Shown here: piece after piece, positions 1-64,000 of the stretch
Position numbering within the stretch: position 1 is the first letter of the stretch
Layout: the number at the start of each line of letters is the position of its first letter
Virus record (IMG/VR): IMGVR_UViG_3300036827_000193
Coordinates: 17,388 to 81,387 of that record
Origin: a virus
DNA length: 64,000 nt
Direction: 5' to 3' (one strand)
Notes under the pieces: generated by a model
What the model was told of the DNA's origin: nothing
What the model saw: the letters and a program-made list of their open reading frames with translations, nothing else
The model's database searches: none
Position numbers and translations under genes: made by a program

Positions 1-1033
1 GGTTGGCCTTGTCGACCGCGCCCTGTGCGGTGTCGAGCAGGCCGAGACGCTCGGCGCCGGCGCCGGCGCCAAGGAGGCCGCCGAACCACATCTTGAGCTT
101 GCCGATGAGGCCGGCCTGGTCGGAGGCGGCGATGGTGCGCGATCCCGCGGCGCGCAGATCCTTCACGGTCGCCTGGGCGCGCTCCGGCGCGACCTCGCGC
201 GGGGCGGCGGTGTCCATGGCCTCGATCGTCGCCGGGTCGAGCTCGCCGTTGACCGGCAGCCCCTCATGGGCCTGGAATGCGGCCGTGGCGCCCTTGGCGC
301 GGGTGTCCATCTCGTCGGTCGGCATGCCGACCTCGGCGTAGCCGAGCTTGCGCAGCTTCTCCTGCGCCGCCGCAACGACCGGCTTGGGCTGGGCCGCCGG
401 CGCCGATGTCGGCGCCGTGGCCGCCGCCGCGAGCTTGCGGCTCCAGCGCGCCCATGCGGCGCGCAGCTTGACGTCGTACTGGTTGGCGGCATAGCCGGCG
501 CCATTGTACTTGCGTGCCGCCGTCGACCATTCGTGCTTGTTGAGCGCGTCGGCGACGCCGGAATGCTTGAGCTCGCGCACCATGCAGTCGATCTGCGCGG
601 CAACGCCGCCATCGACCATGTGGTCGATCATGGCGATGGCGTTGGCGAAGCCGAGTTCTTCGGCGAGGTTGCCCATGGTCTGCCCGATGCCCCACGAGCA
701 CGACCGATCGGCGCATTCCTCGTCGACGCCGCGCGCCCGGGCGATCAGGTCAAGGCGCATCGCGGAGGTGCGCTCGTCCTTGTACTGCGTCGCCTTCGAC
801 CAGTGCGGGATGGCGAGGCCCTTGGCGCAGGCAATGGCGAGCTTGGCCTTCGAGCGCTTTGATAATTCGCGGTAGAAGATATGCCGCTCGAACAGGAACG
901 CCGGCGTGCGGCCGTCCTGCTCGAAGGTCTTGCCGCCGGTTTCGACCTCGGCGATGGCAAGCAGCGCCGCCGGCTCGATCGCATTGGCGGTGGCCGCAGC
1001 CGTCAGGTCGCGGATCAGGCTTTCGGAAAACAT
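1..1033 (-). CDS. Endolysin, N-acetylmuramidase (DUF3380-like) with peptidoglycan-binding domain; 3' end runs off the window
   Basis: Manual translation from ATG 1033: MFSESLIRDL..AALLAIAEVETGG..FLFERHIFY..SWGIGQTMG..ARKYNGAGY..KLGY..AFQAHEGLPVNGELDPAT; absent from the ORF track because it has no stop in the window. Confidence 0.85.
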   Translation of the reverse strand, partial: MFSESLIRDLTAAATANAIEPAALLAIAEVETGGKTFEQDGRTPAFLFERHIFYRELSKRSKAKLAIACAKGLAIPHWSKATQYKDERTSAMRLDLIARARGVDEECADRSCSWGIGQTMGNLAEELGFANAIAMIDHMVDGGVAAQIDCMVRELKHSGVADALNKHEWSTAARKYNGAGYAANQYDVKLRAAWARWSRKLAAAATAPTSAPAAQPKPVVAAAQEKLRKLGYAEVGMPTDEMDTRAKGATAAFQAHEGLPVNGELDPATIEAMDTAAPREVAPERAQATVKDLRAAGSRTIAASDQAGLIGKLKMWFGGLLGAGAGAERLGLLDTAQGAVDKAN

Positions 1034-1049
1034 GGATACCCTCTTGTGT

Positions 1050-1355
1050 TCAGGATCGGTCGCCGTTGACGGCGCGCATCAGGTCTGGCGCCAGCTCGGC
1101 AGCGACCAGAACGGCCCGGCATATCTCGCCGCCGTCGCCCATCATGACGATGGCGCGCCGATCCATGAGGCGCACGATGACGACGGTGCGGTATTCAAAC
1201 TCGGTCGGTGGCGGCTGCGCATTGACCCAGGCGACGGCGCGCGCCGCCTCGATGGGCGAAAGCTGATCGAGCGTGTCGGCATGGCGGTCGTGCACGAACG
1301 GCAGCAGCGCCGACAGCAGCGGCACACACACGACTGCGGGCGGCGGCGGCGTCAT
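1050..1355 (-). CDS. Hypothetical protein
   Basis: Start overlaps the stop of the upstream gene; co-oriented. Confidence 0.55.
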   Translation of the reverse strand: MTPPPPAVVCVPLLSALLPFVHDRHADTLDQLSPIEAARAVAWVNAQPPPTEFEYRTVVIVRLMDRRAIVMMGDGGEICRAVLVAAELAPDLMRAVNGDRS

Positions 1356-1867
1356 CGCCCGATCGCTGCGCCGACCACCCGCGCCTGCATGTGCGGATCG
1401 TTGGCGATCTGGATATGGCCGTAGCCGGGAGATGGGACGTTGCGGGCGCCGGTGATCTCGCCGCCAAGCACGCCGACGAAATTGGTTGACCGCACCCCGC
1501 GCGAGGCCACTGCGCCATTGCGCGGCGGATCGATGCTCACGGCGCGCACGTTGCGCACCCCGCAGGCGCGCGCGGCATCGGCGGCGCGTGTGGCGGCCGG
1601 GCCGCCCAGCGAATGGCCGATGAACACGATGGTGTCGTCGCGATGGCGGCAGGCGTCGGCCGCGAACGATCCTTCCTGCGTCCAGCTTCCGATGGTGACG
1701 ATGGCGCCGCGGGCGCGCAGCCGTGCGCCGAGGCTTGGCATTGCGGCCGGCGCGAACACCCAGCCGAGCAAACCATTCATCAGGTAGGCCCGGGTCGCGG
1801 CGTGGGCCTCGCTCGACAACAGCATGATGAGCACGGCGACGAGCGCCGCGCCGAGGCGCGTTCTCAT
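1352..1867 (-). CDS. Secreted small alpha/beta-hydrolase-like protein
   Basis: Signal peptide (AHA cleavage site), GHSLG nucleophile-elbow motif, AGGA SD. Confidence 0.7.
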   Translation of the reverse strand: MRTRLGAALVAVLIMLLSSEAHAATRAYLMNGLLGWVFAPAAMPSLGARLRARGAIVTIGSWTQEGSFAADACRHRDDTIVFIGHSLGGPAATRAADAARACGVRNVRAVSIDPPRNGAVASRGVRSTNFVGVLGGEITGARNVPSPGYGHIQIANDPHMQARVVGAAIGR

Positions 1868-1898
1868 TTTGGGTTGTCCTGTTAGGGGATGGGCGCGC

Positions 1899-2306
1899 TT
1901 AGACGGCGCCGTTCTGCACGTAACAAAACGGCTGGTTGCTGTAGCTCAGGAAGATGATGATGTGCCCGGTCGGATTGCCCCGGTCGAATTTGATCTTGGC
2001 CTGCGGGACCGGGATGCGGGTGCCGATGTCGACGTGATGGCGATGCAACGGCTCGTCGGGCCGGTCATCGGTGACGACCGCGATCAGGCTGCCGTCGGGT
2101 GCGGTCTCGACCTGGTCGGCCCAGTAGCCGTCGGCCTCCCCGCAGCACGACACTGTCGGATTGTCCGGCTGCATCAGCGTCGCGTACCAGTCCCGCACGA
2201 TATCGGACTGATTGCTCCACTGCCCGTAATCGCGCGCCGATGCCGGCGCCAACGCGAACAGGCACAGCACCGCCATGGCGATCAGGTGTCGCATTGTCGT
2301 CTCCAT
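1899..2306 (-). CDS. Secreted Cys-containing hypothetical phage protein
   Basis: Signal peptide, SCCGEADGY motif, C-terminal FCYV; likely start at MRHLIAM. Confidence 0.7.
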   Translation of the reverse strand: METTMRHLIAMAVLCLFALAPASARDYGQWSNQSDIVRDWYATLMQPDNPTVSCCGEADGYWADQVETAPDGSLIAVVTDDRPDEPLHRHHVDIGTRIPVPQAKIKFDRGNPTGHIIIFLSYSNQPFCYVQNGAV

Positions 2307-2349
2307 TGAAGATGATGCCGGGGACTGTTAGCGTCCCGGCTCGATCGAG

Positions 2350-2700
2350 GTGCCCATGGTCAAGACAGCGCTTGCGGCGTTCTTTGCCGCGCTCGTTTCA
2401 ACCGGCGCCCTGGCGCAGGACCAGGCCACGGCGTATTGCCGCGGCATCGGCGCGCGGCCGAACAGCGCCGATGACCGCGAATGCCGGCTGCTGGTGGCGC
2501 AGTTCTATTCCGGCGATCCGTTCTATGCCGCGCTGGCGCGCGCGCAACTGTGGCGGCTGCAACACCGCATGATCGAGCGGCAGCGCGAGCGCGAGGCGCC
2601 ACCCGACTTCTCGCAATACGGCACCACCGCCGCTCCTTCCGCGCAACAGCGCCCGGGGACGAGTTGCGTTGTGGTGGGCAACCTTATCGACTGCGATTGA
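2350..2700 (+). CDS. Secreted hypothetical protein, opposite strand (moron-like)
   Basis: Signal peptide (ALA-Q), four Cys, GAGG upstream; stop abuts the stop of the giant gene. Confidence 0.65.
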   Translation: MPMVKTALAAFFAALVSTGALAQDQATAYCRGIGARPNSADDRECRLLVAQFYSGDPFYAALARAQLWRLQHRMIERQREREAPPDFSQYGTTAAPSAQQRPGTSCVVVGNLIDCD

Positions 2701-5700
2701 TCACATCGCGCCGGCGGGAAGAGCACCGGCCGGAATTGCCGGCAGATGGACCTGCCGGTTGACCTCATTCTTCACCGTCTGGTGGGCTTTTGGCCAATAA
2801 CGGTTGCGCTCGTCCTTGCTGGCCTGGAGCAGGATTGCCTTCTGGTCCTCGTTCGGCAGCCGCGAGAACAGATAGATGTCGGTCGGAACGACGCCGACGT
2901 TTTGCATGTAGCCCGGCTTGAGGCCCAGCGCCTTGCCGCGCTGGTAGGCGTCCTGCAGGGCCTTGCTGTCGTGGTCGCGCTTGGCGATGAGGATGGCGCT
3001 GCGCACCGCCATCTTTTCTTCGGTGCCCTGGGCCTGCTCTTCCGGGCGGCTCGTCGGTGCGACATGCTCGCGGTACAGATAGCTGATGCGGTTCTGGATC
3101 GGCGACTTCTCGACATAGGCCGGTGCCGGGCCGAAGCCCAGCACGCTCATGCCGACGCCCTTGGCCTTGAGCGCATCGAGATATTGTTCCGGGTGCCGGA
3201 TTGCTTCGGCGGCGGACGGGAATGGCTTGCCGGACAACTCGGCCGCATGCTTGGCGCCCGACACCGACATCGGGTTGGTCTGGTCGCCGAAGAAGTGCTT
3301 CACGCCCTGCCAGACCTGCTGGTAGATCGGCGCGTTCTCGTCCCAGATGTTGTAGCCGTAATAATCGCGGTTGGTGAGGAGCTCGTGGAACGGCTCGAAC
3401 ATGAGCTTGTTCCACAGCATCTCGCCGGCGCCCGAGAGCCAGTTGCCGCCGCGCTCCTGCACGTGCTTGAGCAGCATCGGGACTTCGCGAAGGTAGAACA
3501 TGGTCGTGTAGCGGCGCGGCGAGCCATCCGGGTTTTCCCCGCCGGCTCTCGGAAACACATAATCGATACCCTCCGGCTGCTTGCCGGTGAAAAGGTTTGT
3601 CATTATCCCGGCAATGAGGGCGGCGGTGCCGACATAGGCCAGCACGAACGGGATCTTGTTGGTCGCATCACGCGTGACGGCGCGCCCGGCGCTCGGCTTG
3701 AAGGGCGGCAGAAGCCCCGCCGTTCGCGTGCCTGCTTCCAGCGTCGCGCCACCAAACTCGCGCACGAAGCCCAGGTTCCAGCCGAGCGAGAGGAACGAGC
3801 CGATCGCCGCGTCCTTCGTGGTCCGGTTCCAGAACAGCGTGCCGTAGCTCATCTCGCCATAGCGGTTGTCGATCGACTTTGCGATTGCGCGCAGCGCGAT
3901 GCGCCGATTGGTGTCGTCGGCCAAAAGTCCCGGGCGGCGCTTGAGCAGCGATGCCGCCTGATCGAGATAGGCCGCGGCCTTGAGCGCGGGGATCCATTTT
4001 TCGAACAGCGGGGCCTGCAGCACCTCGATCGGCCGGCGCATCGCCGCGGACACCGCCTTGCGCCAGTCCGAAGCGCCGGCCTCGCCACGCAGCACCTTGC
4101 GCCACGCGACCGCCAATTGACGCCTGGCGGCAATCTTCAATTGCTCGGACAGTTGCGGCACAAATCCGCCGTCCGTCATCAGCGCGACGACCGCCTTGTC
4201 CTGTGGCGTTTGCTGCGAGGGCCGCTTTGCCCAAGCCGCGCGGGCCTTGGCGCCCTTGCGGTAGTGGATCATGCCGAGCGTCGGGATCGTGCCGACGCCC
4301 TCTGCGGCAGCCTTGAGCGCCGCCGGCAGGTCGTGGCCCTTGGCGAGATCGTCCCATGCGCGCGCGAGCGAGTTTGCCTGGTCGATGTGCAGCACGTGCA
4401 GCGGGTGGAACGCCGAGAGCGCGAGCTTGATCGGCACCCAGGCATTCTTCAACGCCATCCATCCGCGGAACATCGAGCCGCCGACATGCTCGGCCTGCCA
4501 AAGCCCCTTGGCTTCGACGCCGTTCTGCCACAACTTCTGCACGTCGGGCACGATCACCCATTGCTGGCGATCGGGCGCATTGATGGCGCGCCAGCCGCGG
4601 CGCACCAATTGCTCGCCGCCCTGCTTGCCCTCCCAGGCAAGTCCCATGTCCTTGAGCTGGTAGAGCAGCTCCATGCGCTGGCGCATGTCGACGCCCGACA
4701 GCAGGCGGTGCACCACAATATCGACGGGGTTCGTGAAGCGAAGCTTGAGGCCCGCAGCCAGGCCTTCGGAAATGTAATCGTAGGTCCGCTTCTTCTGGAA
4801 CCAGGTCGGCCCGACCTGGGCGCTGCGCGTCTCCGAAAAAGCGCGCCACTCGTCGGGCTGTTCCCAGATGTGCGGGAAATAGTCGTCCACGAATGCTGCG
4901 CGCGAACCGTAGCGCTGCTCCTCGGCCCAGTTGGCATCGAGGATGCGCCGGTAGCGCCGCGCCATGTCGGCTTGCGTTGCGTCGGCCGGCGTATTGTTGC
5001 TCTCGACATCATCGAGAAAGCGGATGCGCTCGGCGTCGCCGCGCTTGTTCCAGTAATTCCACTGGCTCTCGCTTTGGCGGACGACGGCGTCTTTTTCCTG
5101 CGCCTGGCGCGCCTTGTAGCGGGCAAACAGCGGATCGGCCTCGAGCGCGCGGTCGCTGACAAGTTCGGGCTGGAATGCGGAGGTCCAGAAGTCCTTGAAC
5201 ACCTTGATGGTGCGGATCGGGTCGCCCATCGCGCCGAGTGTGTAGTGGCGGCCCTCTTCGGCAAGTCCTGTGCCGGCAAGTTCTGTGCCGGCAAGTTCTG
5301 CGTCGCCAAGCCCTACGCCGTGCGCGGCTCGCGCCGCTTGCGCTCGATCATCTGCTCCGCCGACGCGATCATGTCCTGGCGCAGCAACGTGTCCTGCGGC
5401 AACTTCCGCAGTTCGTGCAAATGATGCTCCCAGGTCGCCAGCGTGTCGAAGGCTCCCGGCGGATCGATCATCTGGAAGTTCGTCTGGGCCATGAACAGTC
5501 CCTCTCGCGGCATGGGCCGCCAATTCAATGTAGGCGCCGAGCCCAAGCTTCTCAATATCGTCGCCGAACGTGCTGTTCGAGCGGTAATCGATGATGCCGG
5601 CGCGGTGCAGCGCTACCGCGACGGCGTGCGGCAGCAGCGCGTTGGCGGTATCGCGATCGATTCGCCCCGACAACAACGCCGTGTTGATGATGTCGTAGAG

Positions 5701-8700
5701 CTTGTTCTGGACCGCCTCGTGGGCGGCGTAGAGGTATTTCGCCGCCGTAACCGGATCGAAGCGGCGCAGCGCTGCGCGTGCTGACGGTGTCAGTTCGGCG
5801 CGCGCGACATGGCCGCCATGGCCGTGCGCCCAGACCGCATGCAGGCCGGGCAGTCCGAGAAACCCGATATCGGGGCCGCTCAAGGTGCCATCGCGCGGGT
5901 GATTGTGGTGGATGACGATCGCGTTACGCGGATCGCTCGCGATCGCGAAGAGCTTGAGGTCTTGACCGGTGTTGCCAGGACCGCCGCGGGTGTGCGCCAC
6001 GACCTTGCCGTTCTGGTCGACCGCGACAAGATGTTCCAAGCCGGTAGCGATGCCCTGCCTGAGGACGTGGCGCTGTGCCCAGTCGCCGGCGAGCATGTGC
6101 TGGGGGATGGCGATCGGGCCGAGATCGTGCGCCGTGACCTTTGCGGGCTTGGTCTCGCCGGGCTGGAACAGGGCGAAGCCCTGCCCGGTTGCGGCCTGGC
6201 GCAGCGCTGGGGCGATGTCCAGGGTGTGGACGGTGTGCCCCGGATATTTGCTTTTATCCTGCTCCAGAACCAACCCGCGACTTAGATCATTTTGGAAATC
6301 GGCCGGTACTGTTGGCAATTTCCCTTGCCCGACTTTGCCGCCGTACTTCTTGACCAGCTTGTTCGCGGTCTTGGGCAGGATGTCGTCGTAGAAGCCGCGC
6401 ATGCCTTCGCCGCCGACCTTGAGGTCGAGGCCCGAGAGCGTCCTTCGGCCTTTGTCGGTGCCATAAAATCCCGAAGGCTTGCCCTCGCCGGCAGCGATGC
6501 GCGCCGCAACGTCCTTGCCGACGTGGTCGGGCAAGTCCTTTTCCGGAACGCCTTCTGCAATGCGGGTGTTGTCACTACGGCCCTTGAGACGAGCATCGAT
6601 CGTGTAGTGTCCGTCCGCGCCCTTGATGTAGTGCAGGTCGTCGATCTGCTTGCTCAGGTCGTAGCGATCCGCCTGCACATCTCCCGGCGTCCATGCAATC
6701 TTGTCGTAGCCGTGCTCTGCGGCGTAGCGGATGATCCGCTTCAGCGAGAGTTCGGGCCATGTGGTTTTGAACGGGGCGTCGGGGACGCGGGTTCCTTGTT
6801 CGTAGTCCCCATGGATTTTTGCGGAGCGCTGATAATTGTCGACAGCCTCTGCCCGCGCCACGTCTACCGTGTCGCCCCAGCCGGGCCGCTCCGAGCCGTC
6901 CGGCAATGCGAACCAGTGCTTGCCATGATCGCCGTCGGTGCGCACAAACTTGAAATCGCTGTCCGTAAACAGTTTTTGCGGCGGCTGCTTGTAGCCCTTT
7001 TTCTTCCCCGCCTGGTGCCAGTCGCTCTGCACTTCCTCGATGAACAGCGTTTTCTTGCCGTCGATGGTGCGGTCGTTGAAACGGATGTGGGCGAGGACGT
7101 TGGGCTCGTCGAAGTGGGGGGAACGGAAATCTTGATTGGCGGAAGGGGGGCGGTATTCGCGGTCAAACTGCGCGTACCTCTCACGCTCAGCGGGGGACAT
7201 GGCAGCCAGCGTATCATCAGTGCCGGTCGTGCCGTATTTACGGCGCATCTCCATCTCGAAGTCATGCCACGCATCGACTTGCGCGTTGCGCGACGCTTCT
7301 TCACCCGGCAACTTCTCCGGCAGCGTCAGCAGCAGCTCGCGGTAGTTCTCGCCGCCCGGCAGTGTGTACTGCCTGTATTGCGTACCGCCGATGTCGCCAC
7401 CGATTTCTCGCGCAAGATCGGCAACCGCGCCCTCAAAGGACTCGTGATCGCCAAGCATGGTGCCGCGGACAAACGCGGCGTATCCGGTCAGCTCTCCGTT
7501 CTTGTCGTGATAAACATCGATGCCCGTCCCCGTCGACCGGCCAGGCAAGGTCAGTTGCGTGGTCGTCCCGCCTTCATCGTTTTCGACTGGCTCGCCTTGT
7601 GTCCAGTCCTCGATGTCTGACGGCGGTTGCGCGTCGCTTTTCTCCACTTCGCGCACTTCGACCTGATGCGCGCGGACGTAATCGTGCACTTCGGCTTTCG
7701 TCACCGCGCCCTTGTGCTCGCGTAGCCAGTGCTCAAGGCCGAGCCATTCGATCTCCTCGGGCTTGACGCCCGGCGCATTCCTGATGGTGCCGAGCCAATG
7801 GTTCGGCGCCGCCTTGTCCTGCTTGACCGCGGCGACGGCGCGCTCCACTGCGGAGTAGAAGGCTGGCGCATGGCCGAAGGCGTCTTCGCTCTCGGCCAAG
7901 GCAAAGCCGTGTCCCGCCGGTCGCGCCTCTATCGTCTCGAACAAGTGGTCATAGGCCGCTCGGATGCCTTGGTCCCGCATCTCGTCGGCGGTTGGATAAG
8001 CACCACCGGCCGTGTCGATGTTGGCAAGGTAGTCGTTGGCTGCGCCTTTGTCGGCAAGCCGATCGACAATATATCGTTCAAATGAACGGGCGGCCTTCTC
8101 GATGGTCGTGTTCCAGTACGGCTTGGCACGAACCTTGTCGAATTTCGCCGCGCGATCCGCAAAGCCGCCTTTTTGCAGACTGGCCTCGACATTCTTCCAC
8201 GCTTGATAGACCTCGTGACGAACCGGGCCACCGTCGCGGCGGCGCTCGCTGATGTATCCGCTGGCCTGATCCTGCCGCGCGAAGTAGTTATCGAGCGCGT
8301 GCAGCCATTCGTGCGCGAGGGAGCCAGGGCCGCCGCCCTTTGTCAGATTGATGACGACTTGGCCCGGCTCGTAGTGGGCCGATGCCGCATCGCGTCCGCC
8401 ATGGCCGCGAGCGCCGAAGGCAAGCCCGAGCTCGCCGTTCAACGACAATGCCTGGGGCGGAACGCCGACGACATCGGCAAGGTCCATCAGCGCGTCAAAG
8501 GCGCGGTTAAGGTCGGCTTGTCGGCGTTGCCCTTCGACATAATTGCCGAACTGAACCCCGCGGAAGCCGAACGCGCCTGAGAACATTTCCGGGGTGACGT
8601 CGCCCTCGCGCAAGGCCTCGCCGCTGCGCGGTCGGTTTTCCGTGCCGCGCATGTTCGGACCCTTGCGCAGTGCGTCGATGGCCGCCTGCAGGTCGTCCCG

Positions 8701-11700
8701 GTTCTCTTGCAGATATTCTCGCGCAGCCTGCGGTGTTTCAAAGCCGGCCTTCAGCCTTATGACCGTGCTGCGTACCTTAAAACCGAGGAATGCGCCCTTG
8801 GTCTCTCGATCGCGATAAATGCCGACATCGGTATATTTGGACCGCTCCCCGGCCCCCTCGGTGGGCTTTTCTGCCAGGTCGTGAGCGATGATCTTTTTCG
8901 CCAGCGCAACCGCGTCCTCTGGATTGTCGCGATAGGTATACGGGTTGGCGGGGTCGTTACTAAATGGATCGCGCGCGCTGCGACGGTCTGGTGATTCCAA
9001 AAACCAGAACGACTTGGATGGCGAATATCGCTGTCCGTTGAGTATCGAATAGTGACCGGAGTTGACCCGGTAACGCGCGGCCCTTGGCAGATCGGCCGGC
9101 GCAATGTCCTCGATCGCTTTCGCCGTCAGCGGCAGAGTTTGCAGTGCGTAGTTTCCACGCGCTGCCTGCTCAAGCTTGGCGACATCGATCTCGCCGTCCA
9201 GGAGCTGGCGAGCGAAGGTGCGCAGCGTCTCCACCTGTTCAGCCCACCGTTTCGCCTTCCCGGCGACCCGCGGCCGGTTCGGGATCATGTCGCGCATGAT
9301 GGCGATGTGCGAAAGCACGCGCGCGTCGACACCGGCGGCGGCCAGCTTTTCGTAGTCTGGCTGCGGAAACGATTTTGACAGCGGCACCGCTGCGACATCG
9401 AACTTCTCGCGCAGCGAATCGCGAAAGCCCGCAAATGTTTCCTTGCGTGCGCCGCCGATCTTCTCGCCGAAATCCTCGACCTTGGCGACCTTCTCAGGGG
9501 CCGATGTTCTTGTTTCCGATTTGGCGCCGGGCGCGGAATCAGAAGGCCCGGCTGCCCGGGCCTGTGCTGCTTCCGTGTCTGCTGGTTTGTCCGCGGGCTC
9601 GGGCGGTTGCGATGTCAAAACGGGTGGCAGCGCCTTGGCGGGCTTTCGCGCCAGGTCGACAAGATCGGTTTGTTTGCTCTCATCGCCGAACAGCCCTTCA
9701 TCCGCCGGCTTCTGTACTGCCTTCGGCTTCAGGCTTCGGTCGGCGGCTCGCTGGGCGCGCTCGGCGTCTGAGATTTGCTCGGCACCAGGGAGGACGTGCT
9801 GCTGTCCTGCGGCTGTTCGCTCTGTGACAGGTTGAGTTCGTTCACCTGATCGCTTTCCGCCTTGGGCGCGTACTTCTCCGCGTCCCGGTCCTGCGCTCGC
9901 GCCAGCGCCAGATGCAACCCCGCCAGCTTGTGCGCGCTGTGCCGCTTCTTCAACGGCAGGTTCGGTGCGCTCTGGCGCAGGCTTTTCGCCATGCCTCGGT
10001 GGGTGTCGCTCGTCAAGCGCATTGAACACTTCCTCTCCGGCAAGGATACCCTCGACTTTGTCCCGGTGCAATTCATCCGCGATCATGTCCTCATCGCGGG
10101 CATATTGCATGATGACCGATTCGAGGGCGTCCAGCGGGTCCTCGCCGCGGTCGAGCATCCGCTCCATAGCGTCAAACCGCAGCGCCTCTGGCACACTATC
10201 GAGTGGGATTTTCTGTTCTTTCAGCGCGGCATCGAAGATCGGGCGCTGGGTTTCGATCTCTTGCTTGCGCCGTGCGTTGTCCTGCCGGACGCTGGTGCCT
10301 TGGGCGCGAAGTTTTTCTTCCGTGGTCTTGTAGGTCGGCCAAGGCGACCCGCGTCCCTCGTCGCGCATCCTTTGTGCGCGGGCGCGATAGGCCTCCTGAT
10401 TCGCGATCATGCCGCCAAATGGCTTGCCGCCGCTTACGGCATCTTTGGCAGCCCGGGCAGGCTTGTGTTCAACAGCGGCTTCGGCGCCGCCGCCAGTCCG
10501 CCCGTCATCGGCTTCGGCAGTGCGTTCCCCGCCGGCGGTGTCACCCCCAGCGCCGGCCCCTGTCGCGGGATGACCGGTTGCGGCGGCTTGAGGCTCGCGC
10601 CCGGTGCCTTCACCGCGAGCGGGCTCTTGGGGCCGAGCAGGTTCTTCAGGCCGTGCAGCTTCAACGCCGCCTTGATCGACAGCTTGCGCGCCCGCGGCAG
10701 TCGCCCGATCAGTTGTGGCGCCTGATGCCGCAGCGCCCAGCCCGCGTTCAGACCCGTCGCGGGCTTCCAGTAGCTCGGTTGTTGCTTCATCGCCGATGTC
10801 CTTCGCGATCTCGTCGCGGCTCATGTGACCGTCTTCGACCAGCGAGCGCACCACGGCCGTGGTGAAGGCATCATCCGGTGGCGCGCCTTCGTTGGCGTGG
10901 ATCTCGGCGGCGCGAACTATATCGGCTGGCCGTACGGTGTCCGGGTCGACGCCGGCGGCGCGCAGCGTGTCCTCGATGGCCTGGTGGTGCTCGGGGCCCG
11001 CTTCGGGGGCGGCTCCAGCCCGTTCGCCGGAAATTGGAGTAGTCTTGGCGGTGGGTTCCGGCTCCGCCCTTACATTATTAGTAGGCGAGCCATGCGCGGT
11101 TCCCGCTTCGGTCCCGGCCGCTTGCATGGCGGGTGCGGTTTCCGGCGGGGTTTCCGGCGGGTTTTCCGCCGCCATCGCCTCGGAGGCCGCAGCCTTGGTG
11201 TTGCCGGTCTTGAGCCAGTCCTTGAACTCGCCGACCGGCATCGCCCGCATGCCGCCGATGTGCTGGGGCTTCTTCGAGCTGGTGCCGAGATAGGCCTGGA
11301 TGGCTTCGGAGGGGCCATCGAACCCGATCATCGCCTTGTGCTGGCGGAACGCGCCGGTCGCCTCGTCCTTCTCGTCGAGCACATAGACGGTCGGACGCTG
11401 CGGGTTTGGTCCCATGAAGACGTCGACGTGCATGCCGTCGGCGCCTTCGGTGCCTTTTACATAGCCATAAGGTACCGAGTGGGTGGTCTGCCACGCCTCA
11501 CCGGTTTCCGGATTGGTACCGCGGCGCACGCCGCCGGCCGGCGCCTCGATCGTGATGTCGAGACCGTTCCAGCGCATGTGGCCGCGTTGGACATTGTTGG
11601 CTTCACCTTGCTCCGGTGAGTGATCCTGGTCGGCGACGGATGCGGCGCGCGCGACGTCATCGGCGGTCTTGACCTCGACCGGCGCCTCGCGCGTGCCTTC

Positions 11701-13539
11701 CTGCGGCGCTTCGGCGCCGGCATGCACGCCGTTCTTCAACGCCTCATCGACCGCGTCGGCCTTCTCATCCGGCTTCATGCCGGCGACGTCGTCCTTGGAG
11801 TAGCCGTAGCGGCGCAGCACCTCGTCATCGTCGGCGCGCTGTGAGCCGTAGCCGAACTTGGTGTTGACGTAATCCTTGAGGTCGTCGTCGTTCCACGAGC
11901 GGATCGTGTCGCGATCGAATTCCTTGTAGTAGGCCGCGGCCTCCTCGAGCTTGAAGCGCGCGCGCGCGCCCATCTTGGTCTCGAACGGTTGCGGTTTTTC
12001 GCCCGGCTGCTGTTGCTGCGCGCCGGATCCCGGCGCTGATCCCGAACCGCCGCCGGTTTGCTGCTGTTGGTCACCGCCCGCCTGATGGTCCCACTCCCCA
12101 TTCATCGGGTTGTAGTACCAGCGCCCCCCGGCGGCATCGTCGCGATACCACGTGCCATTGAAGCCGCGGCCGCTGGTGCCCCATTGGTAATCGGGATCGT
12201 AGGGATCATCGCGGCGTGGCGACCCGGTCGGGCGCGCGCCCGCGCCGGCAGCACCGGCGCCGCCGGGCGATTCACCCGGGCGAGGACCGCCGCCCGAACC
12301 CGCTGCCGCGCCAGGCGCTTCGCTTCCCGGCAGTGCGCCCGACACCGCGGCTGCCGGCTGATCCGCTGTGGCGGCCGGCTCGGCGGCATTGCGATTGCCG
12401 AATGTCGAAAGCCCGTGCGTGCCGCCACCGACCGCGAGACCGGTGATGTAGCTCGCCAGCATGCGCTTGAAGTCGGGCGTGTAGGCCGCGTTCTTGTCGT
12501 AGTAGGCCGCGGCGATCTTCTGGTTGAGGTAGTCCTGCGCCTCGCCGATGCCGGTAAAGACGACACCGTCACGCAGCGCGTGTTCGAGGGTTGCCGCTGC
12601 CCAGCCGGCGAGGCCAGGTGCAACCTGCTTGACCGGCGCGAGCACGGAGCCGAGCGGGATCATGCCGAGGCCGCCGCCGACAAGCCCGGAGAGCCCGGCC
12701 GCCTTCGCGGCATCGTCGTCGCTCGCGCCCTTTTGCTTGGCGGCGTCGAAAGTTTCCCCCGCAGACGACAGCCCCATGCCGAGTCCGCCCATGGCGAGAC
12801 CGGTGAGCGGGCCGGCTGCGAGACCGCCAGCGACGTACGGCGCTATGCCGCCGATGCCACCCGCCACCTTGCTGGTGAGCGTTTCCTTCTCGGCTGGCGA
12901 CAGCGGCGCGGCTGCCTCGCCGAATTGCTTGACCGATCGTCCGGCCCGGTAGAGCGCGTTGTCCTCGATCGGCGTGGCGCCGACGGTTGCGGTGCCGGTG
13001 ATGTCGCCGCTGTTGGGGTCGACGGTGTCCTGAATATCGGACGGAGCGGTGTTGCCCGATGCTCCGGTGACGGCACGGCCAAGCCGGTCAAGGCCGACGG
13101 CTGCGCCCTGCATGATATCGCCGGTCTGCCCGGTGATGCCCTGCACCGCCGATTTTGCCGCGACGCCAGGCAACGACGACCACGGCACATCCTCGGGCTT
13201 TGCAGCTTTCGCCGACTGGCCGCCGACCGTCGCGGTGCCGGTGATCGGCGGCTCGTCGCTTGGTGCTTCGCCGTACTGCGAGAAGTCGATGGCCGGCGCC
13301 TTGTCGACTTCATCCTGCGTCTTGCCGAACGCGCCGAAATCGGGCTGCGCCTTCTGCGCATCCTGGTGCTGCTGCAGTTGCTGCTGCTGGCGCTTATCGA
13401 GTGTCTTGCGGATGAGGCGGTTGAGCACCGCCTGCGGGTCGACGGCATTGTTCTGGACAAGCTCGGGCGCGCGCTCGGTGATGAGATCGTTGACGATGCC
13501 TTGCGGGTCGACCGCCCCAAGCGCGTCGGCGAGGCTCAT
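2701..13539 (-). CDS. Giant polyvalent ejection/internal virion protein (3612 aa): inorganic-pyrophosphatase-like, LPD5-like, LPD1-like (HExxH) and JAB/MPN-like domains
   Basis: Motifs GLDITIE..PYGYVKGTEGADGMHVDVFMGP (~11200-11600), EDFGEKIGGARK (~9440-9480), FRGVQFGN..SLAHEWLHALD (~7950-8600), FIEEVQSDWHQ..VPDAPFK (~6750-7100), EHLVAVD..HHNHP..LSGPD (~5860-6040); last of three ejection genes. Confidence 0.9.
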   Translation of the reverse strand: MSLADALGAVDPQGIVNDLITERAPELVQNNAVDPQAVLNRLIRKTLDKRQQQQLQQHQDAQKAQPDFGAFGKTQDEVDKAPAIDFSQYGEAPSDEPPITGTATVGGQSAKAAKPEDVPWSSLPGVAAKSAVQGITGQTGDIMQGAAVGLDRLGRAVTGASGNTAPSDIQDTVDPNSGDITGTATVGATPIEDNALYRAGRSVKQFGEAAAPLSPAEKETLTSKVAGGIGGIAPYVAGGLAAGPLTGLAMGGLGMGLSSAGETFDAAKQKGASDDDAAKAAGLSGLVGGGLGMIPLGSVLAPVKQVAPGLAGWAAATLEHALRDGVVFTGIGEAQDYLNQKIAAAYYDKNAAYTPDFKRMLASYITGLAVGGGTHGLSTFGNRNAAEPAATADQPAAAVSGALPGSEAPGAAAGSGGGPRPGESPGGAGAAGAGARPTGSPRRDDPYDPDYQWGTSGRGFNGTWYRDDAAGGRWYYNPMNGEWDHQAGGDQQQQTGGGSGSAPGSGAQQQQPGEKPQPFETKMGARARFKLEEAAAYYKEFDRDTIRSWNDDDLKDYVNTKFGYGSQRADDDEVLRRYGYSKDDVAGMKPDEKADAVDEALKNGVHAGAEAPQEGTREAPVEVKTADDVARAASVADQDHSPEQGEANNVQRGHMRWNGLDITIEAPAGGVRRGTNPETGEAWQTTHSVPYGYVKGTEGADGMHVDVFMGPNPQRPTVYVLDEKDEATGAFRQHKAMIGFDGPSEAIQAYLGTSSKKPQHIGGMRAMPVGEFKDWLKTGNTKAAASEAMAAENPPETPPETAPAMQAAGTEAGTAHGSPTNNVRAEPEPTAKTTPISGERAGAAPEAGPEHHQAIEDTLRAAGVDPDTVRPADIVRAAEIHANEGAPPDDAFTTAVVRSLVEDGHMSRDEIAKDIGDEATTELLEARDGSERGLGAAASGATTDRATAAGAQAVDQGGVEAARPEEPARPQEPARGEGTGREPQAAATGHPATGAGAGGDTAGGERTAEADDGRTGGGAEAAVEHKPARAAKDAVSGGKPFGGMIANQEAYRARAQRMRDEGRGSPWPTYKTTEEKLRAQGTSVRQDNARRKQEIETQRPIFDAALKEQKIPLDSVPEALRFDAMERMLDRGEDPLDALESVIMQYARDEDMIADELHRDKVEGILAGEEVFNALDERHPPRHGEKPAPERTEPAVEEAAQRAQAGGVASGAGASAGPGRGEVRAQGGKRSGERTQPVTERTAAGQQHVLPGAEQISDAERAQRAADRSLKPKAVQKPADEGLFGDESKQTDLVDLARKPAKALPPVLTSQPPEPADKPADTEAAQARAAGPSDSAPGAKSETRTSAPEKVAKVEDFGEKIGGARKETFAGFRDSLREKFDVAAVPLSKSFPQPDYEKLAAAGVDARVLSHIAIMRDMIPNRPRVAGKAKRWAEQVETLRTFARQLLDGEIDVAKLEQAARGNYALQTLPLTAKAIEDIAPADLPRAARYRVNSGHYSILNGQRYSPSKSFWFLESPDRRSARDPFSNDPANPYTYRDNPEDAVALAKKIIAHDLAEKPTEGAGERSKYTDVGIYRDRETKGAFLGFKVRSTVIRLKAGFETPQAAREYLQENRDDLQAAIDALRKGPNMRGTENRPRSGEALREGDVTPEMFSGAFGFRGVQFGNYVEGQRRQADLNRAFDALMDLADVVGVPPQALSLNGELGLAFGARGHGGRDAASAHYEPGQVVINLTKGGGPGSLAHEWLHALDNYFARQDQASGYISERRRDGGPVRHEVYQAWKNVEASLQKGGFADRAAKFDKVRAKPYWNTTIEKAARSFERYIVDRLADKGAANDYLANIDTAGGAYPTADEMRDQGIRAAYDHLFETIEARPAGHGFALAESEDAFGHAPAFYSAVERAVAAVKQDKAAPNHWLGTIRNAPGVKPEEIEWLGLEHWLREHKGAVTKAEVHDYVRAHQVEVREVEKSDAQPPSDIEDWTQGEPVENDEGGTTTQLTLPGRSTGTGIDVYHDKNGELTGYAAFVRGTMLGDHESFEGAVADLAREIGGDIGGTQYRQYTLPGGENYRELLLTLPEKLPGEEASRNAQVDAWHDFEMEMRRKYGTTGTDDTLAAMSPAERERYAQFDREYRPPSANQDFRSPHFDEPNVLAHIRFNDRTIDGKKTLFIEEVQSDWHQAGKKKGYKQPPQKLFTDSDFKFVRTDGDHGKHWFALPDGSERPGWGDTVDVARAEAVDNYQRSAKIHGDYEQGTRVPDAPFKTTWPELSLKRIIRYAAEHGYDKIAWTPGDVQADRYDLSKQIDDLHYIKGADGHYTIDARLKGRSDNTRIAEGVPEKDLPDHVGKDVAARIAAGEGKPSGFYGTDKGRRTLSGLDLKVGGEGMRGFYDDILPKTANKLVKKYGGKVGQGKLPTVPADFQNDLSRGLVLEQDKSKYPGHTVHTLDIAPALRQAATGQGFALFQPGETKPAKVTAHDLGPIAIPQHMLAGDWAQRHVLRQGIATGLEHLVAVDQNGKVVAHTRGGPGNTGQDLKLFAIASDPRNAIVIHHNHPRDGTLSGPDIGFLGLPGLHAVWAHGHGGHVARAELTPSARAALRRFDPVTAAKYLYAAHEAVQNKLYDIINTALLSGRIDRDTANALLPHAVAVALHRAGIIDYRSNSTFGDDIEKLGLGAYIELAAHAARGTVHGPDELPDDRSAGSLRHAGDLGASFARTAEVAAGHVAAPGHDRVGGADDRAQAARAAHGVGLGDAELAGTELAGTGLAEEGRHYTLGAMGDPIRTIKVFKDFWTSAFQPELVSDRALEADPLFARYKARQAQEKDAVVRQSESQWNYWNKRGDAERIRFLDDVESNNTPADATQADMARRYRRILDANWAEEQRYGSRAAFVDDYFPHIWEQPDEWRAFSETRSAQVGPTWFQKKRTYDYISEGLAAGLKLRFTNPVDIVVHRLLSGVDMRQRMELLYQLKDMGLAWEGKQGGEQLVRRGWRAINAPDRQQWVIVPDVQKLWQNGVEAKGLWQAEHVGGSMFRGWMALKNAWVPIKLALSAFHPLHVLHIDQANSLARAWDDLAKGHDLPAALKAAAEGVGTIPTLGMIHYRKGAKARAAWAKRPSQQTPQDKAVVALMTDGGFVPQLSEQLKIAARRQLAVAWRKVLRGEAGASDWRKAVSAAMRRPIEVLQAPLFEKWIPALKAAAYLDQAASLLKRRPGLLADDTNRRIALRAIAKSIDNRYGEMSYGTLFWNRTTKDAAIGSFLSLGWNLGFVREFGGATLEAGTRTAGLLPPFKPSAGRAVTRDATNKIPFVLAYVGTAALIAGIMTNLFTGKQPEGIDYVFPRAGGENPDGSPRRYTTMFYLREVPMLLKHVQERGGNWLSGAGEMLWNKLMFEPFHELLTNRDYYGYNIWDENAPIYQQVWQGVKHFFGDQTNPMSVSGAKHAAELSGKPFPSAAEAIRHPEQYLDALKAKGVGMSVLGFGPAPAYVEKSPIQNRISYLYREHVAPTSRPEEQAQGTEEKMAVRSAILIAKRDHDSKALQDAYQRGKALGLKPGYMQNVGVVPTDIYLFSRLPNEDQKAILLQASKDERNRYWPKAHQTVKNEVNRQVHLPAIPAGALPAGAM
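5313..5492 (-). CDS. Nested 59-aa ORF overprinted on the giant gene (alternate frame)
   Basis: GAGAGGGA SD 6 nt before ATG; protein-like helical sequence MAQTNFQMIDPPGAFDTLATWEHHLHELRKLP..; the host frame is a low-complexity linker here. Confidence 0.65.
   Translation of the reverse strand: MAQTNFQMIDPPGAFDTLATWEHHLHELRKLPQDTLLRQDMIASAEQMIERKRREPRTA
9729..10022 (-). CDS. Nested 97-aa ORF overprinted on the giant gene (alternate frame)
   Basis: GGAGAGG SD 9 nt before ATG; MRLTSDTHRGMAKSLRQSAPNLPLKKRHSAHKLAGLHLALARAQ.. Confidence 0.5.
   Translation of the reverse strand: MRLTSDTHRGMAKSLRQSAPNLPLKKRHSAHKLAGLHLALARAQDRDAEKYAPKAESDQVNELNLSQSEQPQDSSTSSLVPSKSQTPSAPSEPPTEA
10434..10790 (-). CDS. 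Nested 118-aa basic Pro/Leu/Lys-rich ORF overprinted on the giant gene
   Basis: AAGGA SD 8 nt before ATG; the host frame is an Ala/Gly/Arg linker with many A/T third positions. Confidence 0.4.
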   Translation of the reverse strand: MKQQPSYWKPATGLNAGWALRHQAPQLIGRLPRARKLSIKAALKLHGLKNLLGPKSPLAVKAPGASLKPPQPVIPRQGPALGVTPPAGNALPKPMTGGLAAAPKPLLNTSLPGLPKMP

Positions 13540-14801
13540 TAGGTTCCGGTCATCGCGAGATAGTCGTCATTGTTGGATGCGGTCGGCGCCGTCGTGGTGG
13601 CCGGCGCCGCACTCTGGCCGCCCGGTGGTTTGGTGCGCTGGCGCGCCACGCCATTCTGGTCCTTGAACCACGCGCCCATCGGCACCTGCGTATTGAAGTC
13701 GTCGAGCGTCATGCCCTTCGTTTCGAAGGGATTGTCGGCCGCGGTGCCCATGTCCTTGATCTTGTCGGCCTGCTTGGGATCAACGCCGGCGGATTTGTAG
13801 AGCCGGCCGCGGTAGGCCTCGACGTTCTTCGACAGCCGGTCGAGATCCTGCTGCTGCTGCTCGGGCGTCGCGCCATTGAGCGCCCAGCGCTTCTGCAGCA
13901 CGATCTGCTGGCCCTTCTCATATTTCTGGGCTTCGTTCTCGACCGAGATCACCTTGCCGTAGGGTGTGTTCTGCCAGGCGCCCGAGCCGCCCTTGCCGGT
14001 CTGGCCAAGCTCCAGGCTTTTTGCGCGTGCTGCGAGATAGTTGCCTTGCGCGGCGCGGTAGGCCGACTTGTCGTCGGCGTCCTGCGCCGACAGCATGTCC
14101 TTGAATGCGCCCGACGACTGCGTGAACAGGTCGTTCTTGGCCTGGCGCAACTGCGCCTGCTGCTTGCCCTCCTGATCGAGACCGCCTTCGAGGCCGCCGC
14201 CAAAGCCAGCGGCGAATGCCGTGCCGGCCGAGGCGCCCGGCGCCGTCTTGCCGACCGCGCTCATGCCCTTGCCGAGCGCGGCGAGCGAGTTCTGCCATGG
14301 ATTGGTGTTGGTGAGCCCGAGTGCGCCGGCGAGGTTTCCGGTCGAGGTCGGCGGCGGCGCGCCCATCGCGGATGACGGCGGCGGCGCAACCGGCATCGTG
14401 TTCACGCCAAGCGTCGGCCTGGCGTTGGGGGGCAGCGCTGCACCACCGGACGTGATGGCGCCTGCTGGCGTCGGGCCTGACGCAAGGTCTGGCCGCGTTA
14501 TGGCGCTGTCGGGAGTGGGGCCGGAGGCGAGGTCGGGCGTTGCCGACAATGGCCGCGGCTGTGGCAGGGGAATGTCAGGCAGCGCATTCGGCGGTGCCGG
14601 TGGCGGCCCAGGTGGCGGCCCAGATGGCGCCCCAGGCGGCGGCCCAGGTGGCGGAGCTGCTGCCGCGCCCGGCGCCGGCGCAACTGGCGGCGACATCGAC
14701 GGTGGCGTCAGCGGTGTCGACGACAGCGCGCCGCTTGCACCGGGAATACCGAGCAGCGCGCGCATCGCGTCTGCATCGTCAAAAAGGTCTAAAAACCCCA
14801 A
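13539..14801 (-). CDS. Putative ejection (DNA transfer) protein with Pro-rich N-terminus
   Basis: Position between two other ejection genes; GGAGG SD; Gly/Ala/Gln-rich helical core. Confidence 0.75.
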   Translation of the reverse strand: MGFLDLFDDADAMRALLGIPGASGALSSTPLTPPSMSPPVAPAPGAAAAPPPGPPPGAPSGPPPGPPPAPPNALPDIPLPQPRPLSATPDLASGPTPDSAITRPDLASGPTPAGAITSGGAALPPNARPTLGVNTMPVAPPPSSAMGAPPPTSTGNLAGALGLTNTNPWQNSLAALGKGMSAVGKTAPGASAGTAFAAGFGGGLEGGLDQEGKQQAQLRQAKNDLFTQSSGAFKDMLSAQDADDKSAYRAAQGNYLAARAKSLELGQTGKGGSGAWQNTPYGKVISVENEAQKYEKGQQIVLQKRWALNGATPEQQQQDLDRLSKNVEAYRGRLYKSAGVDPKQADKIKDMGTAADNPFETKGMTLDDFNTQVPMGAWFKDQNGVARQRTKPPGGQSAAPATTTAPTASNNDDYLAMTGT

Positions 14802-14816
14802 GGCCGCCTCCTGTTG

Positions 14817-16082
14817 TTAAGCGGCGATGCCGAGCTGGCGCGCGAGGCCGGATGTCTCGGGCTTGATCGCGGCGCGCTTGGCGAGCGCCGCGCGCAGCAC
14901 TTCGTACGGCACGACGGTGCCGGCCTCGTGCGGCACGAACAATTCCGGACCGCGCTCGCCGACGATGGCGGGCTTACCCGGCTCCGGCGTGCCGCCATCG
15001 GCGTACATCGGATAGGAGTAACCATTGCCGTACGAACCTGCCCCGGTCGCCGGGCTCATCGTCAGCGGCGCGCCGGAGCCGGTCTGCTGCGACGAACTCA
15101 GCATGCCCGGGATCGCCATCAGCGAAGTGCCGCCGGTCATCGGCGCGAGCGCTGCGGCACCGAGCGAGCCGACAATGCCCCAGCCGGAATTGTCGGGCGC
15201 AGAGGCGACCTGCGTGCCGTTGGTGGTGCCGTTGGTCGACGTCGTGGTCGGCGCCGCACCCTTGGCGGCGGTGAGATCGGCATTGACGAGCTGCGAGGTC
15301 TGGAACGGATACTGCTGCGCCAGCAGCCATTGATTGTAGGCCGCATTCAAGCCGGCCTGGCTCTGCGCAGTCTGCTGGCCGCCGAACGTATTGTTCAAGG
15401 TCGCGGCGCCGGTATTGGCGGCAAGAATGGCGTTGGCGCCGGTGAGATTGCGATTGAGCGCGGTCTCGTTGAGGTTGGCGTTGGTGGTCGAGGCATTGAG
15501 GCTGTTTGCCACGTCCTGCGCACCAGCGCCGATTGCCGTGTTGAAGGCGGCGTTGTAGGCGTTGCCGACAAGACCCTGCCGCGCGATGTCCTGCTGGTTG
15601 GTCAAGTTACCCTTGCCGAGCGCCCAGCTTGTGTCGCCGAACGCACCGGCGCCGGTCGCGCCGGCATCGAAGCCCTTGTTCTGCGTCGCGAACTGCTGGT
15701 TCTGCGCCTCGAGCTGCGGCTGCAAGGCCTGCGAGACGTACTGGTTCATGTACGGCGACATCGCCGAGTAGATTGGATTTGCCGACACCGAGGAGGCCGG
15801 CGCCGTGGTGTAGTTGAGAAGCGCGCTCGGCACCGCGGAGAGCGCCGGCGAGGTGGCGCCGGCGACGTCGGTGGCAAGGCCAAACGAGGAATTCTGCTGC
15901 GGGCTGAAGCTTGCGACCTGCGGGCCGGAGTATGGCGTGAAGCCGTTCGCCTGCAGGCCAGAGGCGAAATTGACGTTGTTTTGCGCCGCCGTCGTCAGCC
16001 ACGGCGCCGGCGTCGCGGTCGAGGTCGAGGCCGTGCTCGAATTGCTGTTGGTTGTCTTCTGGGTCTCGTTACCGAAGCACAT
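14817..16082 (-). CDS. Putative ejection/pilot (DNA transfer) protein
   Basis: MCFG start after the GNAT gene, NPY-like MSPYMNQYV, GAFG and QQYP motifs; C-terminal ADGG..IVGERGPELFVP module. Confidence 0.8.
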   Translation of the reverse strand: MCFGNETQKTTNSNSSTASTSTATPAPWLTTAAQNNVNFASGLQANGFTPYSGPQVASFSPQQNSSFGLATDVAGATSPALSAVPSALLNYTTAPASSVSANPIYSAMSPYMNQYVSQALQPQLEAQNQQFATQNKGFDAGATGAGAFGDTSWALGKGNLTNQQDIARQGLVGNAYNAAFNTAIGAGAQDVANSLNASTTNANLNETALNRNLTGANAILAANTGAATLNNTFGGQQTAQSQAGLNAAYNQWLLAQQYPFQTSQLVNADLTAAKGAAPTTTSTNGTTNGTQVASAPDNSGWGIVGSLGAAALAPMTGGTSLMAIPGMLSSSQQTGSGAPLTMSPATGAGSYGNGYSYPMYADGGTPEPGKPAIVGERGPELFVPHEAGTVVPYEVLRAALAKRAAIKPETSGLARQLGIAA

Positions 16083-16506
16083 GGGGCGCCTCCTCGCGCG
16101 GTTGCGCGCGAACCTGTCGGTTGTTGCTCTTGTTGAAGATCGTCACCGAGCCGCGGGCCTCTGAAATGACGTGCAGCTCGAGGCCGGAGGCAACCGCGAT
16201 TGCGGTCGCCTCGCGCAGCATCGGCTTCCAGGCCCGCGAGCCCGGCAGCGCGAACGCCCAGCGGTTGGCGAGAAAGGGAAGCTTCGCGTTCCACCAGAAC
16301 GTCGGCCGGATCAGGCCGATGGTGCCGACGAGGCGCTCCTCGGAAATCGCCATGATCGCCACGCTCTCGCGCGCGACGCGCCAGATTTCCGTGGCGCTGT
16401 CCTTGTGGTCGATCGGACCGGGCAATGTCGGCCCGGCGACGACACAGAGGAATTCGTGGATGGCAATGACGTCGGCGTCGGTTTCGGCGTAACGGATACT
16501 GATCAC
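16069..16506 (-). CDS. GNAT-like tail/ejection assembly protein
   Basis: IRYAETDAD start, LVGTIGL strand; canonical position just before the ejection genes. Confidence 0.65.
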   Translation of the reverse strand: MISIRYAETDADVIAIHEFLCVVAGPTLPGPIDHKDSATEIWRVARESVAIMAISEERLVGTIGLIRPTFWWNAKLPFLANRWAFALPGSRAWKPMLREATAIAVASGLELHVISEARGSVTIFNKSNNRQVRAQPREEAPHVLR

Positions 16507-16733
16507 GTGGTGCGATTGAGCCCGCCGCGTTGCAGGATCTGCAACAGCGTCGCGAGCACCGCGTTGGTGTTGGCAAGCGTCGGGGAGGCGACCAGGAGCT
16601 CAAGCGTCTGCGTCACCGCGGCATCGAACATGATGTTCTGCGCCATCTCGACGATGTCTGCCTCGTGGCTGGCGCGTTCGACTTCGCGCAGCGACGACAC
16701 CGGGTCGTGCGGATTGAGGGTGACAGGACGCAT
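16503..16733 (-). CDS. Small tail-associated protein
   Basis: Start MRPVTLNPHD immediately after the tail hub stop; coupled to the next gene. Confidence 0.6.
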   Translation of the reverse strand: MRPVTLNPHDPVSSLREVERASHEADIVEMAQNIMFDAAVTQTLELLVASPTLANTNAVLATLLQILQRGGLNRTT

Positions 16734-16734
16734 G

Positions 16735-18576
16735 CTACCGCCGTGTTGCCGAGGCGCGCGCGAACGCCGCCGGTTTGCCAAGCCGCATGTAGTTGCCGAG
16801 GTCGGAACAGGTCAGCGACAGCGAGATGTAGCGGCCGGACACGCGATAATCGGTAATGCCGGCAGCGACGTCCGGGACGTCCTCGGTTTCCGTATCCATC
16901 GGCACCGTGTCGGTCAGGCGGTCATACGTCGTGACCGTCATCGCGATGGTGCCGCTCTGCTGGAAGAAGTCGGGGACGATGCCCTCGATGTCGAGGTTCT
17001 GCTGCCCTTCCTTGAGGGCGTACGGCGACAGCGACAACGTCCAGGTCAGCGGATTGCCGTTGTCGTCGAAAGTGTCGCCGATCGGGTCGTGGTTATAAAG
17101 GAAGCCATCATTGCCCGCCATGATCGGCGAAGTGTCGCCCTGCGTGAAGTGGCCGCCGCTCGCGCGCCCGGCGGTGACGCCGACGCTGGAATAGAAATTG
17201 GCAAGCCCGACCGACCAGACCTGGTCGTTGATGTGGAAGATGACGTAATTGGTCGGGTTGACGCTGCCGGTGGTCGGGTAGAAGAACCAGATTTCGTGGT
17301 ACTTCGGCACATAGATGGCCGAACACTGGAACGCCAGCGTATCGGGCAGCGCGTCGAACACGTATTTGCGGATGTCCTCGACGTTGGGCATCGGCGACAC
17401 AGCGCCGTTGTAGACATAGAAATTATCCGGCCCCTGCCAGTAGGCGAGGCCGTCGACCGTCACCGCGGCATTGGGCGAGATCAGGCCGCAGTCGCGGCCG
17501 GCAAGGCTCGAATTGTAGACGAATTGCGAGCCGGTATATTGGAACAGGTAGGCCGCGCTGTCGCTCCACACCATGGAGATGAAGGGCGCGAGCGCGCGCC
17601 CGCCGACAAGCTTCGAGCCTTCCTGCAAGGTTCGCGAAAACGCGGTGTTGGCGGTTGCCGGCGTCCAGGTCGTGGGATCGTTCTGGCTGCAGACATTGAC
17701 CACCATGGAATCGCACAGGCCGAAGATGAAGCGCTCCGGCGTGACGAACATGGCGCGGAAGTTGGTCGGCGCACCGTCGACCGGATTGCCGCCGAAGGTC
17801 GCGACCGCGCGCGGCCATGGCTCGGCCTGGGTCGGATCGAAGAACCACAGCGAGCCGCCGTTGTAGGTCGCAATCGCGACCTGCCCGAAGCGATCGAGCG
17901 ACCACACGCGCGGTTCATAGAAGATGGTGGACGAGCCGCGTGCCGTGCCCCAGGTCCCGAGCCCCCACGGCCCCGAGCCCCAGCCCTGGCCGAACGAGCC
18001 GAGCTCGGTGCCGACCGGGATCTCGTATTCGTAGGCGACCGCGGCACCGCCGCCGGCGCCGCTGCCGCTCGCCGTCGTCGTCGCGGTGACGGTGTAATTG
18101 TTGAGGTCGATCACGGTCGCGACGATGAAGGTGCCGTTCATCGTCACGTTGTTGAACGTGGTCGCGCCCGAATAGATCGCGGTGTCGCCGACGTTGAGGC
18201 CGTGGGAGACGTGATGCACCTCGACAGAAGCCGAGCCCGACGCGGTGGTGAACGGATTGGTGCCGAGCGTCCCGGTGGCCCGGAACGGCGTGATGTCGGT
18301 CAATGTGAAGCTTGAGTCGAAGGCATAGAGCTTGCGATAGGTGCCGCAGGCGACGTAGCCGTTCTGCAGGAAGTCCTGCCAGCACATGGTCGCGCGCGGC
18401 GTGCCAGACATCGCGCTCGAGCTGATGCGGATATTGCCGCCGATCTTCTGCGGCCGGCCGTGCACGAAGCGGATCTTGTCGAACGGCAGGATCCAGCGGC
18501 CCTCGGCGACGCGGTCGGATTCCGTGACCACGACACCCGGCGGCGGGTTGATCGGGATCGGCACCAGCGCAGACAT
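16735..18576 (-). CDS. Tail hub/DNA stabilisation protein (P22 gp10/T7 gp12-like)
   Basis: IRFVHGRPQKIGG, WSLDRFG, CGLISPNA, FYVYNGAV, EIWFFYP motifs; size and position. Confidence 0.85.
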   Translation of the reverse strand: MSALVPIPINPPPGVVVTESDRVAEGRWILPFDKIRFVHGRPQKIGGNIRISSSAMSGTPRATMCWQDFLQNGYVACGTYRKLYAFDSSFTLTDITPFRATGTLGTNPFTTASGSASVEVHHVSHGLNVGDTAIYSGATTFNNVTMNGTFIVATVIDLNNYTVTATTTASGSGAGGGAAVAYEYEIPVGTELGSFGQGWGSGPWGLGTWGTARGSSTIFYEPRVWSLDRFGQVAIATYNGGSLWFFDPTQAEPWPRAVATFGGNPVDGAPTNFRAMFVTPERFIFGLCDSMVVNVCSQNDPTTWTPATANTAFSRTLQEGSKLVGGRALAPFISMVWSDSAAYLFQYTGSQFVYNSSLAGRDCGLISPNAAVTVDGLAYWQGPDNFYVYNGAVSPMPNVEDIRKYVFDALPDTLAFQCSAIYVPKYHEIWFFYPTTGSVNPTNYVIFHINDQVWSVGLANFYSSVGVTAGRASGGHFTQGDTSPIMAGNDGFLYNHDPIGDTFDDNGNPLTWTLSLSPYALKEGQQNLDIEGIVPDFFQQSGTIAMTVTTYDRLTDTVPMDTETEDVPDVAAGITDYRVSGRYISLSLTCSDLGNYMRLGKPAAFARASATRR

Positions 18577-18578
18577 CG

Positions 18579-20045
18579 TCAGAACTTGATGATGAAATTG
18601 GTGACGCTGGTCGGCTGGGTGTTCTGGTGGGCCTGGTCGGAGCCGGCCGAGGCGGTGCTGCCGCTCAGCGTGCCGCTGGCGCTGCTGTTGGCGCTGATGC
18701 CGGTCAGGGCGGTGTTGGTCGCAACGTTGATGACCGATCCGCCGTTGCCGGAGTTGTTGAAGCCGGAAAAGCCGCTCGAGCCGCCGCCGGACGCATAAAT
18801 GGCAACGGCGTTGTGCTGGTGGCCCGGGTCATTGATGCTGGTGCCGACGGCGATGCCGACGCTCAAGCCGACATTGCTGTGAACGTGCGCGGCCAACTGC
18901 GCGGTGACCAGCGTGACGGTCTGCGAGCCGCCCGAGGCATTGAGCGCGATGCCGTTGATGCCGGCGCCCGCTGTCGTCAGGCGGCCGGCTGCCGCGGAGC
19001 CGGCGACACCCATGTTGTCACGCCCGGCGAGCGTGCGGCCCTTGCCATCGCCGAGCTGGAACGTGGTCGCGCCATCGCCATTGCCGTAGGGATAGGCGAG
19101 GAAGCTCTGCGCCGAGCCCGAGGAGGTCGCGTTGCCGCTGAGCGCCATCGAGGTCGCCGCGATCGAGGTGATGGTCAGCGCGTTGACGCCGGTGCCTTCG
19201 AGCACCGCGCCTTCGAGCCCGAGGTTGCGCAGGTCGACGGGGATGCTGGTGATGGTGTTGACGCCGAGCGCCACAGTGCCGGTGAAGGCGGCGCGCAGGG
19301 CTGCGAGCAGGTTCGGATATGTCGCGCGTGACACGATCTGGCCGTTGCGCCAGAGAAAGCCCGCCGGCAGCGCGACGCCGTCATAGGGCAGCACGGTTCC
19401 GGGCGGGATCAGCGCCACGCCGGCCTGCTGGAGCTGGTTGGGCGCCAGGATATTGACGATGCTCGGTGCGCTCGCGCCGGGCCCGGTGACCTGCAGCACG
19501 TCGCTGCCGTTGATCGAGAGCCGGTAGTCCTGGGTGCCGTTGCGGTACCAGCCGGTGCCGGTCTCGTTGACGTTCGAATAGGCCGGCGCAGCGGCGCTGC
19601 CGTCCGGCATCTGCACCTGCTGGCTGTTGAACGGCGACACCACGATGGCGTCGGCGCCGTCGCACTGCACCAGTTGCCAGCCTGAATTCTGCGGGATGAG
19701 CACGCTCGCGCCAGATGGCGTCTTCATCGTCAGCGTGAAGGCGCCCGACGTTGCGTTGTTGACCCACCACCATTTGGTGAGGTTGGGCACCTTGACGATC
19801 TGGTTCGAGCCGAGCGCGCCGTTAAAGATCAGCGCCGCGTAGCGCGCCTGCGATGCCGCTGCCGGCGGCGGCGTGCCGGAGAGGTCGAGCGTGCCGCCGG
19901 TGATGCTTGAGGTCAGCGCATTGGCAATCGCGTCCTCGAAAATCTGGAACACGGCGCTGTTGGCGTTGGCGCCCCACGAATTATTATCATTGCCGGTGCC
20001 CATCAGCAGGACACCGATCGTGCTGGAGAAGGTGTCTGCGGTCAT
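18579..20045 (-). CDS. Tail fibre with tail-collar domain
   Basis: TGNDNNSWG N-terminus; PPGTVLPY..PAGFLWRNGQIVSRATYPNL..GNGDGATTF..GR collar; HQNTQPTSVTNFIIKF end. Confidence 0.85.
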   Translation of the reverse strand: MTADTFSSTIGVLLMGTGNDNNSWGANANSAVFQIFEDAIANALTSSITGGTLDLSGTPPPAAASQARYAALIFNGALGSNQIVKVPNLTKWWWVNNATSGAFTLTMKTPSGASVLIPQNSGWQLVQCDGADAIVVSPFNSQQVQMPDGSAAAPAYSNVNETGTGWYRNGTQDYRLSINGSDVLQVTGPGASAPSIVNILAPNQLQQAGVALIPPGTVLPYDGVALPAGFLWRNGQIVSRATYPNLLAALRAAFTGTVALGVNTITSIPVDLRNLGLEGAVLEGTGVNALTITSIAATSMALSGNATSSGSAQSFLAYPYGNGDGATTFQLGDGKGRTLAGRDNMGVAGSAAAGRLTTAGAGINGIALNASGGSQTVTLVTAQLAAHVHSNVGLSVGIAVGTSINDPGHQHNAVAIYASGGGSSGFSGFNNSGNGGSVINVATNTALTGISANSSASGTLSGSTASAGSDQAHQNTQPTSVTNFIIKF

Positions 20046-20944
20046 GGGATTTCCGGATCAAGCTCGAGGCCGCGGTACTGCATGTCGTTCTCGGCGCTGA
20101 TCTTCTCGATCATCGCGACAAGCCGCGTGAATTGTTTCTGGTATTCCTCGCTGTCCTTCATGAAGTCGGCGGCTGCCGCGACGCAGGCGACGCGCATCAG
20201 GTTGGGATAGCGATCGGTCAGGAAATTGCTCTCGTTCGAGGCCGAGAGCAGCGGCAGGCTCTGGTAGTATTGCAGCCGGCACAGCGAGGCCTGGAAGAAC
20301 GCGGCATCGAAATAAAGCCGCTCGTTCCAGATCCCGAAGTAGACCGGCGAGCCCGCCGTGAGCACGTCGCAGATGTAATTGACCGCAGCGCCGCCGCCGG
20401 TGCCCGAGCCGCTCGGCGCGCTGCCAAGGCTCGCGACGTCGATCGTGAAGGTGCTGGCGTCGAGGATTGCGGTAACCGGAAACGTGCCGGCTATGGTGAC
20501 GCCGTTGAAGGCAGACGCGCCGCTGGTGTTGAACACCGAGTCCTGGGTGAAGCCATGCGCGGTGAGCGCCACCGTGACGGTGTACGAGCCGCTCGCCGTG
20601 GTGAACGGATCGGTGCCGAGCGTGCCCGAGGTCTCCGCATAGCTGCGGCTGTTCTGCAGCAGGCCTGAATCCTTGTGGCGGATGAAAGTGTTGAAACTCG
20701 ACACGAAGATGCGGCCGATCGGATCGAGAAAGCGCGGCGGCAATGGCGTGTAGGAGCCGTTGACCGCCATCGCAAACTGCGTCGCCGTCATCATCTCGCG
20801 GCAGCGCATGCGGCCTTCGCCGTAGATCAGCGCCTGCGCCTCATCGACGATCACGGTGGGTTGCAGCTTGGAATAGTTGACCCATGACGCGATCGAGCCC
20901 GTCACGGACTTGTCCGCGACGAGGCTGGTGTATGTCATCGCCAT
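20042..20944 (-). CDS. Head-to-tail adaptor/connector protein
   Basis: MTYTSLVA..IASWVNY..LP..FL..YYQSLPLLS..SNFLTDRYPNL pattern; position. Confidence 0.8.
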   Translation of the reverse strand: MAMTYTSLVADKSVTGSIASWVNYSKLQPTVIVDEAQALIYGEGRMRCREMMTATQFAMAVNGSYTPLPPRFLDPIGRIFVSSFNTFIRHKDSGLLQNSRSYAETSGTLGTDPFTTASGSYTVTVALTAHGFTQDSVFNTSGASAFNGVTIAGTFPVTAILDASTFTIDVASLGSAPSGSGTGGGAAVNYICDVLTAGSPVYFGIWNERLYFDAAFFQASLCRLQYYQSLPLLSASNESNFLTDRYPNLMRVACVAAAADFMKDSEEYQKQFTRLVAMIEKISAENDMQYRGLELDPEIP

Positions 20945-20980
20945 GGCTCAACCTCCGCCGCGCGCGGCGCCGCAAACGGC

Positions 20981-21550
20981 TTACGACTGCGGCAGCAACC
21001 GCTTGAACTGCGGGCAGAGCTCGTCTTCGGGGATCAGCTTTTCGTCGCGCACCAGGTCCTCGATCAACGAGCGCATGAACTGGTCGCCGGCCGAATAGTT
21101 CTTGTGGTAGCGCTTCTTCGCCGCCATGCGCAGTTGGAACGGCTGGTATCTGACTTCGCCACGCAGAAAGGATTCGAAATTGACATCGTCCTCGGCGCTG
21201 CCGCCGCTGCCTTCGACCGGCTCGGCGAGCCCGTCATCCTCGACCGGCGCAAGGCTCGTTGCCGTGGCAAGACGGCTGCGCTTGGCGGCGAGATAGGCGC
21301 GCATCGATGTGTTGTAGAGCGGGTGATACTCGATCGGCTTGCCTTCGGGGCCCATGCCGATGAACTTGACGTCCTTGCCGTCGTCGGCGACGAGCTCGCC
21401 ATTGCTGTCGAACGGCAGCAGCACGGTGTCACGGCCGACCTTGCCGCCCTGCCAGAAATGCACGCGATAAAGCGGATCGTCCGGTGTGCGCTCGCCGCGG
21501 CATTCCCCGAATGGCCTGCTGCGATCAAGACGGATCAGGGTTTCACTCAT
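20981..21550 (-). CDS. Hypothetical phage protein
   Basis: Start MSETLIRLDRSRPF with GGAG SD; the longer track ORF is antisense to the HNH gene. Confidence 0.7.
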   Translation of the reverse strand: MSETLIRLDRSRPFGECRGERTPDDPLYRVHFWQGGKVGRDTVLLPFDSNGELVADDGKDVKFIGMGPEGKPIEYHPLYNTSMRAYLAAKRSRLATATSLAPVEDDGLAEPVEGSGGSAEDDVNFESFLRGEVRYQPFQLRMAAKKRYHKNYSAGDQFMRSLIEDLVRDEKLIPEDELCPQFKRLLPQS

Positions 21551-21652
21551 GAAGACTCCACTCTTTTCGGTTTGTGGTGTATGAAAAACATGCGGCCCCC
21601 AACGGCGCTTCAACGCCGATGAGGGCCTAACCTCGGTGCACGGAGCTAACCC

Positions 21653-22201
21653 ATGACCAAGGCTGACACAGCCTACATTAGATTCATTGACGCAGGGCGG
21701 CGGTTTAACCGCCTTACCGCCATCGAATTTGTCGGCTACGAAGCGACGCCGCGCAGAAAGCCGCTCTGGCGTTTTCGGTGTGACTGCGGGAACGAGTGCA
21801 TCAGCCGCACCGAGAGCGTCAGAAGCGGGAATACAAAAAGCTGCGGATGTCAAAAGGTCGACAGCACTCGGAGGGTTGGCCATGCCAATTTTGTGCACGG
21901 CCAGAGCGACACGAGGATTTACCGAATCTGGCACGCCATGCTGCATCGCTGCAGCAACCCGAAGAATGAAAAATTTGAATACTATGGCGGTCGCGGAATT
22001 TCGGTTTGCCGCGAATGGCACTCAATCCACGATTTCAGAGATTGGGCGCTGGCCAATGGTTACGCCAAGAACCTCACGATCGACCGGTATCCCGACAAAG
22101 ACGGAAACTACGAGCCCCGCAATTGCCGGTGGGTGACGATAGAAGAGCAGCAGACGAACCGCCGCCCGCGCCGCTGGTTGAAACGACCCCCCGTCGCGTG
22201 A
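21653..22201 (+). CDS. Free-standing HNH homing endonuclease
   Basis: GRRFNRLT, CDCGN, TKSCGC, YRIWHAMLHRC, YGGRGISVC, TIDRYPDKDGNYEPRNCRW; GGAG SD. Confidence 0.9.
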   Translation: MTKADTAYIRFIDAGRRFNRLTAIEFVGYEATPRRKPLWRFRCDCGNECISRTESVRSGNTKSCGCQKVDSTRRVGHANFVHGQSDTRIYRIWHAMLHRCSNPKNEKFEYYGGRGISVCREWHSIHDFRDWALANGYAKNLTIDRYPDKDGNYEPRNCRWVTIEEQQTNRRPRRWLKRPPVA

Positions 22202-22229
22202 CGAGGGGTCGCATTCGCATTCACCCAAA

Positions 22230-22541
22230 TCAATGATTCGGGATGATCACATGGCGGACCTTGCCAGCAGCACCGACTTCCTCATTCACCGCCGAGGAGC
22301 CGGTCAGCGAGTGCTTGAGGTTGTCGACGCTGCCGCCGAAGCCGCCCTCGTCCTGCAGCGAGGTCTCGATGTCCATCGCCAGCTTGACGTTGTCCATCGC
22401 AAAGGCGGTCATGATCGACTGGTCCGGACGATCGATCTTCTTGGAGACGATCTCGTTCGAGGGACCGCTGCCGCCGGTGAGCGCGTGGGAGATGAAGCCC
22501 TCCGCACCCTTCGCCGGACGGTCCTTGCCGTATTTGGCCAT
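22230..22541 (-). CDS. Hypothetical phage protein
   Basis: TAAGGAGG SD; co-oriented. Confidence 0.75.
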   Translation of the reverse strand: MAKYGKDRPAKGAEGFISHALTGGSGPSNEIVSKKIDRPDQSIMTAFAMDNVKLAMDIETSLQDEGGFGGSVDNLKHSLTGSSAVNEEVGAAGKVRHVIIPNH

Positions 22542-22552
22542 GGTTGGCCTCC

Positions 22553-22783
22553 TTATTGTTCGAAGCTTTGGTCAGGCCCCTGATAGGCGTACCCATCGGT
22601 GCCGGCGACCAGCGGGGGATTGCCCTGCGCTTGCGGGTTGGCCTTCGACAGCAAACTGAAGCCATCGCGCCCGGCATCGCCGGATTCGATGTCGTTCTCG
22701 CCGTAGTTCGTGAGCGGACGCGGATCGACCAGTTTGACCGGATCGTTCCGTCGTGCCGTGCCAAAGAAAAAGCCACCGCGCAT
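22553..22783 (-). CDS. Hypothetical phage protein
   Basis: GGGAG SD; co-oriented. Confidence 0.6.
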   Translation of the reverse strand: MRGGFFFGTARRNDPVKLVDPRPLTNYGENDIESGDAGRDGFSLLSKANPQAQGNPPLVAGTDGYAYQGPDQSFEQ

Positions 22784-22855
22784 GACGCAGTTCTCCCTTG
22801 CTGGAAAATGAAAACGGAGAGGCGCTCAGGCCTCTCCGCCGTATGCGAGCGGGGC

Positions 22856-23614
22856 TTAGACCGTTTCCGGCCCGACCCACTGGACCTTGACGCGCGGGAT
22901 GCCGCCGCCAGCGCCGGAGCCGGCGCCATTCGCCGCCAGCGTCACCACGACGACGAGCCACATGATGCCGCCGTTGGTGTAGGTGCCGGTGAAGGTCTTG
23001 GCGACCTCGATGTACTGGAAGTTGGTATCGATCGCCGTGATGGCCATCAGGTTGGCGTTGGCGTTGGTGCCGCCGCCGACGATGCCCTGGGCCGAGACGA
23101 GTTGGCCCGTGACAAGGTCCTTGAACGGCTGCTGGCCAGCCGCAAAGATGCGGCAGTGGCTGGAGTCGACACCCTGGACCACGGATGTGATCACCCAGCC
23201 GCTCGCCGGGATGCGGCCCGCCGGCACAACCGTGCCATAGGAGCCGCCGGCGATGCCCTTCGACGTCAGCGGTCCGCCGTCGAGGACGACGTGACCGGCG
23301 AAGTCGCTGAGCGCGCGCGGGGGATTACCCGTGATCGCTTCGGCGCTGGCGCGGTAGGGACCAACGCCATAGCCCGTTGCGGTCGCGGTGCCGAGCCGGT
23401 AGCGCCCGTAGGTGAAGTCACCCGACGAGATGCCAACCATGAGCTCGGGCACCGTGGTGGTGCCGACCATCGAGGTCGTGACATCGACCATCAGGTCGCG
23501 CACGAACCCGACTTTGCCGCGTGGGCCGACGATGTAGTGGACCACGCTTGCCGCAGCCCAGCCGGTCGATTCGGCCCACTGCTGCAGTTCGACGTCGGAG
23601 TTTTCGTATGCCAT
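22856..23614 (-). CDS. Putative capsid decoration/minor structural protein
   Basis: Directly after the capsid gene, GGAGG SD, Gly/Thr/Val-rich beta composition. Confidence 0.7.
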   Translation of the reverse strand: MAYENSDVELQQWAESTGWAAASVVHYIVGPRGKVGFVRDLMVDVTTSMVGTTTVPELMVGISSGDFTYGRYRLGTATATGYGVGPYRASAEAITGNPPRALSDFAGHVVLDGGPLTSKGIAGGSYGTVVPAGRIPASGWVITSVVQGVDSSHCRIFAAGQQPFKDLVTGQLVSAQGIVGGGTNANANLMAITAIDTNFQYIEVAKTFTGTYTNGGIMWLVVVVTLAANGAGSGAGGGIPRVKVQWVGPETV

Positions 23615-23629
23615 GTTCTGTTTCCTCCG

Positions 23630-26323
23630 TTACGCCGCGCTGTCCCACATCACGACCCGCGAGTTGAGCGAGTCGGTGTGGACCAAACCAAAACCGCCGA
23701 GGTAATTGATTGTGTTCACCCGTCGTCGCTAACGACGGGCCGAGACGACCTTTTTGTAGGTCAACTCTGCTGGCTCTTTCGAACCAGTCCAGACCATATC
23801 TTCAGTGACGCAAGTTGCTTTTTTGCGTTACTGCTGGGGGCTTCGGTGCGCTTGCACCTACGAGCTTTCGCTCTGGTCGTTGAAGCTTCCTCTGCGTGAG
23901 AGGCTCGCCTGCTGATTATCCAATCTCAGAACTTTTCAGGCCGTCACGCCTGCGGTCGCCCGCTACGTTGTGGCGTTCTGAGCTTTAGGAACTTCCAGCA
24001 ATTCTCCCAGTTTTTACGCCTAGCATTATTCTCTACCAGGCGATGCCCCGGCTGCGACCGTAGTCGCCCGGGATCTTCGCGCGGACTTCCTCGGGTACGC
24101 ACACGGCTTCAGTGACCGTGTCACCGCCGCAGAAGAACGCCCAGGAAGACAGGCCATTCGTCCACGGTTGCGCAACGCCGCTCCACGGATCGTACGACGT
24201 GGCATTCGCCGCGCCGCCCTTGGGAACGAACGTCTGCTCGATGAAGCGGCAGGACTCGTACCTGCCGATTTCGCCGTTGAAGATGTGCGCGAGACCGGTC
24301 TCGGTGTACTGGTGGATGGTCTCGAGCGAATTCTTGAAGTTGCGATACGTGGTCGGATGCGACACCGCCACGTAGTCATCCGCCGTGAACGGCGGAATGT
24401 TTCGCTCCTTCATGGTGTCGACGATCGCCTTGACGTGCCCGGTACCGAGCGCGACGTTGTTCGTCACGGTTGCGGTGCCGTTGGTGTCGAGGTTGATGGC
24501 GGTCGTCGAAGTGCTGGAAGACGGCTCGGCGCGCAGCAGAGTGTTCTTGAACTGCAAGAACGACTCGATGTCGAAGTATTTGCGCGCGTCGTCCTTCAGC
24601 GTTTTGTCGATGATCGCGGCGACCTGATGCTTCGCCAGCGCGACCAGCTTGCCGGTGTAGGGAACGCTATTCCCAGCTTCAAAGCAGAATTGTTCTTTGC
24701 CGCGGCTCTTTATCCGCAGCCTCAACCGCTCGCGCGATTGCTCAGACTATCTCTTGCAGATTACTGTGATCTGCCCGGGCGCTCGTGGTCGGATTATTCT
24801 TTCGTCACCGACTAGTCGTTACGCCTTCCGCGCCCCTGGGGCTCTCGCCTTACATGCGCGACTTGGCTCGGGATTGTCTCTGAGAGAGGTTCCCCGAATT
24901 CACCCGGTGTTTCACCTTACGCGGCGAGCGCGAAGGTGCGGCCTGTGTTGACCGTAAGCTGGTGTTGCAGCATGACGAACCCGGTCTCCGGGATCGGGGC
25001 GCTTTCGTCCAGCCGGCGGCCTTGCGTGCCGAGGTTGGAATAAACGTCCCAGTTGAACTTGTCGCCGCGGTTGAGGCCTTTCTTGGTGCCATCCTCGGCG
25101 TCGCAGAGCTGCCGCATCTTGGTCAGCGGCTGCACCTGCTGGCGGAGCACGTCCGACAATTCGTCGGAGTACATGAATCCGCCCTCAGTGGGGACTGCCT
25201 TTTGTTCGCACGATCCCGTTTGTGGATCGTTCCTGCATCTTTCAATGCAGAGCAGACTATATCTTGAAATCTTCTGCCGGTATCCCACATACATCCCTAG
25301 CGGGGAAACACATGCGCATCACCAAATCACAACTCGTCGCCCTCTACGCAAAGAGGACTGACGATCAAATCGGCAAGCTGTTCGGCGTAACCGGCCATTC
25401 AGTTGGCGATTGGCGACGGCATTATGGCATCCAGCGCAAACCAAGAGAGACTTACAACAAGTATACCCTTGATCGCGATTTTTTCGCGAAGATTGACACC
25501 GAAGAGAAGGCGTACGCGCTCGGTCTTATAGCGTCCGATGGATGGGTGGCCCGATCTGGAAAGCAAGTGAGCCTTGCTCTTCAGGTTCGAGACCGGCACA
25601 TCCTTTATGATCTTCGACGCGCCCTGAAGTCGGATGCTCGTGTCTTCGACAAGGCGAGAGGCGGCTTTGCCGGCTCTGGCCCGCGGAAACAGATTACCTT
25701 CGACAGCAAGAAGCTGGTCGCCGATCTGGCGCGCTGGGGTGTCATCCCCGGAAAATCAGTCACCCTCCGCTACCCCCGTATTCCGAAACATCTTGAGTGC
25801 CATTTTGCGCGAGGACTTTTTGACGGGGATGGGCACATTCGCGCCCACCCGAAAAAGCTCTTTTATTTTCTTGGCACTTCCGACCTGATCGACGGACTAC
25901 GAAAGTCGATCATCCGACATACGGGCGCGGCGCTCGCCAAGTACGAGGCCGTGGGCTGTTGGCGGATTTCTGGATACGGTGGCAGCGTCGCGGTGCTGCG
26001 GTGGATGTATGAAGATGCGACGATCTGCCTTCGCAGGAAGCATCGCGTCTTCTTGAGGTACTGGAAGTGATGTCCTGGGCGCTCGTGGGACCGATTATCG
26101 TCGGGGTCTCACAGTCCTAGTCGTTGAACCTTCCGAGCTACAGTTTCCCCTGCTCGGCTTGGCTGCTGATCGGCCAATCCCTGATCTTTTCGCGCATTCA
26201 CGCTCGCCCTCTCGGGCCACGTTGTAGCGATCAAGGCTCTAAGGCTGTTCCAGCAATTCACCCAGTGCGCACTCTGAACTCGCATTCAGAGGGGGGCTAA
26301 GTTACCCACAATTGTCCTGCCAT
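23630..26323 (-). CDS. Major capsid protein (N4-gp56-like, ~330 aa) in four exons: 26323-~26305, ~25198-24951, 24684-24035, 23706-23630
   Basis: Spliced frame MAGQLW/AVPTEGGFMYSDELS..QLTV/FEAGNSVPYTGKL..GEIGRYESCRFIEQ..GRSRGIAW/YYLGGFGLVH..WDSAA; follows scaffold; AAGGA SD. Confidence 0.92.
23707..24034 (-). ncRNA. Group I intron 3 in the capsid gene (328 nt, no ORF, apparent terminal A)
   Basis: P1 cgcctggt/gctaggcg with U.G; P gaattgctggaa, Q aatcagcag, R ttcaacgacca, S aagatatggtc; P10 taat/atta. Confidence 0.9.
24685..24950 (-). ncRNA. Group I intron 2 in the capsid gene (266 nt, no ORF, canonical U|...G|)
   Basis: P1 cggt/gccg with U.G; P gaattcgggga, Q aatcccgag, R gtaacgacta, S aagagatagtc; removal restores the frame (gt|c ttt gaa gct). 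Confidence 0.93.
25199..26305 (-). ncRNA. Group I intron 1 in the capsid gene (~1.1 kb, homing endonuclease in the P8 region; boundaries uncertain by 1-2 nt)
   Basis: P gaattgctggaa, Q gatcagcag, R gttcaacgacta, P3 ctgggtg/cgcccag, S aagatatagtc, P9 ctgcat-tgaaag-atgcag. Confidence 0.9.
25312..26070 (+). CDS. Intron-encoded LAGLIDADG homing endonuclease with N-terminal HTH, antisense to its intron
   Basis: AYALGLIASDG and HFARGLFDGDG motifs; FFAKIDTEEKAY; GGGGA SD before ATG 25312. Confidence 0.9.
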   Translation: MRITKSQLVALYAKRTDDQIGKLFGVTGHSVGDWRRHYGIQRKPRETYNKYTLDRDFFAKIDTEEKAYALGLIASDGWVARSGKQVSLALQVRDRHILYDLRRALKSDARVFDKARGGFAGSGPRKQITFDSKKLVADLARWGVIPGKSVTLRYPRIPKHLECHFARGLFDGDGHIRAHPKKLFYFLGTSDLIDGLRKSIIRHTGAALAKYEAVGCWRISGYGGSVAVLRWMYEDATICLRRKHRVFLRYWK

Positions 26324-26357
26324 CTGACAGGGTCCTTTCTCATGAATGCCCGTGCCG

Positions 26358-27686
26358 TCACAGTCCGATGGCCTGGCCGCGCAACTTCGCTCGTCGCGCC
26401 TTTTCGGCGTTGACGATTGAGGAGCGATCCCGCGGTTGCGGGGTCGCTTGCGGGTCGGGCCGCGGAGCGGCGGTGCGGGCGGGTTGTTGCGGTATTGCGG
26501 CCCGGCGTTGGGTGCGGTCGACGGTGACGTCGATGCGCGGTGCCGCACGAGGCGGCGTCGCCGGGTCGTCTGGGGTTTGCGTCTTGACCCCTTTCCATTC
26601 CAGGAAATTGTCCCGCGCCTGCTCAAGCAGAGCCTGCGGCGTGAGGACGTTGAAGCCATTCGCCCGGTAGAACCGGTGGGCGTTGGCGATGTCGCCTGGT
26701 GTTGGCGGCAAGCCGTCTGGCCTGATCCTGGCGGGGTCGAGCCCGAGCGCCGTGATGTCAGCGAGCTGCAATTCGAACATCTTGGATTCGATTGCGGCGC
26801 GAGCCATCGGGTCTTTGGCGAGATCGGGGTGGCTGTCCTGGAAGTCCTTCAGCGTCTTCGCAGCCCGAGCGCCTTCGTCTCTGAGGCGTTGCTGCAAGAG
26901 TTCCTGCTGGACCGTGTGCGTGGTCGCTGTGTCGATGGTGTTTCGCAACAGCTCGCGCGCTTCCGAGGGATCGCCAAACTGGATCGTTTCAATCAGCTTG
27001 CCGTACGGGTCCTCCTGGTTTGGAGGCTCCGTCGTCGCAGCCGGTTGATCCGATCCTTGCGTCCTGGTGTCCGGCGTGGTGTTCGCCGGAAGGTCGGGAC
27101 GCGCGACCTTGTTACGGGCCTGTTCGAGGATGCCGTCGAACTCCTTGAGCTTCGACTTGGCCTCGTCGAGGATGTTTTCGGCCGCGAGAGATTTCTGCGC
27201 ATGCGCGACAATCTCTTCGAGCGGCAATTCCTGTTCCTTGCCGTGAACCTTGACCTTGATCCGCGGCGGCGCTGCGGGCGCGGGCTCGGGCGCGGGATCG
27301 ACGTCATCGGCCGGCGGCTGCAGGTCGTCCTGCGGCGCCTGCGGGGCGGGCGGCGGTGCGGCGATCTCGGGCGGCAGGCCGCTGCGCGCAAAGTCGCTGA
27401 CGTCGTCGCGATCGGCATCGGCGTCGGCGGTGCGCTCGGTGCGAAACCGCGCCGAGATGGCGTCGCGCTTGCGGTCGAAGGCGCTGACCGCGGGCGGCGT
27501 CTCGCGCGGTGCGGGCTCGGCTGCCGGTTGCGGTGCGAGTGGCGGGACGGCGGGCCCGGGATCCTGGGGCGCGCCATCGGCGACGACGTCGAGCGCGGCG
27601 GCGTTGGTCTCGCCCGGCTGAATTCCCGCCTGCTCGCGTGAAGCCGCTTCCACACGCTGCGCCTCATGGCTCGGTGTCGTGACCAT
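26358..27686 (-). CDS. Capsid scaffolding protein
   Basis: Acidic/Pro-rich N-terminus, IKVKVHGKEQELPLEE motif, helical body; directly upstream of the capsid gene. Confidence 0.85.
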   Translation of the reverse strand: MVTTPSHEAQRVEAASREQAGIQPGETNAAALDVVADGAPQDPGPAVPPLAPQPAAEPAPRETPPAVSAFDRKRDAISARFRTERTADADADRDDVSDFARSGLPPEIAAPPPAPQAPQDDLQPPADDVDPAPEPAPAAPPRIKVKVHGKEQELPLEEIVAHAQKSLAAENILDEAKSKLKEFDGILEQARNKVARPDLPANTTPDTRTQGSDQPAATTEPPNQEDPYGKLIETIQFGDPSEARELLRNTIDTATTHTVQQELLQQRLRDEGARAAKTLKDFQDSHPDLAKDPMARAAIESKMFELQLADITALGLDPARIRPDGLPPTPGDIANAHRFYRANGFNVLTPQALLEQARDNFLEWKGVKTQTPDDPATPPRAAPRIDVTVDRTQRRAAIPQQPARTAAPRPDPQATPQPRDRSSIVNAEKARRAKLRGQAIGL

Positions 27687-27710
27687 TCGTATGCTTTCCC
27701 CTTGAAATGC

Positions 27711-27736
27711 AGAAAGGCCGCCCGGTGGGGCGGCCT
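27711..27736 (-). terminator. GC hairpin plus U-rich tail upstream of scaffold
   Basis: Minus strand aggccgccccaccgggcggcct-ttct; near-identical copy at 39915-39937. Confidence 0.45.
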
Positions 27737-27773
27737 GCTGCCGAAAATTGAAGCTCTCGTTGTGTTGGCGCGA

Positions 27774-28172
27774 TCAGTCCTGCGGCGCGCCGTCGATCAG
27801 GCCGAGCTCGATGGCCTGGCGCTCGCCGTCGGGCTGTTGCGCCAACAGGTCGAGCATCTCGTCGCGCTCGGCGTCGCGCATTTCGCGGTCATAGGCGACG
27901 CCTTCGGCGATGATCGCGCGCAGCCAGGCGACCCATTCGTCGTAGCGCTTGACCTCGTTCTGCATGGTCGTGATCTTGATGCGGTCCTTGGGGTCGTGGA
28001 CGTTGAGATAGACGAGCGCCGCGAGCGATTCGGCGGCCGCCTCGCGCAGCCGGCGCAGGATCTCGATGGTCGGGCCGCCGCCGCTGCGCTCGCTGAGCTC
28101 GACTTCAAGGTCGGCGCTCGCCTTGATGATGCGCTGGCGCGCCAGCAGGACGGTCGGATCGGCTGACGACAT
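27774..28172 (-). CDS. Small helical phage protein upstream of scaffold
   Basis: Start MSSADP; helical composition; position. Confidence 0.7.
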   Translation of the reverse strand: MSSADPTVLLARQRIIKASADLEVELSERSGGGPTIEILRRLREAAAESLAALVYLNVHDPKDRIKITTMQNEVKRYDEWVAWLRAIIAEGVAYDREMRDAERDEMLDLLAQQPDGERQAIELGLIDGAPQD

Positions 28173-28175
28173 TCT

Positions 28176-29462
28176 TCACCCTTCGTCCTTGAACAATCCA
28201 AGCGCGCGCAGCACGGCGATGGCGTCGCTTTCGTCCTGTGCCTGCTGCAGGCGCTTCGCTGTCGCCATGGCGTCATGCGGGACGAATTCGTTGAACGTCG
28301 GCAATCCACTCGGCGACATCACCTGCATCGGCGCCGGCTGGCCGAAGATCGAGAGCGGCGGCAGCGGTGGCGGCCCGGCCGGGGCGACGACCGCGGGCTT
28401 CTCCGGCTCCTCGACCTTGCCGCCGCGGTCCCATATCGGCTTGAACGGCTTGCGCGGCTTTACGTCGTAGGGCGGCTCGGGGATGTAGGAGGGGAAGTCC
28501 TTGCGCCGGCCCGAGCCTGGCGGTTTGAACTCGGGGACTTCGCCTACGAGATCCCAGACCGAGAAGATCTGGCTCGCGACCGGGAACGGTTTGGCGAACT
28601 GGACCGGCGGCTCGGGGTAGAACTGGAATTCAATGCCGGTCGCGACCGGCCGCGGCGCCTTGATCTCATATTGCTGTTGCGAGACCGGAAACGGCTTGGC
28701 GAACTGGATGTCGAACTGGTAGCCCCAGAAACCCTGCGGGAACGCAGTGCGGATCGAACCGCGCGGCGTGAAGTTTGAATACTGCTGTGACGCGATCGGG
28801 AACGGCCTGGCGAAAGCGTGCTCAAGTTGCTCGCCGAACCAGCCCTCGACCTCGGCCGCTTCCGGGACATGCTCATCGGCGTGCGCGAGGAACTGCTGCG
28901 CGGTGACCGACAGCGGCACCGCAAAGGCATAGCTCCACTGGAAGCCGCTCCACCCATCCGGGAAACTGCTCCTGATCCTTCCGGCCGGCTGGAACGCCGT
29001 GTACTGCTGCGATGCGACCGGGAACGGCTTGGCGAAGACGTCCGGCGGCTGCGGATAGAAGCCCTCGCTGTCCTCGGCGACCCGGACATGCTCGGGGATG
29101 TGAGCGGCGTATTGCTGCGCCGCGACCGGGAACGGCTTGGCGAAGCGGCGCTCGAGCTGCTCGCCTTCCCAGCCGTGCGGCGTGATCGCGGTCGGGACCG
29201 GCTCGGGGCCGTGCGCAACATATTGCTGCAGGTGCGCCGGAAACGGGCGGGCAAAGACCTCCGGATTGAGCGGCTGCTGCTTCCAGGGCGAGGTGTTGGT
29301 TGCGCCAGACGTTGTCGCCAGAACCAGCGTCGAGAAGGCGGTGAGCGCGGCAACCGAGATCCGCCGCACGATCGGCGGATCGGAAAACCCGGATATTGCC
29401 GTCGCGGACCGCGATGGCAATTGCCCGAGCGCAAGCTGACCGAGTGCGCCGAAACCAAGCAT
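28176..29462 (-). CDS. Repeat protein with seven FAKPFPVASQQY-type units
   Basis: Repeats visible in the translation; MLGFGALGQLALGQLP N-terminus. Confidence 0.8.
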   Translation of the reverse strand: MLGFGALGQLALGQLPSRSATAISGFSDPPIVRRISVAALTAFSTLVLATTSGATNTSPWKQQPLNPEVFARPFPAHLQQYVAHGPEPVPTAITPHGWEGEQLERRFAKPFPVAAQQYAAHIPEHVRVAEDSEGFYPQPPDVFAKPFPVASQQYTAFQPAGRIRSSFPDGWSGFQWSYAFAVPLSVTAQQFLAHADEHVPEAAEVEGWFGEQLEHAFARPFPIASQQYSNFTPRGSIRTAFPQGFWGYQFDIQFAKPFPVSQQQYEIKAPRPVATGIEFQFYPEPPVQFAKPFPVASQIFSVWDLVGEVPEFKPPGSGRRKDFPSYIPEPPYDVKPRKPFKPIWDRGGKVEEPEKPAVVAPAGPPPLPPLSIFGQPAPMQVMSPSGLPTFNEFVPHDAMATAKRLQQAQDESDAIAVLRALGLFKDEG

Positions 29463-29508
29463 TTACGGCCCCTCGGAAATTCTCTTATTGATCGCCGTTG
29501 CCTTAGAG

Positions 29509-30273
29509 CTAGTCGTACCAGCCCTCTTCGGCGTAGCCGTATGAGTCGTGCGTGCCCGGCAGATAGTTCACGTTGCCGGTCTCGGTCGTGACCATACCGA
29601 GCTTATCTACGTTCCACTTTTGGCCGGTGAAGTTCTGGCAATTAACGAATGTAGCGCCCGCATAGACCTGACCGGCCCAAATGCCGACAGCAAATTGCTC
29701 GAATGTATAAGTGCCGCCGAGGCCGTCCACGGTGATTCCGTCGGCAAGAACATAGCTGCCGCTTTCGGCGTCGTAATGCGACTTCGCGCCGCCGCAGATC
29801 GTGTAATTATTCAGCAAAAAGATTCCACTGCCGCCGACTGCGCGATTGTGCTGTAGCGAGCATGGGCCGAAAAACAGTCCGTCAAGACCGGCAATTGTCG
29901 CGCCATTCGAGAAGATCGCACCGCCGTTGGCGCCGACAAACGTCGCGCGCCTCACGGCAAGCTGTATGCCCTGCGCGTTGACAGGGTCAGCGTCCGCATC
30001 CTGACCACCGCCCGATATGGCAAAGCGGCCGTTTGTCATGTTGATCGTCGAGCCGTTGAAGTCGATCAGCACGCTGCGCGCGCCGTTGGCGCCGACCATT
30101 CCCTGCCAAGTCCGCAGGCCGCCGTTCGTGTAGGTCAGCCCCGGCGCGGACAGGAAGGTGAGCTTGTGGCCGCGCAGATCGTAATTGTTGGCGTAGTTGT
30201 CCCACACCGATTGAAGGCTGGTGGTGGCGTCGAAGTTGACGACTGTGTCTGCTGTCAGGTCCGTGCGCGGCAT
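29509..30273 (-). CDS. Putative beta-helix/fibre-associated structural protein
   Basis: Gly/Asn/Thr-rich; GGAGG SD; coupled to the upstream gene. Confidence 0.65.
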   Translation of the reverse strand: MPRTDLTADTVVNFDATTSLQSVWDNYANNYDLRGHKLTFLSAPGLTYTNGGLRTWQGMVGANGARSVLIDFNGSTINMTNGRFAISGGGQDADADPVNAQGIQLAVRRATFVGANGGAIFSNGATIAGLDGLFFGPCSLQHNRAVGGSGIFLLNNYTICGGAKSHYDAESGSYVLADGITVDGLGGTYTFEQFAVGIWAGQVYAGATFVNCQNFTGQKWNVDKLGMVTTETGNVNYLPGTHDSYGYAEEGWYD

Positions 30274-31415
30274 CAGGCGTTCCTCCCGCGATCATCGAAC
30301 CAGCCGTAACTAACGGTGTATGCGGTCATGCCACTGCCGGTCGTAGACCATCGCACCTGGGCGCTGGTGTTGGTCCTGACGATAAGATTGCCGAAGTTGC
30401 CGCTGGCACTCGGGGCGGTTACGTCGGCGTTGCCGAGCGTCGCATTGGCAATCGCGGAGGTTTCATCCGGCGACTGGACGAGCACGTGCTGCACGCTGGC
30501 GTTGAGCACAATGATCCGAAGCCGCGCACGCACCTTGACGCCACTTGGAATGCCCCCCAGCGACAGTAACGTCGCCGAAGTCGGAACCGTAGCGGCGCTG
30601 GTCTCCTGGATCACCGCGCCCCACAGGAATTCCTCGCCGAACTGGGAAAACGCGAGGATGTGCGCGGAGGCGTCGGTCTTGAACGATCCGATGCGCCGGA
30701 ACGCCGTCGTGCTCGCCGGCTTGTTCGCGGCTCCGGCGTCGGTGTCGAAGTAGACGTCCGCGCTGCCGGCGTTGATGATTGCAAAGACGTGGTACCAGGT
30801 GCTCACGGCAATCGTCAGCCCGGCGCCCATGCCGTTGCTGCCCGAACCCGCCGCCCATGCCCCGCCGGTGCTCTTGGTGAAAGCCGCGAGGACGATGTTG
30901 GTGGCGTCCGTGCCGTCGCGGCACGACCCGGCGCTGATATCCAGAATGGTGTTAGGTGTGCCGCCGTCGTTCGAGAGCGTCAGGCCAGCCAGATAGCTGC
31001 GCGGCAACGCAATGGTGTTAGCGGCATAGGTGTAGTCACCGGCTGTCGCGGTGATGGCAGGCCCCGAGCGCGCGAACACGCTGGTGACGATGTCCTCGGC
31101 CAGCGCGGTGATGGCGACCTGCGCCTGCGCCGAGCAGTTGATGGCGGCGTTGCTGTTGGTCGACTTGAGCACGGTGGTGCGCGCGAGCGTCGTGCCGCTT
31201 GCCGTATAGGTGCCGTGGCCGACTTCGCTGGCGCCCGGGCTTGCCGGATCGTTGATGGCGTAAGAAACGACGTCGCCATCCGAGACGCCGGCCTGCGCGA
31301 ACGTCAGGAACAGCGTGCCGTCAGGACCGCGCGCGGCCGAGCCGAGCGTAATGGTGCCTGAGCCCGGAGCCGACGCAACGGTCATCCGGGCGAGGTCATA
31401 GAGCTTCGCCGCCAT
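30273..31415 (-). CDS. Putative fibre/virion structural protein
   Basis: DLARMTVASAPGSGTITLG..EVGHGTYTASGTTLART N-terminus; WYHVFAI, RRIGSFKTD, GWFDDRG. Confidence 0.75.
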   Translation of the reverse strand: MAAKLYDLARMTVASAPGSGTITLGSAARGPDGTLFLTFAQAGVSDGDVVSYAINDPASPGASEVGHGTYTASGTTLARTTVLKSTNSNAAINCSAQAQVAITALAEDIVTSVFARSGPAITATAGDYTYAANTIALPRSYLAGLTLSNDGGTPNTILDISAGSCRDGTDATNIVLAAFTKSTGGAWAAGSGSNGMGAGLTIAVSTWYHVFAIINAGSADVYFDTDAGAANKPASTTAFRRIGSFKTDASAHILAFSQFGEEFLWGAVIQETSAATVPTSATLLSLGGIPSGVKVRARLRIIVLNASVQHVLVQSPDETSAIANATLGNADVTAPSASGNFGNLIVRTNTSAQVRWSTTGSGMTAYTVSYGWFDDRGRNA

Positions 31416-31448
31416 CAGATCGGTCCTGGAAAGGGGAAGTTCGGGGCG

Positions 31449-31748
31449 CTATCCGCCCAAAAGCTCGCGCCGGAAGCGGTCGTTTGCTTCCCAGCGCTCA
31501 AGCTTCTTCTCGATGACGTCGCACGTCATGGTGCGCGCGCGCTCGGTGTCGCAGGCAAGGCAGATGTGGCGACGACAGCCCCAGCACAGCGCGTAGGTCA
31601 TGTCCTGCGGCTTGCACATGGGCGGCACCAGCACGATGCGATTGCAGTGCCCGCAGGTGATCGAATCGCTCTCGACGACCGTGCTCTGGCCGCGGCTTTT
31701 GGTCGGGTCCGGGTCGGTCGAGACGAAGTATCCACCGGGCCGCAGCAT
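31449..31748 (-). CDS. Cys-rich zinc-binding protein
   Basis: CGHC, CWGC and CLAC motifs. Confidence 0.7.
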   Translation of the reverse strand: MLRPGGYFVSTDPDPTKSRGQSTVVESDSITCGHCNRIVLVPPMCKPQDMTYALCWGCRRHICLACDTERARTMTCDVIEKKLERWEANDRFRRELLGG

Positions 31749-32053
31749 CAGAATTCCATCATCGACAGTTGCGTGCCGCCGTCGCCCTCGATGTCATGGG
31801 AGAAGGTCACGTCGGACACGGCGTCGGCGCAGTTGACGATCAGCGAGCCTTTGTCGTTGACCTTGGCCTGGATGAATTCCGGCATCCATTCGTGATTGAT
31901 GGCCCTGGCGAGGCTCGCGGTTACGTCGCGGGCGGTTTCCTTGGCGGCGACGCGGTGCATCACATGGGTGCGCCCGCCGCGCGGCGCGCGATACTGCACG
32001 ATGACGAGGTCGCCCGCGGCCGGCGTCTTGATGTCCATCACCAGCGTTTTCAT
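31748..32053 (-). CDS. Hypothetical protein
   Basis: Start MKTLVMDIK overlaps the upstream stop. Confidence 0.6.
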   Translation of the reverse strand: MKTLVMDIKTPAAGDLVIVQYRAPRGGRTHVMHRVAAKETARDVTASLARAINHEWMPEFIQAKVNDKGSLIVNCADAVSDVTFSHDIEGDGGTQLSMMEF

Positions 32054-33435
32054 TGACGGCCTTCGGCTTTGGCTTTGAGCCATGCGGTTGCGCGGCCGAT
32101 CGGCTCCTGCCAGTCCGACAGGCGCTGCTGGCGCAGCAACCGCATGCTCGGATACCAGATCGAATGCTCCGCGCCTTGCGGCACCGCATCCGGCGCAAGC
32201 CATGGCCAGTAGCCGGAATGCCGCACGAAATTCCACACCGGCTTGCCGAGCGCACCGGCGAGGTGGGCAACGGACGTGTCGACCGAGATCACAAGATCAA
32301 GCCCGTCGACCAGCGCCGCGGTGTCGGCGAAGTCGTGGCAGTCGCCCATCCAGTCGGTGATCGGGATGTCAGGTAGAATCGGCTCGACCGGGTACTGCAG
32401 CGAGATCAGGTTGACGCCGGGCATTACCAGCGGCTTGAGCCAGGCGAGCGGGATCGATTTGGCCTGCTGCGCGGCGCGCGCGGTGTTGAGGTGGCCGCCC
32501 GATGACCAGCACAGGCCGACATTAAGACCCGCCGGCAGCGTGGCGAGGCGTCCTCTCCAATAGAGCGTATTGGAGAGGCGCGCATTAAGGTACTTGAGTG
32601 GCAGCCGCTGTATCGATGCCGGCTCCATGTTCATGACCATTGGAACGTCAAGCAGCGGGCAGGAGAAGTCCGCCTCCTGATCGACGTCGTCGTGCATCCC
32701 TGCCACGCGCAAGCGGCGACAACTCCACGACCATCGCGAGAGCGCGAGCATCGGCGCGCGCGCCAGCAGGATCACCGAGCAGTCATAGGCGCCGACAACC
32801 GTGTCGGCGAAACGTTGCGCCATGATCTCGTCGCCATAGCCCTGCTCCGGATAAAGCAGGATGGTCTTGCCGGTAAGGTCCTCGCCCTGCCACTTGGGAT
32901 AGTTGCGGTAAGCCCGCGGCGGATACGGCGTGTTCTGCCAGCGGCACTCGTATTCGCGGAAACCCTCCGCCCACTGCCCCATGCCAAGCAGCGTCACGCC
33001 GAGATTGAAGTGGGCGTCGGCATCGGCACCGCGCGCGATTGCGGCGCGATATTGCGCTGCCGCCTCCGGCAGCCGCAGCAGCGTGCAGTACATGTTGGCG
33101 AGCCCCATGTGGGGCTCGATCGCATCGCACTGCGCAATCGATTTGGCGAAACTGTCCTCGGCGGCTGCCCACATGCCGATGTCGGCAAAGGCGATGCCGC
33201 GGTTGTTCCAGGCGTCGTGCAGCCGCTCGTCGATGTTGAGCGCGCGGTCGTAGTGCAGGATGGCGTCGAAGTGGCGTTCGGTGGCGTGCAGCAGGTTGCC
33301 GCGCACCGTCCAGGCCTCGCAGAAATCCGGCTTGAGCTTGATGGCCTCGACCAGCAGCAGCATCGCGCGCTCGTAGTCGCGGCCCTTGACCGCACCGAGC
33401 GCTTTTTCGAAGTAGCGTTCGGCGAGCTCGCTCAT
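32050..33435 (-). CDS. TPR-repeat glycosyltransferase (GT-B, family 9-like C-terminus)
   Basis: TPRs, W.GEDLTGKTILLYPEQGYGD, DFADTAALVDGLDLVISVDTSVAHLAGALG, WYPSMRLLRQ. Confidence 0.9.
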   Translation of the reverse strand: MSELAERYFEKALGAVKGRDYERAMLLLVEAIKLKPDFCEAWTVRGNLLHATERHFDAILHYDRALNIDERLHDAWNNRGIAFADIGMWAAAEDSFAKSIAQCDAIEPHMGLANMYCTLLRLPEAAAQYRAAIARGADADAHFNLGVTLLGMGQWAEGFREYECRWQNTPYPPRAYRNYPKWQGEDLTGKTILLYPEQGYGDEIMAQRFADTVVGAYDCSVILLARAPMLALSRWSWSCRRLRVAGMHDDVDQEADFSCPLLDVPMVMNMEPASIQRLPLKYLNARLSNTLYWRGRLATLPAGLNVGLCWSSGGHLNTARAAQQAKSIPLAWLKPLVMPGVNLISLQYPVEPILPDIPITDWMGDCHDFADTAALVDGLDLVISVDTSVAHLAGALGKPVWNFVRHSGYWPWLAPDAVPQGAEHSIWYPSMRLLRQQRLSDWQEPIGRATAWLKAKAEGRQ

Positions 33436-34220
33436 CCACCCACGATCCGGATTTTTTCCAGCACCTTGTCGCTCTCGTGGATGGCGAGGATCGACATGCC
33501 GGCCGGGATGAAGCGATAGCCGGACAGGCGCTTCTTCACTTCCTCGGCACCGCACAGCGCAATCTCGGCAAAGATGATCGGGCGACAGCGCACGATGGTG
33601 GCGTAGGCGCCGTCAAGCGCCGCCGGTTCGGTGCCTTCGATGTCGAGCTTGAGAAGATCGAGCCGTGTCAGGTTCAGGCTGTCGATCGTGACTAGGCGGC
33701 AGGCCTCGTTGACGCCGAGCGGCTGGCCGATCGCGCCATTGAGATCGAACCGCAGCGACAGGCCGCCGAAGTTTGCGGGCTTTTCGTGGTCGAGCTTCAC
33801 AATCGGCGTTGTCCCGAGCACATCGGCAAGCGCCGCCATGGTGGCCTTGGCATTGAAGCAGTTGTTGAGCGCGATGTTGCCGGCGAGCGCATAGAACACC
33901 CGCTCCTGCGGCTCGAACGCCAGCACCGAGCCCCAGCCGGCCATGGCCTTGGCCCAGGCCAGCGTGTGGGTGCCGATATTGGCGCCGCCGTCGATGACGA
34001 CGACACCGTCGCCATAGGCCTCGCGATGTGCGACCAGCAGCCCGAACAGTTCTTCGATGTCGCCTTGTTCGTGGCTGCCGGTGCCGAGCAGGCTTGCGCC
34101 GACGCCGGCATAGCCACCCCCGGCGACCCGGCAATAGTCGAGTCGGTTCAGGATCATCGGGCCGTTTTCGGTCGCGGCCAGAACGAAGGCGACTTGCGGC
34201 AAATCGGGCTCCCCTCCCAA
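33432..34220 (-). CDS. FkbM-family methyltransferase
   Basis: VIDGGANIGTHT, VLAFEPQ, LDLLKLDIEGTE. Confidence 0.9.
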   Translation of the reverse strand: MGGEPDLPQVAFVLAATENGPMILNRLDYCRVAGGGYAGVGASLLGTGSHEQGDIEELFGLLVAHREAYGDGVVVIDGGANIGTHTLAWAKAMAGWGSVLAFEPQERVFYALAGNIALNNCFNAKATMAALADVLGTTPIVKLDHEKPANFGGLSLRFDLNGAIGQPLGVNEACRLVTIDSLNLTRLDLLKLDIEGTEPAALDGAYATIVRCRPIIFAEIALCGAEEVKKRLSGYRFIPAGMSILAIHESDKVLEKIRIVGG

Positions 34221-34261
34221 CGCACTACGCCGAGAGGGTTACCGATTTGCTGCCATCGGCC

Positions 34262-34735
34262 TTATTCGTGGTAGCTGACCTGGCCGTCGAACGTCGAGTT
34301 GTAGGTCGAGGACTGCGCCCGCATGTAGAGACCGTTCACCGCGGTCGCCGGCGCAACCAGCGCAAACGACTCGTCGGCCGCGATCCAGCGGGTGGTGGCG
34401 CGCTGGTTAAGGCCGGTGTTGAACAGCGAGGTTGCGATCAGCGCGGCCGACGGCTCGGTGGTCTCGTTGGTGGCGGCGACGATCAGGGCGGCGCCGTCGG
34501 CGGGATCCAACGCATTGGGCGTCGCGGCGGTGCCGGCGAGCGACGTCGTCTGCGACAGCCGCGAAATGTCGACCTGGATGTAGGTGTCGGTGGCGTTCGG
34601 GTTGGCGGTCGCGCCGAGCACGAACTCGAACCACTTGTGGCGCTTGGTGTTGGAGGCCGGGCACCACGAGGCGACGACGCCCTTGTACGAGGAGGCGATC
34701 GAAGCCTGGTTGCCGCCGAGGGCATACTTAGCCAT
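34262..34735 (-). CDS. Putative structural beta-rich protein
   Basis: AAGGA SD; Ala/Thr/Ser-rich. Confidence 0.7.
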   Translation of the reverse strand: MAKYALGGNQASIASSYKGVVASWCPASNTKRHKWFEFVLGATANPNATDTYIQVDISRLSQTTSLAGTAATPNALDPADGAALIVAATNETTEPSAALIATSLFNTGLNQRATTRWIAADESFALVAPATAVNGLYMRAQSSTYNSTFDGQVSYHE

Positions 34736-34786
34736 GGGGGTAATCCTTTTGCTTGAGCGTTGAGAGGGTGCAGCGCGAGAGCTGCG

Positions 34787-36319
34787 TCAGGCAGCGGCGC
34801 GCTGCGCCGCCATTGCGTCCAGATCACGCGTGACGTGATCGAGAACCGTCTGCCAGTCGCCCACCTTGGGCTGCCGGTAGAGTGTTGCGCGCGGGTACCA
34901 CGGCGAGTCGGTGCGCCCGAGTTGCCAGCGCCAATCGGTTGAATAGGCCGGGATCAGGATCCAGGTCGGCACGCCGAGCGTTGCGGCGAGGTGCGCGACC
35001 GCAGTGTCGACGGTGACGACCAGGTCGAGCGCGGCGATCGCGGCTGCGGTATCGCGCAGGTCGTCAAGCCACAGCGCACTCAGGAACGGATGACGCCGCT
35101 GCAGCGCCGCGAATTCATTGGTCTCGCCGGCGCGCATCTGCTGGATCGAGACGAAGTTCGCCTTGGCCTCGAAGATGGCGCCGAATTTGGCGAGCGGGAT
35201 CGAGCGATGGGCGTCGTTCTTGTGCTGGAAGTTGCCGGCCCAGCACACCCCGACATTCAATTCGTTCGCCGGCGGGTCGAGACTGGCGCGCAGGCGCGCA
35301 ACACGCTCCGGCTCGATCGAGGGCTGCCACGGCGGCGGCAGGTCCTGCTCGGTGTCAATGCCGAGATAAAGCGGCAGCGACATCAGCGCGGCCCAGCGCT
35401 CGAAGCCTTCGACCGTATCGCCGGCGGCAAGCTCCAGCACCGTGACGCCGGGGATATCGCGCACCAGCGGCGTGAGCTTGTCATGGACGCGCAGCAGCAC
35501 ATTACCGGCGCGCTCGCGGATCAGCGGCACGAAGCGCAGGAACTGGATGGTGTCGCCGAGCCCCTGCTCGGCGTGGATCAGGATGGTCTTGCCGGTCAGC
35601 GCCTCGCCCTGCCACTTCTTGTCGGCCGGCAGATTGAGGTTGGGCGTATCGTTCTCGCTGCTGGTCAGCCGCGCCTCGTAGTCGGCAAAGCCGCGCAGGT
35701 CGCCGAGCAGGAGCCGCGCCATGGCGCGGTTGTAGCGCGCGTCGGCCTCATTGAGCCGGCTGACGCTGTCGGTTGCCGGTGCGCGCAGTTCGAGCGAGTG
35801 ATCGAGCGAGGCGATTGCCTCGCGATGGCGATTGAGGCGCAACAGCGCGATGCCGCGGTTGTAGTGCGGAAACGGGTCGCTCGGATCGAACGCGATGCCC
35901 TTGTCGAGCGCAACGAGCGCCGCCTCGTGGCGGCCAAGCCGTTCCAGCGTGTTGCCGAGATTGTTGTAGATCAGCGCCTTGGCGGCCGGTGACAGCGGCG
36001 TCTTGGCGGTGTGGTGGGCGGCGCGCTCAAGGTCGGCAAGGCCTTCCTCGGGATGGCCGAGCTGCGCGACGCACAGTCCGTAATGGCTCAGCGCAATCGG
36101 ATTGCGGCGGTTGATCTTGCGCCCGCGCCAGAACCAGTACAGCGCCTCGTGCAGCTTGCCGGTCTCAAACAGCGAGGTGCCGAGCCGCTCGATGGCCTCG
36201 AAGTTCTCGGGCTCGTGCACCAGGACGCCGCGAAACATCGCCATCGCGCTGGGATGGTCGCCGGCCATGGCGTAGCCGGCGCCGAGGTCGAGCGCTTCGC
36301 CGATCGAGAGGTCGCTCAT
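34787..36319 (-). CDS. TPR-repeat glycosyltransferase (paralog of 32050-33435)
   Basis: TPRs, WQGEALTGKTILIHAEQGLGD, DTAAAIAALDLVVTVDTAVAHLAATLG, DWRW..DSPWYP; translationally coupled to portal. Confidence 0.9.
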   Translation of the reverse strand: MSDLSIGEALDLGAGYAMAGDHPSAMAMFRGVLVHEPENFEAIERLGTSLFETGKLHEALYWFWRGRKINRRNPIALSHYGLCVAQLGHPEEGLADLERAAHHTAKTPLSPAAKALIYNNLGNTLERLGRHEAALVALDKGIAFDPSDPFPHYNRGIALLRLNRHREAIASLDHSLELRAPATDSVSRLNEADARYNRAMARLLLGDLRGFADYEARLTSSENDTPNLNLPADKKWQGEALTGKTILIHAEQGLGDTIQFLRFVPLIRERAGNVLLRVHDKLTPLVRDIPGVTVLELAAGDTVEGFERWAALMSLPLYLGIDTEQDLPPPWQPSIEPERVARLRASLDPPANELNVGVCWAGNFQHKNDAHRSIPLAKFGAIFEAKANFVSIQQMRAGETNEFAALQRRHPFLSALWLDDLRDTAAAIAALDLVVTVDTAVAHLAATLGVPTWILIPAYSTDWRWQLGRTDSPWYPRATLYRQPKVGDWQTVLDHVTRDLDAMAAQRAAA

Positions 36320-38859
36320 GCGGCGCGCGGTCCCTGCTGCGGCAGCCGCACACCGGAGATGCGCCCGGTCTTGGGATCCCGCGTGAAGTCGAGCTTGCCG
36401 TCCGTGAGCAACTGCATCAGCGCCTCATGCGGAGCCGGTGCGGGAGGAGCGGCCGGCGCAGCAGCGGGAGGCGAGGACGCGGAGGGCGGACCGCTTGGAC
36501 CCGTGCCGGAAGGCGCACCCTGCGGGGACGCAGGCGCGGCATCTTCCATCTCCGCGCCCTCGCCAGCTTGTGCCGTGGTATCGTTGGCGAGATCGCGGCG
36601 GTGCTTGGCGATGGCGAGGCCATGCCGGTGGCCGTGCTCGAGCGCGGCGAGGTGGGTCTGGTTGGTGCGATGGCCGTGGTCGAACCCGGTGCGCTTGGCC
36701 TCGACCTGGTGGCCGAGCATGCGGTCGATGATGTCGGCCTCGAGCTCGCGCTTGCCGAGCGCGACCTTGGCGAGCGCGGCCATGCCAGTGAAGTAGGCGG
36801 CTTCGCCGGTGCGGTTGTCCTTGGCGATCTTGGCCTGCAATTCCTGCGTCTTGAGGTCGGCCATCGGGTTGGCGCGGGGTTGCCCGTTGTCCTTGAAGAA
36901 GCGCGCGCCGCCGTCCTTGTAGCCGGCCGCGCCGAACACCTCCTCGATCACCGCCTCGCTGTTGATTTCTTTCTGCCCGGACTGGAACTCGGGCGCCTGC
37001 GCCAATAGCGGCGCGACGATCTGCGCAGCGGCCTGGAACTTGGCCAGCCGCTGCTGCGGGTCGCCGGCGCCGAGGCCGGCGCTGACGCGAATGGTGATCT
37101 GCTGCTCCAGCAAGTCGTCGTCGATCTTGCTGATGCCGTGCTTCTCGAACAACTGCGCGCGCTGGCCGCACAGGCCGAGCACGACCGGGTCGCTCTCGTA
37201 GTATTGCTCGCAGCGCACGATCTGCGCCAGCGCCGGCTCGACCCAGGTCTCGATCCAGACCCGGATATCGAATTCCTGCACCGCATTGGCAGCGCCGGCG
37301 GCGAGTTTGAGGCCGCCCAGCGTCTTGCCGAGCGCGTTGTTGTTCTCGACATTGCCGTAGTTCTGCTGGCCGGCGAGGTCGTCGAATTCGAGATCGAGCT
37401 CGCGGCCCATCAGGATCGGCCCCTGGCCCAACTGCGGCGGTGTCTCCCACACCACGTCGTCCTTGTCGTCGACGAAGATCGAGGAGCCGGACGAGCGGCG
37501 CTTGACCTGGTCCATGTCGATGCGCCGGCCGCGCTTGACCTTCGAGATCGGCATGACGTTTTGCTTGACGGCGTCGAGCGTGAGATTGCGCAGGTCGTTG
37601 GTTTCGACCTGCAGCGGCTGCCAGGATTCCACCGCCGACATCGGAAAGATGCGGTGCGATTCGAGGTTGCCGTAGCCCAGCACCAAAGGGCGCTCGCCGT
37701 ACTGCTCGGGATAGACCTCGCGCGTCGGCTTGGGATCAGTGAGGTAATACTTGTCGCCGACCGACCAGAACGTCCAGTCCTCGCCCGCCACCCGCATGAA
37801 GGTCTCGTACACCCACACGATCTGGAATTCGGTGCCGGTCTGGGTCTCGTCGAGCCGGTCGAGCCCCATCTCGCGGGCGCGGCGGATCGCCTCCATGTCC
37901 TGCTTGCCGAGGTTTGCGGCCTGGCGCAGCGCCTGCTCGGAGACCTGCTTCCACGGATTGACCGGGGCGTCCTGCTTGCCGAGGATTTCCTCGACCGTCA
38001 TCGGGTATTTGAGGATGACGAAGGCGGCATTCTGCGCCGGGTTGAGCCAGTTGGCGGCTGAATCGATGACGAAGTTTTCCGGCGGGAACAGCACCATGTC
38101 GGGGCGGTCGACGTCGAGCGTGTAGACCTCGCGCACGCCCTTGACGAGAGCGCCGTTGCCGTCGTCGACATCGGCGTCTTCCTCGCCGGTCTTGCGATGC
38201 TCCTGCTTCCAGCACTGCTTGGAGAGGCAGATGCCGGTGAGCAGCGTGTCTTCGCGCGCGCCCATCGAGATCAGGAACCAGGGCAGCGACGCCTTGCCGC
38301 TGGTGCGGTCGGTGCGGTAGTTGACCAGTTCCTCCATCACACCGGCGGCGGCGCGCTGTTTCGGATCGGCCTCGTTGCCGGGCAGGCAATTGATGGCGTC
38401 GACGTTGTTGAACAGGCTTGCGGCAACGGCAGCGAGATCCTTGCGCACCGCGGCGCGCGTCTTGGGCACGAACAGCCGCGAGCGGCCGCGCCATTCGGGC
38501 CGGGTGTACTTGGACCCGACGTAGTGCTCGTTGTGAAAGGCGCGCAGCGACTGCGACCAGGCGCGGCGGTTGACCTGCGCCATGTAGAGCTGCGACTGCT
38601 GCTCGGCCTCGCGCACCAGGCGCAGGAATTCGATTCCCGGACCGGGCTGGCCGTCGTCAACGCCTTCGGGATTGGCGGCCTCGTAGGCCGCGGTGTTCTC
38701 CAGCTCCGGACCACTCTGGCCACCACCTTGGCCGCCAGCTTCGCGCGCGCGCTCGATCGCATCCTCGCCCGGGGGCTGGCCCGGGCCGGTGAACGAGATC
38801 GGCCGCGCCCGGGTGTTGGCGAGATCGTCCTCGCCGGGCGGATAAGTGCGGAGCGCCAT
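36316..38859 (-). CDS. Portal protein
   Basis: 847 aa; RSRLFVPKTR, PPENFVID, LQVETNDLRN, TLGG; lies between terL and scaffold. Confidence 0.9.
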   Translation of the reverse strand: MALRTYPPGEDDLANTRARPISFTGPGQPPGEDAIERAREAGGQGGGQSGPELENTAAYEAANPEGVDDGQPGPGIEFLRLVREAEQQSQLYMAQVNRRAWSQSLRAFHNEHYVGSKYTRPEWRGRSRLFVPKTRAAVRKDLAAVAASLFNNVDAINCLPGNEADPKQRAAAGVMEELVNYRTDRTSGKASLPWFLISMGAREDTLLTGICLSKQCWKQEHRKTGEEDADVDDGNGALVKGVREVYTLDVDRPDMVLFPPENFVIDSAANWLNPAQNAAFVILKYPMTVEEILGKQDAPVNPWKQVSEQALRQAANLGKQDMEAIRRAREMGLDRLDETQTGTEFQIVWVYETFMRVAGEDWTFWSVGDKYYLTDPKPTREVYPEQYGERPLVLGYGNLESHRIFPMSAVESWQPLQVETNDLRNLTLDAVKQNVMPISKVKRGRRIDMDQVKRRSSGSSIFVDDKDDVVWETPPQLGQGPILMGRELDLEFDDLAGQQNYGNVENNNALGKTLGGLKLAAGAANAVQEFDIRVWIETWVEPALAQIVRCEQYYESDPVVLGLCGQRAQLFEKHGISKIDDDLLEQQITIRVSAGLGAGDPQQRLAKFQAAAQIVAPLLAQAPEFQSGQKEINSEAVIEEVFGAAGYKDGGARFFKDNGQPRANPMADLKTQELQAKIAKDNRTGEAAYFTGMAALAKVALGKRELEADIIDRMLGHQVEAKRTGFDHGHRTNQTHLAALEHGHRHGLAIAKHRRDLANDTTAQAGEGAEMEDAAPASPQGAPSGTGPSGPPSASSPPAAAPAAPPAPAPHEALMQLLTDGKLDFTRDPKTGRISGVRLPQQGPRAA

Positions 38860-38864
38860 CGGAT

Positions 38865-39176
38865 TTACGTCGTAATCACTGCCGAAATCTTGTCGCCGGG
38901 CTTGACCAGGAAGTATTCGGTCTGCCCGGCCGTCATGCGCTGGTGCGAGGTGGTGGCGACCGGCGCCTTGGCGATGATGACGCAGCAGATCGAGTCGGTG
39001 TGCACGCGAACGAGCCGCGTGTTGGTGCCGAACGCCGCCGATTCAGCGTGCCCGCCGCTGTAGTCGATCGGCGCCTGCAGGATCGCGTCATCGGAGAAGA
39101 ACGCCAGCGGCGGAAACATGCCGCCCATGGCGTTCTGCGGCGCCTCGAACTCGGTGACGTAGAGCTTGGATGTCAT
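38865..39176 (-). CDS. Small phage structural-type protein
   Basis: LYVTEF, SAAFGTNTRLVRVHTD, MTAGQTEYF. Confidence 0.7.
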   Translation of the reverse strand: MTSKLYVTEFEAPQNAMGGMFPPLAFFSDDAILQAPIDYSGGHAESAAFGTNTRLVRVHTDSICCVIIAKAPVATTSHQRMTAGQTEYFLVKPGDKISAVITT

Positions 39177-39179
39177 GGT

Positions 39180-39449
39180 TCAGTCCTCAGCGCATGCGGC
39201 GCTCAGTGGCGAAGGCCACCGATCAAGCAAGTAGGTCATGACGTGGTTGGCAATGTCGTTTGGGACGCCGATGGCAAGCATCGTGTCGAAGACCGGCCGT
39301 ACGCGGCGCAGGTCGGCCTCGATGCTGGCGTGGCAGGCATCGCAGACCGTGACCGCGGTTACCTCACCGTCGCATTGCAGATCGAGCGGAGCGCCCGGAC
39401 CGCCGCACGCACCGCAGCGATGCAGCGGCACGACGTTGGCTGCATTCAC
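39180..39449 (-). CDS. Small CxxC-containing hypothetical protein
   Basis: CGAC and CDAC; coupled to upstream stop. Confidence 0.5.
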   Translation of the reverse strand: MNAANVVPLHRCGACGGPGAPLDLQCDGEVTAVTVCDACHASIEADLRRVRPVFDTMLAIGVPNDIANHVMTYLLDRWPSPLSAACAED

Positions 39450-39916
39450 TCCGGCACCTTGCGCGAGGGCAGGACCAGCGCCGAGTGCTTGGCGCGCGCA
39501 TCGAGGAAGGATTCGAGATTGAAGCGGCCGCGCGAGACGCCGTAGCGTTCCAGCAACTGGCCACCGGCGCGGCGCAAGAGGCCGTCGCTCAATTCATCGG
39601 TGGTCAGGTTGATCGCCCAGAACTTGTTGATGCCCATCAGGATCGGCACCGAGACGTAGGCCATCTTCTGCGCGCCGTCGTAGATGCAGCGCCATGGGAT
39701 GCCCGGGTAGGTTTGCGTCAGGACCTCGTGCATCCACGTCGCGTTGGCGATGTCCATGCGCTCGAACGGATCGTCGAGCACTTCGCCGTTCGGCCCGGCC
39801 GGCGCGTCGTGCTTGGTCAGCACGACCATGTCGTGGCCGCCGTGGCTGACTTTTGGGATCACGTCCTGGCGGAGTGTGATGGCGTCGTGCGGCATGGCGG
39901 GTGTCCACAAATGCAA
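39446..39916 (-). CDS. Conserved-looking phage protein upstream of portal
   Basis: LTQTYPG..W..AGGQLLERYG.SRG pattern. Confidence 0.7.
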   Translation of the reverse strand: MHLWTPAMPHDAITLRQDVIPKVSHGGHDMVVLTKHDAPAGPNGEVLDDPFERMDIANATWMHEVLTQTYPGIPWRCIYDGAQKMAYVSVPILMGINKFWAINLTTDELSDGLLRRAGGQLLERYGVSRGRFNLESFLDARAKHSALVLPSRKVPE

Positions 39917-39967
39917 AAGGCCGCCCGGTGGGGCGGCTCGCGGCAGCGGATGGAGGTTGGGAGGCGT

Positions 39968-40882
39968 CTAGAAGGGCGGCGAACGCATGCAGAGCGCGAA
40001 TGCCGCGATGCGATTGGCAATCTTGAGCGCGGCCGGCTCGTCGGTCTCCAGCGTGATCTTCTGCGCCAGCATGATGTCGCCGATCGCCGGCGCATCGACC
40101 GGCTGCAGGCAGATGCGATCAACAACGTCGCCCTGCTGGTCCAAACATTCGACGTTGTAACTGCGCCCGGTTGTGATCCGATAGCGTCCGCCGGCGGAGC
40201 CTGTCACCGCGAAGCTCTTGGTTGCCTTGTACTGTTTGCGCTGTGCCGGCGAGAGCCAGCCGGTGAGCAAGGCGAGCGATCTGGCGTGGGCCTTGCGGTC
40301 GGCCTCGGAATTGACCGGCACGCTCAAATACAAATAGCCGCCGGTGGCAGGGGTCGTCCAGAATTGTAGGTCGCGCCGGTCGATCGAAAGGGTGTTGTTG
40401 TCTGGTTGAACGGTCACGCTGGGGTCGGTGTCGACGGCCAGCATCGGCGTCGCCACCCCGTACATCACGGCGTCGTTGACGCGGCGATTGACCTCGCGCT
40501 GCACCTCGTGGCGCGCTCTAAGGTCCTCGAACAGGCCGACATAGTCGCGATCGGCAACACGCTGCCAGTCGATGTCCTGGCGAAGCTCGTGCCTCGTCAC
40601 GATCCAGTGCTGGTCGCGATCATCGAAAAAATGCGCGGTGAATTCGACGGCGTCGTGGATGAGACGATCACGCCACCGCACCGAGCGGATATGCGGCAAT
40701 GGACGATCGCCGTAGGAATACAGAACGTGGCGAAACGCACGCTCAGCGGCGCGAAGCACAACGTCCTGGCCCCGCCGTCGCGGACGCGGCACCAGACGGC
40801 GCCAGCCGGTCACCTCATCGATTGTCGATCGAGCATCGTCGACGGTGGTAAAATAATCGCTCGACCACCATTGAGCCGCCAA
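39968..40882 (-). CDS. Hypothetical protein, partner of the GG-terminal protein
   Basis: C-terminal LLTGWLSPAQ..GGRYRI..NV..ICLQP..GDIMLAQKITLETDE domain. Confidence 0.7.
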   Translation of the reverse strand: MAAQWWSSDYFTTVDDARSTIDEVTGWRRLVPRPRRRGQDVVLRAAERAFRHVLYSYGDRPLPHIRSVRWRDRLIHDAVEFTAHFFDDRDQHWIVTRHELRQDIDWQRVADRDYVGLFEDLRARHEVQREVNRRVNDAVMYGVATPMLAVDTDPSVTVQPDNNTLSIDRRDLQFWTTPATGGYLYLSVPVNSEADRKAHARSLALLTGWLSPAQRKQYKATKSFAVTGSAGGRYRITTGRSYNVECLDQQGDVVDRICLQPVDAPAIGDIMLAQKITLETDEPAALKIANRIAAFALCMRSPPF

Positions 40883-40885
40883 GTC

Positions 40886-41113
40886 TCACCCGCCCTGCAT
40901 CTGCGGCCGGAACAGGGTCTCGTCCTTGGTGTCCTTGAACGAGCGCGCCAGCGTGTAGTCGCTCTCGCCGGCGTTGCGCGTCACCGCGATGTGCTTGTCC
41001 TCGCCGACCAGTTTCTCGAACCGCGCCATCGCCTCCGTGACCTGCGCGTCGTTTTTCGGATCGAACGCGACGGTGCTGTGGCCGCTGTGGTCCATGATGA
41101 TGTGCGTTGCCAT
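40886..41113 (-). CDS. 75-aa protein ending in Gly-Gly
   Basis: GAGGGAG SD; MATHIIMDHSGH..ETLFRPQMQGG-stop. Confidence 0.75.
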   Translation of the reverse strand: MATHIIMDHSGHSTVAFDPKNDAQVTEAMARFEKLVGEDKHIAVTRNAGESDYTLARSFKDTKDETLFRPQMQGG

Positions 41114-41338
41114 ATGGGGCTCCCTCATGAATGAGACGCGCACGGCATAGCCTGATTTGGTTAAGATCAACAAGAGTCAGGCGGCCTTGCCCACGCGTTT
41201 GGGCCGCAGCATACCCAGATGCCGCCCCGCCACCGTCATGATGGCAATCCAGTGCTCGCGCTCGATCGGCGCGCCGGCGCGCACGATCGCCGACACCGAA
41301 GTCGTGCGCATGGCAATGGCGCGGTAGAACGCGAGCAT

Positions 41339-41572
41339 TCAGATCCCCGTCAGGCCGTCCGGATAGCGCCACGTTCCCGATACCGTGCCGGTCGGGTCGA
41401 ACGAAACATTCTGCTGGTCGGCGGTGGCGCCGCCCGGGGCAAACGTGGTGAGCCGCACCAGCCCGCTTGCCGCCGCGACCGCAATCACGATGGCCGGATA
41501 GGTGTTGGTCGCGGTCTCGGTGTAGATGACCGACTGGCACATCTGCGGGCCGGCAGCCTGGTTCTCGGCCAT
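41339..41572 (-). CDS. Hypothetical protein
   Basis: YPAIV..GTWRYP SH3-like small protein. Confidence 0.6.
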   Translation of the reverse strand: MAENQAAGPQMCQSVIYTETATNTYPAIVIAVAAASGLVRLTTFAPGGATADQQNVSFDPTGTVSGTWRYPDGLTGI

Positions 41573-41583
41573 GCTCGAAACTT

Positions 41584-42603
41584 TCAGGCCGCGCGGCGAT
41601 GCTTCTGCCGCGCGATCCAGTTGAAGGTGCGCTCAAGCCCGACATCGAACGGCGTCGAGGCCTTCCAGCCGAGATGCTTCTCGGCAAGGTCGGTCGTCAT
41701 GTGCAGGGTCTGCTTGCCGATCGGGCCGGGCACGTTCTTGATGGTGAGCCGCTTGTTGGACAGCGCAATCGCCTTCTCGGCGATATCGTTGCAGGTCGTG
41801 AGCTCCTGCGTCGCGATGTTGACCGGGCCACTGAAATCGTTCGACCGCACCAGCGCCGTCATCGCCTCCAGCAGATCGTCGATGTAGACCAGCGGCCGGA
41901 TCTGGTTGCCGTCGCCCCAGACCTCGACCTCGCCGCCGTTTGGTGCATCGAGCACCTTGCGGCAGATCGCGGCCACTGCCTTTTCGCGGCCGTCGTCGAA
42001 CGCGGAGCCCGGGCCATAGATGGTCGAGAAGCGGGTGACACAGACGTTGAGGCCGTGGTTGCGTTTGTACGCGGCGTACAATTGCTCGCTGAACAGTTTC
42101 TCCCAGCCATAGGCGTTGCTGGGGTTGGCCGGATAGGCGTCTTCCTCGCAAATGGGGACCGTCCAAAGGTCGAAGCCAATTTTAACGGTCGCCCTAGCCC
42201 GGTAGGCATTAGACCCCATCTCGTCGTCGTAGACGCACGACGATGAGGTGTAGAGCAGCCGGCCGCAGCCGATCCGGCTGAAGGCTTCGGCGACGCGGGC
42301 GTTGATCAGCACGTTGTCGCGGATCACCTCGGCGTCGTGATGCCCGGTGAAGATGTAGCCGGCGCCGCCCATGTTGCAGGCGAGCTGGTAGACCTCGTCG
42401 AACGGTTGCCCGTTCGGCGCCGTCATCCGCATCACGTCATCGAGCCAGCGCAGGTCGAGCCCCGCAAAGTAGTCGGCGGCACTCGGCTCGAACGGCGGCC
42501 TCCTGATGTCTGCGGCCGCGACCCAGTAGCCCTCTTCCTTGAGCCGCCTTGTCAGCGCCATGCCGATGAAGCCGGCGCCGCCGAGCACCAGGGCGGTTTT
42601 CAT
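41584..42603 (-). CDS. NAD-dependent sugar-nucleotide epimerase (GDP-mannose 3,5-epimerase-like)
   Basis: GGAGFIG, YQLACNMGGAGYI, SSSCVY, YGWEKLFSE, EVWGDG. Confidence 0.9.
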   Translation of the reverse strand: MKTALVLGGAGFIGMALTRRLKEEGYWVAAADIRRPPFEPSAADYFAGLDLRWLDDVMRMTAPNGQPFDEVYQLACNMGGAGYIFTGHHDAEVIRDNVLINARVAEAFSRIGCGRLLYTSSSCVYDDEMGSNAYRARATVKIGFDLWTVPICEEDAYPANPSNAYGWEKLFSEQLYAAYKRNHGLNVCVTRFSTIYGPGSAFDDGREKAVAAICRKVLDAPNGGEVEVWGDGNQIRPLVYIDDLLEAMTALVRSNDFSGPVNIATQELTTCNDIAEKAIALSNKRLTIKNVPGPIGKQTLHMTTDLAEKHLGWKASTPFDVGLERTFNWIARQKHRRAA

Positions 42604-43349
42604 TTCCGTGTTGCCCCGTTGATCGCCTGCAGGAAGGCCTGCGGTGTGTTCGGTATGATGTTGAGGAGTTTCATCTGCTCGTCCCAATCGGACTGAAACG
42701 GCATATGCGCGGCGCTGTACATTACGCCCAGCGGTGATCGAAAATTCCCGACAATGCCAAGCCCGGTCGGTGGGCAGGCGACGGTGAAGGCGACGAGGTC
42801 GGTCCGCTCGACGATGGCTGCCATCAGGCGCCAGACATCGCCGGTATGGAACGAGGACTGCGGCAACGGCGTCGCGGTGCGCTCATCCATCGGGATGACG
42901 TCATGGATGGCGATGATCGAGGAAGGCTTCGCCAGCCGTTCGAGGCTCTCAAAGTCGCGCAGCGCATGGTCGAAGCTGTGATCGCCGTCGATGAAGGCAA
43001 GGTCGAAGCCCGCGACAAGCTGGCTGTTATGCGGGTTGGCGAAGAAGGCGTCGCTGGTCGAGACGGAAAAGGCCGTGTTCGGCTTGCCCTTTTCAACGAG
43101 CGCCTGGCTCGGCGCCGGATCGATCGCGATGCACCGGGTATTGGCGTGCGCAAGCTCAAGGCTTTTGCCCTCGCGCACGCCGATCTCGACGTAAAGCTTC
43201 GGCCACAGCGTCATGTGCAGCGCGCGCAGCACCTGGAGATAGTTCGGCCCGGGCAGCTTGAGATAGGCCAGCGCCTCGTAGCCGAGGTGATCGTGGATCG
43301 GCGCCGTCGCCAGCGTGTGGGCGATGCGCTCGCAGAGTTCACGCTGCAT
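42600..43349 (-). CDS. Class I SAM-dependent methyltransferase (Methyltransf_24-like)
   Basis: YVEIGVREGKS, FDLAFIDGDHS, IHD. Confidence 0.88.
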   Translation of the reverse strand: MQRELCERIAHTLATAPIHDHLGYEALAYLKLPGPNYLQVLRALHMTLWPKLYVEIGVREGKSLELAHANTRCIAIDPAPSQALVEKGKPNTAFSVSTSDAFFANPHNSQLVAGFDLAFIDGDHSFDHALRDFESLERLAKPSSIIAIHDVIPMDERTATPLPQSSFHTGDVWRLMAAIVERTDLVAFTVACPPTGLGIVGNFRSPLGVMYSAAHMPFQSDWDEQMKLLNIIPNTPQAFLQAINGATRK

Positions 43350-43625
43350 TCAATCCCACCGGTTTGTGAACGTCACTGGAGTGCGCAGCGGAATGAATTG
43401 CTTGACCATTTCCGCGTGCTTGAGGCCGTGCCAGACGTCGCCTAGTGCCGGGCCTCCGGTTCCTTCCAGGAACATGATGTTGTAATGCGCCGCCACCCCG
43501 AGACAGGCATCGCGCGCCACGATCACAAGCGGCCCGCTGACGATGTTGTACTGCCGCGCGAGGAACGGTGTGTCCGGCAGCGGCGAGGCGACATCGGTAG
43601 GCTCGTTGTGGATATCGATCTTCAT
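43350..43625 (-). CDS. Hypothetical protein
   Basis: Coupled to both neighbours. Confidence 0.5.
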   Translation of the reverse strand: MKIDIHNEPTDVASPLPDTPFLARQYNIVSGPLVIVARDACLGVAAHYNIMFLEGTGGPALGDVWHGLKHAEMVKQFIPLRTPVTFTNRWD

Positions 43626-44974
43626 ACCGCCACCATGATGTCGCGTGGCTTGCCGGTGTACTCCTTGCGCCCGGCGTGGATCAGCGCGGCGTCCGGATCG
43701 ATCCAGATTTCACCGCCGATGTCGCGCCAGCGCTGGCAGAACGAGTAGTCCTCCGAGAGCCGCTCGCGGTCCATGCCGTCGCCTGAATAGATCACGTCGA
43801 GAAACAGCGCCCACTCCGGCGGCTTGTCCTTGGTGTTGTAGCGGAGCTCGGGGTAGCCCTCGATCATCTTGTCGATGACGGCGCGCTTCATCATCACGAA
43901 GGCCATGCCGACGTGGCGCGCGCCGAGGAATTTTGTCACCGGGTGCAGTTGCGGCGGCCCGGGCAGCGCGTTGAAGCACAACGCCAGCTCCTCGACCTTC
44001 TTGACGCCGGCGGCGGCGCAGAACTCGTGATCGGCGCAGACCAGCCGCGAGACGAGGCTCGCGTCCCAGCCCATGTCGTCGTCGATCCAGAGGAAATGCG
44101 TGCATTCCGGCTTGGCGTAGTACGCCATCCACAAGGCGCGCTCGCGGCCCTTGCCGATGTGCGAGCCGCCGGCGGTCTCGAACACCGAGACGTTGATGCC
44201 CTTCTGCTGGCAGTGTTTCATGGTCTCATGAAACGAGTGATGGAACGCCCAGTCGACCACCATGTCCTGCATCGGCACGCAGATGCCGATTCGCACCTTT
44301 GAGAAGTCGGTTGCGGTGATGGTGAGCCCGAGCAGGCTTGCGACGCGGTCGCATTGCGCGCGGCGCTCGTCGCTGTTGAGCCATTCGCGGTAGAGCGCGC
44401 GGTCGGCGTCGATGTCGGCGGAGCCGCGCCGGTAGGTTTCGTCCTTCTCGGCCTTGCCGAACAGGTGGTGATGGTGCTCGACGATGACGTCCTCGAGCGG
44501 GCGGTAGACGCCGAAGTCCTGGGCAAAGCGCGCCCAGGTATCGTCGCAGAAGTTGTGCCGCATCCGGCCTGGCGCCAGCGTGCCGATCGCGCGCGCCAGC
44601 GCCCCGCCCATGACGCGGCAGGTGTAGGGCGAGGGGAAGTTCTCGCGGTTGTTGGCGACCGCAACGCCGGTGCCGCCGGCCGCCGCGATCATGGTGTCGT
44701 ACCAGCCGGGTGTCACCGGCCAGTAGTCGTCGTCGATGATGCCGTAATAGGTGCGATCGGGGTACTGGTCGAACGCGAACCGGATCGCCTCGCAGAACCG
44801 CGACCCCGTCGGTGCCGTCAGCAGCCGCCACGGCGGCCCGATCTTGGCGAGATAGTCCTGGTAACAGGGGTCGTCGGCGTTGACGATCACCGTCACGTTT
44901 CCGGGCATACCGCCCGGGGCATCGAGAAGCTTGCGCGGGGCGTCCGGCCGCCCATAGCTTGGCATCAGCCACAT
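43622..44974 (-). CDS. Two-domain GT-A glycosyltransferase
   Basis: Domain 1 PSYGRP..IDDD..HNFCDD..VEHHH; domain 2 THFLWIDDDMGW..LSEDYSFC.RW..IGGEIW. Confidence 0.85.
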   Translation of the reverse strand: MWLMPSYGRPDAPRKLLDAPGGMPGNVTVIVNADDPCYQDYLAKIGPPWRLLTAPTGSRFCEAIRFAFDQYPDRTYYGIIDDDYWPVTPGWYDTMIAAAGGTGVAVANNRENFPSPYTCRVMGGALARAIGTLAPGRMRHNFCDDTWARFAQDFGVYRPLEDVIVEHHHHLFGKAEKDETYRRGSADIDADRALYREWLNSDERRAQCDRVASLLGLTITATDFSKVRIGICVPMQDMVVDWAFHHSFHETMKHCQQKGINVSVFETAGGSHIGKGRERALWMAYYAKPECTHFLWIDDDMGWDASLVSRLVCADHEFCAAAGVKKVEELALCFNALPGPPQLHPVTKFLGARHVGMAFVMMKRAVIDKMIEGYPELRYNTKDKPPEWALFLDVIYSGDGMDRERLSEDYSFCQRWRDIGGEIWIDPDAALIHAGRKEYTGKPRDIMVAV

Positions 44975-45015
44975 GGGCGCCGGACTAGGCCCGTTTGGTT
45001 GATTCCCGGTTACCG

Positions 45016-45654
45016 TTAGCGGAAATATTCGACCGTAAAGCCGTCCAGGAACACGTTGGACTGGGCCGCGGAGGCATCCGCGCAGGTCACCGAGATGGCG
45101 ATCGTGCCGGTGTCGACCGAGGTATCGGTCTGGAATTTCTGCGTGACGATGCCACCCGAGGCAACGCCGGAGAAGAAGTTGGTCTGGGCATTGGCCGCGG
45201 TCTTGAGCGTGGTGCAGGTGAGCTCCCAGGCATAGCCGCTGCCGGTCTGGGTGCCGGTGGTGACGGCGGCACCGCCGACATTGAGCGCGACCGTCTTCGG
45301 CGCGGCATTGCCGGCGACGTGGCCCCAGGCGGTGATATTGAGCTCGCGGCCGGCGGCATCGAGCGTGTTGGCCGGCAGGGTGTAGCTGGTGAGCGTCTGC
45401 GTGGTGTTGGTCGCGCTCGATCCGACCTCGGTCGAGACCACCGTCAGGTTGCCGGCGGCCTTGTAGGTGCCGGTGCCGGTGCCGGCGGGAAACGAGACGC
45501 CGGAGCCGCTATAGAGATCGGTGAACATCGCGTTGAGCTTGGCGACGGCGGTGTCCCAGGTGTCGCCCTGGTCGGAGCCGACGCCCTGGTTGGGTCCGCC
45601 GAGCGGCTGGGTCGAATTCGAGTTGATGGTCTGCTGGGCCACGGTAGCCTCCAA
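45016..45654 (-). CDS. Putative virion structural protein
   Basis: GDTWDTAVAKLNAMFTDLY head-binding-type motif; Thr/Ala-rich; likely GTG start ~45642 after GGAGG. Confidence 0.7.
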   Translation of the reverse strand: MEATVAQQTINSNSTQPLGGPNQGVGSDQGDTWDTAVAKLNAMFTDLYSGSGVSFPAGTGTGTYKAAGNLTVVSTEVGSSATNTTQTLTSYTLPANTLDAAGRELNITAWGHVAGNAAPKTVALNVGGAAVTTGTQTGSGYAWELTCTTLKTAANAQTNFFSGVASGGIVTQKFQTDTSVDTGTIAISVTCADASAAQSNVFLDGFTVEYFR

Positions 45655-45726
45655 AACAAAAAGGCCGCCGAGCGGCGGCCGGGGATCACGAGGCCTGTGG
45701 CCTCTTGAGCGGAGACGGCGCGACGG

Positions 45727-45981
45727 TCAGATGCCGTTCGCCTCGTCATAGGAGCGCAGGATGTCGTGCGCGAAGTCGTAGGCATCCTCGGGATCAAGCG
45801 CGAAGGCGCTCGAAGGTGCGCCGGGCTTGGCGACCTCGATGCAGATCGTGCGGAACGCGCCGCACTCGACATGCCATTCGATCAGCGTGGCGCGCACCGA
45901 TTGCGGAAACCGCTGCGCGCGGCTGTGCCGCATGCTGGCGCGCCCGCTGCGGCGGCGCCTGGCGCGAGCTTTTATGCCCAT
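45727..45981 (-). CDS. Hypothetical protein
   Basis: Co-oriented, overlaps upstream stop. Confidence 0.4.
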   Translation of the reverse strand: MGIKARARRRRSGRASMRHSRAQRFPQSVRATLIEWHVECGAFRTICIEVAKPGAPSSAFALDPEDAYDFAHDILRSYDEANGI

Positions 45982-46283
45982 GCGCCGGTCGCGACGCCTT
46001 CATAGAGACCGGGCACGACGTTGCCGACAGTCGGAGCGAGTGCCGCCGCGATGAGCGGATCGGGGCCGCCTTGCTGCGCGCCGACCGGATAGGTGTTGCT
46101 CAGCCGGCTGTAGGCGCCCGAGGTGTAGGGATTGAAGATGAAGGAGCGGCGCTGGAAGTTGTATTCGACCTCGCGGTACTTGTAGCGCTGGAAGTCGGGG
46201 TCGGCCTTGCTCACCAGCGCCAGATAGGGCTGCTCGCAAGTCGTGACTTTCGTTGGCGGATTGTAGAGCGCCATGGGCTTCAC
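45972..46283 (-). CDS. Hypothetical phage protein
   Basis: AGGAG SD; protein-like composition. Confidence 0.6.
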   Translation of the reverse strand: MKPMALYNPPTKVTTCEQPYLALVSKADPDFQRYKYREVEYNFQRRSFIFNPYTSGAYSRLSNTYPVGAQQGGPDPLIAAALAPTVGNVVPGLYEGVATGAWA

Positions 46284-46693
46284 TCCTGCTCGTCGATGTC
46301 CGGCGCATTGAAGCGGCGCGGCGGTGTAGTATTTGACAAACCAATACCCCCGGGGGGTAGGCCGCCCAGATGCGGTTAGCGTTCCAGTGTCACTTCCCCT
46401 GCAGGCGCTCGATCAAATCCGCCGCATCGCTGGCAAGCTTGGACAGCGCAGCGCCCCAATTGTTTGGTGCGTCAAGCCATTCAGGCAGCGGGCCGCCGAT
46501 CTGCAGCGCCGCCAGCTCGCGAAGCTTCCTGACGGTTTCGGTGGCGTCGCCAGAGGCCATGGGCGTTACTCCGCTTTCTTGGGCTTGCGCTTCGCCGCCG
46601 CCTTGACCGTCGGCGCCTTGACTGCCGGCAGCCGCGCGAACTTGGCCTCGCGCAGCGCGCGCAGCGCGTCGGATTTCGGCGAGGCGTCCTTGG

Positions 46694-46900
46694 TCATTCG
46701 ACCAGCCGCCCCTTGTGCCGGCCCTTGATATTCTGGTGGAAGTAGGAGCCTGCACTGTCGGCTGCCATCAGGCCCTGATGGTGATAGCCCGGCACGCCGT
46801 CATATTCCCAGGTCGAGCCGGAATGAAATGCGACCTTGAGCTTGCCGGTCGCGGGCTCGTAGTGCACCGCCTTGATGTTGGACGACTTGACCGGCGTCAC
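46694..46900 (-). CDS. KTSC domain protein
   Basis: VKSSNIKAVHY..LKVAFHSG..YDGVP..LMAADSAGSYFHQNIKG. Confidence 0.85.
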   Translation of the reverse strand: MTPVKSSNIKAVHYEPATGKLKVAFHSGSTWEYDGVPGYHHQGLMAADSAGSYFHQNIKGRHKGRLVE

Positions 46901-46901
46901 G

Positions 46902-47099
46902 TCACGCGCCGTCGATAATAAGGCGCTGGCCGGCTGGCAGGTCATACTCGCGCTTGTCGGCGGCCAGCGTGTCGATGCGCTGGTCGGCCCATGCCATCAC
47001 GGCATTGCCCTGCCCGTCATGGACCGGATGGTTCTTGGCCTGCACCCTGACATTGAGTTTCTCGCCGTCGGGCACGGTGATGGTGAATTTCATTTGCAT
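46902..47099 (-). CDS. Hypothetical protein
   Basis: AGGAG SD; follows terL. Confidence 0.6.
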   Translation of the reverse strand: MQMKFTITVPDGEKLNVRVQAKNHPVHDGQGNAVMAWADQRIDTLAADKREYDLPAGQRLIIDGA

Positions 47100-47107
47100 C
47101 GCTCCTG

Positions 47108-48958
47108 TCAGTCGATCACATCGTCGTTGGCCATGGCGTCGATGCCGTGGTCGTCGACGTCGAGGCCCTCCGCGCTCTGCGCCTCGAACGGCGCCGGCGG
47201 CTGCGGGTCGATGTCGTAGATGCGCGAGGCGGCATCGATCAGGTCGTCATGCGGCGCAAACGGGTGCCGGACCAGCTCCTCGATAAACACGCGCGTGAGG
47301 TCGTAGACATCCTGGTTCTCGTCACGGCGCTTGAGCGGGGTGACGATGCGGTATTTCTGCTCGGCGCACTCGCGCTGGCGGCGGGTGAGGCCTTTCATCT
47401 GCCGATAGATGATCTGCCCGACATGGTGCTCGGACTTGGCGCCCTTGTCCTCGACCGCCTTGGCGTCGGCCTCGGTCCATACCGACCAGAAGCACATGCC
47501 GGCGAACGGTCCGACCTTGGCGCCGAAGTCGGAGTGATGCACGGCGCAAGGCAAAAAGAACCGGCCGATGCGCACGTCGGGCTCAAGCCGCTCGATGCGA
47601 TCGTCCTTGGAGTGGCCGCCCTGGCGCGGCGTGTTCAATTCCTCGATCGGGAAGTAGTTGTTCTCGGTCTGCATGAGGCCTTCGATGACCTCGAGCTCGA
47701 CGTCCTTGCCGTAGCGCTCCCAGCCGACCCGCACCATCTGCACGCCGGGGACGGCTTCCCACTTGGCCTTGAACTGCTTGGTGTAGGCCCAGCGCTCGGT
47801 CAGCTTCATGCGATGGCGCACGCCGTCGAGCAGGTACTTGTTGCCGGCGACGTCGATCCCGATCACCGCGATGGCGGTGCGGTCGGAGCGCTCGCCCGAG
47901 CCTTTTGACGGATCGACCAGGATGTAGACGTTGAGGAGCCGCGGCACCACGTCGTAGGGCCGCAGCCACAGCGAGGAGAACGTCGCCTCGCCGGACGCGA
48001 GCGGATTGAGCAGCATCTGCGCCGACACGGTCGAGCGCTGGTCGTTCTTGATCTTGGCCCAGCGTTCCGCGGTGAGCAGCACCGGCTTGCCGTTGAGCGT
48101 GCCGTCATCGGTCGCCGGATAGATGCGCGGCTTGGCCGACTTGCGCTCGATGATGATGCCGTAGGTGTCGGCGAAGTGGTAGCGCGTGCCGGCAATCCAC
48201 TTGCGCACGCCGTCCTTGGTGCCGAGGTTGTCGGCCATCTCCCAGCGCAGCGTGGTCTTGCGGATCTGCTCGTCGGACAGATAGTCCTGCGTCACGATGT
48301 CGTCATAGATGTGCATCTTGAAGTGCCGGCCGGTCGGCTGGCCGTCGATCAGGCCGTGCGCCTCGATGGTGGCTTCCTTGGGCTTGCCCTTGCGCTTGAC
48401 GGTGATGCCGCGCGCCAGGCTCCACTTCGCCGGCCTGCCATCCTGGCCCTTGGTGCGCGGGTTGGCGTAGAGGACGTCGGGATAGGTCTCCTTGAGACGG
48501 TCGTTGGTCTCAAACTCGTTCTTGACCTGCGAGAGAAATTCGACCGCGGTCGGCTTGATGACCGAGAAGATCGCGATGGTGATCTCGGGGTCGCACAGCA
48601 CCTCCTGGATCGCGCCGGTCGTGGTGATCGACGTAGATTTGAAGTGGAAGCGTGCCCACAGGTCGATATATCCGTCCGGGTCGGCCTCGACCTCGCGGGT
48701 GCGATCGAACACCCAGGGGTGCATCGCATCGGCGCGGCCGAGCAGTCCGATCAGCAGGTAGAAGCGGTCATTGCAGCCGAGCAGCGCCTCGACGCGACGC
48801 AGGTTCTCGGCCGGCCCCTTCTTGAGATCGTTGAGGATGAAGGCGTACCACTCGATCGTCTCATTGAAATCGAGGTACGGCAGTTCCTCAACGATGAAGC
48901 GGCTGACCTCGTTGATCGCAGGCGTGTCGTAGCGGGCAGCGCGCAGGACCTTCGCCAT
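47108..48958 (-). CDS. terL: Terminase large subunit
   Basis: Deviant Walker A RFHFKST, TGRHF..IYDD, GTRYH, nuclease ILVDPS..SDRTA, HDDLIDA. Confidence 0.92.
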   Translation of the reverse strand: MAKVLRAARYDTPAINEVSRFIVEELPYLDFNETIEWYAFILNDLKKGPAENLRRVEALLGCNDRFYLLIGLLGRADAMHPWVFDRTREVEADPDGYIDLWARFHFKSTSITTTGAIQEVLCDPEITIAIFSVIKPTAVEFLSQVKNEFETNDRLKETYPDVLYANPRTKGQDGRPAKWSLARGITVKRKGKPKEATIEAHGLIDGQPTGRHFKMHIYDDIVTQDYLSDEQIRKTTLRWEMADNLGTKDGVRKWIAGTRYHFADTYGIIIERKSAKPRIYPATDDGTLNGKPVLLTAERWAKIKNDQRSTVSAQMLLNPLASGEATFSSLWLRPYDVVPRLLNVYILVDPSKGSGERSDRTAIAVIGIDVAGNKYLLDGVRHRMKLTERWAYTKQFKAKWEAVPGVQMVRVGWERYGKDVELEVIEGLMQTENNYFPIEELNTPRQGGHSKDDRIERLEPDVRIGRFFLPCAVHHSDFGAKVGPFAGMCFWSVWTEADAKAVEDKGAKSEHHVGQIIYRQMKGLTRRQRECAEQKYRIVTPLKRRDENQDVYDLTRVFIEELVRHPFAPHDDLIDAASRIYDIDPQPPAPFEAQSAEGLDVDDHGIDAMANDDVID

Positions 48959-49041
48959 TGCCGGCCTTCAAAAAGCAGAAGAGCCGCCCCTGCGGACGGC
49001 CCTCCATGCCCAATTTCGGATGCAACGACGATCGGGCAGGC

Positions 49042-49131
49042 TTACTTGCGCTTGGCAGCCTTGCCGCGTGTCGTCTTGCGGATCGGGCGCCGTGTCGCGG
49101 CGCGCGTCGTTTTGCGTTTGGTCTTCGCCAT
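49042..49131 (-). CDS. 29-aa Lys/Arg/Thr-rich basic peptide
   Basis: MAKTKRKTTRAATRRPIRKTTRGKAAKRK, GAGG SD. Confidence 0.45.
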   Translation of the reverse strand: MAKTKRKTTRAATRRPIRKTTRGKAAKRK

Positions 49132-49419
49132 GGTGTGCCTCGTTGGCTCCTGTCGTCGCCTCATGGGCGACCGGCGCCGAGCACTATCTGATTTGCGCCA
49201 ATTCACCAAATCTCGGTGTGCGCGGTCGGGCTCAATGCTGGCGACTGAGTGGCGACGAAACCGGCGGTGACGATGCGCCTGGCGTCGCGGCGGCGGCACG
49301 CAGCATTTCGGCGTAGTCAAATGCAAACTGCGCGGCGTCCTCGCCTTCAAAAACAGCTACGATTTTATCACCCTCCCACACTAAAATAACGTCGCCCACC
49401 GCTTGAATTTTCACTGCCA

Positions 49420-49626
49420 CTAGTCGCGCCTCCAGGTCCACGACCACCGGCGCTTGAAGCGGCCGCAGCGGACGGTCGGCATCAGCGGATACCAGCACTG
49501 GTATTCCGTTTTCACGGCATCATGGCGCAGCACCACCGCGGTCGGCGGATTGGCGCGGCAGAACTTGACGGCAAGGTCGGAAATCTTGCCATCGAACAGA
49601 TAGCGGCAGCCTTCGCAGGTTTTCAT
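49420..49626 (-). CDS. Small Cys-rich protein
   Basis: MKTCEGC..CRANPP..YP..CGRF; coupled to terS stop. Confidence 0.6.
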   Translation of the reverse strand: MKTCEGCRYLFDGKISDLAVKFCRANPPTAVVLRHDAVKTEYQCWYPLMPTVRCGRFKRRWSWTWRRD

Positions 49627-50228
49627 GCCTTCTCCTTGGAGGCCCGCCACGCCTGGATCGCGGTGCAAAGCGGATGTTCTTCTGCCGGGGCGGCAGTGGC
49701 TTCGATCACCTTGGCGCCCTCACCCGCACCGGCGCCACTGGCGCCCGGGCTTTCCGCAGGTGGCGCCGGCAGCGCGGCCATGTCGGCGTACTTGCGCGGC
49801 AATTCCTTGGCCATCAGCCATTTTCGTATGTCCAGGCGCACGCGCGTACGCTCGATCGATTCCTTGTTGGGCTTGAGGATGGGAACGCCATCGTCACCGG
49901 CCTCGGCGGTGTTGTCCTGCGACGCGTCGTCGGCGATCTGGATCAGCTCCTCGCTCTTGGCGTCGAATTTGGCATAGAGCGCGCACTGATAGGCCAGCCG
50001 GAATTCCGCAATGCTGGCGATCCAGCGATAGACTGTCGCCGGCGACGGCATGTCAGGATCGGCGCAGATGGCATGCAGCTTCTCGCCGTTGCCCAGGCGC
50101 TCGCAGAGGGTGAAGGCTTTATCTTCGTTGTAGCTGCTCGGTCGATGCGGCGGCTTGGCCGGCAGATTGGCTGCAGGCTCGACCGGGATCGGCACCGCGC
50201 CGTGCAGGAAGGCGTCCGGCGACATCAT
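49623..50228 (-). CDS. terS: Terminase small subunit (Sf6/P22-like)
   Basis: RPSSY..LCERLGNG..ICADPDMPS.ATVYRW..IADD..RVRLDIRKW..PRKY. Confidence 0.9.
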   Translation of the reverse strand: MMSPDAFLHGAVPIPVEPAANLPAKPPHRPSSYNEDKAFTLCERLGNGEKLHAICADPDMPSPATVYRWIASIAEFRLAYQCALYAKFDAKSEELIQIADDASQDNTAEAGDDGVPILKPNKESIERTRVRLDIRKWLMAKELPRKYADMAALPAPPAESPGASGAGAGEGAKVIEATAAPAEEHPLCTAIQAWRASKEKA

Positions 50229-50422
50229 TCACCCGGAGCCCGCGCGAGGCCGAACTTGTCCTTGCGTTTAGCGACCGCGGCGTTGGCGATACGGATCGCC
50301 TTGCCATCGTCACCGCTGTCGTCGAGCACCTTGTTGGCGACGGTGCTCCACTGTTTCTTCGCCGCCGGCGTGTTTGCTTTCTTGGTGTGACGGGCGGGGC
50401 CGTCGTCGGGCGTGAATGGCAT
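50225..50422 (-). CDS. ChaB-like small protein
   Basis: MPFT..KKQWSTVAN..DDGKAIRIANAAV; AGGAG SD. Confidence 0.65.
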   Translation of the reverse strand: MPFTPDDGPARHTKKANTPAAKKQWSTVANKVLDDSGDDGKAIRIANAAVAKRKDKFGLARAPGE

Positions 50423-50431
50423 GGCGCACTC

Positions 50432-50653
50432 CTACTTGAACCCCATCCCCTTGAGCGCTTCGTCGGTGCCGCTCTTGAGCGCCTTGCCGGCGAGTTCGAG
50501 CAAACACATCTTGGCGGTGCGCAACGAGAGCTGGCCCGGGATCTTCACCTCGAACGGCGGCGCGAGCTGCTTGCCGGCGGCATCCTCGAACTTGATGCGC
50601 AGCATAGGCATGGCCTCGGCGGGCCTCTGGTCGGCGGGCTTCTGGTCGGTCAT
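50432..50653 (-). CDS. Hypothetical protein
   Basis: Coupled start MTDQKPA. Confidence 0.5.
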   Translation of the reverse strand: MTDQKPADQRPAEAMPMLRIKFEDAAGKQLAPPFEVKIPGQLSLRTAKMCLLELAGKALKSGTDEALKGMGFK

Positions 50654-50991
50654 TTGCACCGCGGTCCGTTGAGTGTTTCGATCGTCCACTCCTCGATGCG
50701 CTTGGCCAGCAGCCGATTGCGCACGAAGTCGGGGATCATGATGGTGGGGATCAGCCCGCTGTTGTTCTGGGCTTCGCAAACACTGCTGCCGTCGGTCGCC
50801 CAGACCATGAAGGCAAAGCCGGCGATGTTGCTGCTTTCCTTATCGCCGCGACGGTGAGCGTCGAGACAGGCGCGGACCCAGGCAAGAACGCTCTCGTAGT
50901 CGTCGCCGTCCTTGCGGTGCAGGACCTTGAGCGGTGCGCGGCCGTCCTTGAATCGGACCGAGCGCAACCGCAGGCGGCTCGGCTCGGTCAT
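50650..50991 (-). CDS. Hypothetical protein
   Basis: IAGFAFMVW..IPDFVR; co-oriented. Confidence 0.6.
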   Translation of the reverse strand: MTEPSRLRLRSVRFKDGRAPLKVLHRKDGDDYESVLAWVRACLDAHRRGDKESSNIAGFAFMVWATDGSSVCEAQNNSGLIPTIMIPDFVRNRLLAKRIEEWTIETLNGPRCK

Positions 50992-50993
50992 TC

Positions 50994-51200
50994 CTACTGC
51001 TCGTCCGCCGCCCGCCGCGGCACCCGGGCGCTGGTGTAGAGCGCCTGCGAAGCCTGCGAGGCCATCTTCGTCGACGGCGAGAAACCAAATCCGTAACGCG
51101 AGGGCGTCATCTGGCTGGCGAGGTCGGCGCGCGCAGTGCGCATCGCCTTCTCCTCGTCAGCGGAAAACTCGGACGGCCCCGGCGTCGGATAGTCACCCAT
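50994..51200 (-). CDS. Small protein with PxPGxxEFSAxxE motif
   Basis: Paralogous N-terminus to 61875-62081. Confidence 0.65.
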   Translation of the reverse strand: MGDYPTPGPSEFSADEEKAMRTARADLASQMTPSRYGFGFSPSTKMASQASQALYTSARVPRRAADEQ

Positions 51201-51430
51201 TACATGCCGCCCATATCGTCGTCGTCGGGCTCGCCGCCGCCCATGCCGCCACCCATGCCACCCGGCATCGGCGCGCCATTCGGCGCCCCCATGTCCGGCG
51301 GCGGCATGCGTGAGGCGCGCACGCCGTGGCGCATCGCGCGCTCCTGCTCGGCCGAGAACTCGTGCGGGCCGGGCATCGGCGCTCCTGGCGCTGCGCCGCG
51401 GTGCTTATGGCCATGGTGTTTCTTCGCCAT
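51200..51430 (-). CDS. Small Met/Gly/Pro-rich protein with PxPGxxEFSAxxE motif
   Basis: AAGGAG SD; MAKKHHGHK..PMPGPHEFSAEQERAMR. Confidence 0.65.
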   Translation of the reverse strand: MAKKHHGHKHRGAAPGAPMPGPHEFSAEQERAMRHGVRASRMPPPDMGAPNGAPMPGGMGGGMGGGEPDDDDMGGM

Positions 51431-51443
51431 GATCGTTTCTCCT

Positions 51444-51677
51444 TCAGCCGCGAGAATTCACGGCACGGTAGTAGATGACGCGGCGCGGCCAGCGGCCACA
51501 GTCGTCGACCTCGACCTTGGGCCGGACCTGGCCGTGGCCGATCAGCCGATCGAGCGCGGTGTTGACGTCGTCGCTCGATGGCCGCGCCAGACCGCGCGAG
51601 GCGATGTGGTCCTGGATGGCATGGATGCTTGCCGTCGGGCTCAAGGCCGCGACGGCGCCGAGCACCAGGTCGTCCAT
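51444..51677 (-). CDS. Small winged-helix-like hypothetical protein
   Basis: Co-oriented; VNTALDRLIGHGQV. Confidence 0.45.
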   Translation of the reverse strand: MDDLVLGAVAALSPTASIHAIQDHIASRGLARPSSDDVNTALDRLIGHGQVRPKVEVDDCGRWPRRVIYYRAVNSRG

Positions 51678-51679
51678 GG

Positions 51680-52315
51680 TCAGGTGGTCTTGGCTGCGTC
51701 GAACTTGGCTGCTGCGGCGGACTTGGCCGCGTCGGCCGCGATCTCGTCGGCGGAGGCCGTGCCATTGCCGCCGATCTGGCGCAGCGCGCTCTCGATCGCG
51801 GCGACGCCCTCCTCGGCTTTCGCCAGCACGTCGCCGTGGGCCGCGAGCGCATCGGTCGCCCGCTTTTCGAGGTCGCCGCGCTTGGCGATCAGCGCGTCGG
51901 CCTTGTCCTCGAGCGCCTTCGCCATGTCGGCGGTGCCGGTCGAGAGCAGTTTGAGCTTTTCGCCGAGGTGCATCGTGTTCCCCTGATGCTCGTGTGATTG
52001 CGCGATGGCGTCACGCGTGAGCGTGCCGGCCGCCGCGTCGGAGGTGGTCTTGGCGTCAGCGAGCAGGCTTGCGACGCTCGGCAAGGTGTCTCGCTCGGCC
52101 GCCATTGCGGTTTCGAGTGCGGCGAGACCGGCCTTCGGATCGGGTGGCGTCTCCGCCTCGTCCATGGTGACGACCTCGTTCGGCCGCACCTCGATGATGG
52201 TGCCGAGCGAGAAGCGCGGGCCATGCGCGCGCGCCTTCATCTTCCAGTTGCCGTTGGCGAGCTTCTCGATCGGCTCGGCGGCGAAGGTCGAGCCGTGCCA
52301 GGAGACTGTCGCCAT
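51680..52315 (-). CDS. Ala-rich coiled-coil hypothetical protein
   Basis: Long ORF with typical codon usage. Confidence 0.65.
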   Translation of the reverse strand: MATVSWHGSTFAAEPIEKLANGNWKMKARAHGPRFSLGTIIEVRPNEVVTMDEAETPPDPKAGLAALETAMAAERDTLPSVASLLADAKTTSDAAAGTLTRDAIAQSHEHQGNTMHLGEKLKLLSTGTADMAKALEDKADALIAKRGDLEKRATDALAAHGDVLAKAEEGVAAIESALRQIGGNGTASADEIAADAAKSAAAAKFDAAKTT

Positions 52316-52320
52316 GGGTG

Positions 52321-52560
52321 TCATTCCGCCGCTCGCCATCCGTCACGGAGAAAGTTATACGGCCCGCCGAACCACGACGGCTTCCAGCCCCTATGTGCGC
52401 CGACAGGAAGCCGCTGGATCGGCACGGTCGAGGCGGCGATGGCGGCCTTCAGGTCGGCGTCGGTCGCGGGCATGCGTCTTGCGCGATTCAGCAGATGCCG
52501 GCGTTTGATCTCCAGCGCCGTCTTTTCGTCGGCGGTAAAGACGCGCATCACCTCAGTCAC
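52321..52560 (-). CDS. Hypothetical protein
   Basis: Coupled to the upstream stop. Confidence 0.45.
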   Translation of the reverse strand: MTEVMRVFTADEKTALEIKRRHLLNRARRMPATDADLKAAIAASTVPIQRLPVGAHRGWKPSWFGGPYNFLRDGWRAAE

Positions 52561-53333
52561 AGTGGCGCCGGATTTGCTGGCGCAGGTGCAGGCGTCGCCG
52601 GCGCCGGTAGCCCGAACTGCGACAGGTCGACCTCGGTGCCGGGACGCGCGTCACTTTTTGCCGCCTCGTTCGAGGCGTCCGCCGCTGCGCCGTATTGGGC
52701 GAAGTCAACGGAATTGGTTGAGGTCGGCTGCGGCGCGTCGGTGTCCTGCGGCTCGCCGAACGCGGCAAAGTCGATGCCGCTCTTGCCGGCGCCGCCGAAC
52801 CTGCCTTCGCGCTGCGTGATGTCGCCGGTGATCCCTGCCATCAGGTTGCCGACGGTGCCGGCGCGATCGAAGTGCGGATTGATCGAGCGCTCGTAGGGCG
52901 TGAAGACGTCGGCGACATTGGTATCGGCGCCGATCTGGCCGCCGATCATGCGCGCGGCGCGACCTTCGCCGAAGTGGTGCGCGGCGTAGATCTCGGCGTC
53001 CGAGGGCTCGCGTCCAAGCCTTGCAGCCAGGCCAGCTTTGAGGTCTTGCGCAAACGCCGTCCACCCGCGGGCTTGCGTGAGCGGGTCGCTCGAGTCCCCA
53101 GCGCCGTATTTCTGGCGAAGCGGGCCAGACATCTGGAAGAGGCCATAGATGGTCTTTGAGTTGTGCGCGGTCGGGTTGCCCTGGCTCTCGCGATCGGCGA
53201 CCGCGAGCGCAAAGGCTGGATCGATGCCGGCTTCATCGGCCGCATGCGTGATGGCGTCGCGAACGGCTGGATCCATGGCGAAGCGCCCGAAATGGCTGTT
53301 TTCGACGAAACGACCGAAAATCGAGCCCCACAA
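52557..53333 (-). CDS. Lytic transglycosylase (SLT/lysozyme-like), likely virion-associated; probable start 53276
   Basis: GIDPAFALAVADRESQGNP, YGLFQ, IYAAHHFGEG; C-terminal DFxQYG-type repeats. Confidence 0.85.
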   Translation of the reverse strand: MWGSIFGRFVENSHFGRFAMDPAVRDAITHAADEAGIDPAFALAVADRESQGNPTAHNSKTIYGLFQMSGPLRQKYGAGDSSDPLTQARGWTAFAQDLKAGLAARLGREPSDAEIYAAHHFGEGRAARMIGGQIGADTNVADVFTPYERSINPHFDRAGTVGNLMAGITGDITQREGRFGGAGKSGIDFAAFGEPQDTDAPQPTSTNSVDFAQYGAAADASNEAAKSDARPGTEVDLSQFGLPAPATPAPAPANPAPL

Positions 53334-53439
53334 ATGGCCGCTGGTGCGTTAATTCGAGTCCCGGGCTATCTCGGTATTAGGGCGCAAACGCCGGAACGAA
53401 TTTGAAGCGGTCGAACATCGGACCTCCTAAATTCGGCGC

Positions 53440-53874
53440 ATGGCCGAGAGCAGAACGGCGGAGACGCTACGCAACAAGCGTGACGAGATTGCCCGCGCGA
53501 TTGACGACTACGAAAATAAGCTCGCCCAAGCACGCGCCGATCTTGCTCACCTTGACGCGGCGGTAGCGATATTCGCGACCAGCGGCGACGCCGTCGCGGT
53601 TGTGCCCTATCTGGACATTCATCGGCTGTTCAAGCGCGGAGAGATGGTTGCGATCTGCCGCGAGGCGTTGAAGTCGGGACCAAAGAACACGCGCCAGCTT
53701 TCCGCGCTGATCCTAGAGGCCAAGGGCTTGAACGCTGGCGACAAGGTTCTGGCCAAGGCCGTCTCGTACAAGCTCATTCATGCACTGCGGATTCAAGCGC
53801 GCACGGGCAAGCTCGTTGGCATGGGCAGAGAGAAAGCGGCGCGGGTTTGGCGTTTGCCGGGAACGCTAGTCTAG
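53440..53874 (+). CDS. IS passenger: coiled-coil plus wHTH-like protein
   Basis: LRNKRDEI..LAHLDAAVAIF..LFKRGEM..VWRL. Confidence 0.75.
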   Translation: MAESRTAETLRNKRDEIARAIDDYENKLAQARADLAHLDAAVAIFATSGDAVAVVPYLDIHRLFKRGEMVAICREALKSGPKNTRQLSALILEAKGLNAGDKVLAKAVSYKLIHALRIQARTGKLVGMGREKAARVWRLPGTLV

Positions 53875-54065
53875 GTGCGGGCGGATCGGCCCTTTTCCTC
53901 GATTGGATTACCGTTCTCGTCTTCGATCCAAACTTCGGAATATCCAGCCAAGTGAAGATCGTCGGCTTTGCTCCATGCCTCTTCAAGGCTATGGCAGAGG
54001 GTGCTGACGAAAGTATCGCCCACACGCCTTTTCACGAAGTATGGCGGGTCCGAAGGGTCATTCAT
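53871..54065 (-). CDS. IS passenger: small hypothetical protein
   Basis: Ends VWIEDENGNPI. Confidence 0.4.
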   Translation of the reverse strand: MNDPSDPPYFVKRRVGDTFVSTLCHSLEEAWSKADDLHLAGYSEVWIEDENGNPIEEKGRSART

Positions 54066-54109
54066 CGGACCATTATGAGCGCCTTCCGAACTCGATTCTA
54101 GACCGCGCT

Positions 54110-55093
54110 CTAGGCGGCAACGTGCCGCTGCCAGTAGCCCGTGAAATCGACGCTCGGCTTGCTTTTCATGACCAGCGCCGCGAGGCGGTTCACTTGCTCG
54201 CCATTCGAGGAACGGCGGTTATCCTCGCGCCAGCTTGCCTCTTGCGCGTAGCGGAGCAGATAGGCGCCAGCGATATGGTGGTGATGTCCGATTTCAGCGC
54301 GGCGCATGCGGCTGAAAAATTCCTCTGCCCAGTTCGTACACGCACCATCGAGGCTGTAGGCCTCTTGATGGTTGATTGTTTTAATCTCGAAACGATCCTG
54401 CAAGCCTTCCCATGAACTGGCTTCGTCGGTGTTGATCGTCGTGCCCTTGGCGACGCGGGCGCGGATGAAAGAGGCGGCTTGCACTTCGCTCTTGAACACT
54501 GCCGGGACCGAATTGCCGTTGCGCTCACGGACGATCACGACCACCTTGCGCTTGCCGTTTTGATTGCGGAATAGGCGACGGTCGCGGCGATTTTCTCGCA
54601 GGTTCGAAGGCTTGACATAACCGCCGAAATATCCGCCGTCGACTTCCGCGACCTTGCCTTCGCCGCCGACAACGCGGGCTTTCAATTCCAGCGCCATCGC
54701 CTCGCGCAACTTGTGCAGCAACACGAAAGCGGTTTTGTACGACACGCCGAGATCGCGCGTGAGCGCCAGCGCGGACTTGCCCTTCACCTCGTTGCAGAAG
54801 ATCGCCATGGCCGCGAGATAGGACCGCAGCGGCAGCTTGTGTGAGGCAAACAGCGTGCCCGACGTGATGCTGAAGTCCTTACCGCACGCCTTGCATTCAA
54901 ACCGCGATGCGCCATTAGCACGGCGGCAATCGTAGGCATCCACCCCGCCGCAGTGCGGGCAAACCGGCTGACCGTCCGTGTCGGGCCAGCGAACCTTGCG
55001 GAACATCGTCTCGGCTTCCGCATCCGAAAGGCGAAGAACCTGAGCGAGGCTCAGGGTCTTGGCCGCTTTCGAGAGGAGGAAATGCTGTGACAC
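54110..55093 (-). CDS. IS1595-family transposase
   Basis: RWP..PVCPHCG..FECKAC zinc ribbon; AEVDGGYFGG, NTDE, TNWAEEFFS. Confidence 0.95.
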   Translation of the reverse strand: MSQHFLLSKAAKTLSLAQVLRLSDAEAETMFRKVRWPDTDGQPVCPHCGGVDAYDCRRANGASRFECKACGKDFSITSGTLFASHKLPLRSYLAAMAIFCNEVKGKSALALTRDLGVSYKTAFVLLHKLREAMALELKARVVGGEGKVAEVDGGYFGGYVKPSNLRENRRDRRLFRNQNGKRKVVVIVRERNGNSVPAVFKSEVQAASFIRARVAKGTTINTDEASSWEGLQDRFEIKTINHQEAYSLDGACTNWAEEFFSRMRRAEIGHHHHIAGAYLLRYAQEASWREDNRRSSNGEQVNRLAALVMKSKPSVDFTGYWQRHVAA

Positions 55094-55196
55094 GATGTTC
55101 TCGTTTCTGAGAACACCATATCGGATATAATATCGTTGTCAATACGAAAATATCGTATATGATAACATTCATTCGGAACCGATATGCGAGGAACGC

Positions 55197-55436
55197 ATGG
55201 CTTGGGCAAAGACGGAACGGGAATGGGCAGAACGGGCCGCTAGGCACCTGAAAGCCGAGCTGAAACGGGCCAATTTCACCTATGACGATCTAGCCGACAA
55301 ACTCAAAAAACACGGGTTTAAGGAGACGAAGGCGAGCATCGCGAACAAGCTGGCGAGGGCCACGATGTCCGCTCACTTTTTCTTGGCATCGCTCGCGGCA
55401 ATAGGACGCGAGCAGATCGCGCTACAGGACATTTAG
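55197..55436 (+). CDS. IS passenger: Cro/C1-type HTH regulator (DUF6471-like), divergent from the transposase
   Basis: LKAELKRANFTYDDLA..ETKASIANKLARATMSA.FF. Confidence 0.85.
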   Translation: MAWAKTEREWAERAARHLKAELKRANFTYDDLADKLKKHGFKETKASIANKLARATMSAHFFLASLAAIGREQIALQDI

Positions 55437-55942
55437 TCCAGCTTCAGCCTAATCCGCAGCGCTTGTTCCGAAACCTCTAGCAAGCGGGCCAGGTCTTTAA
55501 CGTCGCGCGGATTGGCAAAATCTAATTGTCGCTCTTCCTGCAAGCGCTGAATTAACGCAGATGGCATCAATACGATCGCCGCAAAACGATTTGCTTGCGT
55601 CTCGTGTTCCAGCAGAATTTTTGGATTCTTATAGCGGCCACCAACGTCCGTAGTCTTGTATGCGGGGTCATCAACAATGCCGTCGCCGATTAGCTCACGA
55701 TGATAAACATAGTGACCAAGCTCATGTGCAGCGGTAAATCTCCGCCGGACCAGCCCTTGGCTTGCGTTGACGACGATCCGATATCCATCACCATATTTCT
55801 CGATCAATCCAGAAATGGCCGCAGGCCGCAATTCCTCGGCATATTCGATGCCCAGGTCGCGGATGATACCCTGTATGTTGACCGGCGGACCTTTCGCCCA
55901 ATACCGCTCGGCAACGTCAAAAGCATTTGATGCGTCTGCCAT
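55433..55942 (-). CDS. IS passenger: ImmA/IrrE-family metallopeptidase
   Basis: RRRFTAAHELGH, ETQANRFAA.VLMP, VSEQALRIRL. Confidence 0.9.
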   Translation of the reverse strand: MADASNAFDVAERYWAKGPPVNIQGIIRDLGIEYAEELRPAAISGLIEKYGDGYRIVVNASQGLVRRRFTAAHELGHYVYHRELIGDGIVDDPAYKTTDVGGRYKNPKILLEHETQANRFAAIVLMPSALIQRLQEERQLDFANPRDVKDLARLLEVSEQALRIRLKLD

Positions 55943-56334
55943 TAGCGGTCGTCCTTACCGATTTCACGCGCTATCTGATTGGCTTCCGGCCCCGGAATTT
56001 CGCTGCCAAACCTAAGGGCCTTTTCCACCAAGCCAGGTACAACCTCATCAATTTTATCTGCGGCGGTTTGCGTTGCGGCAGCCGCCGCGATCTTTTTCAT
56101 TTCGTCTCGCAATAGACCAAAACCATAAATCGCAGCGAATGCCGCGGCGACCGCGCCGACCGCAATCATGACAGCCACGGCTGTCAGCAGGATCGAGACG
56201 TAGTCTTTGTATTCGATGACGACGTGTTCGCCGGATGATCTGCCGCCCGATAAGACAAAGGCAGCCATCAAAGCCGCAGCGATGACAAAGCACCATCCGA
56301 CGACTTGGAGGGCGCGAAGAAACATCGTCATCAC
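55942..56334 (-). CDS. IS passenger: two-TM membrane protein
   Basis: Two hydrophobic segments; coupled to the ImmA-like gene. Confidence 0.7.
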   Translation of the reverse strand: MMTMFLRALQVVGWCFVIAAALMAAFVLSGGRSSGEHVVIEYKDYVSILLTAVAVMIAVGAVAAAFAAIYGFGLLRDEMKKIAAAAATQTAADKIDEVVPGLVEKALRFGSEIPGPEANQIAREIGKDDR

Positions 56335-56784
56335 ACTGGCCGCGTCACACTACCCATATAATGACACGAATCTTGATTCGCTACTATCCCTTGAGTCACG
56401 CATCGGCGAGCGCCCGCCCATCCCGCGACGGACCGCCGCGCCGAATGTCCCAATTCGCGAGTTGGAGGTGCTGGACGATGTTGAACGCGATCTGCTGGCG
56501 CTCAGCCTCGAACAGCGGCCGGAGCTTGCGCCCGATCTTGAAATTGAGCGCGAAGTGGATGTCCCATTGGACTTCCTTGGCAACGTCGTCGGGCCATTTG
56601 GGCATGGCCCAATGTAGAACGGACCATGAACATTGCAAGCCGCTAGAGATAGCGTCATCGCTCAGAAACCCCCGCTAACGCTGGGTTTCCGGCGTTTGCG
56701 CCAGAATACCGGGCTATCTCAGTACCCAGCATTTTGGCCACTTTGGCCTTGGGCGCCCATGCGCGGCCCGAAGCGTTTTAGCTT

Positions 56785-57207
56785 TTAGTTTTGCGGAATG
56801 TTCAACTGGTTGCCCGGCTCGACGCGCTTGAAATAGTCGCTGAGCTCCGGCGTCGAGAACATGTTTGTCGCGCCCGGTGTGAACGACCACGAACCGTTGT
56901 CGGCCTTGCCCCACTGGCCACCCTGCATCCCGTCAACGCCGCTATATTGGCTCTGATCCGAGAAGGTCGGGTGGTTGGGCTTCTTGAACTGGTCGGTCAG
57001 ATGGCCATCACCGAGCGAGACGCCAGGATTTGCCAGCCACCAACCGCGAAGATCGTAGTCATAGGCATCGGCACCCACATTGCGTCCGGTCGCCTGCGAC
57101 TGCTCATTGACCCATTGCTGGTAGGCCGCCTCGCCCTGGGGCGCGAGCTGAGTGTTGTATTTTCCCGTGAAGTCGAGCGTGTCGGGCTCGTTGTCGCCAG
57201 TTGGCAT
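56785..57207 (-). CDS. Stand-alone domain of the kind seen in podoviral internal virion proteins
   Basis: DYDLRGWW..GHLTDQFKKPNHPTFSDQSQY..GGQW. Confidence 0.75.
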   Translation of the reverse strand: MPTGDNEPDTLDFTGKYNTQLAPQGEAAYQQWVNEQSQATGRNVGADAYDYDLRGWWLANPGVSLGDGHLTDQFKKPNHPTFSDQSQYSGVDGMQGGQWGKADNGSWSFTPGATNMFSTPELSDYFKRVEPGNQLNIPQN

Positions 57208-57964
57208 GGGCCATGTGATCCAGTGTGTGCGCGCCTTTGAACTCGTCGCACCAGCGATCGGGACGCACGAGCCCCTCGACCTTCTGGCACGGGCTCAGCG
57301 CGGTGCGATCCGCCGACAGCCAGCGTGCACAGCGCTGGCACTGGTCGTCACCGCTCGACTTGCCGTAATCGACCGATTCCTTCGCCGCCTTGAACGCATC
57401 GTCGACATCGAGCTTGCGTAGCGCCTTGAGGATGCGCGCGGTGCTGGCGTCGCCGTCGTCGAGCATCGGTGCGCAGGCAAGGTCGCGCGGCACGCTCTTG
57501 AGTGGCTTTGCCTCGCACCAGGCGATGATGGCCTTGAGGCCACGCTCGTAGCGCGCCGGTGTGCCGCCTTTCTGGCGGACCTTGTCGTGCTCGCCCGCGG
57601 TCGCGAACTCGTGCGCGGCAGCGTAGTCGTCGATTGGATTGTCGGCGTCGAGCAGCACCTTCTCGATCGCCTCGTGCCACAGCACGCATTCCAGCGTGTC
57701 GTCGGGCGTGAGGCCGGTGATGATCGGCTTGCCGATGATCTGCTCGGCGTAGGCGGGGTCGTACAGCGCGCGCACGAAGTCGCGATCGGCGTAGCGCGTG
57801 GTGCCCTCGACGTTGTAGCCGGCGAGGTAGGCCATGTCGTGATCGAGGTCGAGCTTCGACCAGCGCCGCATCAGCACCGGCGCGTCGCCGGTTTTCAGCA
57901 TGCGATTGAGCTCGCGGGTGTGCGCGAGCATGTTGGGCCTGGCGTGGTGATGCCCGGTGCTCAT
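57104..57964 (-). CDS. Hypothetical protein: HExxE metallopeptidase-like domain plus C-terminal HiPIP-like 4-Cys module
   Basis: YLAGY, LWHEAIEK, AHEFATAGE; VDY..CQRC..CQKVEGLVRPDRWCDEF. Confidence 0.7.
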   Translation of the reverse strand: MSTGHHHARPNMLAHTRELNRMLKTGDAPVLMRRWSKLDLDHDMAYLAGYNVEGTTRYADRDFVRALYDPAYAEQIIGKPIITGLTPDDTLECVLWHEAIEKVLLDADNPIDDYAAAHEFATAGEHDKVRQKGGTPARYERGLKAIIAWCEAKPLKSVPRDLACAPMLDDGDASTARILKALRKLDVDDAFKAAKESVDYGKSSGDDQCQRCARWLSADRTALSPCQKVEGLVRPDRWCDEFKGAHTLDHMAHANWRQRARHARLHGKIQHSARAPGRGGLPAMGQ

Positions 57965-58152
57965 GGTGTCTCGCCGAGGAACGAATTCGCCGCCTCGGCC
58001 CGGCGCGCGGGGCTTCGCAACCACGCCGTTCTCGGCGAGCGAGCGCTGACTGCGCAAAGTTGGTGCCGGTTTTTACCGCGCTCCGTTGCCCTAACCCGTT
58101 GCGCGGCCAGCCCTGAGGCTGGAGGCTGCGGGCGGAGCGCGACCGGCAAACT

Positions 58153-58228
58153 TGGAAGCGGGGGTAGGAATCGAACCTACGACCTTGTGGTTATGAGCCA
58201 CACGAGCTGACCGCTGCTCCACCCCGCA
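58153..58228 (-). tRNA. tRNA-Met(CAT), initiator-like, CCA encoded
   Basis: 76-nt cloverleaf tgcggggtggagcagcggtcagctcgtgtggctcataaccacaaggtcgtaggttcgattcctacccccgcttcca; 1:72 mismatch. Confidence 0.93.
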
Positions 58229-58550
58229 CACAAACCTTATCGAGCCAGCACTCGAAACGGCCGAACCATCCTGGCCGCCGCGGCTGCGGAATGTAGACAA
58301 CCCGCTCCACGATCTGCCGCTTCACGATCTCTCTCGGCGGCATCGGCTTGTAGACCTTGCGCTCGACGTATCGGATGATCTGATCGGATCGGCGCTCGTA
58401 AATGGCAGGCAGTTCGGCCTCAAGGTCAAGTCGCCGCCGCCGCTCTTCCGCGGCCCGCTTCAACGCTGTGTGATATTGGCGAGACAACCAGCGTTGTTCG
58501 CGAATAGCCTCAGCAAGCCGGCGCCGCAGATCAGTCGGTGTGTGCTTCAC
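58191..58550 (-). CDS. Hypothetical coiled-coil protein (3' end overlaps the tRNA)
   Basis: Coupled to the upstream stop; basic helical sequence. Confidence 0.45.
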   Translation of the reverse strand: MKHTPTDLRRRLAEAIREQRWLSRQYHTALKRAAEERRRRLDLEAELPAIYERRSDQIIRYVERKVYKPMPPREIVKRQIVERVVYIPQPRRPGWFGRFECWLDKVCVRGGAAVSSCGS

Positions 58551-58813
58551 GGCGCGATGATCTCGATCTTGTTCTCAAGCCAGACGCTGAGAAGCTCGTT
58601 CAGCCGCGCCACCTTTTTCTCGAACCGGGCGCGCTCGTGCGCGATGTATTCAGTGGCCTTGACAGGATTTGGCGGATAGCGATGAGCGTTCATATCCGCA
58701 ATCTCGTCGCTGACGGCCTTCATCGCGACTGGGATCAATACGTTGACCTCGGCAAGCGTCAAACCGCTTTGGGCGACGGCCAGAGCCTCGTTGAAGGGCT
58801 TCACTTTCATCAT
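58547..58813 (-). CDS. Hypothetical protein
   Basis: Start MMKVKPFNE with GGAG SD, coupled. Confidence 0.55.
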   Translation of the reverse strand: MMKVKPFNEALAVAQSGLTLAEVNVLIPVAMKAVSDEIADMNAHRYPPNPVKATEYIAHERARFEKKVARLNELLSVWLENKIEIIAP

Positions 58814-59094
58814 TCGGCGCGCTTCTCCAACTCCGCCTTCCTCGCCTTCCAGGCATTGAGGTAGGGCGTCAGCAGATCGCGATCCCAGAACGTGCGGGTC
58901 TGCCCGTTCTTGAGTACGATCTTGCCGCCTTCGCGGCCGTCCATCGTCGGTCCCCACGCGAGGCTCGCAATGGTTGGATCCCAGAGCTGGCCCTGCACGT
59001 GCGTGAGGTCGACGTGCATGCCGTGACGCTCCACCACCATGAACGGCAACGGCGGATCGTGGTCGCCGGCGGTGATGGTGAGGGTGAGCGGCAT
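58810..59094 (-). CDS. Hypothetical protein
   Basis: Start MPLTLTITAGD; protein-like. Confidence 0.6.
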   Translation of the reverse strand: MPLTLTITAGDHDPPLPFMVVERHGMHVDLTHVQGQLWDPTIASLAWGPTMDGREGGKIVLKNGQTRTFWDRDLLTPYLNAWKARKAELEKRAE

Positions 59095-59096
59095 GG

Positions 59097-59399
59097 TTAG
59101 GCCTTGATGCGCGTCGAGACCGGCCATCGCTTGTCCTGATCGTGTGACCAGGCCGCGCTGAGCCGCTCCACCTCGAATGTGCCGGACACCGTTTCACAAT
59201 CGGCAAACACCAGCAGCATCGCCGCCGGTGTCACGTTCTGCGGTACGGCGGGCAAGCTGGGGTGCTCAACACCGAGTAGAAGGAGGCCGTATTCATCGGC
59301 CCGACAACCGAGGATGCGAGAGCCTGTCGGCAAGCCGAGCAGTTCGCTGAGAAGTTCTGGCGTGAGGTGGACCACGCCGACGTGCCGGTCCTCGTTCAT
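59097..59399 (-). CDS. Hypothetical protein
   Basis: TPELLSELLGLP..VEHPSLP. Confidence 0.55.
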   Translation of the reverse strand: MNEDRHVGVVHLTPELLSELLGLPTGSRILGCRADEYGLLLLGVEHPSLPAVPQNVTPAAMLLVFADCETVSGTFEVERLSAAWSHDQDKRWPVSTRIKA

Positions 59400-59414
59400 C
59401 CTGGGCCTGTGAGG

Positions 59415-60200
59415 TTACTGCGATGCGGGCGGCGTCGCCGGTCCTGCAGCGGGTGCAGCCGGTGCGGTTGCCGCGACAGGCTCGGCGGGGCTCGAAGGCG
59501 CGGGCGCGGGCGCGGGTGCTAGTGCACTCGGCGCCGTCGAGTGCACCTGTGGCGCGGCCGGTGCCGCAGGTGTCACCTCGGCCGGAGCCGCAGGAGCTTG
59601 CGGCGCCGCCGGCGGAACGACCGGCGCAGGTGCTGGCGCAGGTGCCGGCGCGGCCGCGGCCGCGGGTGCGAACGGCGCTGCGGCCGGCGCGACTGGCGCC
59701 GATTCAACCGGTGCCGGGGTCGGTGCTGCCGGTTGCGCGACCGGTGGCAACACAACCGGAGCAACCGGCGTAGGCGCGGGTGCCGGCGCGGCCGCGGGCG
59801 CCGGCTCGTCGTCCGGAAGCGCCTCGACCAGCGTCGCGATCTCGTTGAGGCGGCGCATCAGCGTCGACTTCGAAGGCTTGGCGGGGTGGGCCCGGGCGAA
59901 CTCGTTGCGGATGCCGGTAACGAGCGTCTCGATCAGGGAATGGGACATGGGCTCTCCGTTGATGTGTTCGCCGTAGGGGTCGTCGGCCCCGGCGAGTTTG
60001 GGTCCGTCCTCGGGCTCGGCGAGCTTGGGGCGGCGCAGCACGTGGACCTGACCGGCGCGCCAGCGCAGTTCGATGACCTGGTCCGGCAGCACCACCACCG
60101 CGTCGGTCCAGGCGCTGGAGGCGATCTTGATCTTGCCGTCCTTGGAGGCCTCGACCGCGAGCGTGGTCTTGTCGGTTTTCAGGAGCGTGTCTGGTCTCAT
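59415..60200 (-). CDS. Pro/Ala-rich protein (possible internal start near 59949)
   Basis: Long PA-rich tail; GGAG before MSHSLIE. Confidence 0.65.
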   Translation of the reverse strand: MRPDTLLKTDKTTLAVEASKDGKIKIASSAWTDAVVVLPDQVIELRWRAGQVHVLRRPKLAEPEDGPKLAGADDPYGEHINGEPMSHSLIETLVTGIRNEFARAHPAKPSKSTLMRRLNEIATLVEALPDDEPAPAAAPAPAPTPVAPVVLPPVAQPAAPTPAPVESAPVAPAAAPFAPAAAAAPAPAPAPAPVVPPAAPQAPAAPAEVTPAAPAAPQVHSTAPSALAPAPAPAPSSPAEPVAATAPAAPAAGPATPPASQ

Positions 60201-60209
60201 AAGTCCCCC

Positions 60210-60515
60210 CTACCCCACGAAAACCGAAAATCCTGGCCGTGGCCGGCGCTCCTGCACCAGGACGCGGCGGCCTTTGATGGTGCGCGTGGTGGTGACCTGG
60301 CGGCCCCGGGCGCGCTCGACCTCGAGCTGTGCTCGCGCCGGCTCGCGCTCTTGCGCCGACCTCGGCCCCAGCCGATCGGCCTGCGTGACGATCTCGAAGG
60401 CGATCTCGGAGCGCTCCTCGTGGAAGCGTTCCGGGTCCGAGGACAATGGCGGCGACAGCCGGCGCACGCGGCTCGCCAACGCGCGCAATTGTGCTGCGAC
60501 GTCGGCCGTGCTCAT
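60210..60515 (-). CDS. Hypothetical protein starting at the IS boundary
   Basis: MSTADVAAQLRALASRVRRL..DPERFHEERSEIA. Confidence 0.6.
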   Translation of the reverse strand: MSTADVAAQLRALASRVRRLSPPLSSDPERFHEERSEIAFEIVTQADRLGPRSAQEREPARAQLEVERARGRQVTTTRTIKGRRVLVQERRPRPGFSVFVG

Positions 60516-60581
60516 CCCAATTATATCGTTGACATCACAAGCCCGATATGTTGTATTGGGCCGGTGATGAGGGGTTGGCTT

Positions 60582-60788
60582 ATGGCGGACGGCATCAAGC
60601 AAATTCCTTGGGTGACCGTGACGATGTCGGAGACGGTGACGCGGGAGGATGGTTCCAGCGCACTTTGTCTCCACACCAATGAAGCTGGTCCAGTGGCGTT
60701 TGCGGTAGATCAGCGAGCCATCGACGCCATTCGCGGGCATCTCGACAAAATAGAATTGGGGCTCCGTCAGCCGAGCGGACGGGCGTAG
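60582..60788 (+). CDS. IS passenger: small hypothetical protein
   Basis: MADGIKQIPW..; GAGGGG upstream. Confidence 0.55.
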   Translation: MADGIKQIPWVTVTMSETVTREDGSSALCLHTNEAGPVAFAVDQRAIDAIRGHLDKIELGLRQPSGRA

Positions 60789-60799
60789 GAGAGTTGGTC

Positions 60800-61762
60800 A
60801 TGGATACGTTCTCAGAAGCCAGGTTCACCGACGAAAACGCGGCGCGCGACTATCTCGAATCGCTGCGCTGGCCCGACGGCCCGGTGTGCCCGCACTGCGG
60901 CGTGGTCAATCACGCCTATGCGATCAAGCCAGAGGGCACCTACCGCTGTGCTGAAGCGGCGTGCCGCAGCAATTTCACTGTCACCATGAACTCGCCGATG
61001 GAGAGGTCGCACATCGCATTGCACAAATGGGTGCAGGCGTTCCATCTGCTGTGCTCGTCGAAAAAAGGCATGTCGTCCCATCAGCTTCACCGCACCCTCG
61101 GCATCACCTATCGGTCGGCTTGGTTCATGGCGCACCGCATTCGCGAGTGCATGCGCGACGGCGGCCTTACGCCGCTCGGTGGCAACGGCAAAATCGTCGA
61201 GGCCGACGAAACCTACCACGGCCCCGTCGAGACACCGCGCCCGCGCAACAAATATTCACCGCCGCCCACGAAGGGCGGCAAGGTTGGCCCCGGCCAGAAG
61301 CGCGCGATCGTGGCGCTGGTCGAACGCGGCGGCCGTGTCCGAACGTTTCATCCCGGCACGGCAGATGGTGCGACGGTTTCAGAAATCGTGCGCGACAACA
61401 TCGCCCGCGAGTCGCGACTGCACACCGACGAAAGCCGCCTCTACATCAAGGTCGGCGCGGAGTTCGCGGCCCATGAAACCGTGACGCATTCCGCCAAGGA
61501 ATACGTGCGGTATGCCAAAGCGAAGGACGGCACGGAGTACGCCATCCACACCAACACGCTGGAAGGCTACTTCTCAATCTTCAAACGCGGGATGCGCGGC
61601 AACTACCAGCACTGCAAAGAGAAGCATTTGCATCGTTATCTCGCGGAATTCGATTTCCGCTACAATCATCGCGTCCGGCTCGGCTACAACGATGGCGAAC
61701 GTGCGGCACTTGCTGTCAAGAATGCGACTGGCAAGCGTCTCACGTATCGTCAGCCTCACTAG
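60800..61762 (+). CDS. IS1595-family transposase
   Basis: RWPDGPVCPHCG..YRC..C; VEADETY, HTDE, TNTLEGYFS, HLHRYLAEFDFRYN; AGGAG SD. Confidence 0.95.
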   Translation: MDTFSEARFTDENAARDYLESLRWPDGPVCPHCGVVNHAYAIKPEGTYRCAEAACRSNFTVTMNSPMERSHIALHKWVQAFHLLCSSKKGMSSHQLHRTLGITYRSAWFMAHRIRECMRDGGLTPLGGNGKIVEADETYHGPVETPRPRNKYSPPPTKGGKVGPGQKRAIVALVERGGRVRTFHPGTADGATVSEIVRDNIARESRLHTDESRLYIKVGAEFAAHETVTHSAKEYVRYAKAKDGTEYAIHTNTLEGYFSIFKRGMRGNYQHCKEKHLHRYLAEFDFRYNHRVRLGYNDGERAALAVKNATGKRLTYRQPH

Positions 61763-61874
61763 AGCCGATTATTCAAAACCAGCAGGCAGGTTCATGCGCT
61801 GGCGCAGGAAGAACTGGAAGCCTCGCAAGCCGAAGCGCGTGCGCTATTGGCAGTCGCGGAAGCCGGTCTAATCT

Positions 61875-62081
61875 TTATTGCTCGTCCGTCGCATCATCTG
61901 CTGGCACATCGCCTCCCATCGCCAAAAACTTGTCGAAGTTGGGGGCCGGCGCGATTGCGCGCTGTGGGGAGAGACCGCGCTCTCCCGGGCGCGCCATGGG
62001 CGAATCGCGCGATGTTTTCCGCATGTATTTTTCTTCGGCAGCGGAAAACTCACTTCGCCCCGGCATCGGGTAATCGGCCAT
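61875..62081 (-). CDS. IS passenger paralogous to phage gene 50994-51200
   Basis: MADYPMPGRSEFSAAEEKYMR..ATDEQ; GGGAG SD. Confidence 0.65.
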   Translation of the reverse strand: MADYPMPGRSEFSAAEEKYMRKTSRDSPMARPGERGLSPQRAIAPAPNFDKFLAMGGDVPADDATDEQ

Positions 62082-62117
62082 GATCTTGTCTCCCGACAGG
62101 TAAAGCCATAGCCTTCG

Positions 62118-63110
62118 ATGGGGCTGAGGCTTTCGATGCCTGACATCAACGTCAAATCATATCTCGATCAGCTTCGACAGGCGCTCCCTCACGTGCCTCC
62201 GATTCCTGTGCGGGCGTTAAAGTCGCTGCACAAGGTGCGAGACTATGAAGGAATGGTGCGGCTGATTAGAAGCACCATGAATATCGAGGTGCGCCTGATT
62301 GTCGGCTGGGTGAACAGTGGCGCCCACAGTGGAATGGAACGCGCGCCCGCGTGGGTCCAAACCCCGGTTCCGATGCCCTACTACGGAACCGCGGCCTTCA
62401 AGGCGACAACCATCAGAGTGTTCATTCGAAAGTCATTCCTTGAGCAAAGCACGTACGACAAAGCGGCGATCGCCATCGCTCACGAATTATCGCACGTTGT
62501 TTTGGATTCGATCCGGCATCCGCTGCGGCGAGAAGAAAAAGCGGTCGATCTGACGGCCATGCTACTTGGTTTCAGCCGCTTATACGTATCGGCCTCTCAC
62601 ACAGAGGAGCGCCACGGAAACACCGTAACACGGCGCCAACTCGGCTATTTGAGCCCGCCCGAATTGCTCGCTGCAAGTCGAATCCTCATTCCGGCTCGGT
62701 GGCGCGCGGCGCGCCTCGCTGGGCAAATAGCAAAGCAATACATCGCCCTCTTCATTGTCGGTGGAATTGTTCTTGCGGTGGCGGGGTGGACAGCGATCTA
62801 CAGCAAATGGAAATTGCACCAGACGTTGCTGACAGAACAGATTGAAGTGCAGAGGCAGCTACCAAAGAGGCTCAACGAAAATACAACTATCGTCAGTACG
62901 CGCGTTGGAATCGCGTCCTTGACACGCATCTTGCGGGTGACGATGCCTCCTGAGAAAAAGGTAGACCTGTCAGCGTTCGAAAAAAATCTGCGTAAAGGTG
63001 TGTGTGCCGACAGACGAAAGAACATCATGGACGGCATATCATACGATTATGAGTACCGCGACGCCTCAGATAAACTGATCGCCAGATATGAAATTGCCTC
63101 CTGTCCCTAG
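62118..63110 (+). CDS. IS passenger: HExxH metallopeptidase-like membrane protein
   Basis: IAIAHELSH..EEKAVD..MLLGF..GYLS; one TM segment; C-terminal domain with two Cys. Confidence 0.8.
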   Translation: MGLRLSMPDINVKSYLDQLRQALPHVPPIPVRALKSLHKVRDYEGMVRLIRSTMNIEVRLIVGWVNSGAHSGMERAPAWVQTPVPMPYYGTAAFKATTIRVFIRKSFLEQSTYDKAAIAIAHELSHVVLDSIRHPLRREEKAVDLTAMLLGFSRLYVSASHTEERHGNTVTRRQLGYLSPPELLAASRILIPARWRAARLAGQIAKQYIALFIVGGIVLAVAGWTAIYSKWKLHQTLLTEQIEVQRQLPKRLNENTTIVSTRVGIASLTRILRVTMPPEKKVDLSAFEKNLRKGVCADRRKNIMDGISYDYEYRDASDKLIARYEIASCP

Positions 63111-63277
63111 TCCTTTGCCTTCTTTCTCCGGCCGGGACTCTTGCCCGCTTTCCCTCTAGGTTTGCCGAGTCGCATTTCGGATTGTGGCTTGGGTGGCTTG
63201 CTGAACGCGGCGTGCAACGCCGCCTCGGTGCGGAGTAGCGTTTCGCGATCGCTGTATTTCTCTTTTTGATCATCCAT
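63107..63277 (-). CDS. IS passenger: small basic protein
   Basis: MDDQKEKYSDRET..AAFSKPPKPQSEM. Confidence 0.5.
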   Translation of the reverse strand: MDDQKEKYSDRETLLRTEAALHAAFSKPPKPQSEMRLGKPRGKAGKSPGRRKKAKD

Positions 63278-63288
63278 CGGAGTGGTCC

Positions 63289-63891
63289 ATGGCAAAAAAG
63301 AAGCCGCACGCACCCGAACAGATTAGCATGTTTACCGCAGAACTTGAAAAACAGACAGACCGCGGAGCAGCGATCATAGCCGCTGCCGTGCTGGAGGATT
63401 TGCTGGCCGCCGTCGTCCAACGCCGGTTGATCGAACTATCTGGCAAGCGGACCGAGGCTCTGTTTGGCAGAATGGCACCATTGTCGACCTTCTCGGCCAA
63501 GATCGAAATGGGTTTTGCCCTCGGCATCTACGGCGATGACGGGCGCATTCACCTCGATACTATTCGCGACGTGCGAAACAAGTTCGCTCACAAATTTGAA
63601 AGCCTGTCGTTTGAGCACCACGATATAGCAGCGCTCCTGAAAAAGCGCATCAAACCCAAACTTTTCAACCCGGATAACGTGCGGCTATCATTCATGGCCA
63701 CGTTCACGATCATGGCCGCGCTGCTCTACGCGGAGACTGCTTTTGACATCAGAATCAAGTCGGTGGCTGAAGAACACCCCGATCAATTCGCTGAATTATA
63801 TTTGACACTGCATGAGCTGGGGCAGCGCACGCAAGCAGCGCACCCGCCAAATCCAAACCAGCCAAACTCGGCAAGACCCACGCGCAAATAG
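63289..63891 (+). CDS. IS passenger: MtlR (mannitol repressor)-like helical protein
   Basis: TDRGAAIIAAAVLEDLL..LF..APLSTFSAKI..ALG..IRDVRNKFAH. Confidence 0.8.
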   Translation: MAKKKPHAPEQISMFTAELEKQTDRGAAIIAAAVLEDLLAAVVQRRLIELSGKRTEALFGRMAPLSTFSAKIEMGFALGIYGDDGRIHLDTIRDVRNKFAHKFESLSFEHHDIAALLKKRIKPKLFNPDNVRLSFMATFTIMAALLYAETAFDIRIKSVAEEHPDQFAELYLTLHELGQRTQAAHPPNPNQPNSARPTRK

Positions 63892-64000
63892 CCTCGGGGT
63901 CGAGGCTTGAAGTCCGCAATCCGGGCGCGCCAGCCGTCGCAACCTCGACGGCCTCGCCACTACCACATTTCGTCATTGTGATGTCAACGATATAATTGTG

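Follow-up and report, generated by a model that had tools for sequence, protein, structure and literature searches.

The major capsid gene of the phage DNA analysed here, a window of 64,000 nt, occupies the minus strand from 26323 to 23630 as 4 exons and 3 introns, and we are confident that it is cut by three genuine group I introns whose splicing would restore a 330-aa protein. The original prediction had described a track of mere reading-frame fragments that become a single frame of about 330 aa once three segments are removed; fragments, segments and frame are all present on the minus strand, and the coordinates given for them were right to within one base. Exon 1, described there as only six codons, does hold six codons and carries one extra base besides.

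The interrupted gene and its product

The exons of 19, 247, 650 and 74 nt sum to 990 nt or 330 codons with zero stops, and they are arranged with the introns as follows:

23630 to 26323, minus strand: whole interrupted capsid gene (tblastn collinearity with the 330-aa protein P0007; spliced 990-nt stop-free frame)
26333 to 26338, minus strand: Shine-Dalgarno-like AAAGGA, read from the sequence, 9 nt upstream of the ATG at 26323
26305 to 26323, minus strand: exon 1, 19 nt; ATG, encoding MAGQLW plus the first base of codon 7
25198 to 26304, minus strand: intron 1, group I, 1107 nt; RF00028 match over 25233-26313
25312 to 26070, plus strand: ORF of 252 aa for a LAGLIDADG homing endonuclease, in antisense orientation relative to the capsid
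24951 to 25197, minus strand: exon 2, 247 nt; residues 7-89 (tblastn)
24685 to 24950, minus strand: intron 2, group I, no ORF, 266 nt
24035 to 24684, minus strand: exon 3, 650 nt; residues 89-306 (tblastn, 91% identity)
23707 to 24034, minus strand: intron 3, group I, no ORF, 328 nt
23630 to 23706, minus strand: exon 4, 74 nt plus TAA (23632-23630); residues 306-330 (tblastn)

Removal of the 3 introns restores a gene collinear with its intron-less relatives, as the spliced protein is identical to P0002 and P0003 at 301 of 330 residues (91%) with zero gaps; collinearity, proposed beforehand as a check, is exact across all three junctions. Each intron presents an in-frame stop codon 0-12 codons past its start. 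The product is an HK97-type capsid protein of 330 aa, and its predicted likeness to N4 gp56 stands as a relationship but stays under the curated cut-off of TIGR04387, the equivalog model of the N4-gp56 major capsid (45 vs 60 bits). With this model, P0002 and P0007, which are homologues of full length and 91% identity, obtain 44-45.5 bits (E ~1e-11), exon 3 alone reaches 35 bits (E 9e-9) as well as E 0.0025 with PF13252, both under the curated cut-offs, and many homologues are labelled “N4-gp56 family major capsid protein” by JGI. Judged by these profile scores, the capsid is a relative of N4-gp56/HK97-fold capsids and not a curated TIGR04387 member.

The capsid exons are under strong purifying selection, with dN/dS values of 0.07-0.15 against four intron-less genes. 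This includes exon 4, which is still under purifying selection: compared with the relative L288, 25 of its 75 nt differ (15 at third codon positions) and only 5 of 25 aa. Exon 1 and codons 7-14 show only synonymous differences among the three contigs that carry intron 1 (the window, L042 and L222), and the AAAGGA upstream of the ATG is found in L042 and L222, too. Neither a second capsid gene nor a tyrosine integrase was found in the 81-kb record, and a capsid search of the phage’s own genome returned only these three pieces. The mention of induction in the original prediction presupposes a prophage, for which a record lacking such an integrase gives no support. The source is an uncultured tailed soil phage of ~81 kb with relatives in Xanthobacteraceae MAGs.

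Intron structures and splice junctions

A search with the covariance model RF00028 (Infernal/Rfam), another check suggested with the original prediction, matched all three segments on the minus strand at 68.1 bits for intron 3 (E 2e-16), 50.7 bits for intron 1 (E 3e-11) and 42.4 bits for intron 2 (E 1e-8), the last being under the curated gathering score of 50 bits. These matches are far beyond chance. The model was aligned at full length (positions 1-253) in each case, and all 3 introns contain the P7 strands and a GAUAU(A/G)GUC block at J8/7-P7. Their structural elements, all on the minus strand, are the following:

26307-26304 with 26297-26294: intron 1 P1, GGGU paired with GCCC
26299-26297: intron 1 in-frame stop TAG
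within 26126-26116: intron 1 P7 5' strand
25266-25253: intron 1 J8/7-P7 3' strand
25250-25233: intron 1 P9
24958-24951 with 24925-24916: intron 2 P1, CUUA-CGGU paired with GCCG-CG-UAAG
24919-24917: intron 2 in-frame stop TAA
24809-24778: intron 2 P7.1/P7.2-like block
24755-24743: intron 2 J8/7-P7
24041-24035 with 24024-24018: intron 3 P1, GCCUGGU paired with GCUAGGC
24035-24033: intron 3 in-frame stop TAG
24028-24025 with 23706-23703: intron 3 P10, UAAU with exon AUUA
within 23882-23874 and 23803-23789: intron 3 P7, GACCA/UGGUC
23787-23770 and 23739-23719: intron 3 P9 and P9.2

Intron 2 has canonical ends with U(-1) at 24951 and a terminal G at 24685. Its core is 80% identical to the introns of L208 and L209 that score 60-62 bits with RF00028, and the homologues at neighbouring sites (L181, L208, L209, L290 and L324) score 60-68 bits.

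At the 5' junction of intron 1, the frame requires a cut one base 5' of the U-G pair, and the exon would therefore end in G, with the U of this pair as the first intron base and G25198 as the last. Read from the sequence, intron 1 would probably be cut one base upstream of the pair, within a boundary that can slide by one G (to 26305-25199). Homologous introns are found at the same site in L042 (47 bits, RF00028) and L222, and all three share the arrangement of ...TGGGT with GCCC and a terminal G right before the C of codon 7. Combining U(-1) with a terminal G is out of frame in 3 of 3 contigs, and the frame that this splice would need lacks a start codon in L042 and L222. U(-1) combined with a terminal C preserves the frame as well and places Val at residue 7, a position occupied by A, S, T, G or N in the capsid family and never by V. 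Other ways of reading the 5' end of the gene were considered and rejected. An upstream ATG (26343) would bring the canonical U/G splice into frame, but no such start exists in L042 or L222 and exon 1 is synonymous in the MAGQLW frame; a translation start inside intron 1 is unconserved, with a stop in L222 two codons ahead of codon 7; internal initiation at Met15 as the true start is at odds with the selection on codons 7-14 in all three intron-1 genes; and ribosomal +1 frameshifting at UGG-G was judged unlikely. The 3' half of intron 1 may resemble the T4 td intron (subgroup IA2).

The antisense ORF of intron 1 lies in the large insertion that separates the P7 5' strand from J8/7, which is the P8 region in the Rfam alignment. 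It matches Pfam LAGLIDADG_3 with 31 bits (cut-off 22.5) and the endonuclease family phrog_4645 with E 1.3e-45, and its translation shows two motifs, LGLIASDG and GLFDGDG. The intron of L042 contains an intact antisense ORF with 71% aa identity to this one, while the ORF of L222 has decayed. No close solved structure was found for the protein, and a scan for a sigma-70-like promoter of the ORF, which is weak evidence either way, found none. Intron 1 may be mobile now or may have been so recently by means of this putative homing endonuclease on the opposite strand.

Intron 3 has a conserved structure, with 93 pairs of which 26 show compensatory changes in an RNAalifold comparison with L181 and L209; its P1 covaries from GCCUGGU/GCUAGGC to GCUUGGU/GCCAAGC in L181. 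Its terminal base at 23707 is A rather than G, which is also the case in L288, while L181, L208 and L209 have G. The intron of L288 shows the same P7 and J7/9 states as that of the window, where the G-binding G-C pair of P7 looks ordinary and the sequence offers no explanation for the acceptance of A. The contigs of four soil runs contained neither a variant at 23707 nor a spliced form, and no RNA run was found to contain the sequence.

Possible intron mobility and competing explanations

We propose that the capsid gene is transcribed on the minus strand together with other structural genes and that each ribozyme would fold after transcription, so that guanosine-initiated transesterification would remove the intron and the four exons would be joined into an mRNA for the 330-aa HK97-fold capsid protein. 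Intron 2 would be spliced canonically, intron 1 after G, and intron 3 with A as its last base. The introns would be selfish elements rather than regulators, tolerated because they splice, and introns 2 and 3, which have no ORF, probably derive from lineages whose members in related phages contain HNH endonuclease genes.

Across this capsid family, group I introns occupy eight or more sites, known from a handful of contigs after codons 6, 55, 89, 93, 96, 186, 191 and 305, with a further insert of 42 nt after codon 13. Most close relatives are intron-free and others carry one to four introns per capsid gene at differing sites, with endonuclease genes in sense or antisense orientation. Several sequence patterns were searched as well: one motif matched 100 IMG/VR stretches, related introns being common in these habitats; a generic core pattern was too unspecific, with at least 120 matches; a 19-mer also matched loci that have neither a capsid gene nor a hit to RF00028 (L206, L207, L210 and L230-L235); and a junction pattern run on metagenome contigs gave 11 chance matches besides one real one, L222. 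In the family of intron 2, the guide GCCGC is constant at three positions within 21 nt, each right after CGGU, namely codon 89 in the window, codon 93 in L181, L208, L209, L290 and L324, and codon 96 in L042 and L288. Never more than one of these sites is occupied per genome. The window and L042 read CGGT at the occupied site and at neither of the other two; L253, with an unoccupied ACGGT at codon 89, is an exception. These sequence patterns are compatible with the possible, though doubtful, scenario of guide-directed transposition (of a reverse-splicing type) between sites of the capsid gene; in this scenario, one mRNA would also rely on two rule-breaking splice sites, with G ahead of the 5' site and A as last base, to yield enough of the most abundant virion protein. 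If true, this gene family would be a natural record of group I intron transposition within a protein-coding phage gene, a process for which a review in 2014 listed only circumstantial evidence from rDNA (PMC3984707).

Among competing explanations, we give almost no credence to an assembly artefact or chimera in which the insertions would stem from other metagenome molecules. In its favour, the record was assembled from a metagenome and similar introns abound in these habitats, but one 42.7-kb soil-metagenome contig contains the same assembly with an even depth of ~25 and no differences over the stretch. As the run of this contig is the probable source of the record, it does not count as independent support. 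Identical short contigs from two other soil runs, however, cross intron-exon borders (e.g., 23714-24073 and 24609-24759), and the architecture of site 1 recurs in the independent assemblies L042 and L222; the “joints” X4 in soil-run contigs are weak and derived from diverged relatives.

Another possibility is that the introns are real while intron 1, intron 3 or both no longer splice correctly; the capsid gene would then be dead or dying and the contig a remnant or part of a defective phage. Canonical ribozymes in model systems are slowed or blocked by a G before the 5' splice site, and likewise by an A as last base. The U before the 5' site and the terminal G, replaced here by G at intron 1 and A at intron 3, are otherwise near-universal in group I introns (PMC4227781, PMC8146996), the P7 G-binding pair of intron 3 is unchanged, and the relative L222 looks degenerate with its decayed endonuclease ORF and a 42-nt insert. 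We nevertheless consider the loss of splicing quite improbable, since both oddities are common to diverged relatives (that of intron 1 in all three contigs, that of intron 3 in L288), both have published precedents that were spliced experimentally, and synonymous changes dominate in the exons, with exon 1, codons 7-14 and exon 4 among them, in a record that has no other capsid gene to offer. Furthermore, the genotype is the consensus in the probable source and recurs identically in the pieces from the two other runs.

Splicing might instead use canonical nucleotides at alternative sites, and the protein would then differ from its family, either by ending intron 3 at G23719 (W-LNTIN-YLGG, +4 aa) or by combining U26304 with G25209 (+4 aa, VEQK) or with the terminal C that gives Val7. 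The 12-nt tail ahead of exon 4 is indeed in frame and stop-free in the window (LNTIN), L288 (LNVFN) and L181 (LKISD), and it is preceded by G in all three, where the in-frame product would be longer by 4 aa. This reading is highly unlikely all the same: all 98 homologues that contain WYYLGG (once WFYLGG) have it insertion-free; P10 pairs with AUUA in the window and ACUA in L288 at the collinear site and covaries; and the collinear site has a terminal G in L181, L208 and L209. The conserved UGA of the tail terminates the HNH ORF of L288 and of L208, which explains the conservation of the tail without any capsid coding. At junction 1, the alternative G is not in a homologous position in L042, a 1-nt indel distinguishes the tails, and the in-frame stop of L222 noted above lies two codons ahead of codon 7.

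The original prediction had moreover suggested that capsid output could be sensitive to GTP, Mg2+ or temperature; the introns would then act as a regulatory device, a role that would add to their selfish nature and not replace it. The sole argument in its favour is that an abundant late protein would be gated by three ribozyme reactions in series, and we regard this role as very unlikely. Close relatives differ freely in whether and where they carry introns, which is the pattern of mobile selfish elements and not of a conserved regulator, and endonuclease genes are present or decayed within the same lineages.

Comparison with known systems

Another phage gene said to contain three group I introns is orf142 of Staphylococcus phage Twort, reportedly described by Landthaler and Shub in 1999; the host of Twort is a low-GC Gram-positive bacterium, unlike that of the soil phage studied here. 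The rarity implied by the original prediction was overstated, as group I introns of capsid genes, including several per gene, have already been published (PMC3706429, PMC7886860). In uncultured crAss-like phages of the Delta and Zeta groups, the single MCP gene is broken up by several group I introns, with as many as five fragments as the result; some of these introns contain endonuclease genes, and they defeat gene callers (Yutin et al. 2021, PMC7886860). The present case comes from a soil phage of another lineage, host and capsid family (N4-gp56-like), and its ribozyme cores were recognised by covariance model with junctions at base level, whereas the crAss-like introns were recognised mainly via protein domains (PMC7886860). 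The capsid gene of mycobacteriophage LittleE, which infects a high-GC host, contains a probable group I intron with a LAGLIDADG ORF on the bottom strand (Pope et al. 2013) that is spliced efficiently according to RT-PCR (PMC3706429). The single intron of LittleE has the canonical U and G at its ends, in contrast to the three introns described here, whose splicing is predicted and of which two have non-canonical junction bases.

Automatic annotation fragments such capsid genes, and phage classification and completeness estimates based on capsids will miss or mis-size them; the protein database contains shortened calls of 316 aa and 221-254 aa from the same capsid family. This soil-phage capsid family is densely populated by group I introns, and the gene in the window offers two rare splice-site variants, natural and tested by selection, beside a canonical control intron. 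It is a convenient system for studying how the choice of the 5' site and the recognition of the terminal nucleotide can relax.

For intron 1, the closest likeness is to BcISt1, a group B IStron of Bacillus cereus that splices after G as determined by RT-PCR and whose U-G pair is shifted by one and adjoins the P1 loop (Tourasse et al. 2014, PMC4227781). The 5' geometry predicted for intron 1 is exactly the same, with an exon G, U as first intron base and the pair at the P1 loop. Group B IStrons are defined as group I ribozymes fused to a transposon of the IS607 family (ORF A/B, AU-rich inverted repeats) and carry IS607-type transposase genes at AG insertion sites in bacterial genomes, whereas the sole ORF of intron 1 is an antisense LAGLIDADG gene within a phage capsid gene. 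By analogy, the 5' splice site of intron 1 would work as in the ribozyme of a group B IStron, yet the intron is not an IStron. For intron 3, a precedent is the hexacoral mitochondrial intron ND5-717, which ends in A and whose exons are ligated exactly in vivo according to RNA-seq (PMC8146996, PMC6545197). ND5-717 is a giant, vertically inherited mitochondrial intron with genes in P8, while intron 3 is a phage intron of 328 nt and without ORF whose close relatives in L181, L208 and L209 end in G. The arrangement as a whole is already known in kind and not a new kind of element, and the two splice sites that break textbook rules both have published precedents.

The interrupted capsid gene and its setting

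The capsid gene is seen only as fragments in the ORF listing, which the original prediction had proposed to rejoin into a single frame of about 330 amino acids; joining the exons indeed gives 990 nt that encode 330 aa without a stop. To place the exons, we searched the region by tblastn with P0007, an intron-less 330-aa homologue, which located its residues 1–6 at 26323-26306, residues 7–89 from 25198, residues 90–305 at 24683-24036, and residues 307–330 at 23704-23633 (all minus strand). Given this collinearity with intron-less capsids, which extends over all three junctions, the coordinates first proposed for the gene are correct to within a base.

Features in and around the capsid gene
26323-26305, 25197-24951, 24684-24035, 23706-23633, minus: exons 1 to 4
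26304-25198, minus: intron 1, 1107 nt; group I match (Rfam model RF00028) at 25233-26313, minus, 50.7 bits; in-frame TAG at 26299-26297
25312-26070, opposite strand to the capsid gene: LAGLIDADG ORF of 252 aa inside intron 1
24950-24685, minus: intron 2, 266 nt, ORF-less, canonical ends; match at 24723-24936, minus, 42.4 bits, E 1e-8, below the RF00028 gathering score of 50 bits; in-frame TAA at 24919-24917
24034-23707, minus: intron 3, 328 nt, ORF-less, P1 GCCUGGU/GCUAGGC; match at 23770-24106, minus, 68.1 bits; in-frame TAG at 24035-24033
36319-38859, minus: portal
47111-48958, minus: large terminase
2704-13539, minus: 3612-aa ORF with InPase, LPD5, and LPD1 domains
58153-58228: tRNA-Met, found by both ARAGORN and Rfam

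The spliced product is identical to the intron-less homologues P0002 and P0003 at 301 of 330 positions with zero gaps, and comparison of the spliced gene with four intron-less genes gave a dN/dS of 0.07–0.15 at a dS of about 1. Exon 3 as query retrieved about 4000 homologues, mostly of 330 aa, many of them labelled "N4-gp56 family major capsid protein" and some from Xanthobacteraceae MAGs. The three-intron capsid gene is a confirmed observation.

The gene sits within a minus-strand block of structural genes together with portal, large terminase, tail proteins, and the 3612-aa protein; its domains mark the latter as a large polyvalent protein rather than a virion RNA polymerase of the N4 type. 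The phage has an N4-like capsid, yet is not shown to be N4-like. No second capsid gene was found in the 81,387-bp IMG/VR virus record, of which the window comprises bases 17388-81387. Besides tRNA-Met, ARAGORN called an 89-nt tRNA-Pro (GGG) at 33876-33964 (minus strand); this long call, absent from the Rfam results at the gathering score, may be spurious or unusual.

Group I identity and predicted splice sites of the introns

In line with the original prediction, each of the three introns matches the group I covariance model, all on the minus strand, and Rfam reported no further group I match elsewhere in the whole record. An in-frame stop follows shortly past the 5' splice site in all three, as is common in such introns (2014 review, PMC3984707). 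Intron 2 has U24951 before its 5' site and G24685 as last base, a P1 in which CGGU pairs with GCCG (extended by CUUA/UAAG), and a core 80% identical to introns of the related phage loci L208 and L209 that themselves score 60–62 bits. Alignment of intron 3 with those of L181 and L209 revealed 93 consensus pairs, 26 of them with compensatory changes, P1 included. These comparisons support reading the gene as split by three group I introns, the splicing of which we infer.

The antisense ORF of intron 1 scored 31 bits against Pfam LAGLIDADG (cut-off 22.5) and matched phrog_4645 with an E of 1e-45; in the homologous introns of two related loci, it is intact in L042 (71% identical) and decayed in L222. 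The obvious P1 of intron 1 is GGGU/GCCC, with a U-G pair closing the loop, but a cut after its U combined with the homologous terminal G leaves the product one base off frame in the window, L042, and L222 alike. Exon 1 (MAGQLW) and codons 7–14 show only synonymous differences among these three, a start codon in the shifted frame is absent from L042 and L222, and capsids of the family have A, S, T, G, or N at residue 7 but never V. An ATG at 26341-26343, 20 nt before the start codon of the capsid gene, would make the frame readable with a canonical U/G splice of intron 1 (MRKDPVRWQDNCG-SVPTEGG...); it is missing in L042 and L222 and was therefore judged a coincidence. Judging from these alignments, the only solution that would keep both frame and terminal G is a cut one base earlier, with the 5' exon ending at G26305.

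The P1 pairing of intron 3 puts its 5' site directly after U24035. All 98 motif-containing homologues have WYYLGG (once WFYLGG) uninterrupted, which places the 3' site at 23707|23706 and makes the last intron base an A. The aligned base is G in L181, L208, and L209, while the intron at site 305 of L288 ends in A as in the window, at about 70% capsid identity and only 61% identity of the intron core. Both A-ending introns have the same P7 (GACCA/UGGUC) and J7/9 (UGGA) states, and P10, which adjoins the guide, covaries between the two introns (UAAU/AUUA in the window, GU/AC in L288). In exon 4, the window and L288 differ at 25 of 75 nt (15 at third positions) but only 5 of 25 residues, and this mostly silent divergence argues that the exon after an A-ending intron is still translated. 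We also considered the 12-nt tail before exon 4 as capsid-coding, but its conserved UGA is the stop codon of an HNH ORF in the L288 and L208 introns, so that conservation of the tail is no argument for capsid coding. Base 23707 is A in the consensus of the probable source run (depth about 25), with no variant reported at this position.

Intron sites across related phages

Relatives with different sets of introns came up when IMG/VR and metagenome contigs were scanned for sequence patterns. Most of the best 80 IMG/VR loci are intron-less.

Intron sites in related capsid genes
L042: after codons 6 and 96
L181, L208, L209: after codons 93 and 305
L288: after codons 96 and 305
L290, L324: after codon 93 only
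L253 (IMGVR_UViG_3300021476_000058, 5507-7997, minus; a close relative at about 88% aa identity): after codons 55 (AACT|GG), 93 (G93), 186 (P186), and 191 (D191), with a 15-nt mini-exon (PYTAD)

All four introns of L253 have canonical ends (U before the 5' site, G last); three match RF00028 at 53–70 bits, and the one at G93, with a sense LAGLIDADG ORF inside, has no RF00028 match. Introns of the intron 2 lineage, whose P7.1/P7.2-type motif occurs in 100 IMG/VR stretches, occupy three sites that lie within 21 nt and retain the guide GCCGC (window 24951-24958, L209 3773-3781, L042 2134-2144, L288 ~135-145); insertion is after codon 89, 93, or 96 depending on the phage and always immediately behind CGGU (CGGT in the DNA). 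This linkage fits a guide-directed choice of sites, with either reverse splicing or selection for spliceable insertions as the possible mechanism. The HNH endonuclease ORFs of the intron 2 family are antisense (L042, 2149-2865, minus; L181, 2659-3360, minus), and those of the intron 3 family are sense (L208 and L288, plus) and pass through P9.2; introns 2 and 3 of the window are ORF-less versions of these families. The variable intron pattern marks mobile selfish elements rather than a conserved regulatory device. The proposal that the introns regulate capsid output is unsupported.

Close relatives of the intron 1/3 type, all G-ending, also interrupt another phage gene in L328, L330, L333, and L334 of IMG/VR (exon context ...GNREDLSN|AIYNIDPFDTP...), which probably encodes another major capsid protein type. 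Besides intron 1, L222 (VFSW01516888.1, 1075 nt) has a 42-nt insert at ~868-909 after GGT T (codon 14) that follows U and ends in G. A GACCGCC within the insert is complementary to GGCGGUU in the exon upstream, but a catalytic core is lacking, and the insert resembles a core-less mini-intron or a deletion remnant.

Comparison with known group I introns

The capsid gene offers a compact natural set in which one essential mRNA combines a canonical splice site with two variant ones, and its intron-saturated family could be mined for how group I introns change sites. Phage Twort reportedly has three introns in one gene. Capsid-gene group I introns have been published for phages Tuc2009 and LittleE, the latter spliced and with a LAGLIDADG ORF on the bottom strand (PMC3706429), and crAss-like phages can have several introns in one MCP gene (PMC7886860); antisense endonuclease genes are also found in nuclear rDNA introns (PMC9548176). 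The 5' junction geometry proposed for intron 1 is exactly that of group B IStron ribozymes, in which the U-G pair adjoins the P1 loop, shifted by one, and of which BcISt1 splices after G by RT-PCR (Tourasse et al. 2014, PMC4227781). Intron 3 shares its terminal A with the hexacoral ND5-717 intron, whose exons are ligated exactly in vivo (PMC8146996, PMC6545197).

Follow-up and report, generated by a model that had tools for sequence, protein, structure and literature searches.

Does a group I intron in the major capsid gene of what looks like an N4-like soil phage end in A, and can the exons on either side of it still be joined if it does? To our knowledge, group I introns have two or three features that are regarded as universal, and a terminal G is one of them, since the last base of the intron enters the pocket that also binds the G cofactor. 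A first-pass annotation of the locus had nevertheless placed an A at the end of the third of the three introns in the gene. Here we ask whether that base is fixed by homology and by the fold of the ribozyme, where it came from, and what becomes of the capsid message.

A capsid gene in four exons

The window (the whole stretch of 64,000 nucleotides analysed, in which all positions below are counted) covers positions 17388-81387 of an IMG/VR virus record of 81,387 bp, judged complete by CheckV, and has a G+C content of ~65%. Its capsid protein matches TIGR04387, the N4 gp56 family model, and an ORF of 3612 aa at 2701-13539 (minus strand) fits, by size alone, an N4-type virion RNA polymerase. In genome collections, the closest capsid genes come from contigs assigned to Xanthobacteraceae bins (91% identity) and from Bradyrhizobium sp. 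BRP22, in the latter case from a contig of 65 kb; these relatives point to a host that is probably a soil alphaproteobacterium. No further group I intron was found in the first 17 kb of the record, where the 10 ORFs scanned gave phage-type matches or none, with no integrase among them.

The capsid gene is present as a single copy in the 81-kb genome. Rfam model RF00028 detects three group I introns between 26313 and 23770 on the minus strand (68.1, 50.7 and 42.4 bits), and we set the exon borders from intronless relatives, namely Escherichia phage PTXU04, Vibrio phage 219E41.1 and the viral locus L005, the closest of these at 89% identity. The resulting features are as follows.

23630-26323, minus strand: major capsid gene (N4 gp56 family), four exons and three group I introns
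26323-26305, minus strand: exon 1, border from intronless relatives
25198-26304, minus strand: intron 1, ~1107 nt, with a homologous intron in the viral locus L008
25222-26070, plus strand: LAGLIDADG ORF, antisense within intron 1
25197-24951, minus strand: exon 2, border from intronless relatives
24685-24950, minus strand: intron 2, 266 nt, canonical, preceded by U24951 and with G24685 as its last base
24684-24035, minus strand: exon 3, border from intronless relatives
23707-24034, minus strand: intron 3, 328 nt, ORF-less group I intron of subgroup-IA type, 68.1 bits against RF00028
23706-23630, minus strand: exon 4, with the stop codon at 23632-23630

Joined, the four exons encode 330 aa with a single terminal stop, and this spliced model aligns gap-free with the intronless 330-aa protein of L005 at 295 identical positions. 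Exon 4 differs from its relatives by 5-12 synonymous and 2-4 non-synonymous codon differences. Intron 2 serves as an internal control, its junction LTV/FEAG (the slash marking the splice point) agreeing with L005.

The terminal base of intron 3

Exon 3 ends in ...GGC ATC GCC TGG T at 24035, and the in-frame continuation downstream of the intron reads ...AT TAC CTC GGC GGT TTT GGT, so that intron 3 is inserted between bases 1 and 2 of the Tyr codon that follows an invariant Trp, in the motif AW-YY-LGGFG. This motif is rarely interrupted: of the 80 viral relatives examined first, 78 carry G(I/V)AW-Y-Y-L-G-G-F-G or a close variant in one piece, and AW(Y/F)(Y/A)..G(F)G is read through without an insertion at every one of the 72 loci of a second viral set and at 15 of the 16 loci from bacterial genome assemblies, giving ~165 homologues with an uninterrupted motif across the two viral sets and the genome loci. 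At the DNA level the viral relatives mostly carry TGG TAC TAC CTC or TGG TAT TAC CTC. Only T/AT, in which U24035 is joined to A23706, or the equivalent TA/T, restores AW-YY-LGGFG; since a single Tyr codon is needed across the junction and either division of it leaves A as the last intron base, homology confirms A23707 as the predicted terminal base of intron 3.

No placement that ends in G keeps the motif, each such alternative inserting, deleting or destroying invariant residues. Ending the intron at G23719, which the first-pass annotation had recognized as the nearest in-frame G and had correctly placed within a P9 hairpin (now resolved as P9.2), yields W-LNTIN-YLGG, as it had said; G23717 brings in a UAA stop; and the downstream in-frame G23698, absent from that annotation, gives W-C-GFG. 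With the 5' site at U24038 or U24043 instead, the invariant Trp is lost, and sliding both splice sites jointly by -3 to +2 nt never produces a terminal G. Two further ideas were set aside: TadA-type A-to-I editing at A23707, a base that does not lie in a UACG loop, and a 2-aminoadenine genome, whose modified base would be absent from RNA. The spacing of GAACA, 5 nt and the terminal (omega) base, which introns 2 and 3 share, was not used to locate the site, other family members having 2-4 nt there.

The predicted ribozyme is intact. Intron 3 matches RF00028 over its full length (model positions 1-253) at 68.1 bits, above the curated gathering score of 50, and folds into the elements below.

24042-24035, minus strand: P1 5' strand, CGCCUGGU; U24035, the last base of exon 3, forms a U.G pair with G24024
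24028-24025, minus strand: P10 guide strand UAAU, directly 5' of guide base G24024
24024-24017, minus strand: internal guide, the P1 3' strand, GCUAGGCG, pairing with CGCCUGGU at 8/8 positions
24010-24006 with 23838-23834, minus strand: P3, a core element
P4-P6 with a long P5 extension, and P8, minus strand: core elements, present
23878-23874, minus strand: P7 5' strand GACCA; G23878-C23792 is the G-binding pair
23873-23862, minus strand: P7.1, GAGCgaaaGCUC, a hairpin between P7 and P3'
23858-23845, minus strand: P7.2, GGUGCaagcGCACC, a hairpin before P3', with two compensatory pairs relative to the homologous intron of L061 (below)
23796-23792, minus strand: P7 3' strand UGGUC, pairing with GACCA
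23788-23791, minus strand: J7/9, UGGA; G23789 and A23788 form P9.0 with C23708 and U23709
23787-23770, minus strand: P9, a hairpin
23767-23742, minus strand: P9.1, a hairpin
23740-23718, minus strand: P9.2, a hairpin that holds G23719 in its stem
23707-23717, minus strand: single-stranded 3' tail, GAACACAAUCA, of which A23707 is the terminal (omega) base
23706-23703, minus strand: P10 exon strand AUUA, the 4 nt with which exon 4 begins

The presence of both P7.1 and P7.2 marks subgroup IA, an assignment that stops short of the IA1/IA2/IA3 level. The region from P9 to P9.2 (23718-23787) has a fold z-score of -3.9.

Two pairings bear on the 3' site. The P10 helix AUUA/UAAU comprises 4 Watson-Crick pairs in the single register that continues P1, for which we calculate a chance probability of ~0.004, and P9.0 joins bases 3 and 4 after P7 to the two bases that precede the terminal A. 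The same two-by-two P9.0 pairing recurs with other bases in intron 2 (AG with CU, before G24685), in intron 1 (CU with AG, before G25198), in an intron of L050 (AA with UU) and in the intron of L008 (UG with CA), and thus covaries among five related introns. Neither G23719 nor G23698 has a P10 or P9.0 pairing. The fold thereby bears out the main structural statements of the first-pass annotation: P1 sets the 5' site after U24035, the loop bases taat pair with exon bases atta as P10, and the G-binding pair of P7 is canonical. Its central claim, that intron 3 ends in A23707, is upheld by homologues, by pairing and by the related intron described below.

The letter itself was checked against independent assemblies. 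A Logan contig from run X1, a soil metagenome that may be the source sample of the record, has A at 23707 with a word depth of 24.7 and is identical to the window over all 601 nt compared, so the A that the first-pass annotation had wanted to see in reads is confirmed in this probable source sample only. A contig from run X3, from a second study, is identical over 23714-24073 and ends 7 nt short of 23707; run X2 (word share 0.91) yielded short unrelated pieces only, with no bearing on the base.

Related introns and the origin of the terminal A

A homologous intron occupies the identical site, TGGT/, in the viral locus L061 (IMG/VR 3300002461_000087, 4650-5452), and is 77% identical to intron 3 over the core. 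Folding the two cores together with RNAalifold gives 70 pairs, 18 of them compensatory with both sides changed, which argues that the structure of both ribozymes has been maintained. The two do not differ in J6/7, P7 or J8/7, and L061 forms the same P1, with one-sided and two-sided changes. The introns differ at the 3' end: that of L061, which the first-pass annotation did not include, terminates in the usual G (...UCUCCG/ACUAUCUC), has its P10 out of register and allows one P9.0 pair instead of two. P10 length accordingly runs from 4 bp in intron 3 through 2 bp in intron 2 to none in register in L061. The 3' part of the L061 intron carries an ORF that resembles an HNH endonuclease by eye, as does L050; intron 3 has no ORF.

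Comparison of terminal bases in homologous introns, which the first-pass annotation had proposed, did not find the A shared, the sole same-site homologue ending in G. Intron 1 and its L008 homologue aside (below), the other capsid-family introns that could be delimited likewise follow U and end in G (two each in L011 and L050, one in L059, one in L075 and intron 2 of the window). With L061 and these other introns ending in G, and with the pocket unchanged, the terminal A is derived: on this comparison A23707 is a G-to-A change that is uncompensated in the G-binding pocket. Given that it is not conserved in the one homologue at its site, it could be of recent origin.

Searches for closer relatives returned little. 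The 16-mer GGGAGAATTGCTGGAA matched 80 loci, among which only L061/L148 is a close relative, while the matches in L102, L155 and L088 have the P3-P6 half in common with intron 3. A pattern of the guide with P3-P4 found only the L061 contig (as L179) among metagenome contigs, and the match of pattern GTGAACACAATCNATTACCTC to L178 among viral contigs was discarded as chance in an AT-rich contig. The second viral scan with P0031 and the bacterial genome scan revealed no other intron at the intron 3 site. Two proteins, P0031 (ending GIAWLN) and P0063 (ending GIAW), may signal more insertions there.

Intron 1, on which the first-pass annotation was silent, has a peculiarity of its own at the opposite end. 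The closest relatives read MAGQLW-AIPTE-GG at this site, and obtaining MAGQLW-AVPTE in the window would need UGG G/CA GUC, in which G26305 precedes the intron and G25198 terminates it; the alternative that keeps a U.G site would give a terminal C and the product W-V-VPTE. The homologue in L008 begins with the same TGGG/U and presents the same two options, and in both introns the P9.0 pairs given above favour the version that ends in G. As predicted from these alignments, the non-canonical 5' site of intron 1, after G rather than U, is conserved between two diverged phages.

Probable splicing with A in the omega position

We consider it reasonably probable that intron 3 is a working intron with A in the omega position, its exons probably being ligated more slowly than they would be with G, and that splicing, which we infer from the state of gene and ribozyme, persists. 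The first-pass annotation had likewise proposed that ligation may be altered or slowed, or may depend on a helper protein. The intact, ORF-less ribozyme of subgroup-IA type would carry out an ordinary first step, in which an exogenous G bound at G23878-C23792 cuts the RNA just 3' of U24035, the U in the U.G pair of P1. In the second step U24035 would be joined to A23706, and the departing intron would end in A23707. The 3' site would be set by the 2-bp P9.0 together with an unusually good 4-bp P10 stacked on P1, helices that may partly make up for lost G binding. A23707 itself would have arisen by a G-to-A transition from an L061-like ancestor, the G-binding pocket remaining unaltered. In favour of splicing, the capsid gene is essential, single-copy and otherwise perfect, and its ribozyme is intact; the sequence is, moreover, abundant (~25 depth) in one soil sample and its intron identical in a second study. 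Against it stand the unchanged G-binding pair, the absence of the A from L061 and a possible prophage state. No run listed as containing this DNA is recorded as RNA.

Experiments with the Tetrahymena ribozyme bear on the unchanged pocket. Michel and colleagues (1989) and Been and Perrotta (1991) reportedly found that a pocket specific for G selects strongly against A as the last base during ligation, and that laboratory mutants ending in A required a matching A-U in P7 to be ligated. Intron 3 resembles those engineered mutants in combining a terminal A with a G-C binding pair, but the A-U change in P7 that they needed is absent from it.

The alternative that best survives, though we regard it as unlikely, is that the change of the terminal G to A is recent and blocks ligation, leaving a dead or crippled allele in a defective phage or prophage, or in a variant maintained by co-infection. 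The capsid protein would then end at TGG-TAG, minus its last 25 residues. Such an allele would fit the G at the end of the L061 homologue, the lack of any compensating change in the G-binding site and the observation of A at 23707 in one sample only; related capsid genes, furthermore, lie on megabase-scale bacterial contigs, so that a prophage, where a dead allele could survive, is conceivable. It fits less well with the intactness of the rest of the gene and of the ribozyme, with a depth of ~25 and the recurrence of the intron in a second study, or with a genome that looks like that of a complete N4-like phage, 3612-aa ORF included. The P10 of intron 3 is, besides, stronger than in its G-ending relatives, as would be expected of adaptation rather than accident.

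Ligation at a cryptic 3' site is improbable. In model introns cryptic G sites are used once the terminal G is mutated; G23719 and G23698 are both in frame with U24035, and would yield W-LNTIN-YLGGFG and the three-residue-shorter W-C-GFG, respectively. Both products, however, break a motif from which the ~165 homologues depart little or not at all, both sites lack the P10 and P9.0 that A23707 commands, and G23719 is sequestered in P9.2. As for a sequencing or assembly error that conceals a G at 23707, the window derives from one metagenomic contig, and the X3 contig stops just before the base, but the agreement of the IMG/VR record with the X1 contig, at that depth and with 0 differences in 601 nt, makes an assembly slip unlikely and the error itself very hard to credit.

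A working intron 3 that ends in A would have a natural counterpart. The hexacoral mitochondrial intron ND5-717, found in sea anemones and mushroom corals, has A as its last base, and its exons are exactly ligated in vivo (PMC6545197, PMC8146996); the first-pass annotation had correctly cited a coral ND5 intron as an exception of this kind. It has been suggested that its terminal A prevents 3'-site hydrolysis and circle formation (PMC8146996). Both are group I introns that interrupt an essential protein gene and have A as their last base. ND5-717, however, is eukaryotic and organellar, vertically inherited, fixed across an animal group and host to genes in P8, whereas intron 3 is a small, ORF-less intron of phage IA type with a G at the end of its sole close homologue. 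The likeness is one of trait only.

By its architecture intron 3 belongs instead with the phage introns of T4 td, nrdB and sunY and of Twort orf142 (RF00028), with which it shares the core, P7.1/P7.2 and the U.G pair of P1. Phage IA introns, like those here, may occur several to a gene, are mobile and have homing-endonuclease relatives; those of T4 and Twort end in G, and the gene that intron 3 interrupts encodes the major capsid protein of a soil phage of N4-like type. The exception of a terminal A is already known from coral mitochondria. For that reason, and because we infer the splicing of intron 3, the value of the case as an exception is limited.

What the case offers is a comparison. 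The intron of L061 shares the site, P1 and the P7 pair of intron 3 and differs in its terminal G, its ORF and its weaker P10 and P9.0, and the two form a natural G/A pair, one ribozyme at one site with the pocket unchanged, that makes a clean system. Such a pair could apportion 3'-site choice and ligation rate between G binding on the one hand and P9.0 and P10 on the other, and could put to the test the suggestion that wasteful hydrolysis at the 3' site is suppressed when the intron ends in A. In annotation, intron finders that demand a terminal G would misplace the junction of an intron like this one, or call the capsid gene broken.

Taken together with the G that precedes intron 1, these observations raise the tentative idea, for which we would put the prospects as rather low, that both supposedly universal splice nucleotides are relaxed in one essential gene whose introns 1 and 3 still splice. 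If that were true, P10 and P9.0 would define splice sites well enough without the canonical bases in this lineage of phage introns; alternatively, a helper would define them, for example the antisense LAGLIDADG protein of intron 1 acting as a maturase.

Splice borders and 3' tails of the capsid-gene introns

At the first of the three group I introns in the N4 gp56-family capsid gene, homology with L005, the closest intronless capsid relative (MAGQLW-AIPTE), obliges the cut to fall after G (UGG G|CA GUC), with G25198 as the terminal base; were the U.G site retained instead, the terminal base would have to be C. P9.0, which is CU/AG in the window and UG/CA in L008, a locus carrying a homologue of intron 1, speaks for G preceding the intron. 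The two introns have a TGGG|U start in common. Intron 1 and its homologue both break the U.G rule, and this exception is conserved between them.

Intron 1 borders: window 26304-26306 and 25197-25200; L008 counterparts 1693-1695 and about 2785-2790

Every capsid-gene intron seen carries in its 3' tail the motif (G/U/C)(A/G)A(C/A)A, in most cases GAACA, directly after the last hairpin and 2-5 nt upstream of the terminal base; no pairing partner was found for it.

Tail motif: window 23717-23713, 24696-24692 and 25208-25204; also in the intron-bearing capsid-family loci L050, L011, L075, L059 and L061

Other insertions near the intron 3 site

A related, ORF-carrying intron in L050 is inserted at YYLG|GFG, 9 nt downstream of the window's W|Y site, and has G as its terminal base; by eye, its ORF reads as a putative HNH endonuclease.

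L050 4649-5443: related intron, carries an ORF

An identical read-through peptide terminates two related capsid proteins, P0043 and P0119, and this second site is therefore used in several contigs. Two other called proteins, P0031 (307 aa, C-terminus GIAWLN, 82% identical to exon 3) and P0063 (224 aa, C-terminus GIAW, 79% identical), break off precisely at the window's own insertion site, pointing to further phages that would carry an insert at W|Y.

Reading frames within and beyond the introns

Window 25222-26070, + strand: 282-aa ORF within intron 1, antisense to it; Pfam LAGLIDADG_3
Window 21653-22201, + strand: 182-aa ORF, 1.4 kb downstream of the capsid gene, on the strand not used by the late genes
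L253 (record bases 1-17387, upstream of the window) 11345-13267, + strand: 640-aa ORF, large-terminase PHROG match

The product of the antisense ORF (LAGLIDADG_3 match, 30.5 bits) could be a homing endonuclease or maturase, and a comparable antisense stretch seems to be present in the L008 intron. The 182-aa ORF, Cys-rich by eye and without a match in Pfam or NCBIfam, could encode a free-standing endonuclease. Only the C-terminal third of the large-terminase PHROG is matched by the 640-aa ORF (profile positions 321-518 of 555), so that a split terminase gene, or one fused to another sequence, is possible; Rfam detected no group I intron there.

Capsid relatives on bacterial contigs

Phages of this N4-like type are usually considered strictly lytic. 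The clade's N4 gp56-family capsid genes are also present on megabase-scale bacterial contigs, which suggests integrated or mis-binned relatives of the phages.

L266: capsid gene, 2.9-Mb contig of an Aestuariivirga MAG
P0040: capsid protein, 6.3-Mb contig
P0108: capsid protein, 702-kb contig

What the first reader, a model, noticed from the sequence alone, without database searches (positions are those of the whole stretch)
25195..26310. Intron 1 cannot satisfy both canonical splice rules
Seen: P1 (gggt-aactta-gccc) predicts cleavage after U 26304. With that site, the nearby in-frame 3' junction leaves a terminal A (25200; protein MAGQLWVAVPTE). Using the terminal G (25199 or 25198) needs a 5' exon ending in G (26306 or 26305; protein MAGQLWAVPTE). 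Either way one conserved rule is broken. With intron 3, this suggests a lineage of introns with relaxed splice-site chemistry.
Basis: partly seen in the sequence, partly recalled or inferred. Interest (0 to 1): 0.7.

Follow-up and report, generated by a model that had tools for sequence, protein, structure and literature searches.

The report
Capsid intron with off-rule splice site
The first self-splicing intron in this phage's only capsid gene closely resembles the phage T4 td intron, but splicing at the td-equivalent sites would break the reading frame, so it probably cuts one base earlier, after a G instead of the near-universal U.

Summary
The only major capsid gene of this 81-kb phage lies on the minus strand at 26323-23630. 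Three group I introns split it. Intron 1 resembles the T4 td intron and carries an antisense LAGLIDADG endonuclease gene. More than 150 intron-less relatives all have exactly five residues between W6 and GG. No U...G junction in the window keeps that spacing.

By likeness to T4 td, whose annotated exon join I read directly, the cuts should fall after U26304 and G25198. That joins 994 nt and gives a stop at codon 11. A second copy of intron 1 in an IMG/VR contig, about 80% identical, has the same one-base excess. A third copy, seen only as a protein, again reads Ala after the intron tail. A sequencing slip is therefore unlikely.

The best reading is UGGG|U...G|CA. The terminal G is kept, and a G-C pair replaces the U·G wobble at the 5' cut. 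This gives MAGQLWAVPTEGG: 993 nt, 330 aa and no gaps against relatives. My confidence is about 0.5, and no RNA data were available. Nine of eleven sibling introns satisfy both rules at the homology-fitted junction; L035 intron C and window intron 3, which appears to end in A, do not. The exceptions are individual introns, not a whole lineage.

The parts
26305..26323 (-). Exon 1 of the major capsid gene (MAGQLW plus the first base of codon 7) under the favoured junction.
   Evidence: A ribosome-binding site (aaagga) lies upstream of ATG 26323. The MAGQLW start is conserved in all relatives. The three base differences from L005 are all synonymous in this frame.
25198..26304 (-). Intron 1 (1107 nt): a td-like group I intron under the favoured junction UGGG|U...G|CA.
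   Evidence: It matches Rfam RF00028 at 50.7 bits. A homologous copy is present in L005. Its P1, P7-P9 and 3' tail resemble T4 td. The exon model gives 993 nt and 330 aa with no gaps.
26294..26307 (-). P1 hairpin: gggu (26307-26304), loop aacuua, guide sequence gccc (26297-26294), with U26304.G26297.
   Evidence: It is the minimum-energy fold in both the window and L005. It has the same GGGU| exon end as T4 td.
26272..26291 (-). P2 hairpin (cucugaa/uucagag).
   Evidence: Compensatory changes support it: L005 has aucugauc/gaucagau with a GCAA loop.
25312..26070 (+). LAGLIDADG homing endonuclease gene, antisense to the intron, in the P8 loop.
   Evidence: It matches Pfam PF14528 at E 3e-7. L005 has a homologue 71% identical in the same antisense position. 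Rfam places the insertion in P8.
25233..25262 (-). P7 3' strand (auauaguc), J7/9 (ugcu) and the P9 hairpin (cugcau..augcag).
   Evidence: This stretch is near-identical to T4 td (gatatagtctgctctgcatggtgacatgcag). The P7 pair gacua/uaguc keeps the G-C pair of the G-binding site.
25211..25229 (-). Last hairpin (cgaucc/ggaucg, loop acaaacg).
   Evidence: It appears in the predicted fold. L005 has an equivalent hairpin, gcgcuuc/ggagcgc.
25198..25210 (-). 3' tail u-gcgaaca-aaag-G, ending in the proposed terminal G25198.
   Evidence: The (G)AACA-N3-5-G| tail is shared with T4 td (ugaacauaaug|c), L005 (gcgaacaucag|c) and the sibling introns. A candidate P9.0 pairing covaries between the copies: cu:ag in the window and ug:ca in L005.
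24951..25197 (-). Exon 2 (second and third bases of the Ala codon, then VPTEGGFMYS...QLTV).
   Evidence: It is 90% identical to intron-less relatives.
24685..24950 (-). Intron 2 (266 nt). Both sites are canonical: acggU|c...cuG|c.
   Evidence: Relatives read LTV|[YF]EAGN. P1 is cggu/gccg. Rfam (42 bits) took P2 for P1.
24035..24684 (-). Exon 3.
   Evidence: It matches relatives at E 7e-133 and 91% identity.
23707..24034 (-). Intron 3 (328 nt). The 5' site is canonical after U24035 (P1 gccuggu/gcuaggc). The last base by homology is A23707.
   Evidence: It matches Rfam at 68 bits. Relatives read GIAWYYLGG, which requires U+AU at the junction. A 4-bp P10 (auua/uaau) can be read. The tail ugaacacaauca| is td-like.
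23630..23706 (-). Exon 4, including the stop codon.
   Evidence: It matches relatives over residues 301-329.

Best explanation
Intron 1 is a mobile, td-like (subgroup IA2-type) group I intron with an antisense LAGLIDADG homing endonuclease. It sits between the first and second bases of capsid codon 7, an Ala codon (G|CA). I propose that it is excised as 26304..25198.

Under this reading the 3' cut follows a normal terminal G (G25198). That G sits where td and the sibling introns have theirs, at the end of the AACA tail. The 5' cut follows G26305, which pairs with C26296 of the guide sequence. A G-C pair therefore occupies the place of the usual U.G wobble. The single guide G (26297) pairs with intron base U26304 before splicing and with the first exon-2 base C25197 (P10) afterwards. 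The ligated exons ...GGG-C... then form an unbroken Watson-Crick helix with the guide gccc. The product is MAGQLWAVPTEGG..., 330 aa.

A simple route leads there from a canonical ancestor inserted at a Ser allele (UGG U|CN, guide GGCC as in td). It needs a Ser-to-Ala change (U to G at position -1) and a compensating G-to-C change in the guide.

Shown here: the sequence facts, the homology, the frame arithmetic and the conservation in a second copy. Inferred: the actual cleavage position and the evolutionary route.
For: (1) Length. The exon set 26323-26305 / 25197-24951 / 24684-24035 / 23706-23630 totals 993 nt and 330 aa. It matches relative P0007 at 299 of 330 residues with no gaps. The td-equivalent sites give 994 nt and a stop at codon 11.

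(2) Spacing. All intron-less relatives have W-[A/S/T/G]-x4-GG. WAVPTEGG itself occurs in an intron-less relative, P0215.

(3) Second copy. L005 shows the same pattern, UGGG|U...AUCAG|CG, which gives MAGQLWAIPAEGG. This is the only solution that ends in G in both copies at the same aligned position.

(4) Third copy. In the read-through ORF P0121, the codon after the intron tail is again Ala (GCN), as expected if a terminal G is followed by C.

(5) Tail position. In T4 td, in window intron 2 and in most of the nine introns of L004, L005, L035 and L037 the intron ends in G, 4-6 nt after an AACA motif that follows the last hairpin. G25198 is the fifth base after AACA, exactly as in td.

(6) Candidate P9.0. 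The last two J7/9 bases pair with the two bases before the terminal G, and the pairing changes on both sides: window CU:AG, L005 UG:CA, P0121 AG:C?. Five different pair types occur across the family.

(7) P10. The first exon-2 base C pairs with the guide G in both copies only under this register. td and intron 2 also pair C(+1) with a G.

(8) Independent experiments. In an IStron library every alternative 3' site used ended in G (bioRxiv 10.64898/2026.03.11.711047).
Against: A G:U pair with the U on the exon strand is described as the strict requirement for 5' site choice (PMC6155759). A U.G pair (26304/26297) is present one position further on and is conserved in both copies. L005 even reads GGGU|UAAU exactly as td does, so a td-like ribozyme would be expected to cut after the U. 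From general knowledge of the Tetrahymena ribozyme, replacing the wobble pair lowers activity, and I know of no natural intron with a purine at position -1.

Only two DNA copies exist, so nothing here is statistically strong. The 2-bp P9.0 fits 9 of 13 family members but not td itself. Another register also fits the upstream G25209. No RNA evidence could be obtained.
Confidence: 0.5

Rival explanations
1. Both chemical rules are kept and the protein is longer. The 5' cut is after U26304 and the 3' cut after G25209, right behind the last hairpin. The td-like tail is then translated, giving MAGQLW-VEQK-AVPTEGG (+4 aa). L005 would cut GCGCG|AACA and give MAGQLW-VTS-AIPAEGG (+3 aa).
For: These are the only in-frame U...G pairs that use the conserved P1. 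G25209 lies 11 nt upstream of G25198, and alternative 3' sites near the native one are used by mutant IStrons. A 2-bp P9.0 can also be drawn for these sites (GC:GU in the window, GU:GC in L005). Intron 3 has an analogous +4 aa canonical alternative at G23719.
Against: No relative among more than 150 seen has anything but 5 residues between W and GG. The two copies would use different aligned Gs within the conserved GCGAACA motif. They would read that motif in different frames and add different numbers of residues. The same tail is clearly intronic in td, in intron 2 and in the sibling introns. An in-frame G is guaranteed by the GNGNG run at the hairpin end, so its presence carries no information.
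Confidence: 0.13
2. Splicing is td-like at both sites (after U26304 and after G25198), giving an mRNA one base too long with MAGQLWVSPH-stop. The capsid protein would then come from some other event: a frameshift, a start at Met15 (AUG 25174) behind the GAGGG of the EGG codons, or the frame-2 ATG 26343. Alternatively, the gene is defective in these metagenome-derived genomes.
For: Both boundaries are the exact counterparts of the annotated td exon-intron boundaries. Rfam's model pairs U26304 with G26297 as the splice-site pair. In the window the spliced product has CCC-C, where a +1 slip would restore WVSPTEGG, and frame 2 has an ATG giving MRKDPVRWQDNCGS-VPTEGG. Gene callers often start this protein at Met15, giving the 316-aa forms.
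Against: None of the rescue routes is conserved. L005 has no CCCC slip site, no early stop and no start codon in frame 2. The N-terminal MAGQLW-x5-GG is conserved across the family down to about 55% identity, so a truncated capsid protein is unlikely to work. This is the only capsid gene in a genome rated 100% complete. The arrangement persists in copies whose endonucleases have diverged to 71% identity. Exon 1 differs from L005 only at synonymous positions.
Confidence: 0.14
3. The 5' cut is canonical after U26304 and the intron ends in a base other than G. It ends either in C25197, giving MAGQLWVVPTEGG with the right spacing, or, in A25200, giving MAGQLWVAVPTE.
For: The conserved U.G pair is used. 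Val after Trp is the rule in the wider family, which reads MAGQLWVTNSLGG. The terminal-C version is conserved in L005, where GC|G gives MAGQLWVIPAEGG. Intron 3 of the same gene seems to end in A, so a non-G end may be tolerated here.
Against: The P7 G-binding pair is the ordinary G-C. In the IStron library every 3' site used ended in G. The bond that would be cut lies one base beyond a perfectly placed G. The terminal-A version is not conserved (it is C in L005), gives a 6-residue spacing and lies outside the tail register. The 'GC' before exon 2 would mimic the Ala codon of relatives by coincidence in three copies.
Confidence: 0.1
4. Assembly or sequencing artefact: one G too many in the GGG run of exon 1. 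The true sequence would be UGGU|...G|CA, a fully canonical site in a Ser allele (WSVPTEGG).
For: Removing one G makes everything canonical and gives Ser. Ser encoded by TCN is the commonest residue at this site, in 18 of 44 unique intron-less alleles.
Against: L005 is an independent contig from another sample, about 80% identical across the intron, and it has the same GGG. The guide gccc pairs with all three Gs in both copies. Long ORFs in the window are intact, which argues against frequent indel errors.
Confidence: 0.04

Closest known systems
Phage T4 td (thymidylate synthase) group I intron, subgroup IA2
   Same: The 5' exon ends GGGU, and in L005 it is followed by UAAU exactly as in td. 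P1 is short, with a guide sequence G-C-C-N directly before P2. The P7 3' strand, J7/9 and P9 are near-identical (AGAUAUAGUCU-GCU-CUGCAU..AUGCAG). The 3' tail (U/C)GAACA-N4-G is followed by exon base C. A homing endonuclease gene lies in a peripheral loop. I compared the sequences directly.
   Different: In td the U.G cut is in frame and the guide has two Gs: GG-CC, one for U(-1) and one for C(+1). Intron 1 has a single G, and cutting at its U.G pair gives a frameshift. td's endonuclease, I-TevI, is a GIY-YIG enzyme encoded on the sense strand. Here it is a LAGLIDADG enzyme on the antisense strand, in P8.
Window intron 2 and the sibling introns in related capsid genes (IMG/VR loci L004, L005, L035, L037)
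   Same: They share the host gene family, the core, the last hairpin with an AUAAAGA or ACAAAC loop, and the AACA tail. P1 helices are short (for example cggu/gccg).
   Different: At nine of eleven junctions the site fitted by protein homology obeys both rules, with U at -1 and a terminal G. The exceptions are L035 intron C, whose canonical sites fit the protein poorly, and window intron 3.
Window intron 3
   Same: It is in the same gene, has the same td-like tail and is also off-rule.
   Different: Its 5' site is canonical (U24035). Its last base by homology is A23707, supported by a 4-bp P10 and a 2-bp P9.0. The rule it breaks is therefore the opposite one.
Group I introns in capsid and tail genes of Cluster J mycobacteriophages (PMC3706429)
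   Same: They set a precedent for self-splicing introns in phage structural genes.
   Different: I took only the title and abstract and did not compare sequences. The title and abstract mention no off-rule splice sites; I did not read the full text.

Membership tests
Group I intron (Rfam RF00028) | Conserved catalytic core (P3-P8, with the P7 G-binding G-C pair). | tested here: met
   The covariance model scores 50.7 bits against a gathering score of 50 and aligns full length. P7 is gacua/uaguc.
Group I intron (Rfam RF00028) | The 5' splice site follows a U that forms a U.G wobble with the internal guide sequence in P1. | tested here: inconclusive
   The U.G pair exists (26304/26297) and is conserved in L005. 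Cutting there is out of frame with the best-placed terminal G. The favoured junction follows G26305.
Group I intron (Rfam RF00028) | The intron ends in G. | tested here: met
   G25198 sits at the td-equivalent tail position and is conserved in L005. It is met only under the favoured junction, not if U26304 is used with the 5-residue spacing.
Group I intron (Rfam RF00028) | Self-splicing with a guanosine cofactor. | not testable with these tools
   No RNA run was listed. An in-vitro assay is needed.
td-like IA2 phage introns | Sequence likeness of P1, P7-J7/9-P9 and the 3' tail to T4 td. | tested here: met
   I read the T4 sequence directly and compared it. The core also hits staphylococcal, streptococcal and other phage introns by blastn.
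td-like IA2 phage introns | The extra helices P7.1 and P7.2 that define subgroup IA. | not tested
   The stretch between P7 and P3' (gg-acugugagaccccgacgauaaucggucccacg) could hold them, but I did not analyse it.
LAGLIDADG homing endonuclease | LAGLIDADG domain. | tested here: met
   It matches PF14528 at E 3.2e-7 and 31 bits against a cut-off of 22.5. Two motifs are visible in the ORF, LGLIASDG and RGLFDGDG.
N4-gp56-type (HK97-fold) major capsid protein | Full-length homology to proteins so named. | tested here: met
   Exon 3 matches at E 7e-133 and 91% identity to 330-aa proteins that JGI names 'N4-gp56 family major capsid protein'. The Pfam PF13252 match is only weak, at 17 bits against a cut-off of 23.

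The most novel reading that the evidence does not exclude
Natural, functioning td-like group I introns in a phage capsid gene do without the two most conserved splice-site nucleotides. Intron 1 would cut after a G paired G-C, with no U.G wobble at the reaction site. Intron 3 would ligate after a terminal A despite an ordinary G-binding pocket. Together they would show that P1/P10/P9.0 geometry alone can define both splice sites in vivo.
Probability: 0.3. Interest if true: 0.8.

Novelty: new variant of a known kind. Interest (0 to 1): 0.55.

Why it matters
The U.G wobble at the 5' splice site and the terminal G are the two near-invariant nucleotides of group I introns. They underlie intron annotation, ribozyme engineering and trans-splicing design. 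Here the only capsid gene of a complete phage genome cannot be expressed if its first intron follows both rules, and the same holds in an independently sampled relative. If the G-C junction is confirmed, it would be a natural example of 5' site choice without the wobble pair. A short in-vitro splicing assay could test it. In practice, gene callers that place group I junctions by the U...G rule will frameshift this capsid protein. The database already holds many N-terminally truncated 316-aa versions of this protein.

Tried and rejected
RNA evidence: the look-up of sequencing runs listed no RNA holder for 23650-26350.

More copies of intron 1:
- An exact 24-mer of the core found only the L005 contig in IMG/VR and nothing in the metagenome contigs.
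- The endonuclease protein found only L005 plus four distant hits of 31-39% identity.
- The pattern ATGGCNGGNCARYTNTGGGT found only L005 plus intron-less WVTNSLGG capsid genes and chance hits.
- A tail-plus-exon-2 pattern found only L005.
- A second capsid query gave 77 more IMG/VR loci, and none carried a new intron.

Rejected junctions:
- 5' cuts after U26308, U26310 or U26311 are out of frame or delete Trp.
- An alternative P1 (aacuu/gaguu, U26299) gives in-frame U...G junctions with +1 or +2 aa. It breaks the covarying P2 hairpin and has no L005 counterpart.
- L005 alone has a U...G solution with the right spacing (UGGGUU|...GCG|AUA). It needs a U.G pair closing a 3-nt loop next to a U-C mismatch, and the aligned window bases are A and A.
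- A +1 slip at CCC-C and the frame-2 ATG 26343 exist only in the window.

Other: a 5-bp helix cugcu/ggcag in the minimum-energy fold of the 3' region uses P7 bases and is absent in L005. Literature searches for natural exceptions to the U or terminal-G rules found nothing usable, and PMC298070 is not held.
Full report
WHAT IS THERE

The window is part of an 81,387-bp IMG/VR virus record that CheckV rates 100% complete, and the record has one capsid gene. That gene lies on the minus strand from ATG 26323 to the stop at 23630. Rfam's group I intron model hits it three times. The hits are at 26313-25233 (50.7 bits, gathering score 50), 24936-24723 (42 bits) and 24106-23770 (68 bits). Exon 3 alone finds about 4,000 relatives. 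The best are 330-aa proteins at about 90% identity that JGI names 'N4-gp56 family major capsid protein'.

Fitting the exons to these relatives gives the following:
- Exon 1: MAGQLW plus a part codon.
- Exon 2: ...VPTEGGFMYS...QLTV.
- Exon 3: FEAGN...GIAW plus U.
- Exon 4: (Y)YLGGFGLV...SAA.

Rfam's own P1 assignments for introns 2 and 3 are wrong, because the model took P2 or exon sequence for P1. The homology-based junctions are acggU(24951)|c...cuG(24685)|c for intron 2 and ccuggU(24035)|a...aaucA(23707)|au for intron 3.

Intron 1 carries a 252-aa LAGLIDADG endonuclease gene (Pfam PF14528). It lies on the opposite strand at 25312-26070, within the P8 loop.

CHECKING THE OBSERVATION

The hairpin gggu/aacuua/gccc is the predicted minimum-energy fold, and the covariance model takes it as P1 with U26304.G26297 as the splice-site pair.

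I enumerated all in-frame junctions within about 40 nt of each boundary and rebuilt the full coding sequence for five models:

| Junction model | CDS length | Outcome |
|---|---|---|
| G26305\|...G25198\| | 993 nt | 330 aa; 299/330 identical to P0007; no gaps |
| U26304\|...G25198\| | 994 nt | Stop at codon 11 |
| U26304\|...C25197\| | 993 nt | Val at residue 7 |
| U26304\|...A25200\| | 996 nt | +1 aa |
| U26304\|...G25209\| | 1005 nt | +4 aa |

There are five residues between W and GG in 12 of 12 proteins read and in the intron-less loci. The same holds for 75 further uninterrupted loci, the wider MAGQLWVTNSLGG clade and every N-terminus. The statement 'no junction satisfies both rules and keeps the protein' is therefore correct.

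IT IS NOT AN ERROR

One IMG/VR contig (IMGVR_UViG_3300050119_000072; loci L005, L038 and L039) has a homologous intron at the same site. Column identity across the aligned region is 84%, the antisense endonuclease is 71% identical, and P2 shows compensatory changes. It reads ...CUCUGGGU UAAU GCCCCC ... GCGAACAUCAG CGAUACCC.

The arithmetic is the same as in the window:
- The U.G cut plus the tail-end G is one base too long.
- UGGG|...G|CG gives MAGQLWAIPAEGG.
- UGGGU|...GC|G gives Val.
- The U...G option that uses the conserved P1 falls at a different aligned G of the GCGAACA motif and adds three residues rather than four.

A third copy is visible only as a read-through ORF, P0121 (...EPRDNIT|AVAAEGGYMYS). 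Its first codon after the tail is again Ala.

RELATION TO KNOWN INTRONS

I read the td region of phage T4 directly. It runs cuuggguǀuaauugaggccu ... gauauagucugcucugcauggugacaugcag ... ucugaacauaaugǀcuaccg. Intron 1 shares four features with it:
- The GGGU exon end. In L005 the following UAAU is shared as well.
- The short P1 immediately before P2.
- The P7-J7/9-P9 block, which is almost identical base for base.
- The tail (G)AACA-N4-G followed by exon base C.

By homology with td, the cuts 'should' therefore fall after U26304 and after G25198. That is exactly the combination that frameshifts.

The sibling introns show the same tail, and nearly all end in G 4-6 nt after AACA. They are window intron 2 and nine introns in L004, L005, L035 and L037. 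All have U at position -1 by protein homology. At nine of the eleven sibling junctions both rules hold. The two that do not fit are L035 intron C and window intron 3. The family as a whole is therefore orthodox.

WHICH RULE GIVES WAY

Evidence on the 3' side favours G25198.
- It is the td-equivalent position, and it is a G in both DNA copies.
- It explains the recurrent Ala codon in read-through frames.
- A candidate 2-bp P9.0 changes on both sides between copies. It pairs the last two J7/9 bases with the two bases before the terminal G. The pairs are CU:AG in the window, UG:CA in L005 and AG:C? back-translated from P0121. Elsewhere in the family they are AG:CU, AU:AU and GA:UC.
- This P9.0 is weak evidence. 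It fits 9 of 13 introns and does not fit td, and another register also fits G25209.
- A large IStron mutational study found that every alternative 3' site used ended in G. That argues against a terminal C or A.

If G25198 is the 3' end, the frame requires the 5' exon to end at G26305. In that register the ligated exons GGG-C pair continuously with the guide gccc, and C(+1) pairs with the guide G. C(+1) also pairs with a G in td and intron 2, each of which has a second G for this purpose.

Compared with td (guide GG-CC, exon GGGU), intron 1 looks like td with the U(-1).G pair replaced by G-C. Intron-less alleles carry Ser (TCN, 18 of 44 unique) or Ala (GCN, 16 of 44) at this codon. A canonical ancestor at UGG U|CN could therefore have become UGG G|CN by a Ser-to-Ala change plus a compensating change in the guide. 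This route is my inference.

The main objection is that a G:U pair with U on the exon strand is regarded as a strict requirement (PMC6155759). A conserved U.G pair also sits one step further along the helix.

THE RIVALS

- Canonical chemistry with a 3-4 aa insertion. This conflicts with the invariant spacing and with the intronic nature of the tail in every relative.
- td-like splicing with rescue by frameshift or an alternative start. It finds partial support only in the window (a CCC-C slip site, and a frame-2 ATG at 26343) and none in L005.
- A non-G terminal base. This conflicts with the ordinary G-binding pair and with the IStron data.
- An extra G from sequencing. This conflicts with the independent second contig.

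I put the G-C junction at about 0.5. The matter therefore rests on an experiment.

INTRON 3

P1 (gccuggu/gcuaggc) fixes U24035. Relatives read GIAW-[YF]-YLGG. The only way to make that Tyr is U+AU, which leaves A23707 as the last intron base. The exon start auua pairs with the P1-loop uaau (a 4-bp P10), and 'uc' before the A pairs with J7/9 'ga'. The tail ugaacacaauca aligns with td's ugaacauaaug, so the A sits where td has its G. The nearest in-frame G (23719) would insert LNTI into the invariant AWYYLGG motif. P7 keeps its G-C pair. Whether this intron splices, or whether this genome carries a damaging G-to-A change, cannot be decided here.

VERDICT

This is a real, conserved and unexplained departure from group I splice-site rules in an otherwise ordinary td-like phage intron. 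The 'relaxed lineage' idea is not supported as a family trait.

Noticed in passing
window 23707-24034 (intron 3): By protein homology (GIAW-Y-YLGG), a 4-bp P10 (auua/uaau) and alignment of its tail with T4 td, intron 3 ends in A23707, not G. Its P7 G-binding pair is the ordinary G-C. The nearest in-frame G (23719) would insert four residues into an invariant motif.
   Followed up: partly
window 24685-24950 (intron 2) and 24035-24106: Rfam's alignments misplace P1 for introns 2 and 3. For intron 2 the model takes P2 (caccuucgcg...aaggug) for P1. For intron 3 it takes exon sequence as part of the intron. The true junctions are 24951|24950, 24685|24684 and 24035|24034.
   Followed up: yes
window 25312-26070 (+) and L005: The LAGLIDADG endonuclease gene is encoded antisense to its host intron, inside P8. 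This orientation is conserved in the second copy (71% aa identity). It must therefore be transcribed against the late capsid transcript.
   Followed up: partly
L004 about 4245-5700 (IMGVR_UViG_3300047409_000266): A 21-nt micro-exon (UUAUGAAGCUGGCAAUUCGGU, encoding part of V-YEAGNS-V) lies between two group I introns inserted at neighbouring sites (LTV^YEAGN and NSV^PYTG). Both introns have canonical U...G junctions.
   Followed up: partly
protein database hits: This capsid family is an intron hot-spot. Truncated ORFs and split loci indicate insertions after W6, FNWD, LTV, EAG, NSV, DDAR, ERNI(P), TGLA and GIAW. About 5 of roughly 110 IMG/VR loci are interrupted. Gene callers often start the protein at Met15, giving the 316-aa forms.
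   Followed up: partly
L035 about 1585-2150 (IMGVR_UViG_3300021476_000058), intron after ERNIP: Neither canonical 3' site fits. The tail-end G (...acaacuG|gauuac) removes five conserved residues (PFTAD). The G just upstream of the tail (...gcugcgcG|auaaca) leaves the protein one residue short and translates the tail into an unrelated peptide (ITQL). This may be a damaged gene or another off-rule junction.
   Followed up: no
L037 about 6230-6250 (site NSV^PYTG intron): The P7 3' strand reads auaguu instead of auaguc. The G-binding pair would then be G.U rather than G-C.
   Followed up: no
window 26302-26343, frame 2: ATG 26343 opens MRKDPVRWQDNCG. This frame ends in UAA exactly at the 5' splice site, and td-like splicing would join it in frame to exon 2. 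It is not conserved in L005, so it is probably chance.
   Followed up: yes
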